A program made the position numbers and the translations under genes. Source: a virus. Taken from it: a DNA stretch of 43,121 nucleotides. The notes below the pieces were generated by a model. It worked only from the letters and a program-made list of their open reading frames with translations. It was not told the origin of the DNA and ran no database searches. Numbering within the stretch: position 1 is the stretch's first letter; each line of letters starts with the position of its first letter. Shown here piece by piece: positions 1-43,121 of the stretch. The DNA is taken from positions 1-43,121 of the IMG/VR virus record IMGVR_UViG_3300045988_024784; one strand, given 5' to 3'.

Positions 1-2
1 TT

Positions 3-48
3 TGGTGGACCACCAGGGGTTCGAACCCTGGACACCCTGATTAAGAGT
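3..48 (-). repeat. Left att core: displaced 3' fragment of tRNA-Lys(CUU)
   Basis: The reverse complement reads A-CTCTTAA-TCAGG-GTGTC-CAGGG-TTCGAAC-CCCTG-GTGGTCC-A-CCA. That is an anticodon loop with CTT, a variable loop, a T arm, the acceptor 3' strand and CCA. The sequence beyond position 48 cannot pair as the anticodon stem, so this copy is truncated. Confidence 0.85.
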
Positions 49-143
49 TAATTTTCATACTATAGATAAACCCAGTAAATACAGTATTTAACTACATTTT
101 ATAATATCACATTTAACTATATTTCTATATATTTTTTAATAAA

Positions 144-165
144 TTGATGTCAAAATGATGTCAAA
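144..165. promoter_or_regulatory. Tandem TGATGTCAAA(A) repeats, candidate arm-type integrase binding sites (left arm)
   Basis: TTGATGTCAAAATGATGTCAAA at 144-165 recurs almost identically at 42996-43018, and a third copy lies at 43034-43046. Confidence 0.5.
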
Positions 166-199
166 CACAAAAAGCCCCAGGTAGTATTTACCTGGGGCT
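166..199 (-). terminator. Rho-independent terminator after the lysis cassette
   Basis: Stem AGCCCCAGG (173-181) pairs with CCTGGGGCT (191-199). On the minus strand the stem is followed by TTTTTGTGTTT. Confidence 0.75.
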
Positions 200-240
200 T
201 GCCTTACGTCCGCCCTCGTAAGGCTAGGGAGATAATTGGA

Positions 241-726
241 TCACCTCTCTATCGATGGATCACTACTCCGATTACTGCTCCCGCTCCCACCATCTGGGAT
301 AGGTTGCGCTGCATCCGTAGGCGTTTGATTGTTCTCTTGTCGTTGTCGATTTGCCCTTTCAATTCTATCAAAGAGCTCGACATTTCTGACAAGGTAACTT
401 CTTGCTTCATGGATAGCATTTTGGCTTTCATCAATTCTGTTTCCAATGTCGATATTGTATTGTGTGCTTCGTTCAATTCTTCCCTTTGCTTCATGACCAA
501 GCTCTGCACTTCGGTCAATGGAGCGCTGGATGTCTCGATTAAGCTCAAGGCTTTCTCGTTGTTGCTTTTCAATTCGTTCCACTGTGTTAAGGGAATCGTG
601 ATTGTTGCTTCCACTTGGCTCGTGGAAGATGTACCAGCAGCAAAAGACGGAGAGGAGCACAATACCACAGATAACAGCATGGCGGTAACTAAGGCTATTA
701 AGTAAAACTTTGATTTTGTCATACAT
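241..726 (-). CDS. i-spanin-like protein (N-terminal TM anchor, coiled coil, Pro/Gly/Ser-rich tail)
   Basis: It is the last gene of the lysis cassette. GGAGG lies 6 nt upstream of the ATG, and the start overlaps the amidase stop. TM segment AVICGIVLLSVFCCWYIF is followed by heptad-like charged sequence. Confidence 0.55.
   Translation of the reverse strand: MYDKIKVLLNSLSYRHAVICGIVLLSVFCCWYIFHEPSGSNNHDSLNTVERIEKQQRESLELNRDIQRSIDRSAELGHEAKGRIERSTQYNIDIGNRIDESQNAIHEARSYLVRNVELFDRIERANRQRQENNQTPTDAAQPIPDGGSGSSNRSSDPSIER
249..722 (-). CDS. Alternative frame nearly co-extensive with 241-726: signal peptide with Cys (LLSVVLC), coiled coil, short C-terminal hydrophobic segment (u-spanin-like or o-spanin-like)
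   Basis: The ATG is 4 nt downstream of the other start and could use the same Shine-Dalgarno. I cannot decide from sequence which frame is translated, or whether both are. Confidence 0.35.
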   Translation of the reverse strand: MTKSKFYLIALVTAMLLSVVLCSSPSFAAGTSSTSQVEATITIPLTQWNELKSNNEKALSLIETSSAPLTEVQSLVMKQREELNEAHNTISTLETELMKAKMLSMKQEVTLSEMSSSLIELKGQIDNDKRTIKRLRMQRNLSQMVGAGAVIGVVIHR

Positions 727-1244
727 TATGCCCCTCCTGCGTAGTCAGTAATCCCCCTAGCAATGGCGCGTACGATAGTATCAAGGTCGTTGGACAGCAT
801 AGCGTGATCTTCTTCGTTATCAATGAACGCCATTTCAACTAATACTGCAGTTGCATCCGTGCCATTTAGTACCCAAAGGTCGTCGCGTTTCTTAACGCCT
901 CTGTCTACCGTATTAATGCTGCGGATGATTTGACTTTGAATGTCGTTCGCTAAGCGTTGCCCGTTAAAAGATTTATACAACGTTTCAGTTCCTCGAGCTT
1001 CTGTATTAAATGCATTACAGTGGAGGGATACGAATATATCTGCGCCCCAAGAATCAGATTCAGAACATACTAGACCTAAATCATCATCTTGTAGCGTACG
1101 GACTTCACATCCTGCTGTTTCGAGATACCGTGCTAACATTTTGCCCGCATTACGGGCCACATCACATTCACGTGTGCCATATACAGGGTTAACTGCGCCA
1201 CTATCTAAGTTGATATCGTGGCCAGGATTAATAAATACTTTCAT
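726..1244 (-). CDS. Endolysin, N-acetylmuramoyl-L-alanine amidase (Amidase_3-like)
   Basis: Motifs FINPGH, SLHCNA and LVEMAFIDN are present. It sits between the holin and the spanin candidates. Confidence 0.9.
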   Translation of the reverse strand: MKVFINPGHDINLDSGAVNPVYGTRECDVARNAGKMLARYLETAGCEVRTLQDDDLGLVCSESDSWGADIFVSLHCNAFNTEARGTETLYKSFNGQRLANDIQSQIIRSINTVDRGVKKRDDLWVLNGTDATAVLVEMAFIDNEEDHAMLSNDLDTIVRAIARGITDYAGGA

Positions 1245-1573
1245 CGTTTATCCTCCTCTTCTAATTTATCAGGAATACCATTGTTATTTTGGTCTATCCA
1301 AAGACCCAAGAACCCTACAATAGCCGTTAAGACACTAGGTATGAATATGTGGTCAATAATAGTAATGCCTACATTAATCAACTTATTAGCTTCGTCTGAC
1401 ACATACCCGCTAATAAAGGACATAACATATTGAGTGACCACCAATAAAATAGGCACTAGCATAATAAATACTAGTGCCCTTGTGGCTAATATACCTGTAG
1501 GGTGGAAGTTAGCCACCCTTACAGATTGATATGATTTTTTAACGGCGTTGATGAGATTTGGTGGTAAGTTCAT
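1241..1573 (-). CDS. Holin candidate (two TM helices). The start is moved to the internal ATG at 1573.
   Basis: AAGGAGGGG lies 4 nt upstream of ATG 1573. TM segments are LVFIMLVPILLVVTQYVMSFI and IFIPSVLTAIVGFLGLWI, with a charged C-terminus. It is immediately upstream of the endolysin. Confidence 0.65.
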   Translation of the reverse strand: MNLPPNLINAVKKSYQSVRVANFHPTGILATRALVFIMLVPILLVVTQYVMSFISGYVSDEANKLINVGITIIDHIFIPSVLTAIVGFLGLWIDQNNNGIPDKLEEEDKR

Positions 1574-1877
1574 GGAGCCCCTCCTTAATATCATCAACAC
1601 GCGCTTCGATGCCGTCGACACGAGACGTTAGTTTCACATGTTCTGTGTACGCCTTAGTACGCTGTTCACGTGATAGCTTAATTTCATCTTTCAAGTCTTT
1701 CAACGTATCGGTAAGCACGCCCATTTTTTCCTGAAACATCAAATTATCTTGCATCCTTTGAAGGTCCAGTTTTTCGAGTAGCGGGATAATCAGTAGTCTG
1801 TACCCCGCCCCCGCAACTACGCCTACTATTGTAAGCGTAGTTAAAATGTCATTCAATTCAAATTGCCATGTCCACAT
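1539..1877 (-). CDS. Membrane-anchored coiled-coil protein of the lysis cassette (holin-associated role possible)
   Basis: One N-terminal TM segment (ILTTLTIVGVVAGAGY) is followed by a long helical charged region. It lies between the fibre genes and the holin. Confidence 0.55.
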   Translation of the reverse strand: MWTWQFELNDILTTLTIVGVVAGAGYRLLIIPLLEKLDLQRMQDNLMFQEKMGVLTDTLKDLKDEIKLSREQRTKAYTEHVKLTSRVDGIEARVDDIKEGLHELTTKSHQRR

Positions 1878-1890
1878 CCCTTTTATGCCA

Positions 1891-3273
1891 TTACCCCTTT
1901 CTCCAAAATCCTATAATATCAATAATATAACGAGTGCTCGCCGGTACACCCCAAGCCTTAATCATACGGCTGTTTCGTTCAACATAAACACTATTGTTAT
2001 TTACATTAACGCTTTTTTCTATTAATCGTACAGAAACTGGCGAATTCGGTGGAAGCGATGCGACTACGTTACCATTACCGGAAGGGGCAGTTAATACAAA
2101 GTCAAAATGCAAGTACCCCCAACCAGTTAAGGGGTCGAATGCTAAATATCCTCTGTCCGCACCTCGTTCACCTGCTTTTGCCGTTCCCCAAACAACTTCA
2201 TATATTTCGACTGGTTGTGAAGTTACTTGTCCGCCACCGCTTCCAGGGTCGCCCTTTGGTCCTCTTAATGCGAGTAATTGTTCCGCGGTAAAGTCGGAAT
2301 ATTTAAAAGGCTCGCCTTTATCGCCTTTAGGTCCTTTAAGTGCGTTAAGTTGTTCTTGCGTAAAATCTGAATACTTAAACGGTTCCCCTTTAGGCCCTGG
2401 TGGTCCTGGTACCCCTTGCGGTCCTCGTTCGCCGTCCGCCCCACGTTGTCCAGGAGTTCCAGGTTCACCTTTAGGTCCTTTCAACTTTTCAATCTGTTCA
2501 GGGGTGAGCTGTACGCTTGAAGCCGATGTATATTGATTGATTTCGGCTTTCTTAACATAATCACTTAATTCAGATTTTTGAGCGAATGATTGTCCTTCAA
2601 TTTTATTAATGTAACGAGTACTAGCATCACCAGGAGTTAACGCATATTGAGCAATCTCGTTCTTCTTAATAAAAGTACCTAAATCATTCTTATAGGCGAA
2701 TGTTTGAGTAGCCCAACCCTTTTGAGCGTAATTATTTGTCGCATCTGTTTTAGATAAATAATCGTTTAACTCTGTTTTAAGCGCATATTTAGGGTCGCCT
2801 ATCATAGCGAGGTAATTTCTTATATCTACTTTTTTTAGATACAGATTGTCGGATTCTTGTTTAGTTGCATACGGCGATAAATCTACATTAGCACCAGTTC
2901 CAGGCGGTCCTGGTGGCCCTTGTTCACCTCTAGGGCCTTTTAAATTTTCTAATTGTTCTTGTGTGAACATATCATAAGTAAAAGGCTTTCCGTCTTTGCC
3001 AGGCGGCCCTTGTATACCCTGTTCGCCGTTTAGCCCATTTCGACCTGGATCGCCTTTAAGGCCGTTAACTCCATCTTTACCAGGAGGTCCAGGAGGGCCT
3101 TGAATACCTTGTATCCCTTGTTCACCGTCAACACCATTTCGACCAGGTTCGCCTGGAGGCCCAGGAGGACCTGGCGGCCCTGGGTCGCCTTTTGGGCCTT
3201 GTAGTTTAACGATTTGAGTATTGTCTTTAACTTTGATTACTTCCTTGTCTTCGTGAATATGTAGTTCGTCCAT
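1891..3273 (-). CDS. Collagen-like tail fibre protein
   Basis: There are several blocks of Gly-X-Y repeats (GPKGDPGPPGPPGPPGEPGRNG...). The module (K/E)PF(T/K)Y(D/S)(M/D)FT(Q/A)EQL.(N/A)L(K/R)GP(K/R)G is repeated, and there is a globular C-terminal domain. Confidence 0.85.
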   Translation of the reverse strand: MDELHIHEDKEVIKVKDNTQIVKLQGPKGDPGPPGPPGPPGEPGRNGVDGEQGIQGIQGPPGPPGKDGVNGLKGDPGRNGLNGEQGIQGPPGKDGKPFTYDMFTQEQLENLKGPRGEQGPPGPPGTGANVDLSPYATKQESDNLYLKKVDIRNYLAMIGDPKYALKTELNDYLSKTDATNNYAQKGWATQTFAYKNDLGTFIKKNEIAQYALTPGDASTRYINKIEGQSFAQKSELSDYVKKAEINQYTSASSVQLTPEQIEKLKGPKGEPGTPGQRGADGERGPQGVPGPPGPKGEPFKYSDFTQEQLNALKGPKGDKGEPFKYSDFTAEQLLALRGPKGDPGSGGGQVTSQPVEIYEVVWGTAKAGERGADRGYLAFDPLTGWGYLHFDFVLTAPSGNGNVVASLPPNSPVSVRLIEKSVNVNNNSVYVERNSRMIKAWGVPASTRYIIDIIGFWRKG

Positions 3274-3611
3274 TATTTCCCCCTATTACTAATACCTTCA
3301 ACTATATTAATCTGTCCTTTTACAAGACATTTAATAGGGTGATCGCCACTCCAAAGAAATAAGTCCCATTGATATTTACCGACTTCTAAAGCGCTTGTAT
3401 CAAGCGAAAGAGTGATTTTAGATGCCTCATCGCTTTCTAGCTCATCAGTAGATACACCAATATCAAACTTTGCTTTATAGTCTTCGTCCGGCGAATATTT
3501 ACGAACACAGGCGAACAGACTTTCGCTTGCAACAACATTGTTATAACCAATGTTAAGAGAAATCACTTCCCCTTTGATTGCATTAAAGTTGTGTGGGACT
3601 GGCAGTTTCAT
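3273..3611 (-). CDS. Hypothetical protein in the fibre region
   Basis: ORF tightly coupled to the collagen-like fibre gene (ATGA-type overlap at 3273). I recognise no motif. Confidence 0.6.
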   Translation of the reverse strand: MKLPVPHNFNAIKGEVISLNIGYNNVVASESLFACVRKYSPDEDYKAKFDIGVSTDELESDEASKITLSLDTSALEVGKYQWDLFLWSGDHPIKCLVKGQINIVEGISNRGK

Positions 3612-3747
3612 CTTCGTGTACCTCGTCCATTAAATCATTATGGATACAGCCCTCTGTTGGGCATGTTCCGTCTTCGTTAAGCACTTCCCAGCAGTACTCA
3701 CAGAATTCCATAACAGGTACTTTACTTTCTCCGATATATTTAGGCAT
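3583..3747 (-). CDS. Small Cys-rich protein (54 aa; CEYC...CPTEGC, zinc-ribbon-like), below the ORF-track cutoff
   Basis: My own translation is MPKYIGESKVPVMEFCEYCWEVLNEDGTCPTEGCIHNDLMDEVHEDETASPTQL. GGAGG lies 9 nt upstream, and the ATG is 1 nt after the stop of 3749-4141. Confidence 0.45.
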   Translation of the reverse strand: MPKYIGESKVPVMEFCEYCWEVLNEDGTCPTEGCIHNDLMDEVHEDETASPTQL

Positions 3748-3748
3748 A

Positions 3749-4141
3749 TTATTGTACCTCCTTAATACGAGTTACCATTTCGGTATTTAATTTGATATAT
3801 TGTGCGCTAATGGCTGCGGTAGGTTTGCCCATTAATAACAATCTGCGTTGAGCCTCTTCTAAGGATTTGAAGCGTGGCTCGTATTCAGATTTAATCGCGT
3901 TAATCTTATCTTCCTTTGTAGGAACATACGGAGCAGGCGCAACAAATTTGCCGTCTACATAGAATTTACCTTTCATAAATTCATCTAGCATGCTGTCGCC
4001 ATCTGCAGAGTAAATATAATCTGCTGCATCTGGCCATTCTTGTTTCGCAGTTGCTAACAACTGCTCTTGCGTTACTGTATTATCAACATAGGACGTAATT
4101 CGTTCGCCCATTTCGTTTAACACAAATACATATTGATTCAT
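3749..4141 (-). CDS. Hypothetical protein downstream of the variable fibre gene (fibre-assembly role possible)
   Basis: ORF with a plausible start. Its position resembles that of tail-fibre chaperones, but I recognise no diagnostic motif. Confidence 0.55.
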   Translation of the reverse strand: MNQYVFVLNEMGERITSYVDNTVTQEQLLATAKQEWPDAADYIYSADGDSMLDEFMKGKFYVDGKFVAPAPYVPTKEDKINAIKSEYEPRFKSLEEAQRRLLLMGKPTAAISAQYIKLNTEMVTRIKEVQ

Positions 4142-4167
4142 AGTCGTATCCTTTCGGAGGTGAAATT

Positions 4168-5013
4168 ATGCGCCGTTACGCTGTTATGCTAAAACGTAGA
4201 CAACGCAATACCATTACATTAAGGCAACTATTTAACGAGTGGCTGCCTATTCACTCTCAGTCTATTTCTGATAGTGCTGTTAATTCTTATCACATTGCTT
4301 TTAAACACATATCCAACATAGCGGATATGCCTATCACGGATATTCATTTTCAGCACCTTCAGAACGTGATTAATTCCATGCACGTAAAAGGACTTTCCTA
4401 CTCATCATGTAAGAAAGTCCGCACGTTACTTAATCAATTATTTAATTACGCAATCATTAAAGATTACCCCATCACTAATTACGCCTTACACTTAAATCTT
4501 GGCCCCAATATACCGACGATTCAGCGAAAAGTATTTACTCGCCAACAAATCAACAAATTATGGGCAATAGATACTTCTTATTCCCATATGATTTTAATAC
4601 TGCTCTACACCGGACTACGTATCGGTGAGCTACTTAATTTACGCGGGCAAGATATCAATAGACGATCATCATACCTTATCGTAAGACGCGCTAAAACAAA
4701 AGCGGGCGAGGGTCGTATCATCCCTATACATCGCCGCATCATGCCTATAATAGAGCAACTACATACTAGCGATTACCTATTCACTATCAGCTATACAACA
4801 TTCCGTAAACATTTCCGGGATATTATGAAGCATCTTAACTGCAAGCACACTATCCACGATACCAGGCACACATTCGCCAGTTTACTTGATGCGGTTGCGC
4901 CACCTAACACGTTACGCTCCTTACTAGGCCACAAACAAGGCGATATCACTACTAGGGTATACACGCATAAAACTATTCGTGAACTGCGTAAAACCGTAGA
5001 ATTATTAAAGTAA
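4168..5013 (+). CDS. Tyrosine site-specific recombinase, candidate fibre-cassette invertase (Rci-like role)
   Basis: Catalytic-type motifs are YTGLRIGELLNL (Arg), KTKAGEGRIIPI (Lys), HDTRHTFAS (HxxR), LLGH and RVYTH (Tyr). GGAGG lies 7 nt upstream of the ATG. It is the only plus-strand gene inside the late region, and its stop abuts crossover site 1. Confidence 0.9.
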   Translation: MRRYAVMLKRRQRNTITLRQLFNEWLPIHSQSISDSAVNSYHIAFKHISNIADMPITDIHFQHLQNVINSMHVKGLSYSSCKKVRTLLNQLFNYAIIKDYPITNYALHLNLGPNIPTIQRKVFTRQQINKLWAIDTSYSHMILILLYTGLRIGELLNLRGQDINRRSSYLIVRRAKTKAGEGRIIPIHRRIMPIIEQLHTSDYLFTISYTTFRKHFRDIMKHLNCKHTIHDTRHTFASLLDAVAPPNTLRSLLGHKQGDITTRVYTHKTIRELRKTVELLK

Positions 5014-5017
5014 CTCC

Positions 5018-5026
5018 CCAGTGGGG
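5018..5026 (+). repeat. Crossover site 1 (CCAGTGGGG core)
   Basis: The 9-bp core is shared with sites 2 and 3. It reads Q-W-G in the phase of cassette A. Confidence 0.7.
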
Positions 5027-5243
5027 GGCTGTTAATAACGTACCACAAAGCTCGTATATTAGTTATCCTATAGCATTTAGGACGGCGTTCAGCATCTCCG
5101 GTATCGATTTAAACATTGATGGGGACCCTTTAGTACTATCTATGTTCTTAACAGATAATACGAAATTTATGATAACTGGTCGACGCATACTCGGTGGTAG
5201 AAATAACCTATGGTGTCATTGGATAGCCGTTGGGATAGCTTAA
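5019..5243 (+). other. Silent tail-fibre C-terminal cassette A (74 codons plus stop, no start codon or RBS)
   Basis: Translation is QWGAVNNVPQSSYISYPIAFRTAFSISGIDLNIDGDPLVLSMFLTDNTKFMITGRRILGGRNNLWCHWIAVGIA*. It has the same QWG...YPIAF...WIAVG layout as the expressed fibre tip. Confidence 0.8.
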
Positions 5244-5256
5244 TATCCAGTGGGGA
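5244..5256 (+). repeat. Crossover site 2 (TATCCAGTGGGGA)
   Basis: This 13-mer is identical to the reverse complement of 5697-5709 inside the expressed fibre gene. Confidence 0.75.
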
Positions 5257-5481
5257 GCGTTTACTAACGTACCAATAGGAGGTACAATTTCATTCCCTGT
5301 TTCCTTTGATAGAGAGTGTTACGTAGTAGTTGGTAATGATATGAATGGTAACAATGTTGATAACCAGGTCCATTCGTTTAGAGAGCATACTAGAACAGGG
5401 GTTAAAGTATATTCTCAGGCGGCGAAAGATGGATTAAATAAAACTACGGCTTGGGGCAGATTTATCGCGGTAGGTAATTAG
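5248..5481 (+). other. Silent tail-fibre C-terminal cassette B (77 codons plus stop, no start codon)
   Basis: Translation is QWGAFTNVPIGGTISFPVSFDRECYVVVGNDMNGNNVDNQVHSFREHTRTGVKVYSQAAKDGLNKTTAWGRFIAVGN*. Its stop overlaps the stop of the expressed gene tail-to-tail. Confidence 0.8.
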
Positions 5482-6467
5482 ATAATTCCTAGTGCGAACC
5501 AGTAATAGGATGCGGCATATCTATCACTCGCCACAAATACAGCTTTTGTATTATTGCTTTCGCTTACAGAGTTTGCAAAATATCTAGGTGTATCAGAACC
5601 ACTCCAATACGCATCGATCGCATTTGCCATGAATAATCTTGTAAATCTAATAGGGAATGTTACTTCCGTTTTTGTGACATTATCTTGTCCGCCAGTTCCC
5701 CACTGGATAGTGAAACCATTAGCAAATTTAACAAAGCCCGCATTAGCGTCGAGCTTAGATGCCACGATAGCACCTTGGCCTAACAGGCTTTTAAGTGTAC
5801 CCAAGTTAAGCACTTTATTAATATCGTTATCGCTATAGTTAGAAGTAATGAAGTTAATAACTTCTTGTGAGTTATCGCCTTTTGTTACTTGCAAGCCTTG
5901 ATTATGTTTAGCGATTGCTTTTGCATATTGGTTTGAGGTAACGTCTAACTTTTTATTAAATGCGTCTTGATGTGCATTTGTAGCCGAATTATGCGCATCT
6001 AATGCAGCTTGCGTGATGTATAGTTGACTGTTAAGGTTGATTTTAACATTAACATCGTTACCAATATAAAAGGTTACAGTAATCAACTTTTCATCTAAAG
6101 ATGTACCAGCTGGGGTATAACTTGCTTGTGCTCCGGCGTTCGTATAAGCGAATAGCTTTTCCGTACCAGTATCACCAACTTTTGCAAATACCCCTAATTC
6201 ACGAGCATAAAAACCACTTGTAACGCTTGCATTAGAAATAGTCGCTACAACGTCGATTTCACCGTTTCCTCGACTGTTAATCGCCTGTACAGTATTCTGT
6301 GCCATAGGGTGCTTTAATGCTGTTAAAGTTTCAAGGCTTTCACTTTCGGTTAACGTGCCATCACCCAATGCAATTCGAGTAAAAATAAGTGGCTTTTTAG
6401 ATTTAATCGCCTCAACCAATAGATTGCTACCGGCTAAGGTCGGAATAATTTTATTGTAATTACTCAT
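5478..6467 (-). CDS. Tail fibre protein with a constant N-terminal part and a currently expressed variable C-terminal tip
   Basis: The N-terminus (IPTLAGSNLL...FTRIALGDG...) resembles the conserved N-terminal domain of P2 H / Mu S-type fibres. The C-terminus is IQWGTGG...VTFPIRF...YWFALGII. It follows the baseplate genes. Confidence 0.85.
   Translation of the reverse strand: MSNYNKIIPTLAGSNLLVEAIKSKKPLIFTRIALGDGTLTESESLETLTALKHPMAQNTVQAINSRGNGEIDVVATISNASVTSGFYARELGVFAKVGDTGTEKLFAYTNAGAQASYTPAGTSLDEKLITVTFYIGNDVNVKINLNSQLYITQAALDAHNSATNAHQDAFNKKLDVTSNQYAKAIAKHNQGLQVTKGDNSQEVINFITSNYSDNDINKVLNLGTLKSLLGQGAIVASKLDANAGFVKFANGFTIQWGTGGQDNVTKTEVTFPIRFTRLFMANAIDAYWSGSDTPRYFANSVSESNNTKAVFVASDRYAASYYWFALGII
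5697..5709 (-). repeat. Crossover site 3 (TATCCAGTGGGGA on the minus strand) inside the fibre CDS
   Basis: Plus strand reads TCCCCACTGGATA. It encodes I-Q-W-G at the boundary between the constant and variable parts. Confidence 0.75.
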
Positions 6468-6478
6468 GGTTCAACTCC

Positions 6479-7108
6479 TTAATAGTGTAAATTAATATTG
6501 CTTCTAATAGCGACTGCACCAACAGGGCAAGCATAAATTCCTCGTGCTGTAATTGATTTATCAGGCTTTTCTTGTGTGATGTAAATACGTTCGGTATTAG
6601 TTACCGCACCAACAGCAACAATCGGTCCTTTAGCGTTAAATTCATGTGCTATAGCATATGTCAAATGTGCCGGCTTATATACTTCGATTACATTTCGTAT
6701 CTCGTCTAAGGCGTCAGCCGTATCAAGAAGGACACTAAATCTATTAGGTCCGGTATTCTCTTTAACTACCGCACTACCAGGAGGATATACAAGGTTAATA
6801 AACTCTTGCAACTTGTTTTCGGTGATTGTTTGCGATCCTTGAATTTTGATTAATAAATAGGCCCGCCTATCATCAATAGATAAGTTGCGATTGTTTTCAA
6901 GTCCATATACTCGTTCCCAATCATCAAGACCCCAAGTTGCCGTTTCAACAAACAACTGCTTGCATATGTCGATAATCAATAAGCGTTGCTTTTCGTGTTC
7001 CTCGCTTAACGAGTCTTGCGTTCCTTTAAAGGTTTTATCCTTTGATAGGTACTTAGGCAAGTATCTTAGTACATCGACTTTATAAGTCCTTAAAAGGTTG
7101 AAAATCAT
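6479..7108 (-). CDS. Baseplate/tail protein, XkdU / Mu gp48-like (DUF2313-type)
   Basis: The WGLDDWERVYGL motif is present, and the gene sits directly after the baseplate J-like gene. Confidence 0.75.
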   Translation of the reverse strand: MIFNLLRTYKVDVLRYLPKYLSKDKTFKGTQDSLSEEHEKQRLLIIDICKQLFVETATWGLDDWERVYGLENNRNLSIDDRRAYLLIKIQGSQTITENKLQEFINLVYPPGSAVVKENTGPNRFSVLLDTADALDEIRNVIEVYKPAHLTYAIAHEFNAKGPIVAVGAVTNTERIYITQEKPDKSITARGIYACPVGAVAIRSNINLHY

Positions 7109-8157
7109 AGGACACTCACCTCGCCCAGAATCGCTAAATCATCAACAGCTAATTCAATCGATTTAGTAGCGCCATTAATCGTTAAATTTGTATAATCAGT
7201 CGCTCCGGCATCTAATACAAGGCTACCGATTTTAGAATACGCAACTTTTAATAAAGATGAGTTCTTGATGTTTTGTCGTTCAATGTCGATCAGGTACGCT
7301 TTAACCAATTCGGTAAATACCGATTGATTAAAATTACCTTCCGGTCTAACTGCGATATTGATTGTCTTAGGTGTAACAGTTGTTACCGTTACCACCGCAC
7401 CCATAGGGCGAACAGTTTCAATATAATTAGTTACCTTGTTAATGATTTCTTGTGAAGCTGGACTAAACTCACTATTCACAATAATTACCTTAACTGTACC
7501 AGCACCGTTCCATACTGGAAGCACTTTAGCACCACCAACACCACCAACAGACATCGCCCACTCATAATAGTGAGTTGCGTTTCCGCTAGTTCCAGGAGTT
7601 CGAACATGATTTAAGTAACGAGTTCTTAATTCCTCGTCGTTTTCTGCGTTAAAGCCATCACCTATAGGTTCTGCATTATTAACGCTTAAAATACCAGGAA
7701 TAGACATTGGAATAACTGTTACCGATTGTGCCGTAACATTACCACCAACACCACCTTCAAGCGCTTGCACTTTAACATTTGTTGAGTTATTAACTTGTAC
7801 TGTTTCGAGTGTTTCAAATAAAACACCGGTTTGAGTAGCGAATTGACTGCCCTTTGGTAGCGTTCCGTTACCTTTAACTGTAACGTAACCGGTCGCCTTA
7901 GTAGCCTCTTTTCTGATTACACCACTTTCGGCAGCTCGCATGGTTAAGAAATCGCCGTAAGCTGTATCACCAAACGCTACTTTGTACAATTCGCCTAATT
8001 CAACATATGTTTTCATAAACTCAATAGCGTTAGATGAAAACACATCGTATTCAAACGTACCTTCAAATTTACTATAGGGCGATGTACATTGATCTTGTAA
8101 ATCTTTTAGTATTTCATCGCTAGTCGGAATGTTAAACATTAATATTAAGCCCTCCAT
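7105..8157 (-). CDS. Baseplate J-like protein (XkdT-like)
   Basis: Assigned by size, synteny between the gp25-like and DUF2313-like genes, and overall resemblance to baseplate J family proteins. Confidence 0.8.
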   Translation of the reverse strand: MEGLILMFNIPTSDEILKDLQDQCTSPYSKFEGTFEYDVFSSNAIEFMKTYVELGELYKVAFGDTAYGDFLTMRAAESGVIRKEATKATGYVTVKGNGTLPKGSQFATQTGVLFETLETVQVNNSTNVKVQALEGGVGGNVTAQSVTVIPMSIPGILSVNNAEPIGDGFNAENDEELRTRYLNHVRTPGTSGNATHYYEWAMSVGGVGGAKVLPVWNGAGTVKVIIVNSEFSPASQEIINKVTNYIETVRPMGAVVTVTTVTPKTINIAVRPEGNFNQSVFTELVKAYLIDIERQNIKNSSLLKVAYSKIGSLVLDAGATDYTNLTINGATKSIELAVDDLAILGEVSVL

Positions 8158-8560
8158 ATACTGTGGTTAATTCAACGGAACATTCTACCTTATCGCCGTT
8201 TTCATCGAACGTAATACTATCAATAGACTTGATATAAGGGTTAACCATAAGACATTCAACGATAACTCGTCTAAGTTCACTGTATCGTTCATTAACACTC
8301 ATAACCTTTCCTATAAAAGGCTTTAACTGAATTCCATAACGAGTAGAATATGCCAAATATTGATTGCGTTCCGTCATTAAGGCTTTATATACCCAAACTT
8401 TTAAGGCATCATCACCAGTTACTTTTATTCGATTACCATTAGCGGTGAATTTAAATGAGTTATTATCAAAGTCCCAATCGTATTCAACGAATAATGGTAG
8501 CTCCTCGCTCTGATAAGCATTAATATTTGTTGAACCGGCGAATGGATATTCTGCACTCAT
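8132..8560 (-). CDS. Baseplate wedge protein (XkdS-like, DUF2634-type)
   Basis: Synteny matches the PBSX-like order XkdQ-R-S-T-U, and the ORF overlaps both neighbours. Confidence 0.65.
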   Translation of the reverse strand: MSAEYPFAGSTNINAYQSEELPLFVEYDWDFDNNSFKFTANGNRIKVTGDDALKVWVYKALMTERNQYLAYSTRYGIQLKPFIGKVMSVNERYSELRRVIVECLMVNPYIKSIDSITFDENGDKVECSVELTTVYGGLNINV

Positions 8561-8979
8561 AATTTCACCACCTTTTGGTCTACATAATACAACTGCTCAC
8601 CTTGTGCATATACTGGGAATACTGTTACCTCATCACCTACTCGTAACGTATCAGTCATGATAATCGTATCGGTATAATCGTTATGAATTTCATGTGTATG
8701 ACTTTCGAATAAGGCCATACCGCCACCACCAGAGCGAGGTTGCGTTTCACTTATAATGTGCCCTTTTGCTTCCCTATAGTGGTCCGGCTTCCAGTAGTCA
8801 TTAAGATATATCTGTTCATTTGTAATGTCGATATTATCTACACGAATAACAAGGTTAGGGAATGGTGATGTAACAAGTCCAATTCGCATGCCCATTGGCT
8901 GTTCATCTTTGGCTATACCATGAATAGTATTAACCATTTTAGCCATAGAATGTGCAGCACTCGGAATATCTTTAGGCAT
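8557..8979 (-). CDS. Baseplate spike/plug protein (XkdR-like, DUF2577-type)
   Basis: Assigned by synteny and size, with translational coupling on both sides. Confidence 0.6.
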   Translation of the reverse strand: MPKDIPSAAHSMAKMVNTIHGIAKDEQPMGMRIGLVTSPFPNLVIRVDNIDITNEQIYLNDYWKPDHYREAKGHIISETQPRSGGGGMALFESHTHEIHNDYTDTIIMTDTLRVGDEVTVFPVYAQGEQLYYVDQKVVKL

Positions 8980-10111
8980 AATGTATTTCTACCTTTCTTT
9001 TGGTTGACTTTCTAGTAGACCTTCGACCTTTACCCTTAGGAGTTTTGTTTTTCTTTTTAGCTTCACGTTCTAAGCGTTTCTTTTCCTTCGCTTCTAAGGA
9101 ATGATCTACCTTTTCTTTCGTCATTAAGTTTTCAAACTCAATTTCGAGCTTCATAGTATGCTGTCCGTTTTCGAATTTATGAGTATCGCTCTTTATCCAA
9201 AACTGACCGCTTAACTGTGTAATCACATCTTTAATTTCAACTGAATACGAGGACAAGGCATCATAATCGCCTAAGCAGTCAATAACACCGGTGCGTTCAG
9301 GGCCTTTGAATATGTCCTTAACTTCCTCTTGCGTGTTTTTGTTTTTGCTTTCCTTGTATACAGCTTGTATCATAGAATATTTTTGGATTTGGTCGTCCTT
9401 GCTTTCATATCGAATTAAGTTACCCTTATCATCAACAATCATGACTTTATTAATCATGTTTTCGATGCTTTCCTTATAGGATGAGTCTGTAATATTACGA
9501 TATTGGTCGATTACAAGTCCTTCGATAACTGACCCTTTTTCTATGACGTCGAGTTCATCGCCCTCCATCATAGCTTGATATTTTTTGTTGGTCTTTTTGG
9601 CTGCTTCCGTATAAGCCATAAGTATGATTTGATATCCTGACTTGTTATTAGCGATAAAAGTTATTTTTTCACCGGTTTCAGCGAGCTTACCTACCTTAAT
9701 ACCCATTTCTTTGCAGACTGCTTTAGTTATATCTTCAGCCGTCATGTTGGTAAACTTCCGGGTAGTTTTTGATTTACTGAGAATAAACATATTGTCATAA
9801 CACGTTACCGTAATGGTTGATGCGGAGGTTTTACGTTCGGTGCAATAGATATTACCAACAAACTGCAGTTCGTTATCTTCAGAGTACGCTTTTACAGTTT
9901 CTCCAATACCAAGTGCATATACAGGCCAGTTAGGGTCGCGAGGCTCTTGCGTATACACAAATTCAAGTTTTCTTGCTGCCTGAATACGAGAACCGCTCCA
10001 TGTCGAATTATTAACCAAGTGTGATATATCGTTTTCAACTGGAACTTGCTTATCTTTGCCAGTTTTTTCATCTTTAACTGTTTTAGTTCCTATGTGTTTA
10101 ATAATCATCAC
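8972..10111 (-). CDS. Baseplate hub protein (XkdQ / late control D-like)
   Basis: It is the second gene after the tape measure, about 380 aa, with a basic C-terminal tail. Confidence 0.65.
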   Translation of the reverse strand: MMIIKHIGTKTVKDEKTGKDKQVPVENDISHLVNNSTWSGSRIQAARKLEFVYTQEPRDPNWPVYALGIGETVKAYSEDNELQFVGNIYCTERKTSASTITVTCYDNMFILSKSKTTRKFTNMTAEDITKAVCKEMGIKVGKLAETGEKITFIANNKSGYQIILMAYTEAAKKTNKKYQAMMEGDELDVIEKGSVIEGLVIDQYRNITDSSYKESIENMINKVMIVDDKGNLIRYESKDDQIQKYSMIQAVYKESKNKNTQEEVKDIFKGPERTGVIDCLGDYDALSSYSVEIKDVITQLSGQFWIKSDTHKFENGQHTMKLEIEFENLMTKEKVDHSLEAKEKKRLEREAKKKNKTPKGKGRRSTRKSTKRKVEIHYA

Positions 10112-10818
10112 TTAACCTTCAACTTTCTTAACTGACTTAAATTATTAATCGCTAAATTCTTTAAGTCGTTAGATTGAATAATACGTTCATAGTGCTTATA
10201 GTTGCCGTATGCCTTTTTGGCAGCATCTAAAATATCTGCACCCTTATTATGTAGCGTTGCGGTGCTGGGCTTATTGTTGATTGTAGGTCTATCTTTTAGC
10301 CCTGTTACATCATCAACAGCCTTTGCATCGTCCGCTGTCATGGATGTATTTAAGTCTTTGTACGCTTTAAGGCTAAGCGTGTAATATAAATCGCCGGTGT
10401 TTTCTTGCTTCTTCCAGGGGAATGCCATAATAGCCATCATTAAATTAATAGGGCCATCGCTAACAATGACCCTCACCGGTTTCTTTGACTCTTTCCACTT
10501 GTTAATTAAAGCAACAATTTCAGCCGGTTTACGTTTATCACCTACAATGAATGGATAGTCCTTAGCTGGAAGAAAACTTTCAAAAGACAAGGTAATTAGT
10601 TTAGGGTTGCCAAATAATAACGCTTCACCTATTTGAGTGATGTTAACGCTTTTATTGTCCTGTTCATTACCTACTTCATACTTTGTTGGAGTTACTGGCA
10701 AGACTAATCGTTCATCGCCTTGTGAGAGTATCACTGTAGGATAGTTATTTCCGCTCTTACCTAATATCACAGATAAAAGCGATAACGCCCTACCGATACC
10801 GCTGATTAATTTTGCCAT
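10108..10818 (-). CDS. Tail protein immediately distal to the tape measure (XkdP-like position)
   Basis: Assigned by synteny only. Its start overlaps the tape measure stop. Confidence 0.55.
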   Translation of the reverse strand: MAKLISGIGRALSLLSVILGKSGNNYPTVILSQGDERLVLPVTPTKYEVGNEQDNKSVNITQIGEALLFGNPKLITLSFESFLPAKDYPFIVGDKRKPAEIVALINKWKESKKPVRVIVSDGPINLMMAIMAFPWKKQENTGDLYYTLSLKAYKDLNTSMTADDAKAVDDVTGLKDRPTINNKPSTATLHNKGADILDAAKKAYGNYKHYERIIQSNDLKNLAINNLSQLRKLKVK

Positions 10819-13568
10819 TATACACCTCCATAGTTAACTTCTGCACTTTCAAGCATAGAGAATAACGAATGCGCTATGCGGTCAATATCGGCTTCTTCAC
10901 GAACGACGAATGTATTTCCACTGATAGAGTATTGGTTAACAGAGTTATTACCGCTTAAACTATCCGCAATCATTTTTTCAGTCGTTGCATGTGGATAAAT
11001 GCGACTACCATTCGGCAAGTCTACAATTTCACCGCCACGTTCATTAATCTCAGTCCAACCACCGCCGAAGTGATTTGTACCAGTTGCATGTCCGTTTACT
11101 TTAAGTCCTGTTACTTGCGAGCCTCGTGCTTGTACTGCACTTAAAGCACTACCAATAGCACTAAATACACCGCTTGCTGCACTCTTAATCGGCCCCCATA
11201 CATTTTCATTAAACCAGTTTGCAGCAGACGACCAAACCCCTTTAATAGTTTCCCATGCTTCACTAAAGAACCCCTTAATGGCTTCCCACATGCTACTCGC
11301 AGCACTAGAAATAGGTTCCCATACATTACCAATAAACCAATCAACAGCCGGACCAAAGATAGCAACGATGCCGTCCCAAGCAAAGCCAAATATTCCGGCT
11401 ATAGTATTAATCACCGGAGCACATGTCGATACAATGTCATTCCACTTTTGGCTGAACCATTCAGTCAAGCCTTCAAGGTTACTTGTAATACCGTCATAAA
11501 TCTGTTGTGCTACTTCTTCACCGAATATAGCGCCACCGATACCACCTACAAGACCACCAATAGCACCGCCAACGGCAGTTCCTACGCCAGGAGCAATAGA
11601 ACCTAAGGCAGCACCGCCCATAGCACCGAGTTTAGCGCCAGCTAAGCCACCGGCAAGGCTACCGCCCAAACCAACACCAGCACGAGCTTTATCATCGCTT
11701 GTCGCAATATCATAAGCCCCCATAGCTAATGCCAACGGAACAGCAATTTTACCACCAACTTTTGTTAAGCCGTTACCTAATTTACTTGCACCGCTTTTTA
11801 ACTTACCAAAACGGCCACCGCTTTTAGGTTTAACGCCTTTGCCACCGCCTTCGACTATAGGACCACCTTGCCCCATTCCAGTCATATTGCTTGCATTTAC
11901 AGTTACATTTAAGGCTTGAACGGTCATATCACCTACTGTGCTATCTGCACCAGTACCAGTTCCACCACCGCCTTTTAAACCTTTAAATAAACCATACGCA
12001 CCCTTACCGATTTTAAATGCGCCAATACCACCAACTGCTAATGCTGCTGCTGATAGAATAGAGGGTAGACCTTCCATTTTAAGCGTTTGGCCTACTAACT
12101 CTTTGATAGCGGAAGTTATTCCGTCAAGTACGCTTCGAATGGTAATACCGTTAGTTTCAAAGTTTTCAGTTAAGCCTACGAACCAGTTGTCGATACCTTG
12201 TACAATATCTCTAAAACCGCCAATGCTACCGCCCATTAATTTTGTAGTGAACGAATCCCAATCACCGGATAATTGTTCTAGATCACCTTTTAGATTGTCC
12301 ATGCGAATTTTCGCCATTCGTTCGGCTGCACCGCTAGAATTGTCGATTGCACCTGCTAACTTATCAAAGTCTTCATAAGGCGAATTAACCAATGCGAGCA
12401 AGCCTGACATAGCTTCTTGACCGGCAAGCATACCAGCGACGGCCGCTTTACTATCCGGAGATAGTTTTTTCATGCCTTCGCGAATATCAGCGATAATATC
12501 CCTAAATGGTTTCATCTTGCCATTCGCATCTAAGATATTTAAGCCTAAAATGTCCATAGCTTCGCCGGACTCTTTGGTCGGTTTGACTAAACGAGTCATC
12601 ATCGCTCTTAATGCAGTACCAGCTTCTGAACCCTTGATGCCCTGGTTAGCCATAAGACCTACAGCAAGTGCAGTATCTTGTACGCTAAACCCTAATGCAC
12701 CGGCTACTGGTGCAGCATATTTGAACGTTTGACCCATTAAAGCGACGTTGGTATTTGAGTTAGTGGCTGCTGCCGCTAACACATCGGCGAACATAGCAGA
12801 GTCTTTAGCTTGTAAACCGAATGCAGATAAGCTGTCAGTTACAATATCGGAAGTCATAGCCAAGTCTTCGCCTGATGCGGCTGCCAAGTTCATGATACCA
12901 GCGATACCGCCTATCATTTCATTGGTTTTCCAACCAGCCATGCCCATATATTTGAATGCTTGCGCAGATTCTAAGGCACTGAATTTAGTATCCGCACCCA
13001 TTTGAATTGCTTTTTCATTCAACTTTTGGAACTCGTCCGCCGTAGCACCTGAAATCGCTTTAACTGCTGACATTTCTTCTTCAAAGTCCGCATAGCCTTT
13101 TACGGCATCAAATACACCAAACCCGATGCCAGCCATGCCGGCCATTTGCATTGTAGTTCCAAGCATAGCACCACTAAGTTTATTACCAGCACTAGACATA
13201 GCACCGGCCATATTTTGCTTAACGTTAACTGTAGCTGTGTATACTTTGCCTTTAAAGGTATTGAGTTCACTTTTAATCTTTTGGACTTTAGAAGTAGCAT
13301 CATCTTTTGCGTCGATCTTAACTTTGATATTACTACCGGTACGCTTTAGCTTGGATAGTTCACTCTCAGCAGCCTTTGTGGCTTTCGCTATACCTTGTAC
13401 CGCACTAGTAGCTGCACTCATACTCTTTTCTGCAGAAGATACCGCAGGTGCGAGTGCTGTTGTCGATTGCGCAAGCTTTTGCGTCGATTGTTGGGCGCTT
13501 TGTATTCCTTTTGAGAACCCTTTGTCGTCAAGGTAGAGTTCAACGCCTAGCCTTTCTTTATTAGCCAC
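10818..13568 (-). CDS. Tape measure protein (GTG start)
   Basis: It is 916 aa, with a helical N-terminal part, a Gly/Ala-rich hydrophobic segment and Trp-containing tandem repeats (W..I......W). AAAGGAGGTG lies upstream of the GTG. Confidence 0.9.
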   Translation of the reverse strand: MANKERLGVELYLDDKGFSKGIQSAQQSTQKLAQSTTALAPAVSSAEKSMSAATSAVQGIAKATKAAESELSKLKRTGSNIKVKIDAKDDATSKVQKIKSELNTFKGKVYTATVNVKQNMAGAMSSAGNKLSGAMLGTTMQMAGMAGIGFGVFDAVKGYADFEEEMSAVKAISGATADEFQKLNEKAIQMGADTKFSALESAQAFKYMGMAGWKTNEMIGGIAGIMNLAAASGEDLAMTSDIVTDSLSAFGLQAKDSAMFADVLAAAATNSNTNVALMGQTFKYAAPVAGALGFSVQDTALAVGLMANQGIKGSEAGTALRAMMTRLVKPTKESGEAMDILGLNILDANGKMKPFRDIIADIREGMKKLSPDSKAAVAGMLAGQEAMSGLLALVNSPYEDFDKLAGAIDNSSGAAERMAKIRMDNLKGDLEQLSGDWDSFTTKLMGGSIGGFRDIVQGIDNWFVGLTENFETNGITIRSVLDGITSAIKELVGQTLKMEGLPSILSAAALAVGGIGAFKIGKGAYGLFKGLKGGGGTGTGADSTVGDMTVQALNVTVNASNMTGMGQGGPIVEGGGKGVKPKSGGRFGKLKSGASKLGNGLTKVGGKIAVPLALAMGAYDIATSDDKARAGVGLGGSLAGGLAGAKLGAMGGAALGSIAPGVGTAVGGAIGGLVGGIGGAIFGEEVAQQIYDGITSNLEGLTEWFSQKWNDIVSTCAPVINTIAGIFGFAWDGIVAIFGPAVDWFIGNVWEPISSAASSMWEAIKGFFSEAWETIKGVWSSAANWFNENVWGPIKSAASGVFSAIGSALSAVQARGSQVTGLKVNGHATGTNHFGGGWTEINERGGEIVDLPNGSRIYPHATTEKMIADSLSGNNSVNQYSISGNTFVVREEADIDRIAHSLFSMLESAEVNYGGV

Positions 13569-14102
13569 CGAGCACCTCCTTTATTGCTAATTTAGCGACC
13601 TCCACACGTTCTTTCCTTTCCTTCTCCATAGCTATATTACACATAACCTTCTCGGTCATGCTGAGACTAAAGAAGTAGTCAAACGTATGGCCCTTTAAAA
13701 CTAAGTAGGCGGCCGTAGCCGCCTCCCAGTCTTCTTCTATTACTTTTTTACTTCATCGAAAATAGCGTGATCCAATTTTTTGCCCACGCCTACAGACTCA
13801 ATCAAAACTGTGCTAATAGCTTTAATTTCGCCGAATTCGAATAACTTACCTACAATGTCCATAGGTTCGGCGCAATCGTATGCTTTTTGCAAGTCCTTGT
13901 CTTTCAAGTTAGGTTCAACGATACAGTTATAAACGATATATTCATCGTTATCGCCGTCTAAACCCAATGCTTCTGTCATAAGTAAAGTCGTAGGCTTCTT
14001 AGCCACGACTTCACCCAAGGATGTTTCGATTGTTAGTTTTTGACTTTTACGAGCCTTAATTTCTTCACGTTTAGCAATTAATTCGTTAATAGATACAGAC
14101 AT
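13561..14102 (-). CDS. Tail assembly chaperone, -1 frameshifted long form
   Basis: The slippery heptamer A AAA AAG lies at 13743-13749. The -1 frame is open for 61 further codons (VIEEDWEAATAAYLVLKGHTFDYFF...KEVLGG*) and ends at 13561, overlapping the tape measure start. Confidence 0.7.
13740..14102 (-). CDS. Tail assembly chaperone, short form (XkdN-like)
   Basis: It sits between the tube and the tape measure and is acidic. The ORF ends in GTA AAA AAG TAA. Confidence 0.8.
   Translation of the reverse strand: MSVSINELIAKREEIKARKSQKLTIETSLGEVVAKKPTTLLMTEALGLDGDNDEYIVYNCIVEPNLKDKDLQKAYDCAEPMDIVGKLFEFGEIKAISTVLIESVGVGKKLDHAIFDEVKK
13743..13749 (-). promoter_or_regulatory. Programmed -1 ribosomal frameshift site A_AAA_AAG
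   Basis: This is a classical X XXY YYZ heptamer in the zero frame, two codons before the stop of the chaperone ORF. Confidence 0.7.
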
Positions 14103-14119
14103 TGTTATGTTCCTTTCAA

Positions 14120-14575
14120 TTAATCAATAGATTCAATATATTGAAGATCTTCTGGTGTAAAGCCGAATGGAATATCCGTTTCAACAACTTTACCTTTTTC
14201 AAAGTGTAAAGGAGTTAATTTATTGAACCATACATTATCAATAGAGATACGTTCCTTTTGGCCGTCCACTGCGTCAGGGTCGTCCAATAAGCCTGTAATC
14301 ACGGAACGAGGGTCATGACCGGCGCTCCATGCTTCATGCAACTTACGGAAGTTTCGATTGATAACGTTTTTAATTTTGGCAGTGCCTTCACCTTTAAGGG
14401 AGGTAATTTTACTATCGACGGAATTGCCGATGATAACGTCTTCACGTTGTGCTTCGATTGTACATTCGAAACTTTCAATTTCGAATACCAACTCACCGTC
14501 AAACCATACTTTGCCGTGAGAGCCGTTCCAACGACGGCGACCACGATATTTTACATCTTCGCTTGCTCTTGCCAT
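14120..14575 (-). CDS. Tail tube protein (XkdM-like)
   Basis: About 150 aa, directly after the sheath gene. Confidence 0.8.
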   Translation of the reverse strand: MARASEDVKYRGRRRWNGSHGKVWFDGELVFEIESFECTIEAQREDVIIGNSVDSKITSLKGEGTAKIKNVINRNFRKLHEAWSAGHDPRSVITGLLDDPDAVDGQKERISIDNVWFNKLTPLHFEKGKVVETDIPFGFTPEDLQYIESID

Positions 14576-14591
14576 TTATATTTTCCTCCTA

Positions 14592-15722
14592 TTACATTGT
14601 GAAACTAATTTTAAGGTCTTCCATAGCATCAACGAATTTAACTGTACCAGCTAAACCAACTTCGGAACCTGTGTTATATTCGCGAATGTCCATAACAGAC
14701 ATTTTAGAAATATCTTCGCCTTTGATGATGGCGTAGTTCTTTTGAAATTGTTCGTCAATATCTACATTGTTTTTAGCTCGAGCGTCAAGCACGTTACCGG
14801 CTAATTGATTGAAGTAAACCATGATTGCTGCTACAAATAGCATTTTATGGTCGTAGTCATTGATATATTTACCAACATAGAATTTTTTGAAGGTATCGCG
14901 AATGTCGTCTGTTACCATGTCAACACCTTCAATAATTTTGATTTTACGGAATTCTTGACCTTTGTCAGTTGTGAACGTTTGCAAGGAGTTGCAAGCACGA
15001 GCAATTTTAACACCTTCGCCGTCTTCTTCATCGAACAAGTGGAGTTCGCCTTTGTCGATACGGTCTGTTAAGTCCTCGTATACTTTAACGCTTTCAACTT
15101 CGGTTAATTTGTAATAAGTAGCGGAGCGGTCTAATGGTAAACCAGCCAAGATACCAGCAATACGAGCAGTATATTCGATTGGAGTATACGTTTTGTATGT
15201 AGTTCGACCTTGAGAGTCTTGACCGTTAGGCACTTTAATTTCTTCTGTGCAGAAGTTGATAACGCCGTCATGGTCTGCTGCCACGCTACCTACTACAGCT
15301 TTAACAGTTTTACGACCATTGTTGCGTTCCGCTTTAATGTAGGACGCCAAGTCTTGTTGATCCTGAACTGTACCAGTAGGAGCGGCAATATAATTAAAGC
15401 GAGTATGCTTTAATTGTTTTAACAAAGTCGCTTGCGTGTTTTTTGCACCTTGTACAGTTGTTTTAGGTAATGTGTATACCAATACACGCAAAGGTGTTCC
15501 ATCTAAGCACTTTTTAATTAAATCAGTTGTAGCCTCATCGAATGTTCTGTCAGGAATTTCGCTAATGTCAGAGATTTTGTACTTATTAGATACATCAGTT
15601 GTTTCGCATTTTAAAATCAATGCTACAACGCCACGAGCGGAACGCTTGATAGCAGTTACGCCCTTTGTTTTAAAGTCGATTAGGACCTGTGGTAAACCGA
15701 ATTTTTCTTGTTCGTTTGGCAT
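14592..15722 (-). CDS. Contractile tail sheath protein (XkdK-like)
   Basis: 376 aa and upstream of the tube gene, with overall similarity to PBSX-type sheath proteins. Confidence 0.85.
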   Translation of the reverse strand: MPNEQEKFGLPQVLIDFKTKGVTAIKRSARGVVALILKCETTDVSNKYKISDISEIPDRTFDEATTDLIKKCLDGTPLRVLVYTLPKTTVQGAKNTQATLLKQLKHTRFNYIAAPTGTVQDQQDLASYIKAERNNGRKTVKAVVGSVAADHDGVINFCTEEIKVPNGQDSQGRTTYKTYTPIEYTARIAGILAGLPLDRSATYYKLTEVESVKVYEDLTDRIDKGELHLFDEEDGEGVKIARACNSLQTFTTDKGQEFRKIKIIEGVDMVTDDIRDTFKKFYVGKYINDYDHKMLFVAAIMVYFNQLAGNVLDARAKNNVDIDEQFQKNYAIIKGEDISKMSVMDIREYNTGSEVGLAGTVKFVDAMEDLKISFTM

Positions 15723-15726
15723 TTAA

Positions 15727-16194
15727 TTATTCCTCCTCGGTTAAATTAGAGCCGTTAAGGCTAAATGAAAGAGTATTAATGACTTCACCACGAACAAAGC
15801 CAACTTCCTCGTCGGTGAAAGCGTCGTTAAACTCTAGATTGAAGATAAAGTGCAATACTTCATCTATAAAGGTATGTTCAAAATCATTGATTGTGATATA
15901 CCTGTCCTCGACCTGTAGAACAGGCCGTAATAAGCATTCCAAACTATCGGACATTTCGTATAGCTCAGAACGCTTAACCCGTCCGTTCTTATCTTCCATA
16001 GTCCTGAACGAGATATCTACCTGCACAGTTCGATCGAAGTACGTATAGTCACCTACACCTGTATGAACAAACATTTCGACATAAAAATAAGGTACACTCG
16101 ACTTCTCAACGTTGTCGAAATATACCTTATATGTCGGATATTTACTTTTCAAGAGCTCTACTAGAGCCTTTTGAATGGATCTTAATTTAATCAT
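15727..16194 (-). CDS. Tail terminator/completion protein candidate (XkdJ-like position)
   Basis: Assigned by synteny between the head-tail joining genes and the sheath. Confidence 0.55.
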   Translation of the reverse strand: MIKLRSIQKALVELLKSKYPTYKVYFDNVEKSSVPYFYVEMFVHTGVGDYTYFDRTVQVDISFRTMEDKNGRVKRSELYEMSDSLECLLRPVLQVEDRYITINDFEHTFIDEVLHFIFNLEFNDAFTDEEVGFVRGEVINTLSFSLNGSNLTEEE

Positions 16195-16570
16195 CGATTA
16201 AGTTCCTCAAAATTGTACGCGTATCTTTCAAAAATACGCTTCTACGATGAACAATAGAACGATGCAGCATTTTACTACCTTTCACAAAACCACCTTTTGC
16301 CGTCCTGTGGCCGTATTCTACATGATTTGCATAGTCTGTATTGTTATAGACCTCTACAGAACTATTAGCGACCTCGGAACGCGTCCAGGCATTCCGGAGT
16401 GCGCCGGTATCAACCGGTGTTTTCGCTTTAGTATCAGCAATCAATAATTCTGCTTGCTGTACTAGCAATGTATCTGCGTGCTCAGGATACTGTGATAAAA
16501 TCCTCTTCCATTTTGTATTTAACTGCATGAAGCCGTTAATCTTAACGCCCATATCAAGCCTCACTATCAC
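16187..16570 (-). CDS. HK97 gp10-like head-tail joining protein
   Basis: Motifs TPVDTGALRNAW and NHVEYG are typical of this family. Confidence 0.75.
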   Translation of the reverse strand: MIVRLDMGVKINGFMQLNTKWKRILSQYPEHADTLLVQQAELLIADTKAKTPVDTGALRNAWTRSEVANSSVEVYNNTDYANHVEYGHRTAKGGFVKGSKMLHRSIVHRRSVFLKDTRTILRNLIDD

Positions 16571-16916
16571 GAATTAACGTGATTTCTTGGTGTGACATAT
16601 ACTTAAACGGTGTATCTGCCCGCATAGTAAATATTTGCCCCTGATGATCAACTTTGATTATGTCGTTCGCCATAACATCACAATCTACAGGTAAGGATAA
16701 TCTTAATTTATCCTTTAACGTAAACACGCTATCAGTTTCTACGCCATTCATACTAGTTTGGCTCGTTTGCCCAAGTTTACATGGGATATCGCTATAAACA
16801 GCAACCATTTCGAATACGTCTGCGCCTATATCATCGGTAGTGTCCATTTGTCGAAGGATAGTACATCTATCCTTGTACATAATACTAGCTAGTAGCTTTC
16901 CGTACTCGTTAGCCAT
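16554..16916 (-). CDS. Head closure / head-tail adaptor protein
   Basis: Assigned by size, synteny and resemblance to SPP1 gp16-type head closure proteins. Confidence 0.65.
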   Translation of the reverse strand: MANEYGKLLASIMYKDRCTILRQMDTTDDIGADVFEMVAVYSDIPCKLGQTSQTSMNGVETDSVFTLKDKLRLSLPVDCDVMANDIIKVDHQGQIFTMRADTPFKYMSHQEITLIRDSEA

Positions 16917-17307
16917 TAGACCACACTACTTTCCGATATAGATTTAACTTAGGCTTAATTGATTCAAAGTCTTGTTCGCTAATGCAGCCAATAGGTGACA
17001 CATCAGTAACAGCCCAGGTGAATTCAACATCGTTCTCTTTAAGGGATTTAAGCGGCCCATGAGAGTCGCTATGTTTATCTTTGATATACTTAACGGCCAA
17101 TTCGGCAGCAGTGTATATCAAAGTCCGAGGAAAGTTTGTCCTATGGCAGTAATCCATGCAATCTAGGACGAACTTCTCGGCGAACAAGGCTAGGAAATCC
17201 GTATAATTGTCGACATCTAATGCATCGGCCATCGTGATTAGCCTATTTGATGTATTGATTACGCCTTGTACTGCGTCATCGTAGTCTAGGTATTGCACAT
17301 TACCCAT
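16909..17307 (-). CDS. gp6-like head-tail connector protein
   Basis: It is the first gene after the internal terminator, has an AAAGGAGG RBS, and matches by synteny. Confidence 0.6.
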   Translation of the reverse strand: MGNVQYLDYDDAVQGVINTSNRLITMADALDVDNYTDFLALFAEKFVLDCMDYCHRTNFPRTLIYTAAELAVKYIKDKHSDSHGPLKSLKENDVEFTWAVTDVSPIGCISEQDFESIKPKLNLYRKVVWSNG

Positions 17308-17330
17308 AGCTCGCCTCCTTTTTACGTATT

Positions 17331-17358
17331 AAAAAAGCGCCCTTTAGCTGGGCGCTTT
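17331..17358 (-). terminator. Rho-independent terminator inside the morphogenesis operon
   Basis: Stem AAGCGCCC (17335-17342) pairs with GGGCGCTT (17350-17357). A T-run follows on the minus strand. The terminator overlaps the stop of 17357-17626. Confidence 0.7.
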
Positions 17359-17626
17359 ATACATTATGTTCTGCGACATATTTTCTATACGCTTTAGAAC
17401 TACCTTCTAATAATTGCAAGAAGTAGCCTACTGCGTCTTGTTCATTTTTAATGTATTGCTGATCGTACACCTCGTTACGCTCCGTCCAATACACCGAAAA
17501 CCCTTCGGATGAGTTCTCTAAAATAATTGTACCAGGCACGATAGGCGTAGAACTATTTTCAATATTATAAGAGCTTACAGGCACGCCGATTTTGTGCAAT
17601 AGAGCTTTAACTTCTTTAATTGTCAT
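17357..17626 (-). CDS. Probable immunity protein for the MuF-fused toxin domain
   Basis: This 89-aa ORF starts 1 nt after the stop of the toxin-fusion gene. The assignment rests on position only. Confidence 0.5.
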   Translation of the reverse strand: MTIKEVKALLHKIGVPVSSYNIENSSTPIVPGTIILENSSEGFSVYWTERNEVYDQQYIKNEQDAVGYFLQLLEGSSKAYRKYVAEHNV

Positions 17627-17627
17627 A

Positions 17628-19334
17628 TTAATCGACCTCCTCTAAATACCCTTCATCTAAATAATATTGAATACTTTCCTCTGTCTTATACTGTATTCCC
17701 CCTCCAACTTTATTAAAAGCAGGAGCAGTAACACTAGTCTTTACTGGTAACGGTTTAATAACGACATACTGATGTTCATTATCGGAGTATTCTGCTTCAG
17801 TATAAGGCATTGCCCTATTCACAAACGGCGTGCCAGCAGGTGCCGTATATCGACCTGTTGCTCGCCCGAAACGAGTAAGCTTAGTTCCGACCTGAAGCAC
17901 CTCTGACCACGCGGTACCTACCGCACCATCATTAAGGGGATACAACGGAGATTCCCTTCCGGTCGAATCAGGGTCAGAAAACCATCTTTTTTCTTCATCT
18001 TTACCTATAGTATATCTAAGTTCCTCAAACTCTTCAAGAGGTAGCTTATGATACTTTAACCTGCTTGCATTTAAGTCTCTTAAAACGACTATTTTCAAGA
18101 ACGAATCAGATAAAGGCATGAGGTTTTTACTCATACGTTCGTGCTCTGTCATATTCGGCTTATCAAAATAGCTAACAGCAGCATCGACACGTGCACCTCC
18201 GATTTCTACTTTAGTCAAATCCTGTGCTTTTCTGACTACCACTTCAGTGCCGTTACTAGTTGCTCTTAAAGGCTTACGTTCACGTTTCCACTCTTCAAAA
18301 GATTTCGACTTATCGACGTATACAGCTTTCCAGTTATCGTAATCCATGTTTCTAGGCACCTTTTGGTACTCCCCTTTTTTAAGCGATGCGGTTCTTGATC
18401 CACTCGTTGCTTTTTTAGTGCCTATTGTACCTGCGATAGTAGAACGACAACGAGGATGTAGAGGCGGCACATTTGTACCTACCTCTGCTTCATCAATCGG
18501 ATATACGTGATTATCGTGTTCCCTACAAACAGAAGATGTTCGCTTGTCGAGAGTAGCAATGAATTGGAAGTATTCCATCTTAGCAGACTTTAGCGAGTCC
18601 AATGTCGCTTGATTGTGGGCATAGTTCAGTTCAGTCCGTACTAACCGGACAGCATCATTTTTCCCAACATTCATACGTTCTTGGACTTCCTTAGCTAGCT
18701 TTTCAACAGGAACTCCTCTATGCACAGAATTGAACACCGTATCCTGTAAAGTTCTTGCTAATTTATCGCTATTCCCCCAAATACGTTCGCTATAATTCTT
18801 GCCACTCCATGGAGCTCGTAATACCTGTTCCACGTGTTTTTCATTAACAGATACATTCAAAGGCCCCTGCCCTTTTTTAGCTAACTCGTAGGCAGAATGT
18901 AAACGATTGTCCTTATAAGCATCTTTAAGAAACCCCGTAATCGCTTTGTCTGCTTTACGTCCTAGCTTATCTAGCTCAATTAGTGTATCACCGTACAACT
19001 TGTCGAGCCGTGATATTCTTGATCGCATCGCTAATGTGTTGAGTTCTAACAATGTTTTAGGATTCCCTGTTTCCTCATACTCTGCTAGGTACTCCTCGAT
19101 GTCCTTTCTCCAGGTCCTATACTCTGTACCATTAATTAATTTACGTGCCTCAGAAATACTAACTCCATTATCAGCGGAGAACTTGCCGTACAGTCTTTCG
19201 ATATTAGCTTGGATGCGTTGGGCTGACCGTTCATAGTGAGAGGCCAGCTCTTTTTCGATAGTGTCACGGCTTTTCTTATTCCACTCTTCTTCTCGCTCGA
19301 CGCTGCGCCTAGCCCAATATGAATCAGTCCCCAT
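17628..19334 (-). CDS. MuF / SPP1 gp7-like minor head protein with a C-terminal TNT-like (NAD+ glycohydrolase toxin) domain
   Basis: The N-terminal part has LDKRTSSVCREHDNHVY...PPLHPRCRST (MuF signature). The C-terminal part has RFGRATGRYTAPAGTPFVNRAMP...YVVIKPLPVKTSVTAPAFNKVGGGIQY...YLDEGYLEEV (TNT/DUF4237-like signature). Confidence 0.8.
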   Translation of the reverse strand: MGTDSYWARRSVEREEEWNKKSRDTIEKELASHYERSAQRIQANIERLYGKFSADNGVSISEARKLINGTEYRTWRKDIEEYLAEYEETGNPKTLLELNTLAMRSRISRLDKLYGDTLIELDKLGRKADKAITGFLKDAYKDNRLHSAYELAKKGQGPLNVSVNEKHVEQVLRAPWSGKNYSERIWGNSDKLARTLQDTVFNSVHRGVPVEKLAKEVQERMNVGKNDAVRLVRTELNYAHNQATLDSLKSAKMEYFQFIATLDKRTSSVCREHDNHVYPIDEAEVGTNVPPLHPRCRSTIAGTIGTKKATSGSRTASLKKGEYQKVPRNMDYDNWKAVYVDKSKSFEEWKRERKPLRATSNGTEVVVRKAQDLTKVEIGGARVDAAVSYFDKPNMTEHERMSKNLMPLSDSFLKIVVLRDLNASRLKYHKLPLEEFEELRYTIGKDEEKRWFSDPDSTGRESPLYPLNDGAVGTAWSEVLQVGTKLTRFGRATGRYTAPAGTPFVNRAMPYTEAEYSDNEHQYVVIKPLPVKTSVTAPAFNKVGGGIQYKTEESIQYYLDEGYLEEVD

Positions 19335-19344
19335 ACATTACACC

Positions 19345-20313
19345 TTAGCCCAATTTATGAACGAATTTAACAATGCGGATTTGTTTAGGTTCGTAAACGC
19401 GTTCCCAGTTGCCTGCATCTTTCAATTCTGCACGAGAAACAGACTCAGCGTGAGCACGTGTTTTGTTTTTCCAAGCTACGCCGCGTGGATGCATGATGAA
19501 TGCTTTACGGGAGATAAGATAGTTAACACCGGATCCTTTACGTTTATCGCGGTCAACTTCTACTGGTACAAGACCTACAGGAGAACCAACGCCGTATGCA
19601 ATAGCACCTTCACCGAATAAGTAAGTTGTATAATTACCAGCATCTGCAGGACAGCTGTCATCAACGATTACACGACGGCCCATATAAATGTCGAAAGAAA
19701 CAGCATCAGATTGTCGAATTGTTTGGATCAAGTTCAATTTATCGAGATAAGATTTTGTAGCAGAATGCATTACAACTGCAGTTAAGGAGTTACGAGCGTC
19801 GCCCATAAGTTGCATTGCATCGATGAATGCTTCACCAGAGAATGCTGCGGCTTTGCCTGTTTTACCGGAAATATCAAGTACATGGTCAGACATGCTTGTT
19901 GCTGCGAACACGCCGTCTAGAATGTTAAGCAATTCTTTTTGATGGTCTCGCGCCCAAAAACCTGCTACTAAATCACCGATTGCAGACATAGGGTCTGTAC
20001 CAGCTAATTGCGCAGACAAGTCAGTTGCACCCCACATTTTCGCACGGCGAATAGTAGTGGATGTATCCATTTTGGAACCGATTTTTGCTTCAGTAAGACT
20101 TGTACCTTCTACGATGTCTTCAGAATCACCATTCAAATCAGTGAAGAACGGCATATTGTGTACTTGTGCTGCTTCACTTGCTAATTGGTCGAACTTGGAG
20201 TCACGAGTAATAATACCGGACTGGAAAATTGCAGATAATTCAGATGTACGGTTCACTACATAGTTTTCAAACAGTGCCGTAGGATTAATGATATCTTGTA
20301 AAGTTGTAGCCAT
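19345..20313 (-). CDS. Major capsid protein
   Basis: 322 aa, directly after the scaffold gene, with a strong RBS. Confidence 0.85.
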   Translation of the reverse strand: MATTLQDIINPTALFENYVVNRTSELSAIFQSGIITRDSKFDQLASEAAQVHNMPFFTDLNGDSEDIVEGTSLTEAKIGSKMDTSTTIRRAKMWGATDLSAQLAGTDPMSAIGDLVAGFWARDHQKELLNILDGVFAATSMSDHVLDISGKTGKAAAFSGEAFIDAMQLMGDARNSLTAVVMHSATKSYLDKLNLIQTIRQSDAVSFDIYMGRRVIVDDSCPADAGNYTTYLFGEGAIAYGVGSPVGLVPVEVDRDKRKGSGVNYLISRKAFIMHPRGVAWKNKTRAHAESVSRAELKDAGNWERVYEPKQIRIVKFVHKLG

Positions 20314-20324
20314 TAGTTACCTCC

Positions 20325-20963
20325 TTAGATTAAATTATCAATAGCCACCCCGGCTTGCGCTGCTAATGTTTTAGCTTGGGCCGGATCATTCTTAATAAGT
20401 TCAGCTTGTTGAGTAAGATTGAAATGTTCTTTGCTAAATGGATTAACTTTAGGATTACCTTCACCTTTATTAGGGTCGTATTTAAACTTAGGGTCTCCTT
20501 CTGGTTTAAACAAGAAAGCTTTAGAGGTTTTAAGCTCTTTAAGCTGCTCAGTCAAACCTGTTACCTTGCCATCGTCGCCAAGAATTAACTTAGACTTGTC
20601 AATAAGGTTAGCTACAAGCTCTGCATCCTGTGCAGTATCCCCGATAGCTAACTGTACAGCAGTGGATAACTTCAATGCTTTCAAATCTGCTTCAGATTTT
20701 AGTGCGGCCGCTTTGTTTTCTGCTTGCAGTTTCGTGATTTGTTCTTTCAACGCATCGACGTCTCCCTCGCTATCCTTGAGAGCCTTAAGTTGTTTATCTC
20801 GCTCACTCACAGTAGCTTCAAGGCCTTTCTTTTCCGCGTTGACCTCGTTGAAACGCGATTTAGGAACGTATTCCCCGTCTAGAAATTCCTTAAACTGTTT
20901 AGTCGCATCCTCGATATTATCCTCAGCGACTCCTAGTTTTTCAAGTAATTCTTTGACTGTCAT
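20325..20963 (-). CDS. Scaffolding protein
   Basis: An acidic, Lys/Glu/Ala-rich helical protein between portal and capsid. Confidence 0.8.
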   Translation of the reverse strand: MTVKELLEKLGVAEDNIEDATKQFKEFLDGEYVPKSRFNEVNAEKKGLEATVSERDKQLKALKDSEGDVDALKEQITKLQAENKAAALKSEADLKALKLSTAVQLAIGDTAQDAELVANLIDKSKLILGDDGKVTGLTEQLKELKTSKAFLFKPEGDPKFKYDPNKGEGNPKVNPFSKEHFNLTQQAELIKNDPAQAKTLAAQAGVAIDNLI

Positions 20964-21034
20964 GTTGTTTCTCCTATCCGGTTTTTACCGTGGTTTACCT
21001 GCCACGAATTAGAGAATAAAAATTTATATCACGA

Positions 21035-22468
21035 TTATTCGCTATCGCTAGGTTCGTCTTTGTGGTCGTCTATAGAGCCATCGTCTTGACCTTCGCTATG
21101 CCAATCATCGTAAATACCTTGCTCGGCTTCTTCCGCCTCAATTTGTTTGATTTCCTCGTTCACATCTTCCACGAATGGATGATGAGCAAGGATAGTTCGT
21201 TTAGATACAACGCCCATTGATTTAGAACACATATCGACAAGGTCGCCGTCGTTCTTAACGCTTGTTCTTGTCCATGTTTGCGTGATAGTAACATCACTTG
21301 AGCCATGCGCGGAACAGATAGCACGAATTAATTCGTTAAAGCCGAGTTGAAATTCAGTTTCCATCATGCCGGCTTTGAGCTCTAGTAGTGTGTACAAGAA
21401 CTTCATGGCCTCTCCACTAGTGCCATCTAACCCTTGTTGCTGTGGATCCACGCCTTGCCCCATGTCAAAGATAGCTTTACGTGTGATATCAAGTAGCTCT
21501 TTACGCGCTTCAATCGGGATATCAATGGTTAACGTCGAAATACCACTTCGGTCATCAGGGCCAGTTGAATCCATTTGAATTGCCTTGTACTTCTTCATCC
21601 CTTCAAGGAACTCGGAGAGGTTCTCGCCACCATAGTTAGTTAATACGTAGATAACTTCCTGTACATCTTCTAAGTCATTCAAGAACCCGCTATACGTTTT
21701 ATCGTAAGTATCAATTAACGATTTGATGCGGACGAGGTCCGTTGTATGACTAGCGTTATTCGCAAATGCAATAAATGGGACTTTGCCCATGCCGTGTGGC
21801 ATAGTATCTACTGCTGTAGTAACTCCGCTAGGATCAATCATGGTAAACGCAGTATAAGGAGATAAAGTTTCAAGTGTATCTCCGGTGCGTAAAGAGAACG
21901 CTTGTACCTCCTTATCATTCCAGTACTCGTAAACAGTAATGGTCTCGCCTTCCTCATTGATGTCTGCGTAGACACGTAGCACGCCCTCGAGTCTTGTGTT
22001 GATGCGGTTATTCCAAATTGGGATAATCTCACTAGCAGGTAATACGGCCCACTGGAAACCTTCTTCATCATCAATCCAGTAATGCACCCAGGCAACGCCA
22101 CCGTTAGTCGCTTTAACACATAAGTCCTTACATTTCTTTTCGTAAGCATCGCCTAGCGCGTCAAGGATAATTTCATTTAACTTATCGTTCTTAACATCAT
22201 AAATTGGCGGTGCCGTGAACATGTATGCCGTTTTTTGGTCCACTAAAAGAGGATAAAAAGAATAGGCGATTCGATTATCCGCTTGATGCATTGGATTAAA
22301 CGATTCGCCTTTTTGTTTTGCTTCTTCTATGTCTTTTGGTTTTGTCGGCATTAGCACAATGTCGTTATTAACAGCATAGTAGCGATTAGCTACTTCCATA
22401 TTAGTTACGACGTCTGCATGCCCCAGGGTGTGCTTCTTAATTAACTTCTTAATTAATTCTATTTCCAA
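21035..22468 (-). CDS. Portal protein (SPP1 gp6-like)
   Basis: 477 aa, following the large terminase, with an acidic C-terminus. Confidence 0.85.
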   Translation of the reverse strand: MEIELIKKLIKKHTLGHADVVTNMEVANRYYAVNNDIVLMPTKPKDIEEAKQKGESFNPMHQADNRIAYSFYPLLVDQKTAYMFTAPPIYDVKNDKLNEIILDALGDAYEKKCKDLCVKATNGGVAWVHYWIDDEEGFQWAVLPASEIIPIWNNRINTRLEGVLRVYADINEEGETITVYEYWNDKEVQAFSLRTGDTLETLSPYTAFTMIDPSGVTTAVDTMPHGMGKVPFIAFANNASHTTDLVRIKSLIDTYDKTYSGFLNDLEDVQEVIYVLTNYGGENLSEFLEGMKKYKAIQMDSTGPDDRSGISTLTIDIPIEARKELLDITRKAIFDMGQGVDPQQQGLDGTSGEAMKFLYTLLELKAGMMETEFQLGFNELIRAICSAHGSSDVTITQTWTRTSVKNDGDLVDMCSKSMGVVSKRTILAHHPFVEDVNEEIKQIEAEEAEQGIYDDWHSEGQDDGSIDDHKDEPSDSE

Positions 22469-22479
22469 TCTATCGCCTC

Positions 22480-23739
22480 CTAGTACGTCATTAGTCGGAC
22501 GCCTTTACGTCCATCGAACTCTTCCATTGCATACCGCATAGCATCCATTAAATGGTTAAAATCATCAATAGGCTTATTTACCATATTGTCGAATTTATCT
22601 TTATCCCATGTGTAGTTACTGATTTCAGTAATGAAGTTAACACACCTAGGATGAATAATAATTTTATAGTCCTGGATAATCGAAATTCCGGCACGAATTG
22701 AGTCAGGTCCTTTTTTAGCAGCTCTTATGTTACGTAAACCTGCTTTTCTTAGGTACGCAATCGATTTCGGTTCAGCACTATCGGCCTTAATGCGTTCTTT
22801 AGCATATCCCATCTCAGTAACTTTGCTTAATATGTCCTCATTACTCATGCCCTTTTCGTACATTTCGTCAAAGACATAAATTTCACGGGCCACAGTATCA
22901 ACAAGACCGCAGAATAAGGTGCTTGGGTCATTAACATAACCAAAGTCCATGCCAAATGCAGATTTCACATTTGGTCGTTTAGCTATTTCGTTGACATCAA
23001 AGGCTCGTTCTTCCCAGTTTTCAAATACTAGACCTTCAACAATGCCCCACTCCCCGAGCCCTGCGGTTCTATATCGGCGAGGGTTCTTTTTCATCTCCTC
23101 GAACAGCACTAAGTCAGAGTCACTCAAGAATTCGTTACATAAGTAATTCGTAGTCATGGCTAACACGTTTTCACTAGGTTCATCAAAGAACCTTTTCTTT
23201 AACCAGTGCCTATCTGACCACGGGTTAAAGGTTAAGACTACCTGGTGATACATTCCTTTTGGTAACTGCCCGCGAATAGATTCATCTAGTCTATCGAAGG
23301 CTTCTTCAGAAGTTATCTCATAAGCTTCTTCTACCCATAGCCTGCATAAGGAGCCTACTTCTACGGTGATTGATGTTACCTTTAAAGGATCATCGAGACC
23401 ACGAAATAAAATCTTTTGGCCAGTTGGTACATACGTTATCTCCAGCGGAGATGTAGAACATTTGAAATACCTATCTAGCTGTAAACGGTGAATAGCCCAT
23501 TTAAGCTGCGCAAAACAACTGTCACGCAAAGTTCGTTCTACCTTACGTACGACTAACCAATTTACAGTTGGGTTCTCTACTATCTCAATAATAGCTTTAA
23601 GCGCTTGTGTAGAGGACTTCTTACTGGCACGACTACCCTTGACGGCTTTATAACGCCCTTTGAACCTCCAAAATGCACCGTATCCCTTGCCAACGATATC
23701 AGGCAAGTACACTCTATTAGTCTGCAATATTGTCACCAC
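22480..23739 (-). CDS. Terminase large subunit (PBSX-type)
   Basis: The N-terminus reads FWRFKGRYKAVKGSRASKKS (P-loop region), Walker B-like LWVEEAYE is present, and the C-terminal part is nuclease-like. Confidence 0.85.
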   Translation of the reverse strand: MVTILQTNRVYLPDIVGKGYGAFWRFKGRYKAVKGSRASKKSSTQALKAIIEIVENPTVNWLVVRKVERTLRDSCFAQLKWAIHRLQLDRYFKCSTSPLEITYVPTGQKILFRGLDDPLKVTSITVEVGSLCRLWVEEAYEITSEEAFDRLDESIRGQLPKGMYHQVVLTFNPWSDRHWLKKRFFDEPSENVLAMTTNYLCNEFLSDSDLVLFEEMKKNPRRYRTAGLGEWGIVEGLVFENWEERAFDVNEIAKRPNVKSAFGMDFGYVNDPSTLFCGLVDTVAREIYVFDEMYEKGMSNEDILSKVTEMGYAKERIKADSAEPKSIAYLRKAGLRNIRAAKKGPDSIRAGISIIQDYKIIIHPRCVNFITEISNYTWDKDKFDNMVNKPIDDFNHLMDAMRYAMEEFDGRKGVRLMTY

Positions 23740-24160
23740 CTACGATGAGTACAGGCTTAATATCGATAGTCGTATCACCGCTGAGTATTCTATGACGTTT
23801 CGCCATGAGCTCCAGGGCTTTCAGCCTTGACTTCTCATCCGGTGGTTTATCGATAATTCTAGCTTCGGAACACCCTTCCCCTGTGCCCTCGATAACCACT
23901 TGTTTTTCATTTGAGAGCCCCAGGGCAATTCGTGTTAACTCATACTCGACCTGCTGAGCCGTCATGATGTTTTCATTGAAGTAGGAGTCGCGGAGCTCTT
24001 TGACCCTTGCCTTGATATCAACATTTGACAACAATCGGCTACCTATTCTATTGGCGGTTTTCTCTGAGTAACCAGTGCGAATAGCAGCCTGTGTAGCGTT
24101 CATATCCTTGATGTACTCATGACAAAATTTTTCATGTCGTTTATTTGCTAATGCAGCCAC
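23717..24160 (-). CDS. Terminase small subunit
   Basis: The N-terminal HTH-like sequence KRHEKFCHEYIKDMNATQAAIRTGYS is typical of small terminases. Confidence 0.85.
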   Translation of the reverse strand: MAALANKRHEKFCHEYIKDMNATQAAIRTGYSEKTANRIGSRLLSNVDIKARVKELRDSYFNENIMTAQQVEYELTRIALGLSNEKQVVIEGTGEGCSEARIIDKPPDEKSRLKALELMAKRHRILSGDTTIDIKPVLIVGGDNIAD

Positions 24161-24175
24161 TATCTCACCTCCTGG

Positions 24176-24370
24176 CTATCTTAATACATCACGGCTGTTT
24201 CTCTTAAATCGGCCGTGCGAACGAGTGCATAATCCACAATTACTTTTATGTGCGTGGTCGTGTGTGATATACGTTTGACACAGGCCGTCGTATTCAATTA
24301 GTTTCGCAGTGCAAACGCCGTTCTTGTTATTCAGGCATTTACGTTTAATGCATTTGACTTCTGTGCTCAT
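24176..24370 (-). CDS. Small Cys-rich protein (DUF1540-like), first gene of the late operon
   Basis: Reads VKCIKRKCLNNKNGVCTAKLIEYDG, and further Cys and His residues follow. Confidence 0.6.
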   Translation of the reverse strand: MSTEVKCIKRKCLNNKNGVCTAKLIEYDGLCQTYITHDHAHKSNCGLCTRSHGRFKRNSRDVLR

Positions 24371-24655
24371 TCCTTCTCACCTTTAATACGTTTGTACGCT
24401 CAAATCCGATGACTAGTTGGTTGTTGTTAGGCTATATAGTTATCGGAGGACTACTAGTTCTAGTCATCAGATGTCAGCGTACAACGATACAGGGCAAGCT
24501 CATAATGTATAAGCTTAGTATTATTCTGTGGACAAATTCGGCTCGCCCTGGTTTCATTGTGCGGTAAATTTCATTTTTACATATTCCCTCCCCTTAGCTT
24601 ACGCGATCGCCTACATCATAAATACGGGCCCCTGTATTTACAATGCTACATACAA

Positions 24656-24688
24656 CAAAAAGCACGGTCATCATCACCGTGCTTTTTG
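24656..24688. terminator. Bidirectional rho-independent terminator in the late leader
   Basis: Stem AGCACGGT (24661-24668) pairs with ACCGTGCT (24676-24683), flanked by an A-run and a T-run. Confidence 0.75.
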
Positions 24689-24811
24689 CCGAGTTGTGTA
24701 TAAGAGAGGATTCGTGTTAGATGACTAATGACACCTTTCACAACTACATTATACTATGTCAAGTCGGTTCATTTAAGTCCAAAATACTCCAAAACACTCC
24801 AAAGTACTCCA

Positions 24812-25240
24812 CTATGAAAGGAGTTCCCCTAATTCGTTCAACGCTTTATTTTTTAAATTGAAGTAACTGCTTTTTTCGTAATATATCATCGCTTGTACTT
24901 TCTTAGGGAATGCCCCGTTAATGTACTCTTGCGATAATATAATACGCCCTGGTATACATTCTATCTTTTCAATTAAAGCCCTTGCTTCTTCCCTTTTAGC
25001 TATAAGCTTTGCTATCTCCCGTTTTTTGGTATCGACTGTATCAACAAGTCTAGCCACATCACCTTCAAGCCCTACCGGAGTACCACCTCCCGATACTCGG
25101 TCTTTGGAATAATCAATCGCCGATAAGGTGATGATATCATACTGCAGTTTGCGAATATCTTGCCGTAGCGATTGAATTCGGATGGCTATCATCTTTATAT
25201 CTTGCAGATACGCAGTCGCCTTTTCTTTATAGTCACTCAT
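24812..25240 (-). CDS. Late-gene transcriptional regulator candidate (sigma region-4-like / RinA-ArpU-type)
   Basis: The C-terminal part ILSQEYINGAFPKKVQAMIYYEKSSYFNLKNKALNELGELL looks like a region-4 HTH. It is the last gene before the late leader. Confidence 0.55.
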   Translation of the reverse strand: MSDYKEKATAYLQDIKMIAIRIQSLRQDIRKLQYDIITLSAIDYSKDRVSGGGTPVGLEGDVARLVDTVDTKKREIAKLIAKREEARALIEKIECIPGRIILSQEYINGAFPKKVQAMIYYEKSSYFNLKNKALNELGELLS

Positions 25241-25793
25241 GCTGCATTACCACATTGATGTACCGGTCTAAGTACCATCTTGCTTTTTTTAGGTCTTCAA
25301 GTTTGTCGCCTTTATACCCTGCTCTTGCGATATACTTGATAACATTACCTAGATGATATGGAAGCTGTTGATCCTCGATAAAATCGATAACTTCAATCTT
25401 ACCTCGTGTGTAGTGTGAAGGATGGTTGATAACATCTTCATTCTTTGGATCCACCTTAACTTCCGGCTCCTCAAGCGTATTGACTACCATATTTGCAAGA
25501 GTCACGGCTACTTCTTTCCTCTTAGCTGCCATATTCGCAAGAGTCACGTCTACTTCTTTCTTCTTCTTCTTAGGTACCTTCAAATACTTAGGAAGACACT
25601 CCGGACAATATTTAGGCCAACGACCTTGTGCCTTTTCCTTTTTGTGAATAAAGGTTTTACCGCATCCTTCACAGGTTAGCTCTTTACTAACTCCTGCACC
25701 AGGTGGTGTCATAACTTTCTCACACTCAGGGCAATAATCCTCGTGTGTTTTTACTGTGAATGTGTCTCCGCATCGTCTGCATTTCTTTTGCAT
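25233..25793 (-). CDS. Zinc-ribbon protein with a C-terminal DUF3310-like domain
   Basis: Four CxxC pairs lie in the N-terminal part. The C-terminus reads INHPSHYTRGKIEVIDFIE...GNVIKYIARAGYKG...DLKKARWYL. Confidence 0.75.
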   Translation of the reverse strand: MQKKCRRCGDTFTVKTHEDYCPECEKVMTPPGAGVSKELTCEGCGKTFIHKKEKAQGRWPKYCPECLPKYLKVPKKKKKEVDVTLANMAAKRKEVAVTLANMVVNTLEEPEVKVDPKNEDVINHPSHYTRGKIEVIDFIEDQQLPYHLGNVIKYIARAGYKGDKLEDLKKARWYLDRYINVVMQHE

Positions 25794-25797
25794 ATCT

Positions 25798-27165
25798 TTA
25801 CTCCTTATACAATTCTTTACGATATTTAATAGCTTCTAAGAGGGCATCTTGCCCCGCTTCTTTACGTTCTAACGCTTTCATAACCTGCTCGTCCATCGTG
25901 CCCTTTGTTACTAGGTGGTGGATAATCACGGGTTGTGTTTGCCCCTGTCTATGAAGTCGTGCGTTAGCTTGTTGATACTGTTCAAGACTCCATGTCAGCC
26001 CATACCATACGATGATATTGCCACCGGCTTGTAGGTTTAGGCCGTACCCTGCTGATGCGGGATGCGCCAGTAACATTTGTATCTTGCCTTTGTTCCACTC
26101 CGCTACATCATCATCGGTCTTTAGCTCGACCGCTTTTGGGAATGCTTCTTTAATCGATTGAAGGTCATGTTTGAAGTTATAGAACACTAACATCGGTTTT
26201 CCTTCATTCGTTTCTACCAATTCTTTCAATCGTTCAATCTTCTCGTTATGGACAACTACGATTTCACCCTCATCGTTATAAATGGATCCATTCGCCAGTT
26301 GTAACAATTTACCGGCGAGTGCTGCTGCATTCAATGCACTTACGTCGTCATCACTGGCTAAGCTAAGCACGTGCTCACGTTCCATCTGTTTATAGAGTTC
26401 CCATTCTTTGGGGTTCATCTCTACTGTGATAACGTTTTCGATACGTTCAGGTAATGTAAGATAATCCTTAGCTTTTAAGCTCATACAGATATCTTGCATC
26501 TTGCTGAATATCGCCTTATCACCGCCAGGCAGTAATCGGTAACTGTACACGACATGTCCATTTGTTTTGTCCGGTGTAAAGTAGCGTGTACGGTATTCAG
26601 TGATCGTCTTACCTAATCGTTCACCGCCATCTAAGAGGTACATTTGCGCCCAAATATCAAGCAACGTATTCGGTGCCGGTGTACCTGTTAAAATGACAAT
26701 ACGCTTAAACAGTGGACGGAGTTTTCGTATCGCCTTAAACCGTTTAGCCTGTGGGTTCTTAAACGAAGAACTCTCATCGATAACTAACATATCGAAAGGG
26801 AACGATTTTTTCTTATGATAATACTCATATAACCATTGCACGTTCTCACGATTTATCACATAAACGTCAGATTCACTCTCTAAGGCGCGTATGCGCTCCT
26901 TCTCGGAACCTAACACCTTAGCCACCGTTAAACGTCTTGTAGCACTCCATTTTTGCGATTCTTGGGCCCATGTAGATTCTGCTACCTTCTTAGGCGCGAT
27001 GAGTAATACTTTTTTAATGTCAAAGTAATCATACATAAGCCTGTCAATAGCAATCAGTGTAGATACGGTCTTACCTAAGCCCATATCCAGTAACAATCCG
27101 TAATGGGTATTATCAATGATCCGTTGTATTGCAATGCTTTGATACTCGTGCGGATGAAAGTCCAT
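25798..27165 (-). CDS. SNF2-family helicase
   Basis: Motifs LLDMGLGKT (motif I), LVIDESSSFKN (DExx), LTGTP and QANARLHRQGQ (motif VI) are present. Confidence 0.9.
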   Translation of the reverse strand: MDFHPHEYQSIAIQRIIDNTHYGLLLDMGLGKTVSTLIAIDRLMYDYFDIKKVLLIAPKKVAESTWAQESQKWSATRRLTVAKVLGSEKERIRALESESDVYVINRENVQWLYEYYHKKKSFPFDMLVIDESSSFKNPQAKRFKAIRKLRPLFKRIVILTGTPAPNTLLDIWAQMYLLDGGERLGKTITEYRTRYFTPDKTNGHVVYSYRLLPGGDKAIFSKMQDICMSLKAKDYLTLPERIENVITVEMNPKEWELYKQMEREHVLSLASDDDVSALNAAALAGKLLQLANGSIYNDEGEIVVVHNEKIERLKELVETNEGKPMLVFYNFKHDLQSIKEAFPKAVELKTDDDVAEWNKGKIQMLLAHPASAGYGLNLQAGGNIIVWYGLTWSLEQYQQANARLHRQGQTQPVIIHHLVTKGTMDEQVMKALERKEAGQDALLEAIKYRKELYKE

Positions 27166-27445
27166 GTATCGCCCTTTCTATATCATCAACAAATAACTTG
27201 GCATCAGACATCCCAGTTACTACAAACACCAAGGCGCCTTGTTTTCGTAATCGTGAAATCTGTACTCGTTGGTTAGCCATTAGCTTCCCTGTTGTATCCT
27301 TTAACTCGACGAATATAACCCCGCCTCCAGGAAGTACAATAATCCGATCCGGCACACCATCATTTCCAGGTGACACGAATTTCATATATATACACCCCAT
27401 TTTTTTGAGTTGATTTCCTAACCATCGCTCGATGTCTTTTTCCAT
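27113..27445 (-). CDS. VRR-NUC domain nuclease
   Basis: GVPDRIIVLPGG..FVELKD...ANQRVQISRLRKQG matches the D-ExK VRR-NUC layout. Confidence 0.8.
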   Translation of the reverse strand: MEKDIERWLGNQLKKMGCIYMKFVSPGNDGVPDRIIVLPGGGVIFVELKDTTGKLMANQRVQISRLRKQGALVFVVTGMSDAKLFVDDIERAIHGLSSARVSKHCNTTDH

Positions 27446-27464
27446 GTTCTCACCTCGTTCTCAT

Positions 27465-27856
27465 TTAATAATTGGACACACCCTCGGACACGCCTATGAA
27501 CCCGCACCAATACTGGATTTATAGGGGGGGGTGTGTCCGATGTGCCCGATTTTTTTCCAACATATATATATACGCGTATTTGCGTTTTTTACGCTTATAT
27601 ATATACACCCATTTATTCATATATTTATTTTTTTATTTTTATATAAATAATTGGACACACTGGACACATATTACTATTTAGATTAGTAGTTATCTATTTT
27701 TTAGCCGTGTCCGATTAGTGTGTCCAAGCGTGTCTAGTGTGTCCAATTATTGCACTACATCAAAATTCATCGATGTATATGCAAGTATAATTATTTTTAC
27801 GAACATTTATACCTATTAAATAATTGGATACACCTCAAATAATTGGACACACCTAC
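27465..27856. repeat. Putative origin of replication: AATAATTGGACACAC iterons flanking an AT-rich region
   Basis: Full 15-mers lie at 27467-27481, 27646-27660 and 27838-27852 (direct), 27737-27751 (inverted), and a variant at 27819-27833. There are at least 5 additional exact GGACAC/GTGTCC cores plus a GTGTCT variant. The AT-rich tract at 27560-27645 has an ATATATATA...TATATATATA inverted repeat. Confidence 0.7.
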
Positions 27857-30267
27857 TTATCATGATTTCGTTTATGCATTGACAGGAGGTCTGAACCTTC
27901 CTTTATAAACGCTCTTTGCGGTCCGTAAAGCCTGCCAAAACGTGCCTTTCCTGTCCCTTTTGTATACGGGTTCCAGCCTGGCGTTGATTGCAAGATATCT
28001 ATAATCTCTCTTGCCTTTGCGTTCTGCAGGTTCTTCCTGTCCCCGCCAAGCACTTCACACCATATCTCAAGGGCACACACTCGTTCCCGCTGCACTGAAC
28101 CACAATGATCGTCATCGCCATAATTAGCGACATAATCTCGTCTATCGTAGATATCCATTGTTTCCCAGTCTTCAGGAAGTAGCATATCGAGGTATTCCTC
28201 AATAAGCCCTACGAGTTCACCGCCTTCTGTATGGGATAATTGAATTCTAAGGGCTTCTTCTTCAAGTGCTCCTTCAAGTACTAACGGTTCACCTTCAGTC
28301 CAGTAGTGGTATGCCTCTGCCAATAATTGGTCAATTTCATCTTTTGACAAGTCCCAGGAGTTCTTTGTCTTCCGGTCTTTGTCTCCAGTAATTGGCCAGA
28401 ATCGGCGGTTACCGGTACGGTCTTTAAGGAACATAAGATTGTTAGTGGAACCAGCGAATACACACTGACGAGGGTACTCTTCGGTGCGTCTACCGTAAGG
28501 TGAACGGAACCGGTCAGAAGTACGGCTGATAAAAGCCTTAACGATTTCATTATCGTTCTTGTAGGTCGGTGCCAGTTCGGCAAGTTCGACTATCCAGGAG
28601 CCCTGAATTTGTTCTAGTGCGTCTTTGGTTTTGATATCAACTAAGGAGTTATTAAACCATTTACGGCCTAACCGCTCCAAGATTAATGATTTACCGAGAC
28701 CTTGTGCACCGTATAATACAATTGCCGTATCAAACTTAACGCCTGGATCCATAACACGGGCTACCGCACCACACATCCATTTACGGGTAACGGCCCTAAT
28801 GTACTCGGTATCCTCGGCTCCAATGTAGTCGATAAAGAGAGTATCGAGTCTACATTCACCATCCCAAGTTAAGCCGGTTAAGTACTGGCGAACTGGATGG
28901 AATTTATTATCTTGCGTTACTTCCTGGAGCGCATCGTCGATAATGCCTTTACCCTTGATAAGGTATTTAGTAGCGAAGTAGTTACGTAGGCACGCATCGT
29001 CGGTATCCGTCCAGTAAGGGGTTTCGTCCTTATCGCGCCACGGAAGGTCGTCAATCACGACTAAGCGGTGCGCAAATTCGTCGAGTCGAATTTTACCTTT
29101 TAAAGAAGGGTCCTGTTTAAGTACTACTAAACAGTTGAACACATCCGATTCAGGAGTACCGTTTTTATCACGCTTTAGCTTTGACAAAAAGTCCTCGTCA
29201 TCGTCTGTGATATCCTCGAACTCCATATCCGCCATACGTTCTTTATCGAGCAGGATTGGTGCAGCGCCGTCTTCGTTTACAAAGTCAATCATGTCTTTGT
29301 AACTTGGTAATTTAGTGACGCTGGTCTCATCTGCTGGGTCCTTATCTCCGAATAAGTGGATCCGGACAAGGTCAAACGCATTAACAAGCTTACCGCTGAT
29401 AGGGTCGGTCGCATGGTTGGAGTAAGCGAAGGTATCGTTATCGTAAATCACTAAGCCACCTACTGAGCTACCAGCTACATACGTGTATCGGTCTTCAACC
29501 GCTGTAGGTTCATAGACTTCAGGGAGAAACTTATGTATCGCTTCCGTGATACTGTAGCACCGGCAAAAAGCACCAATAAGGCCCTTTTTCTCTAATGGAT
29601 TGCCTTGCTTCTTGGCCGCATCAAGGCGAATTTGTGATTCCTTCTCTGATGTTGGCCAAAGGCTCGTATCACGCCAGTCTCTGTAAGTACCTAAATACGT
29701 ATCGACGGAAACTAGAGAGCCTTCGCTATGCTGGTAAACATACTCAACGTCCTTAGGATGGCTTGGCCAATACATAAGCCGTTCAGCCTGGTGTGTGGAT
29801 GGGTCGAAGAATTCAATACCGATGTTATCAGCAATCCGTCTCGAGACTGCTTGATACTCATCCGGTGTCATCGGTCTATCGACTGGGATAATTACGCGAT
29901 ATCGTGGATTGTCAGCCGTGTGGCTATGTGTGCTGTATAGTACATACTCCATACCGCCTAATTCCATATCTAGGTCTACGATAAAATCTTCGCCAGGGTT
30001 ATCCGCATCAAGAGTAATAAGATATCGCTCTTTAACAGCACCTCTAATCCGTCTACCTTTATTAGGAATATAGCCACCTACAAAACCGCCGACGTCTTTC
30101 TTTTGGCCTCGATCAGCTTTAGACATCTTGGCGTATTCAGCAGCCGTTTCATTCGTTACAGTAGGCTCGGCCAATTTATTGGCCAACGCACTCCAAGTCA
30201 TTTTCTGAGACTTCCAGCTACGGGCGGAGCGACTTCTGCCCGTAGCTATGATGATATTTGTATCCAT
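27853..30267 (-). CDS. Primase-helicase (VirE/D5-type, P-loop). The start is moved to ATG 30267.
   Basis: Walker A is YGAQGLGKS, and the N-terminal primase-polymerase-like region includes ITLDADN. GGGAGGAG lies 9 nt upstream of ATG 30267, whereas the ORF-track start overlaps the upstream gene. Confidence 0.85.
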   Translation of the reverse strand: MDTNIIIATGRSRSARSWKSQKMTWSALANKLAEPTVTNETAAEYAKMSKADRGQKKDVGGFVGGYIPNKGRRIRGAVKERYLITLDADNPGEDFIVDLDMELGGMEYVLYSTHSHTADNPRYRVIIPVDRPMTPDEYQAVSRRIADNIGIEFFDPSTHQAERLMYWPSHPKDVEYVYQHSEGSLVSVDTYLGTYRDWRDTSLWPTSEKESQIRLDAAKKQGNPLEKKGLIGAFCRCYSITEAIHKFLPEVYEPTAVEDRYTYVAGSSVGGLVIYDNDTFAYSNHATDPISGKLVNAFDLVRIHLFGDKDPADETSVTKLPSYKDMIDFVNEDGAAPILLDKERMADMEFEDITDDDEDFLSKLKRDKNGTPESDVFNCLVVLKQDPSLKGKIRLDEFAHRLVVIDDLPWRDKDETPYWTDTDDACLRNYFATKYLIKGKGIIDDALQEVTQDNKFHPVRQYLTGLTWDGECRLDTLFIDYIGAEDTEYIRAVTRKWMCGAVARVMDPGVKFDTAIVLYGAQGLGKSLILERLGRKWFNNSLVDIKTKDALEQIQGSWIVELAELAPTYKNDNEIVKAFISRTSDRFRSPYGRRTEEYPRQCVFAGSTNNLMFLKDRTGNRRFWPITGDKDRKTKNSWDLSKDEIDQLLAEAYHYWTEGEPLVLEGALEEEALRIQLSHTEGGELVGLIEEYLDMLLPEDWETMDIYDRRDYVANYGDDDHCGSVQRERVCALEIWCEVLGGDRKNLQNAKAREIIDILQSTPGWNPYTKGTGKARFGRLYGPQRAFIKEGSDLLSMHKRNHDK

Positions 30268-30268
30268 A

Positions 30269-31942
30269 TTACATCGCTCCTCCCTTCGCAAACTGGATAT
30301 CTCGTACATACGCCGGAACGCATAAGCCGTGAGATGATACCCACTGCGTTACAGCTCCGTTGATATCGTGGTCTTCATATACACCACGATTATTTTTAAG
30401 TTTAGCCTGATGTATCTCTACGAAGTCATCCGCATCATTAACGGGGTTAACTTCGATACACGCTACAGGCTCGTTACATTTATAGACACCTACGATAGCA
30501 CACGTTTCAGCTTTTACTTTTTTGATATAGGAGCTTACACAGTTATTAAGCTGAATACCCATATCAATGATGCCGTGAGTAGAACCGATGGCCATAAAGC
30601 GATAACCGTTAACTGTATCGGCTAACACACGATGTGCTTTACGCTGCTGCACGATTTCGTCTTCCACCTTGTCAAACTTTTGCATTCTCGAGATTGTATC
30701 ATGTAGGTTACGCACCTGGATGCGACTACCCCATACCTCTTTACGGCGACTTCTCGATAACTCAAAATACATACTAGCTGTATCTCTGATATCGTGATAG
30801 GAAGGCGCATTTCTAATGAATAAGAACGCCTGGCGCTCGCCGTATTGATGGCTAAGGATGTTAATAAATTTACGAATAACCGATAAATCGCGGTCATCAC
30901 GCCATAAGGGCCAAGACTGAATATAACTTGTATTATCAGCGTTATTTTTAACGACATCGACCATAGCCTTTTGGTAGTCCTTGTTCTTAAATAACGTAGA
31001 CATAACTTTGATGATCTTCGCGTAGAAGAACGGCCTATCGTGTAATAACCGACGAACCCATCGGGTATCAGGTAAATTGTGAGCCTTGATTAAGGCTTGC
31101 ACAAAGGAGTTGCCTTTTATAGTTAACTCTAATACGTTACCCATACCAAGTGTCTCGTTAGGGAATTTCCGATTATAGAAGTCATCATAGTCTCGTTTAA
31201 GACTATCATTGATAGCCGGTGCATCCGGAGCTTGTAATTTCCATACTAAGTTATGAAGTAGGTTATCTAAAGCTCCGTACTTGTTAGATACCTGTACGCC
31301 TTGTCTAAGGCGTTTGACTTTATATCCTACGACCTTTGATAGCTTTTTGAAGAACACTTCTTTTAACACCTTGGCGAAACGTTTCAGCTCTTCTTGGTGA
31401 TTATGTAACCTGCAGTCAGGTGTGGCTACGAACCAAACTAATGATAAAGGACCATTTCTTAAGCCCGCAGGGGATACCATCGATTCTTCGACGACGTCGC
31501 TGCGTGAGCGTTTCTTAAGTATGATAAAGGTTTTTCTTTGTTTGAAGTCGAATCGTACCACATCGATGACATGAGATTTATAACCTTTATATATCATCCC
31601 CGTATCGCCGTCCGCGTACACCGTATCGTACTCAAATTGCACGTCCAATTTATCGCCCCTATCTATAATTGATAGGTCTAAGGAGAGAGGAACTGTGGCG
31701 CTATACCCAACTTCCGCAGTAAACCCTTTAGCATTGATCCGCTCACCGCATTTTGGGCAATAGAACTCATTTGATTCCCGGCAAGGCACTATCCCGAACC
31801 CATTAGATTCCATTGGCCAAAGGTTAGCAAAGGAGTGCCCGCAATCCACGTGGTAATGGCTCGCAGGGTTAAAAGGTGACACTTGTTTGCGCCGCACTAG
31901 GTCGTACAGCTGTTGTACTTGTAGATTGAATAAGACCTTCAT
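30269..31942 (-). CDS. Large protein of unknown function with a PcfJ-like C-terminal region and an N-terminal Cys/His cluster
   Basis: The C-terminal part reads GIQLNNCVSSYIKKVKAETCAIVGVY...IEV...EIHQAKLKNN. The N-terminal part has H..C..H...CPKCGE. Confidence 0.6.
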   Translation of the reverse strand: MKVLFNLQVQQLYDLVRRKQVSPFNPASHYHVDCGHSFANLWPMESNGFGIVPCRESNEFYCPKCGERINAKGFTAEVGYSATVPLSLDLSIIDRGDKLDVQFEYDTVYADGDTGMIYKGYKSHVIDVVRFDFKQRKTFIILKKRSRSDVVEESMVSPAGLRNGPLSLVWFVATPDCRLHNHQEELKRFAKVLKEVFFKKLSKVVGYKVKRLRQGVQVSNKYGALDNLLHNLVWKLQAPDAPAINDSLKRDYDDFYNRKFPNETLGMGNVLELTIKGNSFVQALIKAHNLPDTRWVRRLLHDRPFFYAKIIKVMSTLFKNKDYQKAMVDVVKNNADNTSYIQSWPLWRDDRDLSVIRKFINILSHQYGERQAFLFIRNAPSYHDIRDTASMYFELSRSRRKEVWGSRIQVRNLHDTISRMQKFDKVEDEIVQQRKAHRVLADTVNGYRFMAIGSTHGIIDMGIQLNNCVSSYIKKVKAETCAIVGVYKCNEPVACIEVNPVNDADDFVEIHQAKLKNNRGVYEDHDINGAVTQWVSSHGLCVPAYVRDIQFAKGGAM

Positions 31943-31958
31943 GAGGCACTATCCTTTC

Positions 31959-32279
31959 TTATAACAAATCGTCTAAATCGTATTCTTCAGGAGTTTCCTC
32001 AACTACTGGAGCTTCTTTCTTTTTAGTAGTACGTTTACGTTTTGGTTTTGGTTCTTCCGAAACAGTATGCTCTTCTACCTTTGGCGGTTCCTCAGTCTTA
32101 GGAGCTTCTGCTTTCTTGCCATTTAATATCTTAAGCGCGAGGTCGCAAGCAGCAATACATCCTTCGCAGTACGCCATAGCTGTATCTTTACGTTCGCTAG
32201 CTGGTGCATCTTTTACGAGTTCATATAAGCCGTCGATTGCTTCGCGTTGTTGTTGAATTTGTTGTTTTGAGAGTTTCAT
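31959..32279 (-). CDS. Hypothetical protein with a Lys/Glu/Pro-rich tail
   Basis: ORF with an RBS, lying between the polymerase and the PcfJ-like gene. Confidence 0.6.
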   Translation of the reverse strand: MKLSKQQIQQQREAIDGLYELVKDAPASERKDTAMAYCEGCIAACDLALKILNGKKAEAPKTEEPPKVEEHTVSEEPKPKRKRTTKKKEAPVVEETPEEYDLDDLL

Positions 32280-32292
32280 AAGAATTGTCCTC

Positions 32293-34227
32293 CTAATCCT
32301 TCATGTAGTAAGGGTTTTCAAACCCCGCTGCATTTAATATAAGGCCCTCATTCCAGGGCTCAGGTTCGCACATTATATCTATGACTTCATCTAAACTGCC
32401 TTCGCCTATTGGCGCTTCGATAACCACTTCGTCGTGGATGTGGGCTACAATTTTGTAACCAGCTTTGGCCAGTCTGAGCATCGATGCGGCTAAGCAATCT
32501 CTTGCCACTGCCTGTACAATGTTTTCGACGAGCTTTCCGCCGTAGGTCTCAACTCTGCCCCATGTATTCTTAACCTGATCCATACCGTCATACTCAATCG
32601 ATTCACTGCCGAATCTGTTAAGCCCGAGTCTAGGTCTTGCATAGGCAAGTCTTCGACCGGACGGTAATTCGATGAACAGGAAGCCTTTCGATTTAAAGAA
32701 TTTAATATTGCCTTGTCTAATTCGTACGGGTTCTCCTGTTCTCACGACTTGCTTTGCTGCGCTGTCTGCATCTTTCCAAAATCTCGTAATTCGTGGACTA
32801 GCTTGTCGCCAAGCTTCGATGATACCAGGTAGTTCCTTCTCAGGAATTTCCCCTTTTGAATCCATCGCTTTCATGGCTCCTACACCGCCACCATACCCTA
32901 GCGCTAATTCAGCTACCTTGCCTTTTTGGCGAAGGTGTCCATTGACGCCGTGCTTCTCGACTGGTACGTGGAACATGCTTGATGCGGATGCACAGTAGAT
33001 ATCTCCACCTTGAGCGAATACATCCTGGCGCCACTGCTCGTGAGCAAGCCAGGCGATAACACGTGCTTCAATAGCACTAAAGTCAGCTACAATAAATCGG
33101 TGTCCGCCTTCTGCTACAAGAGCAGTACGGATAAGTTGCTTAATCACATCGCCAGGGTTTCCGTATAGTAGGTCTAGCATTTCTACGTCTCTACTTTTAA
33201 GGACGTCCCTGGCTGTGTCTAAATCTTCTAGGTAGTTACGAGGTAGGTTCTGTAGTTGTACTACACGACCCGCCCATCGTCCACTACGCATAGCCCCATA
33301 AAACTGAAGCATGCCGTGGATGCGACCATCTGAACATACAGCGTTTTTCATGGCCAAGTATTTTTTGATGGAGGAATTACCGAGCACCTGTCTATTTTGC
33401 AGTACCTTGCGCACATCAGAGGGGATATCCTGTTCCAAGAGGCTTGATACATCGTCTTTTCTCATTGTTTCTAGATCATATCCCAGTCTTGCAGTTAGCC
33501 ACTCTTTAAGTTGCATAGTACTATTCGGATTCTCTAATCCGGTTAATAGTTTAGATGACTCGGTAGCTTCTTCCACGATTTCGTCGTTACAAGCAAGCGC
33601 TGCATTGACGAGTTCCATATCTACTTTCACACCTCGCCAGTTAATATCTTGGTCGAGTAACCAGTACTCGTGCTCGATAGCCGGTGGTTTCAGCGAAAGT
33701 AAGCGTTTACGAATTGCCTTTTCTACTACCACGTCCTGGCGGTTATACTCAATATATTCCGCCCATTTCTCAGGCGCATCCTCTGGCATATTTCGTGTCT
33801 TAGGATTCGTCTTAGTTGGTTTTCGTGGCACAGAGAAAAACTGAATTAAGCGTTTACCTCTTGAGTCCTTGGCTTCTCCTAGTTTCAAAGCCTTAGACAC
33901 ATTATCAAGGCTAGCCGGTAAGCTACAATACAAAGCTAGTACAGAAGTACATTCCCAGTTCGTGTAATCCGCATCAGGGTAATACTTTTTTAGACAAAGC
34001 ATTTCGAATGCTGCGTTAAAGGCGGTCTTTGTAATTTCCTTGTTATACAAAGCGTCCACCACCCTTTCGGGTAGTGGATCCTTTGTCATATCAATTACTT
34101 CGACCGGTTCGTCATCGAAGCTGTAGGCAAAGAGCAGTATTTCAAATGTTGTATCATCAACGTATCGCTGGGCCCCATATTTAATAGGGCAGTCAGAATA
34201 CGTTTCCACATCAATACTGAGCTCCAT
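32293..34227 (-). CDS. Family A DNA polymerase with an N-terminal 3'-5' exonuclease-like domain
   Basis: Motifs are IDVETYS (exo I-like), DFSAIEARV (motif A), RQKGKVAELALGYGGG (motif B) and HIHDEVVIE (motif C). Confidence 0.9.
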   Translation of the reverse strand: MELSIDVETYSDCPIKYGAQRYVDDTTFEILLFAYSFDDEPVEVIDMTKDPLPERVVDALYNKEITKTAFNAAFEMLCLKKYYPDADYTNWECTSVLALYCSLPASLDNVSKALKLGEAKDSRGKRLIQFFSVPRKPTKTNPKTRNMPEDAPEKWAEYIEYNRQDVVVEKAIRKRLLSLKPPAIEHEYWLLDQDINWRGVKVDMELVNAALACNDEIVEEATESSKLLTGLENPNSTMQLKEWLTARLGYDLETMRKDDVSSLLEQDIPSDVRKVLQNRQVLGNSSIKKYLAMKNAVCSDGRIHGMLQFYGAMRSGRWAGRVVQLQNLPRNYLEDLDTARDVLKSRDVEMLDLLYGNPGDVIKQLIRTALVAEGGHRFIVADFSAIEARVIAWLAHEQWRQDVFAQGGDIYCASASSMFHVPVEKHGVNGHLRQKGKVAELALGYGGGVGAMKAMDSKGEIPEKELPGIIEAWRQASPRITRFWKDADSAAKQVVRTGEPVRIRQGNIKFFKSKGFLFIELPSGRRLAYARPRLGLNRFGSESIEYDGMDQVKNTWGRVETYGGKLVENIVQAVARDCLAASMLRLAKAGYKIVAHIHDEVVIEAPIGEGSLDEVIDIMCEPEPWNEGLILNAAGFENPYYMKD

Positions 34228-34237
34228 AATTGCCTCC

Positions 34238-34798
34238 TTAGATTAAATCGTCATCGTCTAGGTCGCCTAAATCATCGTCCCCAAAGTCGCTAGCAGATAC
34301 ATGAACACCACCAAGGCGGTCACCATCTTTAACTTTACGAACACCATTTAGGCCAAAGCCTACACCTTTTTTACCGTTGAAGTTATAAGCGAATACGGAA
34401 AGTGCTACCTGCGCGTATACACCGGAGTAAATTTCTTCTTCGATGTCGAATTGGTCCATCTTGATTTTGTCACGAGTGAATACGATAGGTTGTTTATCGC
34501 TGTTAGCGTTGATGAAGAATTTACCAGCGTATGTTTCAGGTTGGTCTGCTACTGCTTCATCTGTATCGCCATCGCGTAAGTTCAATTTAAGGTAAGCTGC
34601 TTTACCTTCTACCTTAGCTACTGCTTTTGGATCAGCCTTAAGTTCTTCAATCGCACGTTCAAATGCTTTGATTGTCTTCTTATCTGTTTTGTCGATGATG
34701 ATTTGGGAGCTATATTTTGCTTTGCCGTCGTCGTTTTTACGAGGTTGAGCGATGTTTGCATAGGAAAGTCTTACGATACCAGTTGTTAATTTAGCCAT
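34238..34798 (-). CDS. DUF2815-like phage ssDNA-binding protein
   Basis: The N-terminus VRLSYANIAQPR and the acidic C-terminal tail DDLGDLDDDDLI are typical. It sits in the conserved position next to the polymerase. Confidence 0.8.
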   Translation of the reverse strand: MAKLTTGIVRLSYANIAQPRKNDDGKAKYSSQIIIDKTDKKTIKAFERAIEELKADPKAVAKVEGKAAYLKLNLRDGDTDEAVADQPETYAGKFFINANSDKQPIVFTRDKIKMDQFDIEEEIYSGVYAQVALSVFAYNFNGKKGVGFGLNGVRKVKDGDRLGGVHVSASDFGDDDLGDLDDDDLI

Positions 34799-34824
34799 TG
34801 TTACGGTCTCCTTCTTTAAATGAA

Positions 34825-36357
34825 TTATTTGTTAGCTTCAGACATTAATTTGTTTACGAGTGCTTCAAGTTTAGAAATACGGCTTTGTGCATCTTTAGCT
34901 TCAGCGATGTAGTCACTGCCTTTACCGGTTTTGAATGCTACGTTTACGGTGTATTGGTTCTCACCACCTAACGTAGCACCAAAGCCAAGCATGATACGTT
35001 CATTAGGTCTAGCGAATACGCCGAGCGCTACTGCATTACTGTTACGGTAATGGCCGTAACTTACAGCGTAGCTGACCTTATCATTTCTGTTAAAGTCTAA
35101 TGGATGCAAGCCTGCAAGTGCTGCGGAGCCTGCCCCTAACTTGTTAACACGTTGGCCAAGATTGTTGACTTTGTTGTTAATGTCATTAGCCATGCTGGTA
35201 GAACGATGCTCCAAATCAGTAATGCGCCCTTCGTGGTTATCCGCTACCTTTTCAAGTACACGGATATCAGCTGTATTAGCAGTTACCTTTTGGCCAATGG
35301 AATTAATAGCAGATGTATTACCATTGATGCGGTTAGTGTTGTTGGCGATTGCAGTAGTATTGCCAGCGATAGCTTGTTCATGATCATTCACCACGTCGCC
35401 TAACATGTTCAAACCGATTGCCACATCTTTAATGTTTTGCTTGTTTTTGTTAATTTGTTTAGCGTTAGTTTCGATTTCATCAATCGCAGCGAACAGTTGG
35501 GAGCCGTTCACAGCGTCTAATGAATCAGCGGAGATTTGACCAGCGCTAACATTCGTGAGTTGGCGGTTGTACTGAGTTACTCCACCTGCACCTGCACGGG
35601 CTTTAGAACCAAAACTTACTACGCTTGCCGGTTGTTCACCAGCAAATACGTGCTTAGTGCCATTGATTGTGATGCCGTCAACACCAACGGCGCTATCTGT
35701 AACGCTGTTAGTACCGATTGCGACAGAATTTGCTTTATCAGCAATCGTGTTGTTACCAAATGCAACGGCGTCAGTGGCTAAGGATTTGGCATGAGTGCCG
35801 AATACGAGAGAGCCTTGGCCATTAGATTCAGAATTAGAACCGAACACTAGTTGCTCTTTGTCAGCCCCGATTTTATTGTTGTATCCTACAATGGCACTTT
35901 GGCCACCCGCCACAGTACCATTGTTAGCGCCGACAACCACAGTATCAGCGCTTGTAACATTATTAGTTCTGCCTAATACTACAGAAGATTCACCGGATAC
36001 GAAAGCACCGTTGCCGATAGCCACACTGTCGTAGCTAGACACACGAGCTTGATTACCGATTGCCACGGTGTATTCCACCAAGCTCTCAGCGTGAGAACCA
36101 AAGGCGAAGGAGTTACGACCTGCTGCAGTAGCATTATTGCCACCGGCGAAACCATTCTCACCGGTTACAGTATTGTTAGTACCGAACGCTAACGCATTAT
36201 TAGCGTCGATGTTGTTTTGGAAACCCCATACTGCAGAGCTTGTAGAAGTTGCGGAGATAGTATTATCTGTACCGCCTACTGTGTTATTACTAGTTGCGCC
36301 AACTACGTTTACTGCTAACGCGGAAATTGCAAGTGCTGTTGTTAATGTTTTATTCAT
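34825..36357 (-). CDS. Trimeric autotransporter adhesin (YadA-like head repeats, neck, coiled-coil stalk, beta-barrel anchor, short C-terminal coiled-coil extension)
   Basis: Signal peptide is MNKTLTTALAISALAVNVVGA. Head repeats follow the pattern A.G..N.V.G. The neck motif is RQLTNVSAGQISADSLDAVNGSQL. The anchor reads GAGSAALAGLHPLDF...YAVSYGHYRNSNAVALGVFARPNERIMLGFGATL...NVAFK. Confidence 0.9.
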   Translation of the reverse strand: MNKTLTTALAISALAVNVVGATSNNTVGGTDNTISATSTSSAVWGFQNNIDANNALAFGTNNTVTGENGFAGGNNATAAGRNSFAFGSHAESLVEYTVAIGNQARVSSYDSVAIGNGAFVSGESSVVLGRTNNVTSADTVVVGANNGTVAGGQSAIVGYNNKIGADKEQLVFGSNSESNGQGSLVFGTHAKSLATDAVAFGNNTIADKANSVAIGTNSVTDSAVGVDGITINGTKHVFAGEQPASVVSFGSKARAGAGGVTQYNRQLTNVSAGQISADSLDAVNGSQLFAAIDEIETNAKQINKNKQNIKDVAIGLNMLGDVVNDHEQAIAGNTTAIANNTNRINGNTSAINSIGQKVTANTADIRVLEKVADNHEGRITDLEHRSTSMANDINNKVNNLGQRVNKLGAGSAALAGLHPLDFNRNDKVSYAVSYGHYRNSNAVALGVFARPNERIMLGFGATLGGENQYTVNVAFKTGKGSDYIAEAKDAQSRISKLEALVNKLMSEANK

Positions 36358-36360
36358 CTC

Positions 36361-37503
36361 TTATACCTCATCTTCAAATTCATTCATCATTGTTTCAACT
36401 GTATTAATTGCTGGGCGTTTATCGCTTTCCGGTACAAGCGTAGGCTTGCCCTCCGGCTTTTCGATATATGCCTCTAAGTATTCGGCAACGCCCTTTTTAC
36501 CGAGTACCTTTTGTAGGTTAGTGATACCTTCGAGTTCTCGAGGCTTGAAGATGTCCTCTTCCTTGTAGCCGTTATCGAGCAATGTTTTAGCCGCAGCTTC
36601 CTGATCCGTTATGGTACGTCTTGATGTACCCTCGACTAATTTATATCCAGGCCATTGCTTTTCACCCGATAAGGCTTTTTCATAAGCGAAATCGTAAACA
36701 CCTTTAATCCACTTTGTGATTAAATCTTTCATCGCTAGGATGTCAGATACTTCACGGTCAGTGAGTAATTGATTGAGCTTACCGCCATTCTTATAGAATG
36801 TATCAAGGCAAGTATCTGCTAATGCTCGGCAGGTGTGCCGTGCTTTACAGAAGTTACAGTAATCGCAAGGTGTACATTCGCCGATACCGTCCCAGGCACG
36901 TTGTGCGATTGGTTTGATATCTTCTCCCCAATCAAGAAGTTCTTCAAGTGACATTTCATCGGTAGACACACTATCAAGTCTTGGCTGAACGATCGTCATA
37001 CGTACCGTTTTAATGTCATATAGGAACTCGTTCACGTCGTAAGCACCTAATGCGTAGAGCCGCATTTGTGTGTTTTCAACGGCACTAACAGGAACGCCTT
37101 TACCATACTTCAGGTCAATCACTTCCAGGATGCCATCGGCTACGATTACCATATCGCCGGTACCAAATCCCTCTGGTACCCATCTAGAGAAGTCGAGCCG
37201 TGCTTCAATCATGGCTTCCGCATCAGAGGAACGAGCACGTGCTTCGTTTACCTTTTCTTCGCAGATGTCCACATACCGATTAACCGCTTCTATCATTTCA
37301 GCAGAGTAGTCGTCTAGCTTAGGAGCTTTTTTGCCTTCAAGCTTATGACGAAGAATTACTTCTGCCAGGTCATGTGCTACAGTACCTTCCGCAGCATAAG
37401 GTGATTGTTCATCAGGGAACATCGCTTCTAGTCTTGCTGAAGGAGTGCATACTAACCACCTGGCACTACTCGACGCACCTAGTAAGGCGTGTTTCTTAGC
37501 CAC
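36361..37503 (-). CDS. DUF2800-like PD-(D/E)XK nuclease with a Cas4-type Cys cluster
   Basis: GTGDMVIVADGILEVIDLKYGKG is a D..ExK-type core. The Cys cluster is C..C..C.....C (CTPCDYCNFCKARHTC). Confidence 0.8.
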   Translation of the reverse strand: MAKKHALLGASSSARWLVCTPSARLEAMFPDEQSPYAAEGTVAHDLAEVILRHKLEGKKAPKLDDYSAEMIEAVNRYVDICEEKVNEARARSSDAEAMIEARLDFSRWVPEGFGTGDMVIVADGILEVIDLKYGKGVPVSAVENTQMRLYALGAYDVNEFLYDIKTVRMTIVQPRLDSVSTDEMSLEELLDWGEDIKPIAQRAWDGIGECTPCDYCNFCKARHTCRALADTCLDTFYKNGGKLNQLLTDREVSDILAMKDLITKWIKGVYDFAYEKALSGEKQWPGYKLVEGTSRRTITDQEAAAKTLLDNGYKEEDIFKPRELEGITNLQKVLGKKGVAEYLEAYIEKPEGKPTLVPESDKRPAINTVETMMNEFEDEV

Positions 37504-38065
37504 GGCTATTCACCCATTCCATAATTTGAATACGTTGTTCATCGGTAGCAGATGTTACCTTTTCAGCACCGATGCTATCTAAGAAGGCTTTAAATTCGCC
37601 TTTAGCTTTCGTTTTATCAGTAGCTTTTGCCATTACGTCTTTTACTGCTTCACGAGTTGCTTCAAGACTAGGAACCTCTACTTTAGGTTCTTCAGGTTCC
37701 ACTGTAGGCGCTGGTTCTTCTTTAACAGGTTCAGGAGCTTCTACTTTTGGAGATTCCTTCTTAGCTGGCTTAACGTCATTAGTTGTCCAGTTCGCTGGTT
37801 CAACTTCTTTAACAGGTGCACCTACAATAGATTGATATAGGTCTTTCACTTCTTGTTCTAATTCAACTGCTTTATCAACTGTGATTTTTAACTCGATCAT
37901 TGTTCTATTCCCTTTCGGCTTAATGATGTGATATACTTTAAATGGATATTTTTCTATGCGCCCTTTAGCATTGCCGTGCTTTGGGGTGCTTTTTTTTGTG
38001 CCTAATTGCTCGCACTCATCAGGAATGCAGTAATCTCTATTAGGGCACGTTGTACAGTCTCGCAA
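37496..38065 (-). CDS. Hypothetical early protein (Cys-rich N-terminus, Pro/Glu/Lys-rich middle). The start is probably TTG at 38065.
   Basis: The GTG at 38074 directly abuts AAGGAGG, whereas the TTG at 38065 lies 8 nt after it. Confidence 0.55.
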   Translation of the reverse strand: MRDCTTCPNRDYCIPDECEQLGTKKSTPKHGNAKGRIEKYPFKVYHIIKPKGNRTMIELKITVDKAVELEQEVKDLYQSIVGAPVKEVEPANWTTNDVKPAKKESPKVEAPEPVKEEPAPTVEPEEPKVEVPSLEATREAVKDVMAKATDKTKAKGEFKAFLDSIGAEKVTSATDEQRIQIMEWVNSRG

Positions 38066-38078
38066 TTTAACCACCTCC

Positions 38079-38408
38079 TTATACGCATTTAAGAATCATG
38101 CGAATCTCTTGCCCTACCAGAAGTCTGTCCTTGAACGTATCTTGCGTTCTAAAGTCCTCCATGTAGACCTCAAGCATTTCGCGATATATTTGAGCCTTAA
38201 ACGTTTCAGAAGTATCTAGTACCTCCCTATATGGTTTAAGGATTTTAACTGGTGAACCAAAGGTGTAATCGATAAATCCGCGTATCTTCAATTTTGCTTT
38301 GATGTTACGAACCTTATCATTCGACCACCCTAGTAATGCCATTACTTCTTCATTTGTTTGTACTCCGCTATCGTTATAAGCGTTGTACAGAATTTCTTGT
38401 TCTGTCAT
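38079..38408 (-). CDS. Hypothetical early protein
   Basis: ORF in the early operon. I recognise no motif. Confidence 0.55.
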   Translation of the reverse strand: MTEQEILYNAYNDSGVQTNEEVMALLGWSNDKVRNIKAKLKIRGFIDYTFGSPVKILKPYREVLDTSETFKAQIYREMLEVYMEDFRTQDTFKDRLLVGQEIRMILKCV

Positions 38409-38547
38409 ATCTGTTTCCTCTGTTTACGGTCTGATGTATTTCTTTGCAGTTATCGCATACGATACGAGGCTTGCCGGTTAAGTACGACCAATTTGTGTAA
38501 GGACTTTTAATCCTTTTATTACAGAAGGAGCATCGTTTATCGTTCAT
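38374..38547 (-). CDS. Small zinc-ribbon protein (57 aa; CSFC...CDNC), below the ORF-track cutoff
   Basis: My own translation is MNDKRCSFCNKRIKSPYTNWSYLTGKPRIVCDNCKEIHQTVNRGNRYDRTRNSVQRL. GAGGAG lies 10 nt upstream. Confidence 0.4.
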   Translation of the reverse strand: MNDKRCSFCNKRIKSPYTNWSYLTGKPRIVCDNCKEIHQTVNRGNRYDRTRNSVQRL

Positions 38548-38716
38548 ACTCTTTTAACTCCTCAATCCAGTAACCAGTGAGTAGCCAAAGAGTGATACCT
38601 AGTAACCCCTGGCACATGCCAGTCCACAAATCGATACGGTCTATTTCGATAGAACCGACAGTTCCTACTACTAATATGGCTGCAATAATGCGAAGCACAT
38701 AAACTACTTTCATCAT
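38537..38716 (-). CDS. Small membrane protein (two TM segments). The start is moved to ATG 38716.
   Basis: Reads MMKVVYVLRIIAAILVVGTVG...LLGITLWLLTGYWI. The upstream part of the ORF overlaps the Xis-like gene. Confidence 0.5.
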   Translation of the reverse strand: MMKVVYVLRIIAAILVVGTVGSIEIDRIDLWTGMCQGLLGITLWLLTGYWIEELKEYER

Positions 38717-38718
38717 GT

Positions 38719-38913
38719 CTACTCTCCTATTCGTGCCTGGCAACGTTTCGCTAGCCAAGCATTAAACGAATCAACGTGGATAAGGCGTTTGCCTCCACGC
38801 TTACCGATTTTCATGGACGGGAAGTCAAAATCTTGCGCCCATTCTCGGATAACGGCTTGCGGTACGCTAGCAAGTTCTGCAGCTTCCGCTACTGTGATAC
38901 ACATCTTATTCAT
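38719..38913 (-). CDS. Excisionase-family / MerR-like HTH DNA-binding protein
   Basis: ITVAEAAELASVPQAVIREWAQ...FPSMKIGKR is typical of Xis-type HTH proteins. AGGAGG lies 5 nt upstream. Confidence 0.65.
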   Translation of the reverse strand: MNKMCITVAEAAELASVPQAVIREWAQDFDFPSMKIGKRGGKRLIHVDSFNAWLAKRCQARIGE

Positions 38914-38925
38914 AATGTCCTCCTA

Positions 38926-39045
38926 GCAACCACATGCCAATCGGAACATCCATACTAAGATGAATATGCTTATGCTTGAAGATATGCCTATTGCTAAAAC
39001 CCATAAGCATAGCGAACATAATTCATAAAGTGACTCCTTATTCAT
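38926..39045 (-). CDS. Small hydrophobic peptide (39 aa), below the ORF-track cutoff
   Basis: My own translation is MNKESLYELCSLCLWVLAIGISSSISIFILVWMFRLACGC. AGGAGG lies 5 nt upstream, and its stop sits inside the RBS of the next gene. Confidence 0.45.
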
Positions 39046-39047
39046 AG

Positions 39048-39296
39048 CTACCTCCTATCTAATTTAGGGTTGTAGTAATCGGTTTCCCAAAAGTCGTGAC
39101 TTTCGTTATCATCGACACACAACGCATAGCAGATACCAACGACTGTCGACATTTGTACTGACCTTCCTTTAATAGCTCGGTTTAATGTATCCATCGAGAT
39201 TTCAGCCTGTTTGATCAGCGCCGTCTTAGTCATGCCTAACTCGTTCATGCGTTCCGTAATGGATTCGCCGAACATTCTGATTACGAATTCTTTCAT
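39048..39296 (-). CDS. HTH (XRE-like) early regulator
   Basis: The HTH is LGMTKTALIKQAEISMDTLNRAIKG. It is the second gene of the rightward-facing early operon. Confidence 0.65.
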   Translation of the reverse strand: MKEFVIRMFGESITERMNELGMTKTALIKQAEISMDTLNRAIKGRSVQMSTVVGICYALCVDDNESHDFWETDYYNPKLDRR

Positions 39297-39330
39297 AACC
39301 TATCCTCCGTAACGGTTTAACCGTAATCAA

Positions 39331-39519
39331 CTATAAAAAAATAATGTCGTCATACGTTACACCAAATACTTCTTGTATCTTTTTTATGTGAGGAACATCA
39401 GGGTAAGAGCGTTTGCGCTCCCAATTACCCCAAGTATCAACAGACACTCCAATCGCTTTAGATGCCGTAAGTTGAGACCAGTTTTTTGAAGCCCTTAACA
39501 TCTTTAATGTATACTTCAT
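39331..39519 (-). CDS. Cro-like XRE-family HTH regulator
   Basis: The HTH is WSQLTASKAIGVSVDTWGNWERKRSYP. It is divergent from the repressor gene. Confidence 0.8.
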   Translation of the reverse strand: MKYTLKMLRASKNWSQLTASKAIGVSVDTWGNWERKRSYPDVPHIKKIQEVFGVTYDDIIFL

Positions 39520-39702
39520 AAGCTACCTCCTTTCTCGATACTCACATCTTGTTTACAGTCATCATTCTACTACGGTTTATCCGTAATGTCCATAAACTAA
39601 ACTTAAACTATCGTAAAATTTCCGTAAAATATTGATTTTATTACGAAAATGTCGTAATATATAGGTATATTAATTAATATATTCCATATTTGAGAGGTTC
39701 TT
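39520..39702. promoter_or_regulatory. Genetic-switch intergenic region with operator repeats and divergent promoters
   Basis: ACGGTTTATCCGTAAT lies at 39572-39587, CGTAAAAT at 39612-39619 and 39623-39630, and the palindrome TTACGAAAATGTCGTAA at 39641-39657. A plus-strand promoter TTGATT(39632-39637)-N17-TAATAT(39655-39660) is present. Confidence 0.6.
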
Positions 39703-40080
39703 ATGAGTGATTTAGGCAACAAGGCTATTATGGCCGAGAATATTCAACGACTAATGGATAGTCGCGGAATTGATCGCAATAAAATATGTGCTGATTTAGG
39801 GATAAAGTATACTACGTTTACCGATTGGGTAAAGGGAAATACATATCCTAGAATCGATAAAATTGAACTATTGGCAAACTATTTTGGCGTTCCTAAATCT
39901 GAACTAGTAGAGAAATATACAGACGGCTATTACACCGACCGTGAAGCAGCCGAATTTGCTGAATACCTACGCACACGCCCAGGTGCACGTATGTTATTTT
40001 CTGCTGCAAAAGACATCAGTAAGGAGGACTTAGAAAAAGCAGTCGAATATATAGAGCTTTTGAAACTAAAAAACAAATAA
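39703..40080 (+). CDS. cI-like XRE-family repressor
   Basis: The N-terminal HTH is ICADLGIKYTTFTDWVKGNTYP. It is followed by an ImmA-like protease gene, an ImmR/ImmA-type arrangement. Confidence 0.85.
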   Translation: MSDLGNKAIMAENIQRLMDSRGIDRNKICADLGIKYTTFTDWVKGNTYPRIDKIELLANYFGVPKSELVEKYTDGYYTDREAAEFAEYLRTRPGARMLFSAAKDISKEDLEKAVEYIELLKLKNK

Positions 40081-40101
40081 TACACAAGGGAGAGTGTTAT
40101 A

Positions 40102-40377
40102 TTGGTCATAAATTTGATTTACTGTGACTTACCACATGCCAATGCGGTGTCAGAGGAATGTGAAGATGTAGATACTCATAACATCTACATAAACAAAAAC
40201 CTCCCTCATGATCGCATGAGGGAAGAAATTAAGCACGAATTAATGCATATTATTAATGACGACTTTTATTTAGACCATCACGTTAATCTAGTAGAGCAAA
40301 TGGTCCGTCGAACATGTATTGATGATACCGAACTGGAGAATATAGATTTCTACCACCATTATGTATCAGTATTATAA
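40102..40377 (+). CDS. ImmA/IrrE-like zinc metalloprotease (short, TTG start)
   Basis: The HEXXH motif is KHELMHI. AAGGGAGAG lies upstream of the TTG. Confidence 0.7.
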   Translation: MVINLIYCDLPHANAVSEECEDVDTHNIYINKNLPHDRMREEIKHELMHIINDDFYLDHHVNLVEQMVRRTCIDDTELENIDFYHHYVSVL

Positions 40378-40404
40378 GGGATTATATAAAAGGGAGATTT
40401 TAAA

Positions 40405-40974
40405 ATGAAAAAATTGTTAGTATTAGCAGCACTAGTTACCACAATGAGTGTTTCCGTTGCATCCGCAAAAGAGTTTAACGGAGACCGCTGGCAGTGGTTC
40501 TATTCCAATTCTAACTACACAGGGAAAGTCGATTTGAATACATTGTCATACGACCCATCTACCGATACTGCCAAAGCCTGGGCTGTATGGATACGAACTA
40601 CAGGAATTCAAGATTTAATTTCGTATAAGATTCATTTTTCAAATAATTCATTAGATGTATTCGATAGGAATACTTATATAAATGGATCCGATGAAATAAA
40701 GAGGAATCAAAATTTCAATGGCCAAAATCATGTTGCTGCACCGGGCATGGGTGATGAAGCGCTTATCGCTTCTGTAAAAGGACTAGTAGGTCGTGACACT
40801 AAATTAGCAGACTACAAAAAGCAACAAGCTGCAGAGGCGCAAGCACGTGCGGAAGAAAAAGCACAACTTGAAAAGGCACAACAGGAAGCTAGAATTGCAC
40901 AACAAAAAGAAGCAGAACGAAAAGCTAAACATGAACGTAATCGTAGCATCATTAGAGGGATATTTGGGATATAA
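40405..40974 (+). CDS. Secreted/periplasmic protein with a Gln/Ala/Glu/Lys-rich helical tail
   Basis: The signal peptide is MKKLLVLAALVTTMSVSVASA, with cleavage predicted before KE. GGGAG lies upstream. It is on the lysogeny strand. Confidence 0.75.
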   Translation: MKKLLVLAALVTTMSVSVASAKEFNGDRWQWFYSNSNYTGKVDLNTLSYDPSTDTAKAWAVWIRTTGIQDLISYKIHFSNNSLDVFDRNTYINGSDEIKRNQNFNGQNHVAAPGMGDEALIASVKGLVGRDTKLADYKKQQAAEAQARAEEKAQLEKAQQEARIAQQKEAERKAKHERNRSIIRGIFGI

Positions 40975-40998
40975 AACGCATAGCAAAGGAGGATCTAA

Positions 40999-41742
40999 AT
41001 GGATTTAAAAAAGCCAGAAAACAAAGGTGCTTTAACATCTAAAATAGCTGAACTTGCAAATAGCATAAGTACGTTTTTAAAAAATATACTGGATTCAGAC
41101 CAACACAAGGCGGCCCTGCTCTATTATTGGCTGCGTAATTATTTAAGATATATAAAACAAGAAGATACTTTTGACCCGAAGTATTTTCCGCAATTTAGAC
41201 CTGGTGACATAGTTAAAGTAGACTTCGGATTTGGGATAGGTTCTGAATTTGGTGGTCTGCATTATGCTATAGTACTGGCACCAAGTAATACTAAAAGCAG
41301 CACAGTCACTGTCGTCCCTCTAAGGTCTTTAAAGCCTAATAAAGAGAGCCCTAGTACCTTATATAAATCAGATGTTTATTTGGGGACAGAATTATTTACA
41401 GTCCTTCTGAATGAGTCCGGAAAGATGTTGGACAAATGTAGTGACTTTATAAAGGAAGTCGAAAGTACTGATCCAAAAACGATAACAGATAATGATATTA
41501 AACGTTTTGAAAAACAGCTAAAGGAAGCTAAAGGCCTAATTGCTAAGCACAATATAATTATGGAAGAGGTGTCGCGGTTAAACGCAGGCACGGTTGCTAT
41601 CGTCTCACAAATCAGGACTGTAAGCAAAATACGCATACAAAACCCTAGATATCCTAAAGATGCGCTTTATAATATGCGAGTAGATAGGCAGGCTACTGAT
41701 AAAATTCGAGCAGTTATGAAAGACTTATACAATATAAAGTAA
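40999..41742 (+). CDS. Atypical MazF/PemK-fold protein (N-terminal extension and internal helical insertion)
   Basis: RPGDIVKVDFGFGIGSEFGGLHYAIVLAPS...VTVVPL and VAIVSQIRTVSKIRI...DKIRAVMKDL match the two conserved halves of MazF/PemK toxins. About 70 residues separate the two halves. Confidence 0.65.
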   Translation: MDLKKPENKGALTSKIAELANSISTFLKNILDSDQHKAALLYYWLRNYLRYIKQEDTFDPKYFPQFRPGDIVKVDFGFGIGSEFGGLHYAIVLAPSNTKSSTVTVVPLRSLKPNKESPSTLYKSDVYLGTELFTVLLNESGKMLDKCSDFIKEVESTDPKTITDNDIKRFEKQLKEAKGLIAKHNIIMEEVSRLNAGTVAIVSQIRTVSKIRIQNPRYPKDALYNMRVDRQATDKIRAVMKDLYNIK

Positions 41743-41766
41743 AATTGTAATAAAGCCCAAAAATTG

Positions 41767-41795
41767 TTGATTTTTTTTAACATCTATTCTATAAT
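41767..41795 (+). promoter_or_regulatory. Sigma-70-type promoter TTGATT-N17-TATAAT
   Basis: The -35 is at 41767-41772 and the -10 at 41790-41795, with 17-nt spacing. Confidence 0.6.
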
Positions 41796-41856
41796 GTAAG
41801 AACAAAGGGGTTTAGCCCCAAACTAAAATCATTATAAGCGGTTTAGCCGCAACTAA

Positions 41857-41900
41857 AGATGAGGTCTTGTTCTTATGGAACAGGACCTCATCTTTTTTTG
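41857..41900 (+). terminator. Strong rho-independent terminator just upstream of the integrase start
   Basis: AGATGAGGTCTTGTTC pairs with GAACAGGACCTCATCT (about 16 bp including one G-U) around a 5-nt loop, followed by TTTTTTT. Confidence 0.8.
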
Positions 41901-41921
41901 TTTATTATAAGGATTGAAGAT

Positions 41922-42995
41922 ATGGCTAAAAAACGAACCGATGGACGCTACCAGGTATCAAAGACGATAAACGGTAAGCGTAAATACTTTTATGGTACTA
42001 CCAAGAAAGCTGCTATTGCTGAACGTGATGCCTACGTTGAATCACTAACACAATGTGCTAACTACGATAATACAATTACGATTGAGAGATGGTGCGGGTA
42101 TTGGATCCGACTTAAGAAGGATACGATTTCACAAAATACCCTCTCCTCTTATCAATATATTATTAAAACCTATATTGTACCTTTCATAGGCTCGATACGA
42201 TTAGTTGAGCTATCAGCATTAAACGTACGAGCTTTAATGGATAGCATAAGCCACTTATCGGCGCGGACTATCAGCTACACACTAACCGTTCTTAGGGCTA
42301 TCCTTAAACAGGCGGTCATGGATGAGATAATATCGAAGAACGTGGCCACGTTAGTCAAGAAACCCAAACAAGAGCGTAAGCGAGAGATGGTAACATTATC
42401 CAAGGAAGAAGTAGAAACCTTCCTTGAGCAAATCGATGATGTCGAATGGCGTGCCCTGTTTAAGCTCGCATTTACTACAGGTTTACGCCGTAGCGAGATA
42501 CTCGGTTTAACCTGGGATGATGTCAATCTTAAACAAAGGATATTAACCGTCAATCAGACAGTTTTACGTATCGATGAAGTCACAACTATCTCTAAAACAA
42601 CTAAAAACAGCTCGTCTAGGCGTTCTATCTCACTCGACGATAAAACTATCGCGGAACTCCTAAAACTTCGCACACACGTCGATAAACGAAGATTAAAATC
42701 AACGAACTGGAGAAATAATAATCTCGTATTCCCCGGTAAGTTTGGAAATCCTCGTGATCCAGCTAAGGTTTCACTAAAATGCAAAAAATTGGCCACCGCA
42801 ATCGGTAGACCTGACTTTACGATGCACGATACTCGTCATACACACGCTACCTTATTATTGGAAGCAGGTGTAAACTTTAAAGTCGTACAGATGAGGCTTG
42901 GCCACTCCTCGTACCAACAAACGATGGACACCTACTCTCACGTTACTCCGATTATGGAAGCCGATGTAGTAGAAAAGATTTCAAGCATATTCTAA
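41922..42995 (+). CDS. int: Tyrosine integrase. The start is moved to ATG 41922.
   Basis: Catalytic-type motifs are TGLRRSEILGL, HDTRHTHATLLL, LGHSS and DTYSH. The ORF-track start at 41859 lies inside the terminator stem. The gene is next to the right att repeat. Confidence 0.9.
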   Translation: MAKKRTDGRYQVSKTINGKRKYFYGTTKKAAIAERDAYVESLTQCANYDNTITIERWCGYWIRLKKDTISQNTLSSYQYIIKTYIVPFIGSIRLVELSALNVRALMDSISHLSARTISYTLTVLRAILKQAVMDEIISKNVATLVKKPKQERKREMVTLSKEEVETFLEQIDDVEWRALFKLAFTTGLRRSEILGLTWDDVNLKQRILTVNQTVLRIDEVTTISKTTKNSSSRRSISLDDKTIAELLKLRTHVDKRRLKSTNWRNNNLVFPGKFGNPRDPAKVSLKCKKLATAIGRPDFTMHDTRHTHATLLLEAGVNFKVVQMRLGHSSYQQTMDTYSHVTPIMEADVVEKISSIF

Positions 42996-43046
42996 TTGAT
43001 GTCAAAATGATGTCAAAAGGTACCCTGACAAAAATGATGTCAAAAG
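42996..43046. promoter_or_regulatory. Three TGATGTCAAAA repeats, candidate arm-type integrase binding sites (right arm)
   Basis: TTGATGTCAAAATGATGTCAAAA lies at 42996-43018 and ATGATGTCAAAAG at 43034-43046. The same tandem pair occurs at 144-165. Confidence 0.5.
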
Positions 43047-43073
43047 AAAAACCCGCACTACTGTGCGGGTTTA
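43045..43073. terminator. Hairpin terminator between the integrase and the tRNA (usable on both strands)
   Basis: Stem ACCCGCAC (43051-43058) pairs with GTGCGGGT (43063-43070). On the minus strand it is followed by TTTTTCTTTT, directly after the tRNA 3' end. Confidence 0.7.
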
Positions 43074-43075
43074 TT

Positions 43076-43121
43076 TGGTGGACCACCAGGGGTTCGAACC
43101 CTGGACACCCTGATTAAGAGT
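43076..43121 (-). tRNA. tRNA-Lys(CUU), 3' portion; the 5' part lies beyond the window end. This is the right att core.
   Basis: Same 46 nt as the left copy, with T-loop TTCGAAC, CCA end and anticodon CTT in a 7-nt loop with U33 and A37. The repeat spans 43074-43121. Confidence 0.8.

Follow-up and report, generated by a model that had tools for sequence, protein, structure and literature searches.

A probable DNA-inversion shufflon that exchanges tail-fibre tips in a temperate Veillonella phage

The window, meaning the whole stretch of DNA that was analysed, comprises 43,121 bp of phage DNA, and the locus described here is that of a Veillonella prophage common in human microbiomes. Pfam and PHROG gene assignments indicate that the window encodes a contractile tail with a Mu/P2-like baseplate, and the fibre gene is placed after the baseplate J and Mu gp48-like genes. 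The fibre ORF (5478-6467, minus strand) specifies a protein of 329 aa, and its distal end faces a tyrosine recombinase gene across a region that harbors two further coding frames and copies of a short repeat. These features are arranged as follows.

4168 to 5013, plus strand: putative shufflon recombinase, a 281-aa tyrosine recombinase with core-binding and catalytic domains and no arm-binding domain
5013 to 5031, plus strand: site 1, adjoining the recombinase gene, with core CCAGTGGGG at 5018-5026 inside the near-palindrome CTCCCCAGTGGGGGG
5019 to 5243, plus strand: silent cassette A, 74 codons and a stop, beginning QWG, with no start codon
5244 to 5256, plus strand: site 2, TATCCAGTGGGGA, with its core at 5247-5255
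5248 to 5481, plus strand: silent cassette B, 77 codons and a stop; Pfam Gp53-like_C, 36.7 bits
5478 to 5705, minus strand: tip C, the tip expressed now, the last 75 fibre codons from QWG to the stop; Pfam Gp53-like_C at aa 247-327, 38.0 bits
5697 to 5709, minus strand: site 3, within the fibre gene, coding for I-Q-W-G, inverted with respect to sites 1 and 2
5710 to 6467, minus strand: constant N-terminal part of the fibre, about 252-254 codons; Pfam PF12571 (tail-collar fibre N-terminus)

The constant part, for which the first-pass annotation had correctly given 254 codons, is assigned to PHROG 7037 'tail fiber protein' (2.5e-42) and attaches to the baseplate. The last 75 codons of the fibre open with QWG, and the frames of cassettes A (5019-5240, stop at 5241-5243) and B (5248-5478, stop at 5479-5481) are open in the same phase as the fibre gene, CAG TGG GGN. 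Neither opens with a start codon, and the sole ORF called there is an internal 46-aa fragment. The earlier description of two stop-free plus-strand frames of 74 and 77 codons, in the right phase and with no ATG, is therefore upheld, as is that of a sequence common to A and B just after the core, TAACGTACCA, which forms part of a 28-nt stretch that is 86% identical between them. The stop codons of B and C overlap, tail to tail (5478-5481), and with no site between them B and C make up a single tail-to-tail unit.

The profile and structure check that had been proposed for the tips came out in favor of their kinship. All three score above the gathering score of 24.9 for Pfam Gp53-like_C (PF21882), cassette A with 26.3 bits, and the fold agrees, A being the tip that was modelled. 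The AlphaFold model of silent tip A (pLDDT 84.4) has the shape of a fibre 'foot' domain, with the AP22 gp53 fibre tip (4mtm; TM 0.80, rmsd 2.3 A) as its top Foldseek match and R-type pyocin fibre feet (6ct8, 6cl6, 6cl5, 6cxb; TM about 0.7) next. These proteins share both the fold and PF21882 with the Veillonella tips, although sequence identity is only about 20-22% and their fibres are not known for inversion switching. A search with the fibre sequence against solved structures gave no match, the link to fibre feet coming from Pfam and the fold search. A protein search with cassette A returned two short proteins only, a yield consistent with a tip that is mostly silent and uncalled.

The 9-bp core CCAGTGGGG occurs at 5018-5026 (plus), 5247-5255 (plus) and 5698-5706 (minus) and nowhere else in the 43,121 bp, with all three copies inside 700 bp; 0.15 matches would be expected, and none of 100 shuffles gave three. 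The longer TATCCAGTGGGGA is found at 5244-5256 (plus) and as its reverse complement at 5697-5709, two matches against 0.04 expected. A re-check of the sequence returned the same coordinates and orientations for this 13-mer pair and the three cores as had first been reported. In other genomes the left flank of site 1 (..AATAACTCC) is found joined to every tip type, and a variant core, CCAGTGGGT, moves together with its cassette (L032/L033). The travelling of this variant with its cassette would place the crossover inside CCAGTGGG. In a lineage whose recombinase is 47% identical, the core found at this place in the fibre is CCAAGGGGG. Sites 1 and 2 form a direct repeat, and an ordinary tyrosine recombinase acting on them would also delete cassette A; the number of cassettes among relatives ranges from 2 to 4, a spread that speaks neither for nor against deletion.

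The 281-aa recombinase is matched by Pfam PF00589 at aa 123-269 (6e-20, 72.1 bits against a cut-off of 27.1), by PF14659, and by PHROG 1 'integrase' (1.5e-54). Its layout is Xer-like, its top solved relatives being the XerC-like 4a8e and XerA 5hxy, and NCBIfam gives Xer-type matches only, all of them below threshold. Profile matches begin at about residue 12-30, in the core-binding domain. The catalytic residues, assigned by motif rather than by structural alignment, are R151 (TGLRIGE), K176/K178, H230-x-x-R233 (HDTRH), H255 (LGH) and Y265 (VYTH), and they are invariant across homologues down to 47% identity. The gene occupies 4168-5013 and ends at site 1, as had been noted, its TAA stop (5011-5013) lying 4 nt from the core. 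The first-pass annotation had called this the only recombinase nearby, which is true locally but not of the window, where a 378-aa integrase with its own N-terminal extension is encoded at 41859-42995 in the lysogeny module. The 281-aa enzyme was considered as the prophage integrase and rejected, given this separate integrase, to which it is 22% identical.

The recombinase gene is closely linked to the rest of the module. Of the 61 metagenome loci with enough flank to be counted, 56 have it adjacent to the fibre gene and in convergent orientation, at a distance of 0.46-1.06 kb from the junction. Twelve close relatives that are without the recombinase are also without cassettes, and in them IQWG is coded with CAA rather than CAG, so that no core is present; CAA is the preferred glutamine codon (143 CAA against 42 CAG). 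Four more distant loci (L054, L099, L112 and L119) have the core in the fibre gene without a recombinase, which indicates that the core can persist without the module. A profile scan of IMG/VR for distant relatives of the recombinase found, among the 80 loci listed, only enzymes at least 89% identical. In tblastn searches of phage and plasmid sequences, the annotated relatives that come closest (about 27-34% identity) are ordinary integrases of Fusobacterium, Butyrivibrio and Clostridium phages; they stand beside repressor and lysis genes and are therefore not the same module.

Isomers of the locus were compared across samples and strains, drawn from public Veillonella genomes and metagenomes, and most of the isomers differ by some point mutations. 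In a phage 94-98% identical to the one studied here (L001), the segment corresponding to 5244-5707 is inverted while both flanks are collinear. The breakpoints fall exactly at the repeats, site 2 on the left and site 3 on the right, and the L001 fibre consists of the constant part fused in frame to B (98.6% identity), with tip C flipped. Two further pairs also differ by an inversion. Between L015 and L013 a 516-bp segment is 100% identical and inverted, with flanks 99.9% identical on the fibre side and 91.5% on the recombinase side; between V. parvula UTDB1-3 (L034) and L031 a 516-bp segment is likewise 100% identical and inverted, with flanks of 99.0-99.3%. Tip C is silent and inverted in L001, L013, L029, L031 and others, and the related phages L030, L055 and L080 have an A-type tip joined to their constant part. 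The junction of the constant part with A in this exact phage had no match in a scan of viral contigs.

A census of such loci gave at least 171 distinct junction loci and at least 123 complete shufflons with 2, 3 or 4 cassettes, in which a constant part, start-less cassettes, repeats and an inverted in-gene copy are likewise present. Five or more tip types were seen, and among the loci listed each is the expressed one in some genome, C in about half (87 of 171) and B in 31 of 171; given the predominance of C, switching may be slow or biased. The cassette set {B,C,D} was found, among the loci listed, in the four isomers predicted and in no others, 17, 13, 3 and 1 times. The silent frames had also been considered as decayed remnants, but 428 of 434 cassettes among the loci listed are intact. 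Values of dN/dS are 0.06-0.20, the same in silent and in fused copies (0.17 for cassette A), and by this measure the silent cassettes are shown to be under purifying selection.

The locus is, with a probability of about 0.88 as judged from comparative sequence analysis, a shufflon that works by site-specific DNA inversion, carried by a temperate, contractile-tailed Veillonella phage. The 281-aa recombinase, as the presumed catalyst of inversion, would pair the site of about 13 bp in the fibre gene (5697-5709) with the inverted copy at either 5244-5256 or 5018-5026, strand exchange would take place in the invariant core CCAGTGGG, and the DNA between the sites would flip. As the Q-W-G with which the distal 'foot' domain begins is encoded by the core itself, such a flip would swap the last ~75 fibre codons, seamlessly and in frame, for those of B or A. 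The fusion of B or A to the constant part had been predicted by the first-pass annotation, and natural isomers, the folds of the tips and the linkage of cassette, core and recombinase all bear the prediction out. The same annotation spoke of a three-state switch, which holds for the states of expression (tips C, B and A), whereas the three sites would generate four DNA isomers. Switching probably takes place mainly in the prophage state and the tips presumably differ in the receptor that they bind, so a population of lysogens, together with its released virions, would comprise particles that differ in receptor specificity, a safeguard should the surface of Veillonella cells vary.

A first alternative holds that the inversions are real but are catalyzed by another enzyme, be it the phage integrase, an enzyme of the host or a recombinase encoded by another prophage in the same cell, and that the 281-aa gene has some other role. 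The window does contain a second tyrosine recombinase, one MAG locus (L036) retains four intact cassettes next to a recombinase gene that is internally deleted, and the same core is common to several Veillonella prophages, so that action in trans is conceivable. We nevertheless regard this as unlikely, since the 281-aa gene is adjacent and convergent at nearly all of the loci counted and is missing in exactly those close relatives that have neither cassettes nor core, and since the divergent recombinase lineage is paired with a divergent core. The integrase, moreover, with its own N-terminal extension, its place in the lysogeny module and its low identity, is a poor candidate.

It is very unlikely that the locus is instead a static mosaic, in which the plus-strand frames are leftovers of fibre-gene exchange and the differences between genomes stem from rare events of recombination between strains, homologous or illegitimate. 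The isomer comparisons do span different samples, and cassette content varies by strain, with A in the window where L001 has a D-type cassette, which indicates that ordinary recombination acts too. Leftovers would not be expected, however, to remain so uniformly intact or to show such low dN/dS in their silent copies, and the breakpoints always fall exactly at the 9-bp core, which is too short for RecA. Inverted segments that are 100% identical between 99% identical flanks, and the four predicted isomers of a set with no others among the loci listed, also count against it, as do mixed isomers in single assemblies. The indications that isomers co-exist within one assembly are indirect, and come from contigs L044 and L142, which join the constant part to two different tips, and from contig breaks, which are about 7-fold commoner within the shufflon than over the adjoining 2.4 kb. 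That the cassettes are separate, self-expressed small genes for fibre-associated lectins or decoys, with the repeats as shared coding motifs, is hardly credible: each is a complete fold unit of 74-79 residues and gene callers sometimes call short ORFs there, but the frames begin at the core without start codon or ribosome-binding site, only an internal fragment is called in the window, other genomes have each type joined in frame to the constant part, and at the DNA level the core is conserved at its synonymous positions only in loci that have the recombinase.

Whether such an arrangement had been described before was left open by the first-pass annotation; the design has in principle been published, as the Rin shufflon of Bifidobacterium breve/longum prophages (Mavrich et al. 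2018, PMC6109161) and of Eggerthella lenta clade 1 prophages (PMC8778435, 2022). Rin shufflons pair an armless tyrosine invertase with a receptor-binding protein whose N-terminal part is constant and for which several C-terminal cassettes exist (PMC6109161, PMC8778435). The Veillonella module, compared with Rin through the published description, resembles them in its phage-encoded armless recombinase beside the receptor-binding locus with a separate canonical integrase elsewhere, in its constant N-terminal part and several start-less C-terminal cassettes, in the short asymmetric repeat found before each cassette and in the expressed gene, and in the occurrence of inversion isomers between genomes. 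It also poses the same puzzle of how deletion between direct sites is avoided. It differs in that its host is a diderm Negativicute rather than an actinobacterium, its phage is contractile-tailed and bears a Mu/P2-like baseplate rather than a siphovirus tail tip, and its exchanged unit is a 74-79-residue Gp53-like_C foot rather than a TP901-1-like or H-type-lectin receptor-binding head. Two of its cassettes also lie tail to tail with overlapping stop codons, and its core is CCAGTGGGG, whereas the Rin site, rix, is TTCCCTAACCC; no copy of rix was found at the locus, and the one match with a single mismatch, at 8852, is at chance level. Judged by its layout, the module is thus of Rin-type design, a known kind in a different phage type and host. 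No published description of such a module in Veillonella phages was found, and a blastn search of the locus against 50,697 GenBank phage records gave no match, so that no cultured phage there carries it.

The shufflon of R64 and other IncI1 plasmids (Rci, sfx, PilV) shares the logic of a tyrosine recombinase whose multiple inversions swap the C-terminal segments of one adhesin with a constant N-terminus, and there too the recombinase gene abuts the shufflon. The site sfx is a 19-bp sequence with a 7-bp core, and it differs from the Veillonella sites. The target in R64 is a conjugative-pilus tip adhesin and not a phage fibre, and rci is co-oriented with pilV, whereas in the Veillonella phage the recombinase and fibre genes converge. 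Rci, at 384 aa, carries a C-terminal extension that the Veillonella enzyme lacks; with 25% identity (44.7 bits over 253 aa, R64 taken from NC_005014) the Veillonella enzyme is no nearer to Rci than to the integrase of its own phage, and tblastn against PLSDB produced no IncI plasmid among the matches at E <= 1e-3. On these figures the 281-aa enzyme is not a specific relative of Rci, and the 'Rci-like' label given to it earlier is apt for the logic only.

The Gin/G system of Mu, Cin/C of P1, Min of p15B and Pin of e14 also use inversion to swap the C-terminal receptor-binding part of a myovirus fibre, Min with several cassettes. They are served by serine recombinases, in contrast to the tyrosine recombinase found here, and employ an enhancer bound by Fis; no serine recombinase or resolvase-type domain was detected in the 28 window ORFs scanned against Pfam. 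The invertible segments of Mu and P1 also hold the gene for a tip-specific assembly chaperone (U/U'), whereas the Veillonella phage moves only a tip of about 75 codons and its downstream gene orf130 stays fixed.

More tentatively, and with greater doubt than assent, the module could have arisen independently as a lineage of phage tyrosine invertases, from the Xer/integrase-like enzymes of Bacillota and Fusobacteria phages and not from Rin or Rci. Three features would go with such an origin: the enzyme and core appear to co-evolve (CCAGTGGGG against CCAAGGGGG), the module resembles a mobile accessory unit of 0.5-1.1 kb that plugs into any fibre ending in the conserved strand ..ANGF(T)IQWG, and a conserved antisense-strand hairpin within the recombinase gene may tie its expression to late transcription.

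Discussion of host-range change in gut and oral phages usually turns on mutation, diversity-generating retroelements or gene exchange. If the shufflon reading is right, a very common family of Veillonella prophages, represented by more than 170 distinct loci in public human metagenomes, carries a compact and reversible foot switch of 3 to 4 states, and tyrosine-recombinase shufflons reach beyond the siphoviruses of actinobacteria into phages with contractile tails that infect a diderm genus of the Bacillota. The spare tips have no start codon and are therefore missed by automatic annotation, assemblies break or turn chimeric at the locus, and a host-range or receptor prediction made from one assembled fibre would capture one of several states. 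V. parvula can be cultured, and would provide a workable model for a tyrosine-recombinase shufflon that changes phage host range in a human commensal, a role that the accounts of such shufflons cited here describe as putative or likely and not as demonstrated. The same model would serve to ask which Veillonella surface structures each tip type recognizes. With small cassettes of about 75 codons, a defined crossover and isomers in a completely sequenced strain, it would also be a handy test of how an armless recombinase achieves inversion over deletion.

An Rfam scan of 3500-6700 gave no match, and a scan of the recombinase gene for promoter and terminator consensus sequences gave counts at chance level.

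The minus-strand late operon of this contractile-tailed temperate phage passes from terminase, portal, sheath, tape measure, baseplate J and a Mu gp48-like protein to the tail fibre, and continues beyond the shufflon module with orf130, orf112, a collagen-like second fibre, a holin-like gene and the endolysin. The sole plus-strand gene within this late region is the recombinase gene; a separate plus-strand lysogeny module encodes an HTH repressor, an ImmA-like protein, a PemK-like-domain protein and a 378-aa integrase (41859-42995). The first-pass annotation had described a tail-fibre shufflon here, with a tyrosine recombinase beside three interchangeable fibre tips, and its 13-mers, cores, open frames and gene positions were all re-found in the sequence. 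Positions 5244-5256 carry the 13-mer TATCCAGTGGGGA, which returns in reverse complement at 5697-5709. Three copies of the 9-bp core CCAGTGGGG, at 5018 (+), 5247 (+) and 5698 (-), are the only ones in the 43,121-bp window, against 0.15 expected; none of 100 shuffles reached this number. In the phase CAG TGG GGN, translation from the two plus-strand cores stays open for 74 and 77 codons (silent cassettes A and B), and from the minus-strand core it runs through the final 75 codons (tip C) of the 329-aa fibre gene at 5478-6467.

Features of the locus and of two related shufflons
4168-5013, plus strand: recombinase ORF, stopping 4 nt short of the first core
5478-5481: overlap of the stop codons of cassette B and tip C, which meet tail to tail
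3749-4141, minus strand: orf130, 130 aa, without Pfam match, in a PHROG of unknown function; next gene downstream of the module
1891-3273, minus strand: collagen-repeat second fibre, 460 aa, after orf130
40999-41742, plus strand: PemK/MazF-like toxin-domain protein, 247 aa, in the lysogeny module, adjoining the integrase
34825-36357, minus strand: YadA-like trimeric autotransporter adhesin, 510 aa, with head repeat, stalk and membrane-anchor domains, amid replication genes
L018:3821-4577 and L019:4851-5307: shufflon of a sister lineage, with a fibre of 354 aa or 692 aa
NZ_CP019721, about 1,097,470-1,098,000: two-cassette shufflon of Veillonella parvula UTDB1-3 (L034)

We regard the feature as real, and the mechanism put forward at first reading, a swap of fibre tips driven by inversion, as well supported by comparative evidence from related sequences, including natural isomers and intact silent cassettes. 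The recombinase would pair the site within the fibre gene with an oppositely oriented site and invert the intervening DNA; any cassette would join in frame, because the core encodes the first strand (Q-W-G) of the foot domain.

For comparison with close relatives, 28 IMG/VR loci bearing the constant part of the fibre were retrieved. In the closest phage, L001, a constant part 98% identical to that of the window runs on in frame into tip B (98.6% identical), behind which tip C sits on the other strand. Alignment by blastn shows window positions 5244-5707 inverted between collinear flanks, and the breakpoints are therefore the two 13-mers. Two further relatives, L015 and L013, differ by inversion of a 516-bp segment that is 100% identical, with flanks 99.9% identical on the fibre side and 91.5% on the recombinase side, and V. 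parvula UTDB1-3 and a V. parvula MAG (L031) likewise differ by inversion of a 516-bp segment, between flanks 99.0-99.3% identical. L001 also carries a D-type cassette (79 aa, QWGLTWF...; L001:4222-4509) in place of the window's cassette A (5018-5243), from which it follows that cassettes are also exchanged between phages, beyond inversion.

A metagenome scan with the junction GGYTTCACTATCCAGTGGGG returned at least 120 contigs, and the census, in which all module-bearing loci were pooled, comprises at least 171 distinct junctions and at least 123 complete shufflons. Among the matches listed, complete shufflons hold two (40), three (70) or four (13) cassettes. Tips of at least five types occur, with lengths of 74 aa for A, 77 for B, 75 for C, 79 for D and 76 for E, besides others. 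Of the at least 171 junctions, 87 express tip C, 31 tip B, 28 tip D, 6 tip A, 5 tip E and 10 another type, and 4 open a broken frame.

A three-site model in which one site is inverted relative to the other two, with no internal site in a tail-to-tail pair of cassettes, predicts exactly four isomers, which for the window are C>B<A<, B>C<A<, A>B>C< and A>C>B< (cassettes in order from the constant part, with their orientation). The junction of constant part and B would read ...TTCACTAT, CCAGTGGGG and AGCGTTTAC in succession, and that of constant part and A would continue into GGCTGTTAA. For the set {B,C,D}, the four predicted isomers were found 17, 13, 3 and 1 times among the matches listed, and no order beyond these four was found among them; the same four isomers are present for the set {C,E,D}. 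Among A-type sets, one locus (L135) shares the window's order, and the constant part is fused to A in L080 (A>C>B<) and L055 (A>B>).

Signals of mixed isomers are also seen within single samples. Two contigs, L142 (constant(24 nt)-C>-D<-constant'; L142:1-542) and L044 (constant-D>A>C>B<-constant' over its whole 1191 bp), carry an inverted constant part at each end of the cassette block and are assembly chimeras of the kind expected when a sample holds two isomers; such palindromic joins mean that reads must support two different tips beside the constant part. In addition, 26 of 74 recombinase-bearing IMG/VR contigs end within 1.1 kb past the recombinase-proximal core, six of them at the core or a few nt away, as against only 8 of 74 in the following 2.4 kb. 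These joins and breaks are consistent with co-existing isomers, and co-existing strains could give the same signals, so that they lend supportive weight only.

The silent cassettes and their cores appear to be maintained. Among the matches listed, 428 of 434 cassettes are intact (at least 60 codons), and pairwise dN/dS lies between 0.06 and 0.20 for every tip type, in silent and fused copies alike, which argues that silent copies are expressed often enough to stay functional. Across 224 unique site contexts, neither the T at -3 nor any of core positions 1-8, CCAGTGGG, varies; G, rarely T, stands at position 9, and the base after it is mostly A. Twelve relatives without the module (11 with a constant part 93-95% identical, and L017 at 56%) are also without the cassettes, and orf130 comes immediately after their fibre. 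Their IQWG codons are AT(T/C) CAA TGG GG, whereas every module-bearing locus has ATC CAG TGG GG; in the late genes of this phage CAA is the preferred glutamine codon, by 143 to 42 for CAG. The association of core and module is not absolute. In four more distant loci (L054, L099, L112 and L119), with a constant part 35-54% identical, the exact junction GGYTTCACTATCCAGTGGGG with its CAG core leads into the one C-like tip present (61% identical), and the 2.7-9.7 kb downstream showed no recombinase. Presence of the core thus does not depend on the module, which these loci perhaps lost earlier.

The recombinase accompanies the sites closely. Of 61 metagenome loci that extend more than 2.2 kb past the junction on its downstream side, 56 have the recombinase gene, and all 74 loci found to have the gene place it on the strand opposite to the fibre, 0.46-1.06 kb from the junction. 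In the sister lineage (L018, L019) the recombinase is 47% identical (308-316 aa), and the core ACCAAGGGGGAAA, which differs from CCAGTGGGG only by AG for GT at the two central positions, occupies the I-Q-G-G codons at the equivalent place in the fibre, a further copy abutting the recombinase stop codon. The sister shufflon has one or two spare cassettes, one of which, in L018, is directly oriented. The point of exchange can be narrowed with a variant core, CCAGTGGGT, which follows cassette E from a recombinase-proximal position in L033 into the fibre in L032, while the two bases to the left of the core remain with their left context; exchange therefore takes place within CCAGTGGG, which fits the overlap region of 6-8 bp typical of tyrosine recombinases. 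A Veillonella MAG (L036:4037-4453) has four intact cassettes and four cores beside a recombinase gene with an internal deletion, its remnant of about 417 nt corresponding to residues 1-43 and 160-281; either the shufflon is locked or the sequence is misassembled.

The recombinase itself combines a SAM-like core-binding domain with a PF00589 catalytic domain (motif residues R151, K176/178, H230, R233, H255 and Y265) and is without an N-terminal arm-binding extension. Its nearest solved relatives are XerC-like and XerA proteins, and it shares only 22% identity with the phage integrase. By analogy with Mu gin, the recombinase probably has a low level of expression in the lysogen, so that induced virions would be mixed. 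Late transcription would cross its gene antisense.

The fibre consists of a tail-collar-fibre N-terminus (PF12571) and a Gp53-like_C tip (PF21882, aa 247-327). Both silent frames match the latter family (A 26.3 and B 36.7 bits; gathering score 24.9), and tips A, B and C are mutually only 27-30% identical. Cassette A, the weakest Pfam match, gives an all-beta AlphaFold model (mean pLDDT 84.4) whose best PDB match is the Acinetobacter phage AP22 gp53 tail-fibre tip (4mtm; TM 0.80, rmsd 2.3 A); the C-terminal feet of R1/R2 pyocin fibres also match (TM about 0.7), and H-type lectins stand lower in the list. The Foldseek E-values are weak (best 8.6e-3), as expected of a 74-residue domain, and the TM-scores and Pfam are concordant. 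Since this modelled fold relates to pyocin and AP22 fibre feet and to lectins, the tips may bind differing surface glycans or LPS variants.

Among known systems, the Gin, Cin, Min and Pin switches have their role in common with this module but rely on serine invertases. The Rci shufflon of plasmid R64 shares its logic, but Rci is only 25% identical to the module recombinase, is 103 aa longer at the C-terminus, and acts on different sites to vary a pilus adhesin; a tblastn search of plasmids with the recombinase gave no IncI plasmid among its matches. The closest published system is the Rin shufflon of Bifidobacterium prophages such as Bb423phi1 and Bl157phi1, which has the same architecture but differs in host phylum, virion type, tip domain and core sequence; a Rin-type shufflon has since been recorded in clade 1 prophages of Eggerthella lenta (PMC8778435). 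According to a survey of programmed inversions (PMC9881135), which makes no mention of Veillonella, the targets are enriched in tail-fibre genes and their neighbours in tyrosine recombinases. Full-text searches of open-access papers and preprints for Veillonella shufflons, prophage tail fibres and tyrosine recombinases found no account of the system. The principle is already published; what varies here is that the cassettes cover only the tip (about 75 codons), that two of them are paired tail to tail, that the core lies in a conserved strand of the foot in a myovirus fibre, and that the host belongs to the Negativicutes. The present case is abundant in human microbiomes, escapes annotation and lends itself to experiment.

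Prophages recovered with the recombinase belong to V. parvula, V. dispar and Veillonella MAGs, the completely sequenced V. parvula UTDB1-3 among them. Database relatives of the fibre protein number more than 3,600; the best 120 are at least 93% identical and derive from metagenome contigs, many of about 43 kb. A human-gut assembly (ERZ915664, run SRR1916411; L160) encodes the identical fibre protein in the same local gene order, and cultured GenBank phages searched with the locus DNA gave no match.

Some further elements of the window may be noted. Within the recombinase gene, a hairpin with a 12-bp stem and a 7-nt loop (4390-4420, read 4420 to 4390 on the minus strand) is followed on that late-operon strand by TTTTACGT. 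It overlaps the codons for G-L-S-Y-S-S-C-K-K-V, a peptide invariant even at 47% recombinase identity. Across 13 unique variants the stem forms 11.8 of 12 pairs on the antisense strand versus 11.0, owing to G-U pairs, and the loop collects synonymous changes (6 loop variants); the divergent lineage L018/L019 retains a hairpin made from other codons. It could be a terminator or stability element of late transcripts running antisense into the recombinase gene, and could equally be a by-product of the conserved peptide. Downstream, orf130 shows 54-98% identity among relatives, compared with 93-98% for the fibre constant part and the gp48-like protein, and may be a fibre assembly factor. The YadA-like adhesin may be a lysogenic-conversion gene acting on Veillonella adhesion.

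Follow-up and report, generated by a model that had tools for sequence, protein, structure and literature searches.

An open reading frame on the minus strand (17628-19334) of the window, which here means the whole stretch of 43,121 nucleotides of viral DNA that was analysed, encodes a 568-aa protein composed of a MuF/SPP1-gp7 domain and a full-length TNT domain. The toxin C-terminus of this MuF-TNT fusion and an 89-aa protein encoded directly downstream, very probably its cognate immunity protein, constitute one exchangeable cassette of a temperate Veillonella phage; the fusion would probably be packaged in the virion, ejected with the DNA and active upon entry into the next cell. The locus adds a further member to an established family, the MuF polymorphic toxins (Jamet 2017), with which it shares a MuF domain, a toxin C-terminus, polymorphism, a small downstream ORF and a temperate phage's head module as its location.

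Since the definition of this family in 2017, only Apk2 and Bxa have been characterised as enzymatic types; the present locus adds a type predicted to be a NADase and bears on the role of these proteins, that is, on whether they are injected or released and whether they serve as weapons or as modulators of lysogeny. Phages carrying this type of locus are very common in human-associated Veillonella. Moreover, the precise borders of the cassette, together with a conserved terminator and a promoter-like site, make both the timing of immunity and the action of the toxin at entry directly testable. The features of the locus are the following:

19345-22468, minus strand: upstream head genes (portal, scaffold, capsid; Pfam and PHROG)
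21035-22468, minus strand: portal (PF05133, E 3e-110)
20325-20963, minus strand: scaffold (PF06810, E 2e-41)
19345-20313, minus strand: major capsid protein (PF20036, E 2e-11; phrog_247, E 3e-107)
18300-19334, minus strand: MuF (SPP1 gp7-like) module, residues 1-345 (Pfam, NCBIfam, PHROG)
18435-18752, minus strand: Pfam MuF core, residues 195-300 (PF04233)
17358-18287, minus strand: toxin/immunity cassette, i.e. the toxin from about residue 350 plus the 89-aa ORF (blastn against the sister phage L001)
18135-18287, minus strand: linker or pre-toxin segment, residues 350-400, specific to close relatives
17631-18134, minus strand: predicted TNT-type NAD(P)+ glycohydrolase domain, residues 401-568 (PF14021, AF2, Foldseek)
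18009-18037, minus strand: sigma-70-like promoter motif within the toxin ORF (consensus scan and conservation)
17636-17640, minus strand: ribosome binding site GGAGG of the 89-aa ORF (read from the sequence)
17630-17628, minus strand: toxin stop codon TAA (sequence)
17357-17626, minus strand: 89-aa candidate immunity protein (genomic linkage, family HMM)
17331-17358, minus strand: intrinsic-terminator-like hairpin, where the head module meets the connector/tail module
16909-17307, minus strand: head-tail adaptor gene, the first past the terminator (phrog_132, E 1e-11)

The MuF-TNT fusion and its phage

A sequence-only reading of this DNA had recognised a MuF/SPP1 gp7 signature in the first ~300 residues of the protein. 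The motifs that it quoted are present, and profile searches bear it out: residues 195-300 match Phage_Mu_F (PF04233) in Pfam (E 6.1e-19, 69.3 bits against a cut-off of 29.6), the NCBIfam profile TIGR01641 (phageSPP1_gp7) matches the 568-aa protein at E 2e-28, and residues 1-370 match 'minor head protein' families of PHROG at E 2e-107. By analogy, the MuF N-terminus, which is the conserved part of the polymorphic toxin, would direct it to the capsid.

The source is a temperate, contractile-tailed Veillonella phage. An integrase, a CI-like repressor and a Cro-like protein are encoded, and a temperate lifestyle is what is expected of phages with MuF toxins (PMC5576092). The host is assigned to Veillonella because a copy of the locus with 66% identity is found in a cultured lysogen, Veillonella montpellierensis DSM 17217 (genome contig search, single protein query). 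The portal lies three genes upstream of the MuF gene and the terminase further upstream, the MuF gene not being adjacent to the portal; past the hairpin, the adaptor gene has a ribosome binding site of its own (GGAGG at 17318-17314). The order portal-scaffold-capsid-MuF is thus as it had been described, but it is unusual only by comparison with SPP1, and is otherwise a fixed trait of the entire phage lineage. Among GenBank phages, megablast with positions 16900-20400 gave no match, tblastn with the 89-aa protein retrieved nothing, and tblastn with the TNT domain retrieved only two distant Listeria fragments.

The C-terminus had been read as TNT-like, and here the agreement extends to the whole profile: residues 480-567 match positions 2-88 of the 88 in PF14021 (TNT), with an E-value of 1.8e-26 and 92.8 bits against a cut-off of 27, far above chance level. 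Structure prediction leads to the same family, the model of the C-terminus matching NADases only. In the Foldseek comparison of the AF2 model of the C-terminal 219 aa (pLDDT 93.7) with solved structures, the matches at E<=1e-3 are exclusively NADases, headed by the fungal TNT-type enzymes (8pms, 6e-13; 6yge, E ~1e-12) and followed by the TNT of M. tuberculosis (Mtb; 4QLP, chain 4qlp_B, E 7e-8) and by Tse6, Rhs1-CT and Tne2 (E 3e-5 to 2e-4). The superposition on solved NADases covers ~120 of the 219 modelled residues, in the C-terminal part, with a TM of ~0.46, and the TNT sequence profile also reaches 4qlp_B, at E 4e-5. The linker that precedes the domain is modelled as a beta-hairpin plus short helices, and distant TNT relatives align only from residue ~397-401 onward.

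Five residues align with active-site positions of the characterised enzymes:

17942-17940, minus strand: codon of Y465, aligned with AfNADase Y100
17873-17871, minus strand: codon of R488, aligned with AfNADase R129 and Mtb R757
17849-17847, minus strand: codon of Y496, aligned with AfNADase F137 and Mtb Y765
17816-17814, minus strand: codon of R507, aligned with AfNADase R148 and Mtb R780
17693-17691, minus strand: codon of Q548, aligned with AfNADase Q194 and Mtb Q822

In AfNADase, R129, F137 and Q194 are each essential, while R148 and Y100 act as contacts (PMC7955114); the roles of R757 and R780 of Mtb TNT are also documented (PMC6398120). Across the relatives, R488 and R507 are kept in 24/24 sequences and Q548 in 23/23, the position of Y496 is occupied by Tyr in 22 and by Phe in 2, and Y465-P466 is nearly invariant. 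With all five residues kept, the active site appears intact, and the catalytic position holds Gln and not Glu, as would be expected of a hydrolase rather than a transferase (PMC7955114). One known element differs: the Asp of the Mtb DRxG motif (D756), which stabilises the fold through a salt bridge to R780 (PMC6398120), is replaced by T487, in a column with T in 13, S in 8 and D in 3 of the 24 relatives, and the bridging partner R507 is present; the activity of the enzyme could differ as a result of this substitution. On these sequence and model grounds, the C-terminal domain is a TNT-type NAD(P)+ glycohydrolase of predicted activity; enzymes of this family split NAD+/NADP+ into nicotinamide and ADP-ribose(P).

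The exchangeable cassette and the candidate immunity protein

The MuF protein of the sister phage L001 is 91% identical over residues 1-367 and shows no similarity from there on, and the small ORF downstream of it (75 aa) is unrelated to the 89-aa ORF. At the DNA level, blastn of the window against L001 finds homology at 24188-18288 and again at 17357-11596, the intervening stretch being unrelated, so that the breakpoints fall at 18288 and 17357 and homology sets in again with the final base of the stop codon. The 120 closest MuF homologs carry at least 13 types of C-terminus, including PBECR2 RNase and ADP-ribosyltransferase domains, and a peptidase-like cassette also occupies the same site in related phages. 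The combination of a conserved MuF N-terminus with unrelated C-termini and small ORFs is the signature of a polymorphic toxin.

This polymorphism bears on where the toxin acts. It might be released at lysis, free or virion-associated, and act outside the bacterial cytoplasm, for example on extracellular NAD+ or on epithelial or immune cells of humans, in the manner of Bxa, the Streptococcus SPN and Mtb TNT, the immunity protein then protecting only the producer. The closest solved relatives of the domain, which are NADases exposed on the surface of fungi and Mtb TNT, a killer of macrophages, are in line with such a role, and Bxa, itself a MuF fusion, hits host epithelial cells and yet needs bacterial immunity proteins (PMC11699363). 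Furthermore, the phages are abundant in human-associated samples (one of the related set, P0116, was found in 536 collection blocks), and a related TNT domain (L023) belongs to a signal-peptide secreted protein that lacks an immunity gene. The 568-aa protein, however, carries no signal peptide and no eukaryote-targeting domain, cassettes of at least 13 types that include RNases, with orphan and arrayed immunity genes, typify inter-bacterial conflict, and the conserved promoter-like site of the immunity gene (see below) suggests that protection matters beyond the late lytic phase. Release to act outside bacteria is hence considered unlikely, and action inside an entered bacterial cell is the preferred reading.

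The 89-aa ORF starts 1 nt past the toxin stop, as had been noted (TAA at 17630-17628, T at 17627, ATG at 17626), and its GGAGG lies 9 nt before the ATG, within the last codons of the toxin gene. The protein has no match in Pfam, NCBIfam or PHROG. An exhaustive search gathered 22 real cluster representatives of a small, unannotated family with members of ~76-106 aa, in which Y20, E49-R50, E62 and A65 are conserved. The AF2 model (pLDDT 92.1) has a predicted alpha-beta4-alpha-alpha topology, for which Foldseek found no fold match in PDB or BFVD (best PDB E-value 0.2), and the NADase immunity proteins of known structure (IFT, Tsi6, Tni2 and RhsI1) are not among its PDB matches. Two known immunity families were considered and discarded, Imm63, which is characteristic of Ntox40 toxins, having no Pfam match at E<=1 in any of the 22 members and Imm59 a single one at E 0.04, which is chance level. 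An 856-aa protein matching the family profile (P0148) was also set aside as a repetitive surface protein. The family is compact, folds confidently in prediction and has no counterpart in Pfam or PDB, which makes it a candidate new fold of NADase inhibitors.

The proposal that the 89-aa ORF is the cognate partner of the toxin is upheld by the way in which both are inherited. They are swapped together: no family member follows the non-TNT cassette of L001, whereas the family HMM matches the ORF directly 3' of TNT in 20/21 viral loci, with toxin identity down to ~37%, and also the ORF downstream of TNT in three further loci (L004, L006 and L007). These matches range from E 1e-13 to 1e-38, and the ORFs start between -14 and +2 nt from the TNT stop. 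A family member is present even where the MuF protein is of a different lineage and lies in the canonical position (L024), a tandem array consists of three TNT/partner pairs (L026), and the partner also accompanies a TNT domain of 166 aa that stands alone, without MuF. In an HMM check of the short contigs L008-L010, which hold distant family members, orphan copies without a toxin (L008 and L010) and one TNT remnant were found. Moreover, TNT identity falls from ~80% to 50% and small-ORF identity from ~75% to 45% together, while capsid, MuF N-terminus and adaptor remain nearly unchanged, the informative contrast being only that of L016-19 with L020-22; rank correlations of divergence, of the small ORF with TNT as compared with the backbone, all exceed a rho of 0.94 and do not discriminate.

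Strict co-occurrence, co-divergence with TNT and tight translational coupling would equally be shown by a TNT-specific chaperone or packaging adaptor, keeping the toxin folded but inactive or competent for export into the procapsid, and the lack of resemblance to every known immunity family is compatible with such a protein. Against this primary role stand the orphans and tandem arrays, which are hallmarks of immunity genes, and the standalone TNT domain that keeps its partner in the absence of MuF; a chaperone is accordingly held to be very improbable. Since the 89-aa protein is unlike any known NADase immunity protein, it is its genomic association that assigns it a role, namely that it is very probably the antidote of the TNT toxin.

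Candidate transcription signals and proposed course of action

The hairpin between the cassette and the adaptor gene had been predicted as a terminator at 17331-17358, and it is there: read from the sequence, folded and found by a custom scan, it has the stem AAAGCGCCC/GGGCGCUUU at 17358-17334, with 9 bp, a 7-nt loop and a U-run (6 U) down to 17331, and a dG of -14.7 kcal/mol. A generic terminator scan did not list it, probably owing to the extension of the stem into the T-run, and the shuffle z-score of its 81-nt context alone is weak (-1.45). It is its conservation as a structure that argues for a real element: every relative has a GC-rich hairpin with a T-run at the same position, in at least five stem sequences with compensatory changes (including G-C to A-T). 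With these features, it is a candidate intrinsic (factor-independent) terminator. The claim that it is private to the cassette does not hold, as the identical hairpin is present in L001 and L003, in L001 after a different toxin cassette, and forms part of the conserved backbone; arrival with the cassette is also discounted, the homology with L001 being restored already with the final base of the stop codon. Two seemingly toxin-less MuF relatives (P0061 and P0077) proved to be split genes, one of them at a scaffold gap, and no toxin-less relative that could serve as a control for the terminator was found among the relatives.

Within the toxin gene, a sigma-70-like motif consists of TTGAAG (18037-18032), a spacer of 17 nt and TATACT (18014-18009), ~380 nt upstream of the immunity ATG, which would give a leader of ~370 nt. 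It recurs at the homologous position, with the 17-nt spacer, in 14/14 TNT loci checked. The lineages that keep it share only 35-53% protein identity, synonymous codons are fixed at the motif (CTT, TAT, ACT/AAT), and in a simulation of synonymous re-drawing 0/5000 draws gave a site common to all of the 6 distant lineages. The conservation of an internal promoter motif at synonymous sites is a new observation. It suggests a candidate promoter from which the immunity gene would be transcribed on its own, though the motif is a consensus match and its conservation may serve another function at the nucleotide level.

The following course of action is proposed. By analogy with SPP1 gp7, the MuF module would bind the portal and the procapsid, in few copies per head. 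The 89-aa protein, whose translation is most likely coupled to that of the toxin, would neutralise the latter by direct binding and so protect the NAD+ pool of the producer. The fusion protein would then be packaged and, on ejection of the DNA, pass along with it into the next cell, whose NAD(P)+ would be hydrolysed unless immunity is present. Packaging and injection are proposed by analogy with related systems: MuF toxins followed by small immunity ORFs have been described, as have the presence of SPP1 gp7 in capsids and the virion proteomics of StB12 (PMC5576092), and Apk2 and Bxa are toxic and neutralised by the products of adjacent immunity genes (PMC11699363, PMC12226406).

Unless immunity is made early, the replication of the phage itself would seem to suffer from an injected NADase. 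The internal promoter and the terminator probably allow host RNA polymerase to transcribe the immunity gene independently of the late operon, and expression in lysogens and immediately after DNA entry would protect carriers and recipients of the cassette, while other cells would be left unprotected. The immunity gene may on this tentative account, which we regard as possible rather than probable, be an autonomous moron-like unit formed by the internal promoter and the backbone terminator (17358-17331), with the NADase as a kin-discriminating weapon or a self-limiting pulse at entry. If true, it would be the first concrete regulatory logic by which a head-carried MuF toxin spares the phage's own next host.

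A pulse at entry could also serve the phage in another way, as a counter-defence or host-takeover enzyme rather than a weapon against competitors, either removing the substrate of NAD+-dependent antiphage systems (TIR/Thoeris, ADP-ribosylating) or biasing the choice between lysis and lysogeny. Head-packaged, NAD+-using MuF fusions have been proposed to act early in infection (PMC9503650) and an influence on the lysogeny decision was put forward by Jamet et al. (PMC5576092); an internal sigma-70-type promoter would supply immunity quickly and end the pulse. NAD+ depletion, however, is itself the abortive-infection outcome sought by many defences, and the presence of nuclease, ART and peptidase-like cassettes at this one site favours generic toxicity over a single counter-defence chemistry, so that little credence is given to this role, and a toxin directed at cells devoid of the immunity gene remains the preferred reading.

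Comparison with known systems

The closest parallel is with the MuF toxins (PMC5576092), of which Apk2 (a (p)ppApp synthetase from a S. pneumoniae prophage) and Bxa (an ADP-ribosyltransferase from a Bacteroides stercoris prophage; PMC11699363) have been characterised. The N-terminal MuF domain, the variable toxin C-terminus, the adjoining small ORF, the temperate head module and the polymorphism are shared. In contrast, the toxin is here of the TNT-type NADase class, with a single immunity gene, of an undescribed family, and without a second immunity protein of enzymatic nature; the phage has a Negativicute host (Veillonella), a contractile tail and a MuF gene placed after scaffold and capsid, not beside the portal. 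The terms TNT, PF14021 and Ntox are not mentioned in the main text and searchable supplement text of PMC5576092, which is weak evidence, as ADP-ribosyl is also absent from the supplement text; the only trace of a link between TNT and MuF found in the literature is the marking of 'MuF systems' on a NADase tree (PMC13285283).

Among the enzymes, CpnT/TNT of M. tuberculosis with its inhibitor IFT (4QLP) has the same PF14021 domain and fold, the equivalents of R757, Y765, R780 and Q822 and an adjacent gene for a neutralising protein. It differs in sequence (~20% identity), in delivery (outer-membrane/ESX versus the phage head) and in the DRxG Asp, Thr here; the immunity proteins are unrelated, the 89-aa model having no Foldseek match to 4QLP chain A. 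The surface NADases of fungi (AfNADase, 6YGE; N. crassa, 8R17; F. oxysporum, 8R15) come nearest among the solved structures, in sequence (E 4e-14 for a single-sequence query, 2e-19 for a profile) as in fold (~1e-12), and all active-site positions align; these are, however, glycosylated, secreted, homodimeric eukaryotic proteins with a Ca2+ site, without immunity partner or phage context.

The T6SS pairs Tse6-Tsi6, Tne2-Tni2 and Serratia Rhs1-CT-RhsI1, which are antibacterial, also join a C-terminal NAD(P)+ glycohydrolase of related fold to a delivery domain and have a small cognate immunity protein. Their delivery depends on PAAR, Rhs or VgrG instead of MuF and the capsid, identity is 13-18% and the immunity folds are unrelated. 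Polymorphic toxin systems with Ntox40 (TNT) and Imm63 have been described in mycobacteriophages (PMC9503650), and these are likewise phage-borne TNT-family toxins with an adjacent immunity gene; those toxins are described as secreted, not as MuF fusions, and the immunity protein here is not Imm63.

Finally, the arrangement of the immunity gene itself recalls two older models. The morons of HK97 and lambda are promoter-gene-terminator units expressed from the prophage, and the immunity genes of nuclease colicins are served by a constitutive promoter that lies within the colicin gene. The present locus shares with them the succession of a candidate promoter in the toxin ORF, an immunity gene and an intrinsic terminator, while it is distinguished by the distance of the predicted promoter from the ATG and by a terminator that is common to the backbone and to other cassettes.

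Locus layout and host phage

The head module of the window lies contiguously on the minus strand, in the order portal, scaffold, capsid, 568-aa ORF and 89-aa ORF, and a 49-nt spacer separates the last of these from the head-tail adaptor gene. The 568-aa ORF, its TNT stretch, the 89-aa ORF and the hairpin behind them had all been picked out in an earlier sequence-only reading, and each was recovered at the same position. A GGAGG lies 9 nt before the start of the 89-aa ORF, within the final codons of the toxin gene.

Main features of the window considered here
21035-22468, minus strand: portal (PF05133, E 3e-110)
20325-20963, minus strand: scaffold (PF06810, E 2e-41)
19345-20313, minus strand: major capsid protein (phrog_247, E 3e-107)
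17628-19334, minus strand: MuF-TNT, 568 aa (matches to Phage_Mu_F, TIGR01641 and TNT)
18037-18009, minus strand: sigma-70-like site TTGAAG, 17 nt, TATACT, within the toxin ORF (generic scan)
17357-17626, minus strand: small ORF, 89 aa, 1 base past the toxin TAA
16909-17307, minus strand: head-tail adaptor (phrog_132), with its own GGAGG after the hairpin
41859-42995: tyrosine integrase

The gene order had been considered unusual, which holds relative to SPP1 but not as a peculiarity of the window, since the succession terminase-portal-scaffold-capsid-MuF-small ORF-adaptor is found in all relatives of its lineage. One related locus, L024, has the canonical portal-MuF order, yet carries the same cassette type.

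The integrase, together with a CI-like HTH protein (adjoined by an IrrE-like peptidase), a Cro-like protein and genes for sheath, tube and tape-measure, marks the window, by gene content, as a phage or prophage that is temperate and contractile-tailed. In IMG/VR it has a near-identical counterpart, L011, of 42.7 kb, whose proteins are 98-100% identical to its own; V. montpellierensis DSM 17217 has a MuF-TNT 66% identical, and further relatives carry the labels Veillonella or Megasphaera. A relative, P0116, is present in 536 blocks of the assembly collection. No close relative was found among deposited phage genomes.

Two further regions of the window deserve mention. The lysogeny module contains, between the repressor/IrrE-like pair and the integrase, a gene for a 247-aa protein with a PemK/MazF-like toxin domain (40999-41742, E 2e-8), a second toxin-like gene unrelated to MuF-TNT. 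Moreover, a second tyrosine recombinase (4168-5013, plus strand, PF00589, E 6e-20) lies amid minus-strand tail-fibre-like genes (5478-6467, Gp53-like_C; 1891-3273, collagen repeats) and is flanked by an imperfect 28-nt inverted repeat (2857-2884 / 5458-5485, 79% complementary); the segment 2857-5485 may be an invertible host-range (tail-fibre switching) element.

Cassette exchange on the MuF backbone

Some 60 cluster representatives in the protein database are full-length MuF-TNT proteins with 60-96% identity; many further proteins are 50-91% identical over the N-terminal two-thirds but lack TNT. The sister phage L001 illustrates the latter: its MuF protein is 91% identical to that of the window over residues 1-367 and unrelated afterwards, the C-terminus bearing a HEIGH motif, and the 75-aa ORF that comes next has no relation to the 89-aa ORF. 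In the DNA, the two phages are homologous from 24188 to 18288 and again from 17357, the final base of the small ORF stop codon. These breakpoints delimit, by comparison, an exchangeable unit (17358-18287) made up of the toxin C-terminal region and the small ORF. Clustering of the 120 best MuF homologs gave at least 13 unrelated C-terminal types on the shared backbone, TNT being the most numerous; other types include PBECR2 RNase and ADP-ribosyltransferase, and most have no counterpart in Pfam. As judged from sequence, the locus displays the defining pattern of the MuF polymorphic toxin family (PMC5576092), of which Apk2 and Bxa have been characterised (PMC11699363, PMC12226406).

The second most common cassette consists of a C-terminus of about 280 aa with the HEIGH motif followed by the 75-aa ORF, and was seen in L001 (6001-8133) and 20 cluster representatives (P0063-P0085 group). 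Neither part has a Pfam match; the C-terminus is possibly a zinc metallopeptidase, and the 75-aa ORF is preceded, at a distance of 34 nt, by a promoter-like site. Two related loci with apparently short MuF proteins, L034 (1100-1200) and L033 (3001-5154), proved to contain split genes. In the first, a stretch of N and a GGA-to-TGA change occur close to a scaffold gap, and the split is probably an artefact of assembly; the second, with a 366-aa MuF followed by separate ORFs of 255 aa and 78 aa, is either a genuinely split toxin or another artefact.

The TNT domain and its partner protein

In the 568-aa protein, Pfam Phage_Mu_F matches residues 195-300 (E 6e-19) and TIGR01641 (phageSPP1_gp7) is also matched (E 2e-28). 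The proposal of a C-terminal TNT domain was borne out by residues 480-567, which match the Pfam TNT profile over its entire length (E 1.8e-26, 92.8 bits, cut-off 27), and also by the structure of residues 350-568, modelled from an alignment of 24 MuF-TNT relatives with very high confidence, both per residue and overall, in which the NADase fold is recognised. All 19 Foldseek matches in the PDB with E<=1e-3 are NAD(P)+ glycohydrolases, the best being the fungal TNT-type NADases 8pms, 6yge, 8r15 and 8r17 (E about 1e-12), followed by M. tuberculosis TNT (4qlp_B, 7e-8), Tse6, Serratia Rhs1-CT and Tne2. Superposition covers the approximately 120 C-terminal residues of the model; the preceding 100 or so, a helical part and a beta-hairpin, are more poorly represented in solved structures. 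The sequence profile of the family also finds 4qlp_B (E 4e-5) and the fungal enzymes (E 2e-19).

In AfNADase, R129, F137 and Q194 are each essential, nicotinamide is held by R148 and the F130 backbone, and the ribose is contacted by Y100 (PMC7955114). In Mtb TNT, the substrate is bound by R757, and a D756-R780 salt bridge, whose residues belong to the DRxG and QRxL motifs, is stabilising (PMC6398120). These active-site positions align with R488, Y496, Q548, R507 and Y465-P466 of the window protein. Among 24 relatives, ranging from 97% down to about 35% identity, R488 and R507 are kept in all 24 and Q548 in 23/23, while position 496 is Y in 22 and F in two. The Asp of DRxG is absent, being Thr in the window and T or S in 21/24 relatives. 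Thus, on sequence and comparison, the domain architecture and an intact active site are established, and apart from a single atypical structural position the domain has the appearance of an active NADase. A catalytic Gln fits hydrolysis and not transfer, ADP-ribosyltransferases having Glu there (PMC7955114).

Neither Pfam nor PHROGs nor NCBIfam contains a match to the 89-aa protein. A word-indexed search recovered close relatives only, one from Veillonella montpellierensis; an exhaustive profile search of 1.84 billion representatives gave 23 clusters, with 22 real proteins of 76-106 aa, none of which, once aligned, matched Imm63 or another immunity family convincingly. Its AF2 model, of very high confidence, has an alpha-beta4-alpha-alpha topology with no significant fold match in the PDB (best E 0.2) or the BFVD viral library, and in the PDB fold search is unlike IFT, Tsi6, Tni2 and RhsI1. 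An immunity role therefore rests on genomic behaviour, the evidence from which is strong.

In addition to the exchange of the 89-aa ORF as one unit with the TNT region between the window and L001, the family HMM (E-values 1e-13 to 1e-38 at Z=1e6) matches an ORF starting -14 to +2 nt from the TNT stop in the related loci L004, L006 and L007, and does so equally in 20/21 IMG/VR loci with a TNT relative, where toxin identity goes as low as about 37%. The single locus without a family member, L023, encodes a signal-peptide TNT protein. In L024 a divergent MuF straight after the portal still has TNT and partner, and in L026 three tandem TNT C-terminal ORFs, one a standalone 166-aa domain, are each followed by a family member; by comparison, the partner linkage is established and does not depend on what else the locus contains. 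When two groups of relatives are set side by side, the backbone is near constant (capsid 85% versus 80-83%, MuF N-terminus 79% versus 77-79%, adaptor about 76% versus about 68%), whereas TNT identity is about 80% in one and about 50% in the other, and that of the small ORF declines in parallel, from about 75% to about 45%. Orphan family copies free of toxin occur in L008 and L010, and the copy in L009 adjoins a TNT remnant. The main alternative, that the 89-aa protein is a dedicated chaperone, is less likely than immunity, since arrays and orphan copies are typical of immunity genes.

Several of these loci merit description. The array of L026 (IMGVR_UViG_3300029718_000007, 1839-5692) comprises TNT C-terminal ORFs of 304, 183 and 166 aa with partners of 86-88 aa, with duplicated pieces of the scaffold gene (95% identical over 81 aa) between its units; it resembles the orphan toxin-CT/immunity arrays of Rhs and CDI loci, but in a MuF context. 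In L024/L025 (3909-5722) the divergent MuF with TNT domain is followed by an 86-aa family member; BLAST does not match it to the N-terminus of the window protein and Pfam gives no MuF match, but a PxLPAHPNCxCR motif is retained. With this MuF in the canonical place behind the portal, the cassette type has moved between different MuF lineages. The L023 protein (IMGVR_UViG_649989997_000001, 4851-5465) has 204 aa, with signal peptide and TNT domain. The members in L008, L009 (TNT remnant weak, E 0.005) and L010 are distant, lie on short contigs and are probably orphan immunity genes.

Hairpin, promoter-like site and proposed mechanism

The hairpin in the spacer (17358-17331) has a 9-bp GC-rich stem, a 7-nt loop and a U-run (dG -14.7 kcal/mol). 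It had been taken for a private terminator of the toxin; the hairpin is real but belongs to the backbone and not to the cassette, since L001 carries the same sequence behind its own, unrelated cassette, and homology picks up again ahead of the hairpin. All relatives show a GC-rich hairpin and T-run here, with no fewer than five stem variants (among them GCGCCC/GGGCGC, GCACCC/GGGTGC, ACCGCTTAC/GTAGGCGGT and AGCATCGTAC/GTACGGTGCT) and one pair altered on both sides (G-C to A-T); the hairpin is thus a conserved structure, most likely functional. In a custom scan it was the only clean intergenic hairpin with U-run in the morphogenesis block of about 24 kb, others lying upstream of the terminase genes and near the left end. 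It is read as separating the head module from the connector/tail module, as a boundary or an attenuator, and the toxin/immunity cassette sits immediately upstream of it.

The loop (17343-17349) is AGCTAAA in the window and its reverse complement, TTTAGCT, in the IMG/VR relatives L011 and L012, between identical stems; such an inversion between near-identical phages points to a hairpin-mediated loop flip. Furthermore, a bidirectional hairpin (AAAAAGCACGGTG...CACCGTGCTTTTT, 24640-24700) with T-runs on both strands occupies a 650-nt gap upstream of the small terminase gene and probably marks the boundary of early and late transcription units.

The sigma-70-like site within the toxin ORF has a homologue, with constant 17-nt spacer, in 14/14 TNT-bearing loci examined, 361-382 nt upstream of the small ORF ATG, and has no counterpart in the non-TNT cassette of L001. 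The hexamers overlap codons of a conserved Leu/Ile and a conserved Tyr-Thr/Asn. CTT is fixed in all Leu-bearing lineages despite accounting for just 16% of Leu codons in these genes; the Tyr codon is TAT in 12/12 sequences and the next ACT or AAT in 11/12, while other invariant residues vary over 2-4 codons. The only sequence with ACC (-10 TATACC, final T lost) is L023, also the only locus without a downstream family member. When synonymous codons were re-drawn for six lineages sharing 35-53% protein identity (5000 trials), no trial placed a promoter-like site at one shared alignment column in all six (0/5000), the maximum being five, reached twice. The fixed codons and the simulation together argue for nucleotide-level constraint, of which a predicted internal promoter for the immunity gene is the simplest reading. 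Colicin immunity promoters and phage morons offer analogues. Downstream of the predicted start site the first in-frame Met is M509, and a shortened but active toxin is therefore not expected.

As well as the cassette structure, comparison establishes the tight gene junction with RBS, the conserved terminator and promoter-like site and the temperate lifestyle. From family knowledge, the MuF module would place the toxin in the capsid, since each SPP1 capsid contains 1-2 copies of gp7 and StB12 virions were found to contain a MuF toxin (PMC5576092); the partner would bind and block it, as for TNT-IFT, Tse6-Tsi6 and Apk2-IapK, and the toxin would be ejected into the next cell, there hydrolysing NAD(P)+. 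The internal promoter might drive immunity both in lysogens and soon after entry, in which case the toxin would be a kin-discriminating weapon or a self-limited pulse.

Both MuF toxins and TNT NADases are already known, and databases compute the PF04233+PF14021 architecture; no description of a MuF-TNT toxin was found in the literature searched. TNT is not mentioned by Jamet 2017 (PMC5576092), a survey of NAD+ systems in viruses records Ntox40+Imm63 solely for toxin systems of mycobacteriophages and lists MuF fusions to ARTs, Nudix and 2H domains (PMC9503650), and in a tree published in 2026 some NADases are marked as linked to MuF with no further comment (PMC13285283). Two details are new with respect to these systems: the undescribed candidate immunity family and the conserved internal promoter-like element.
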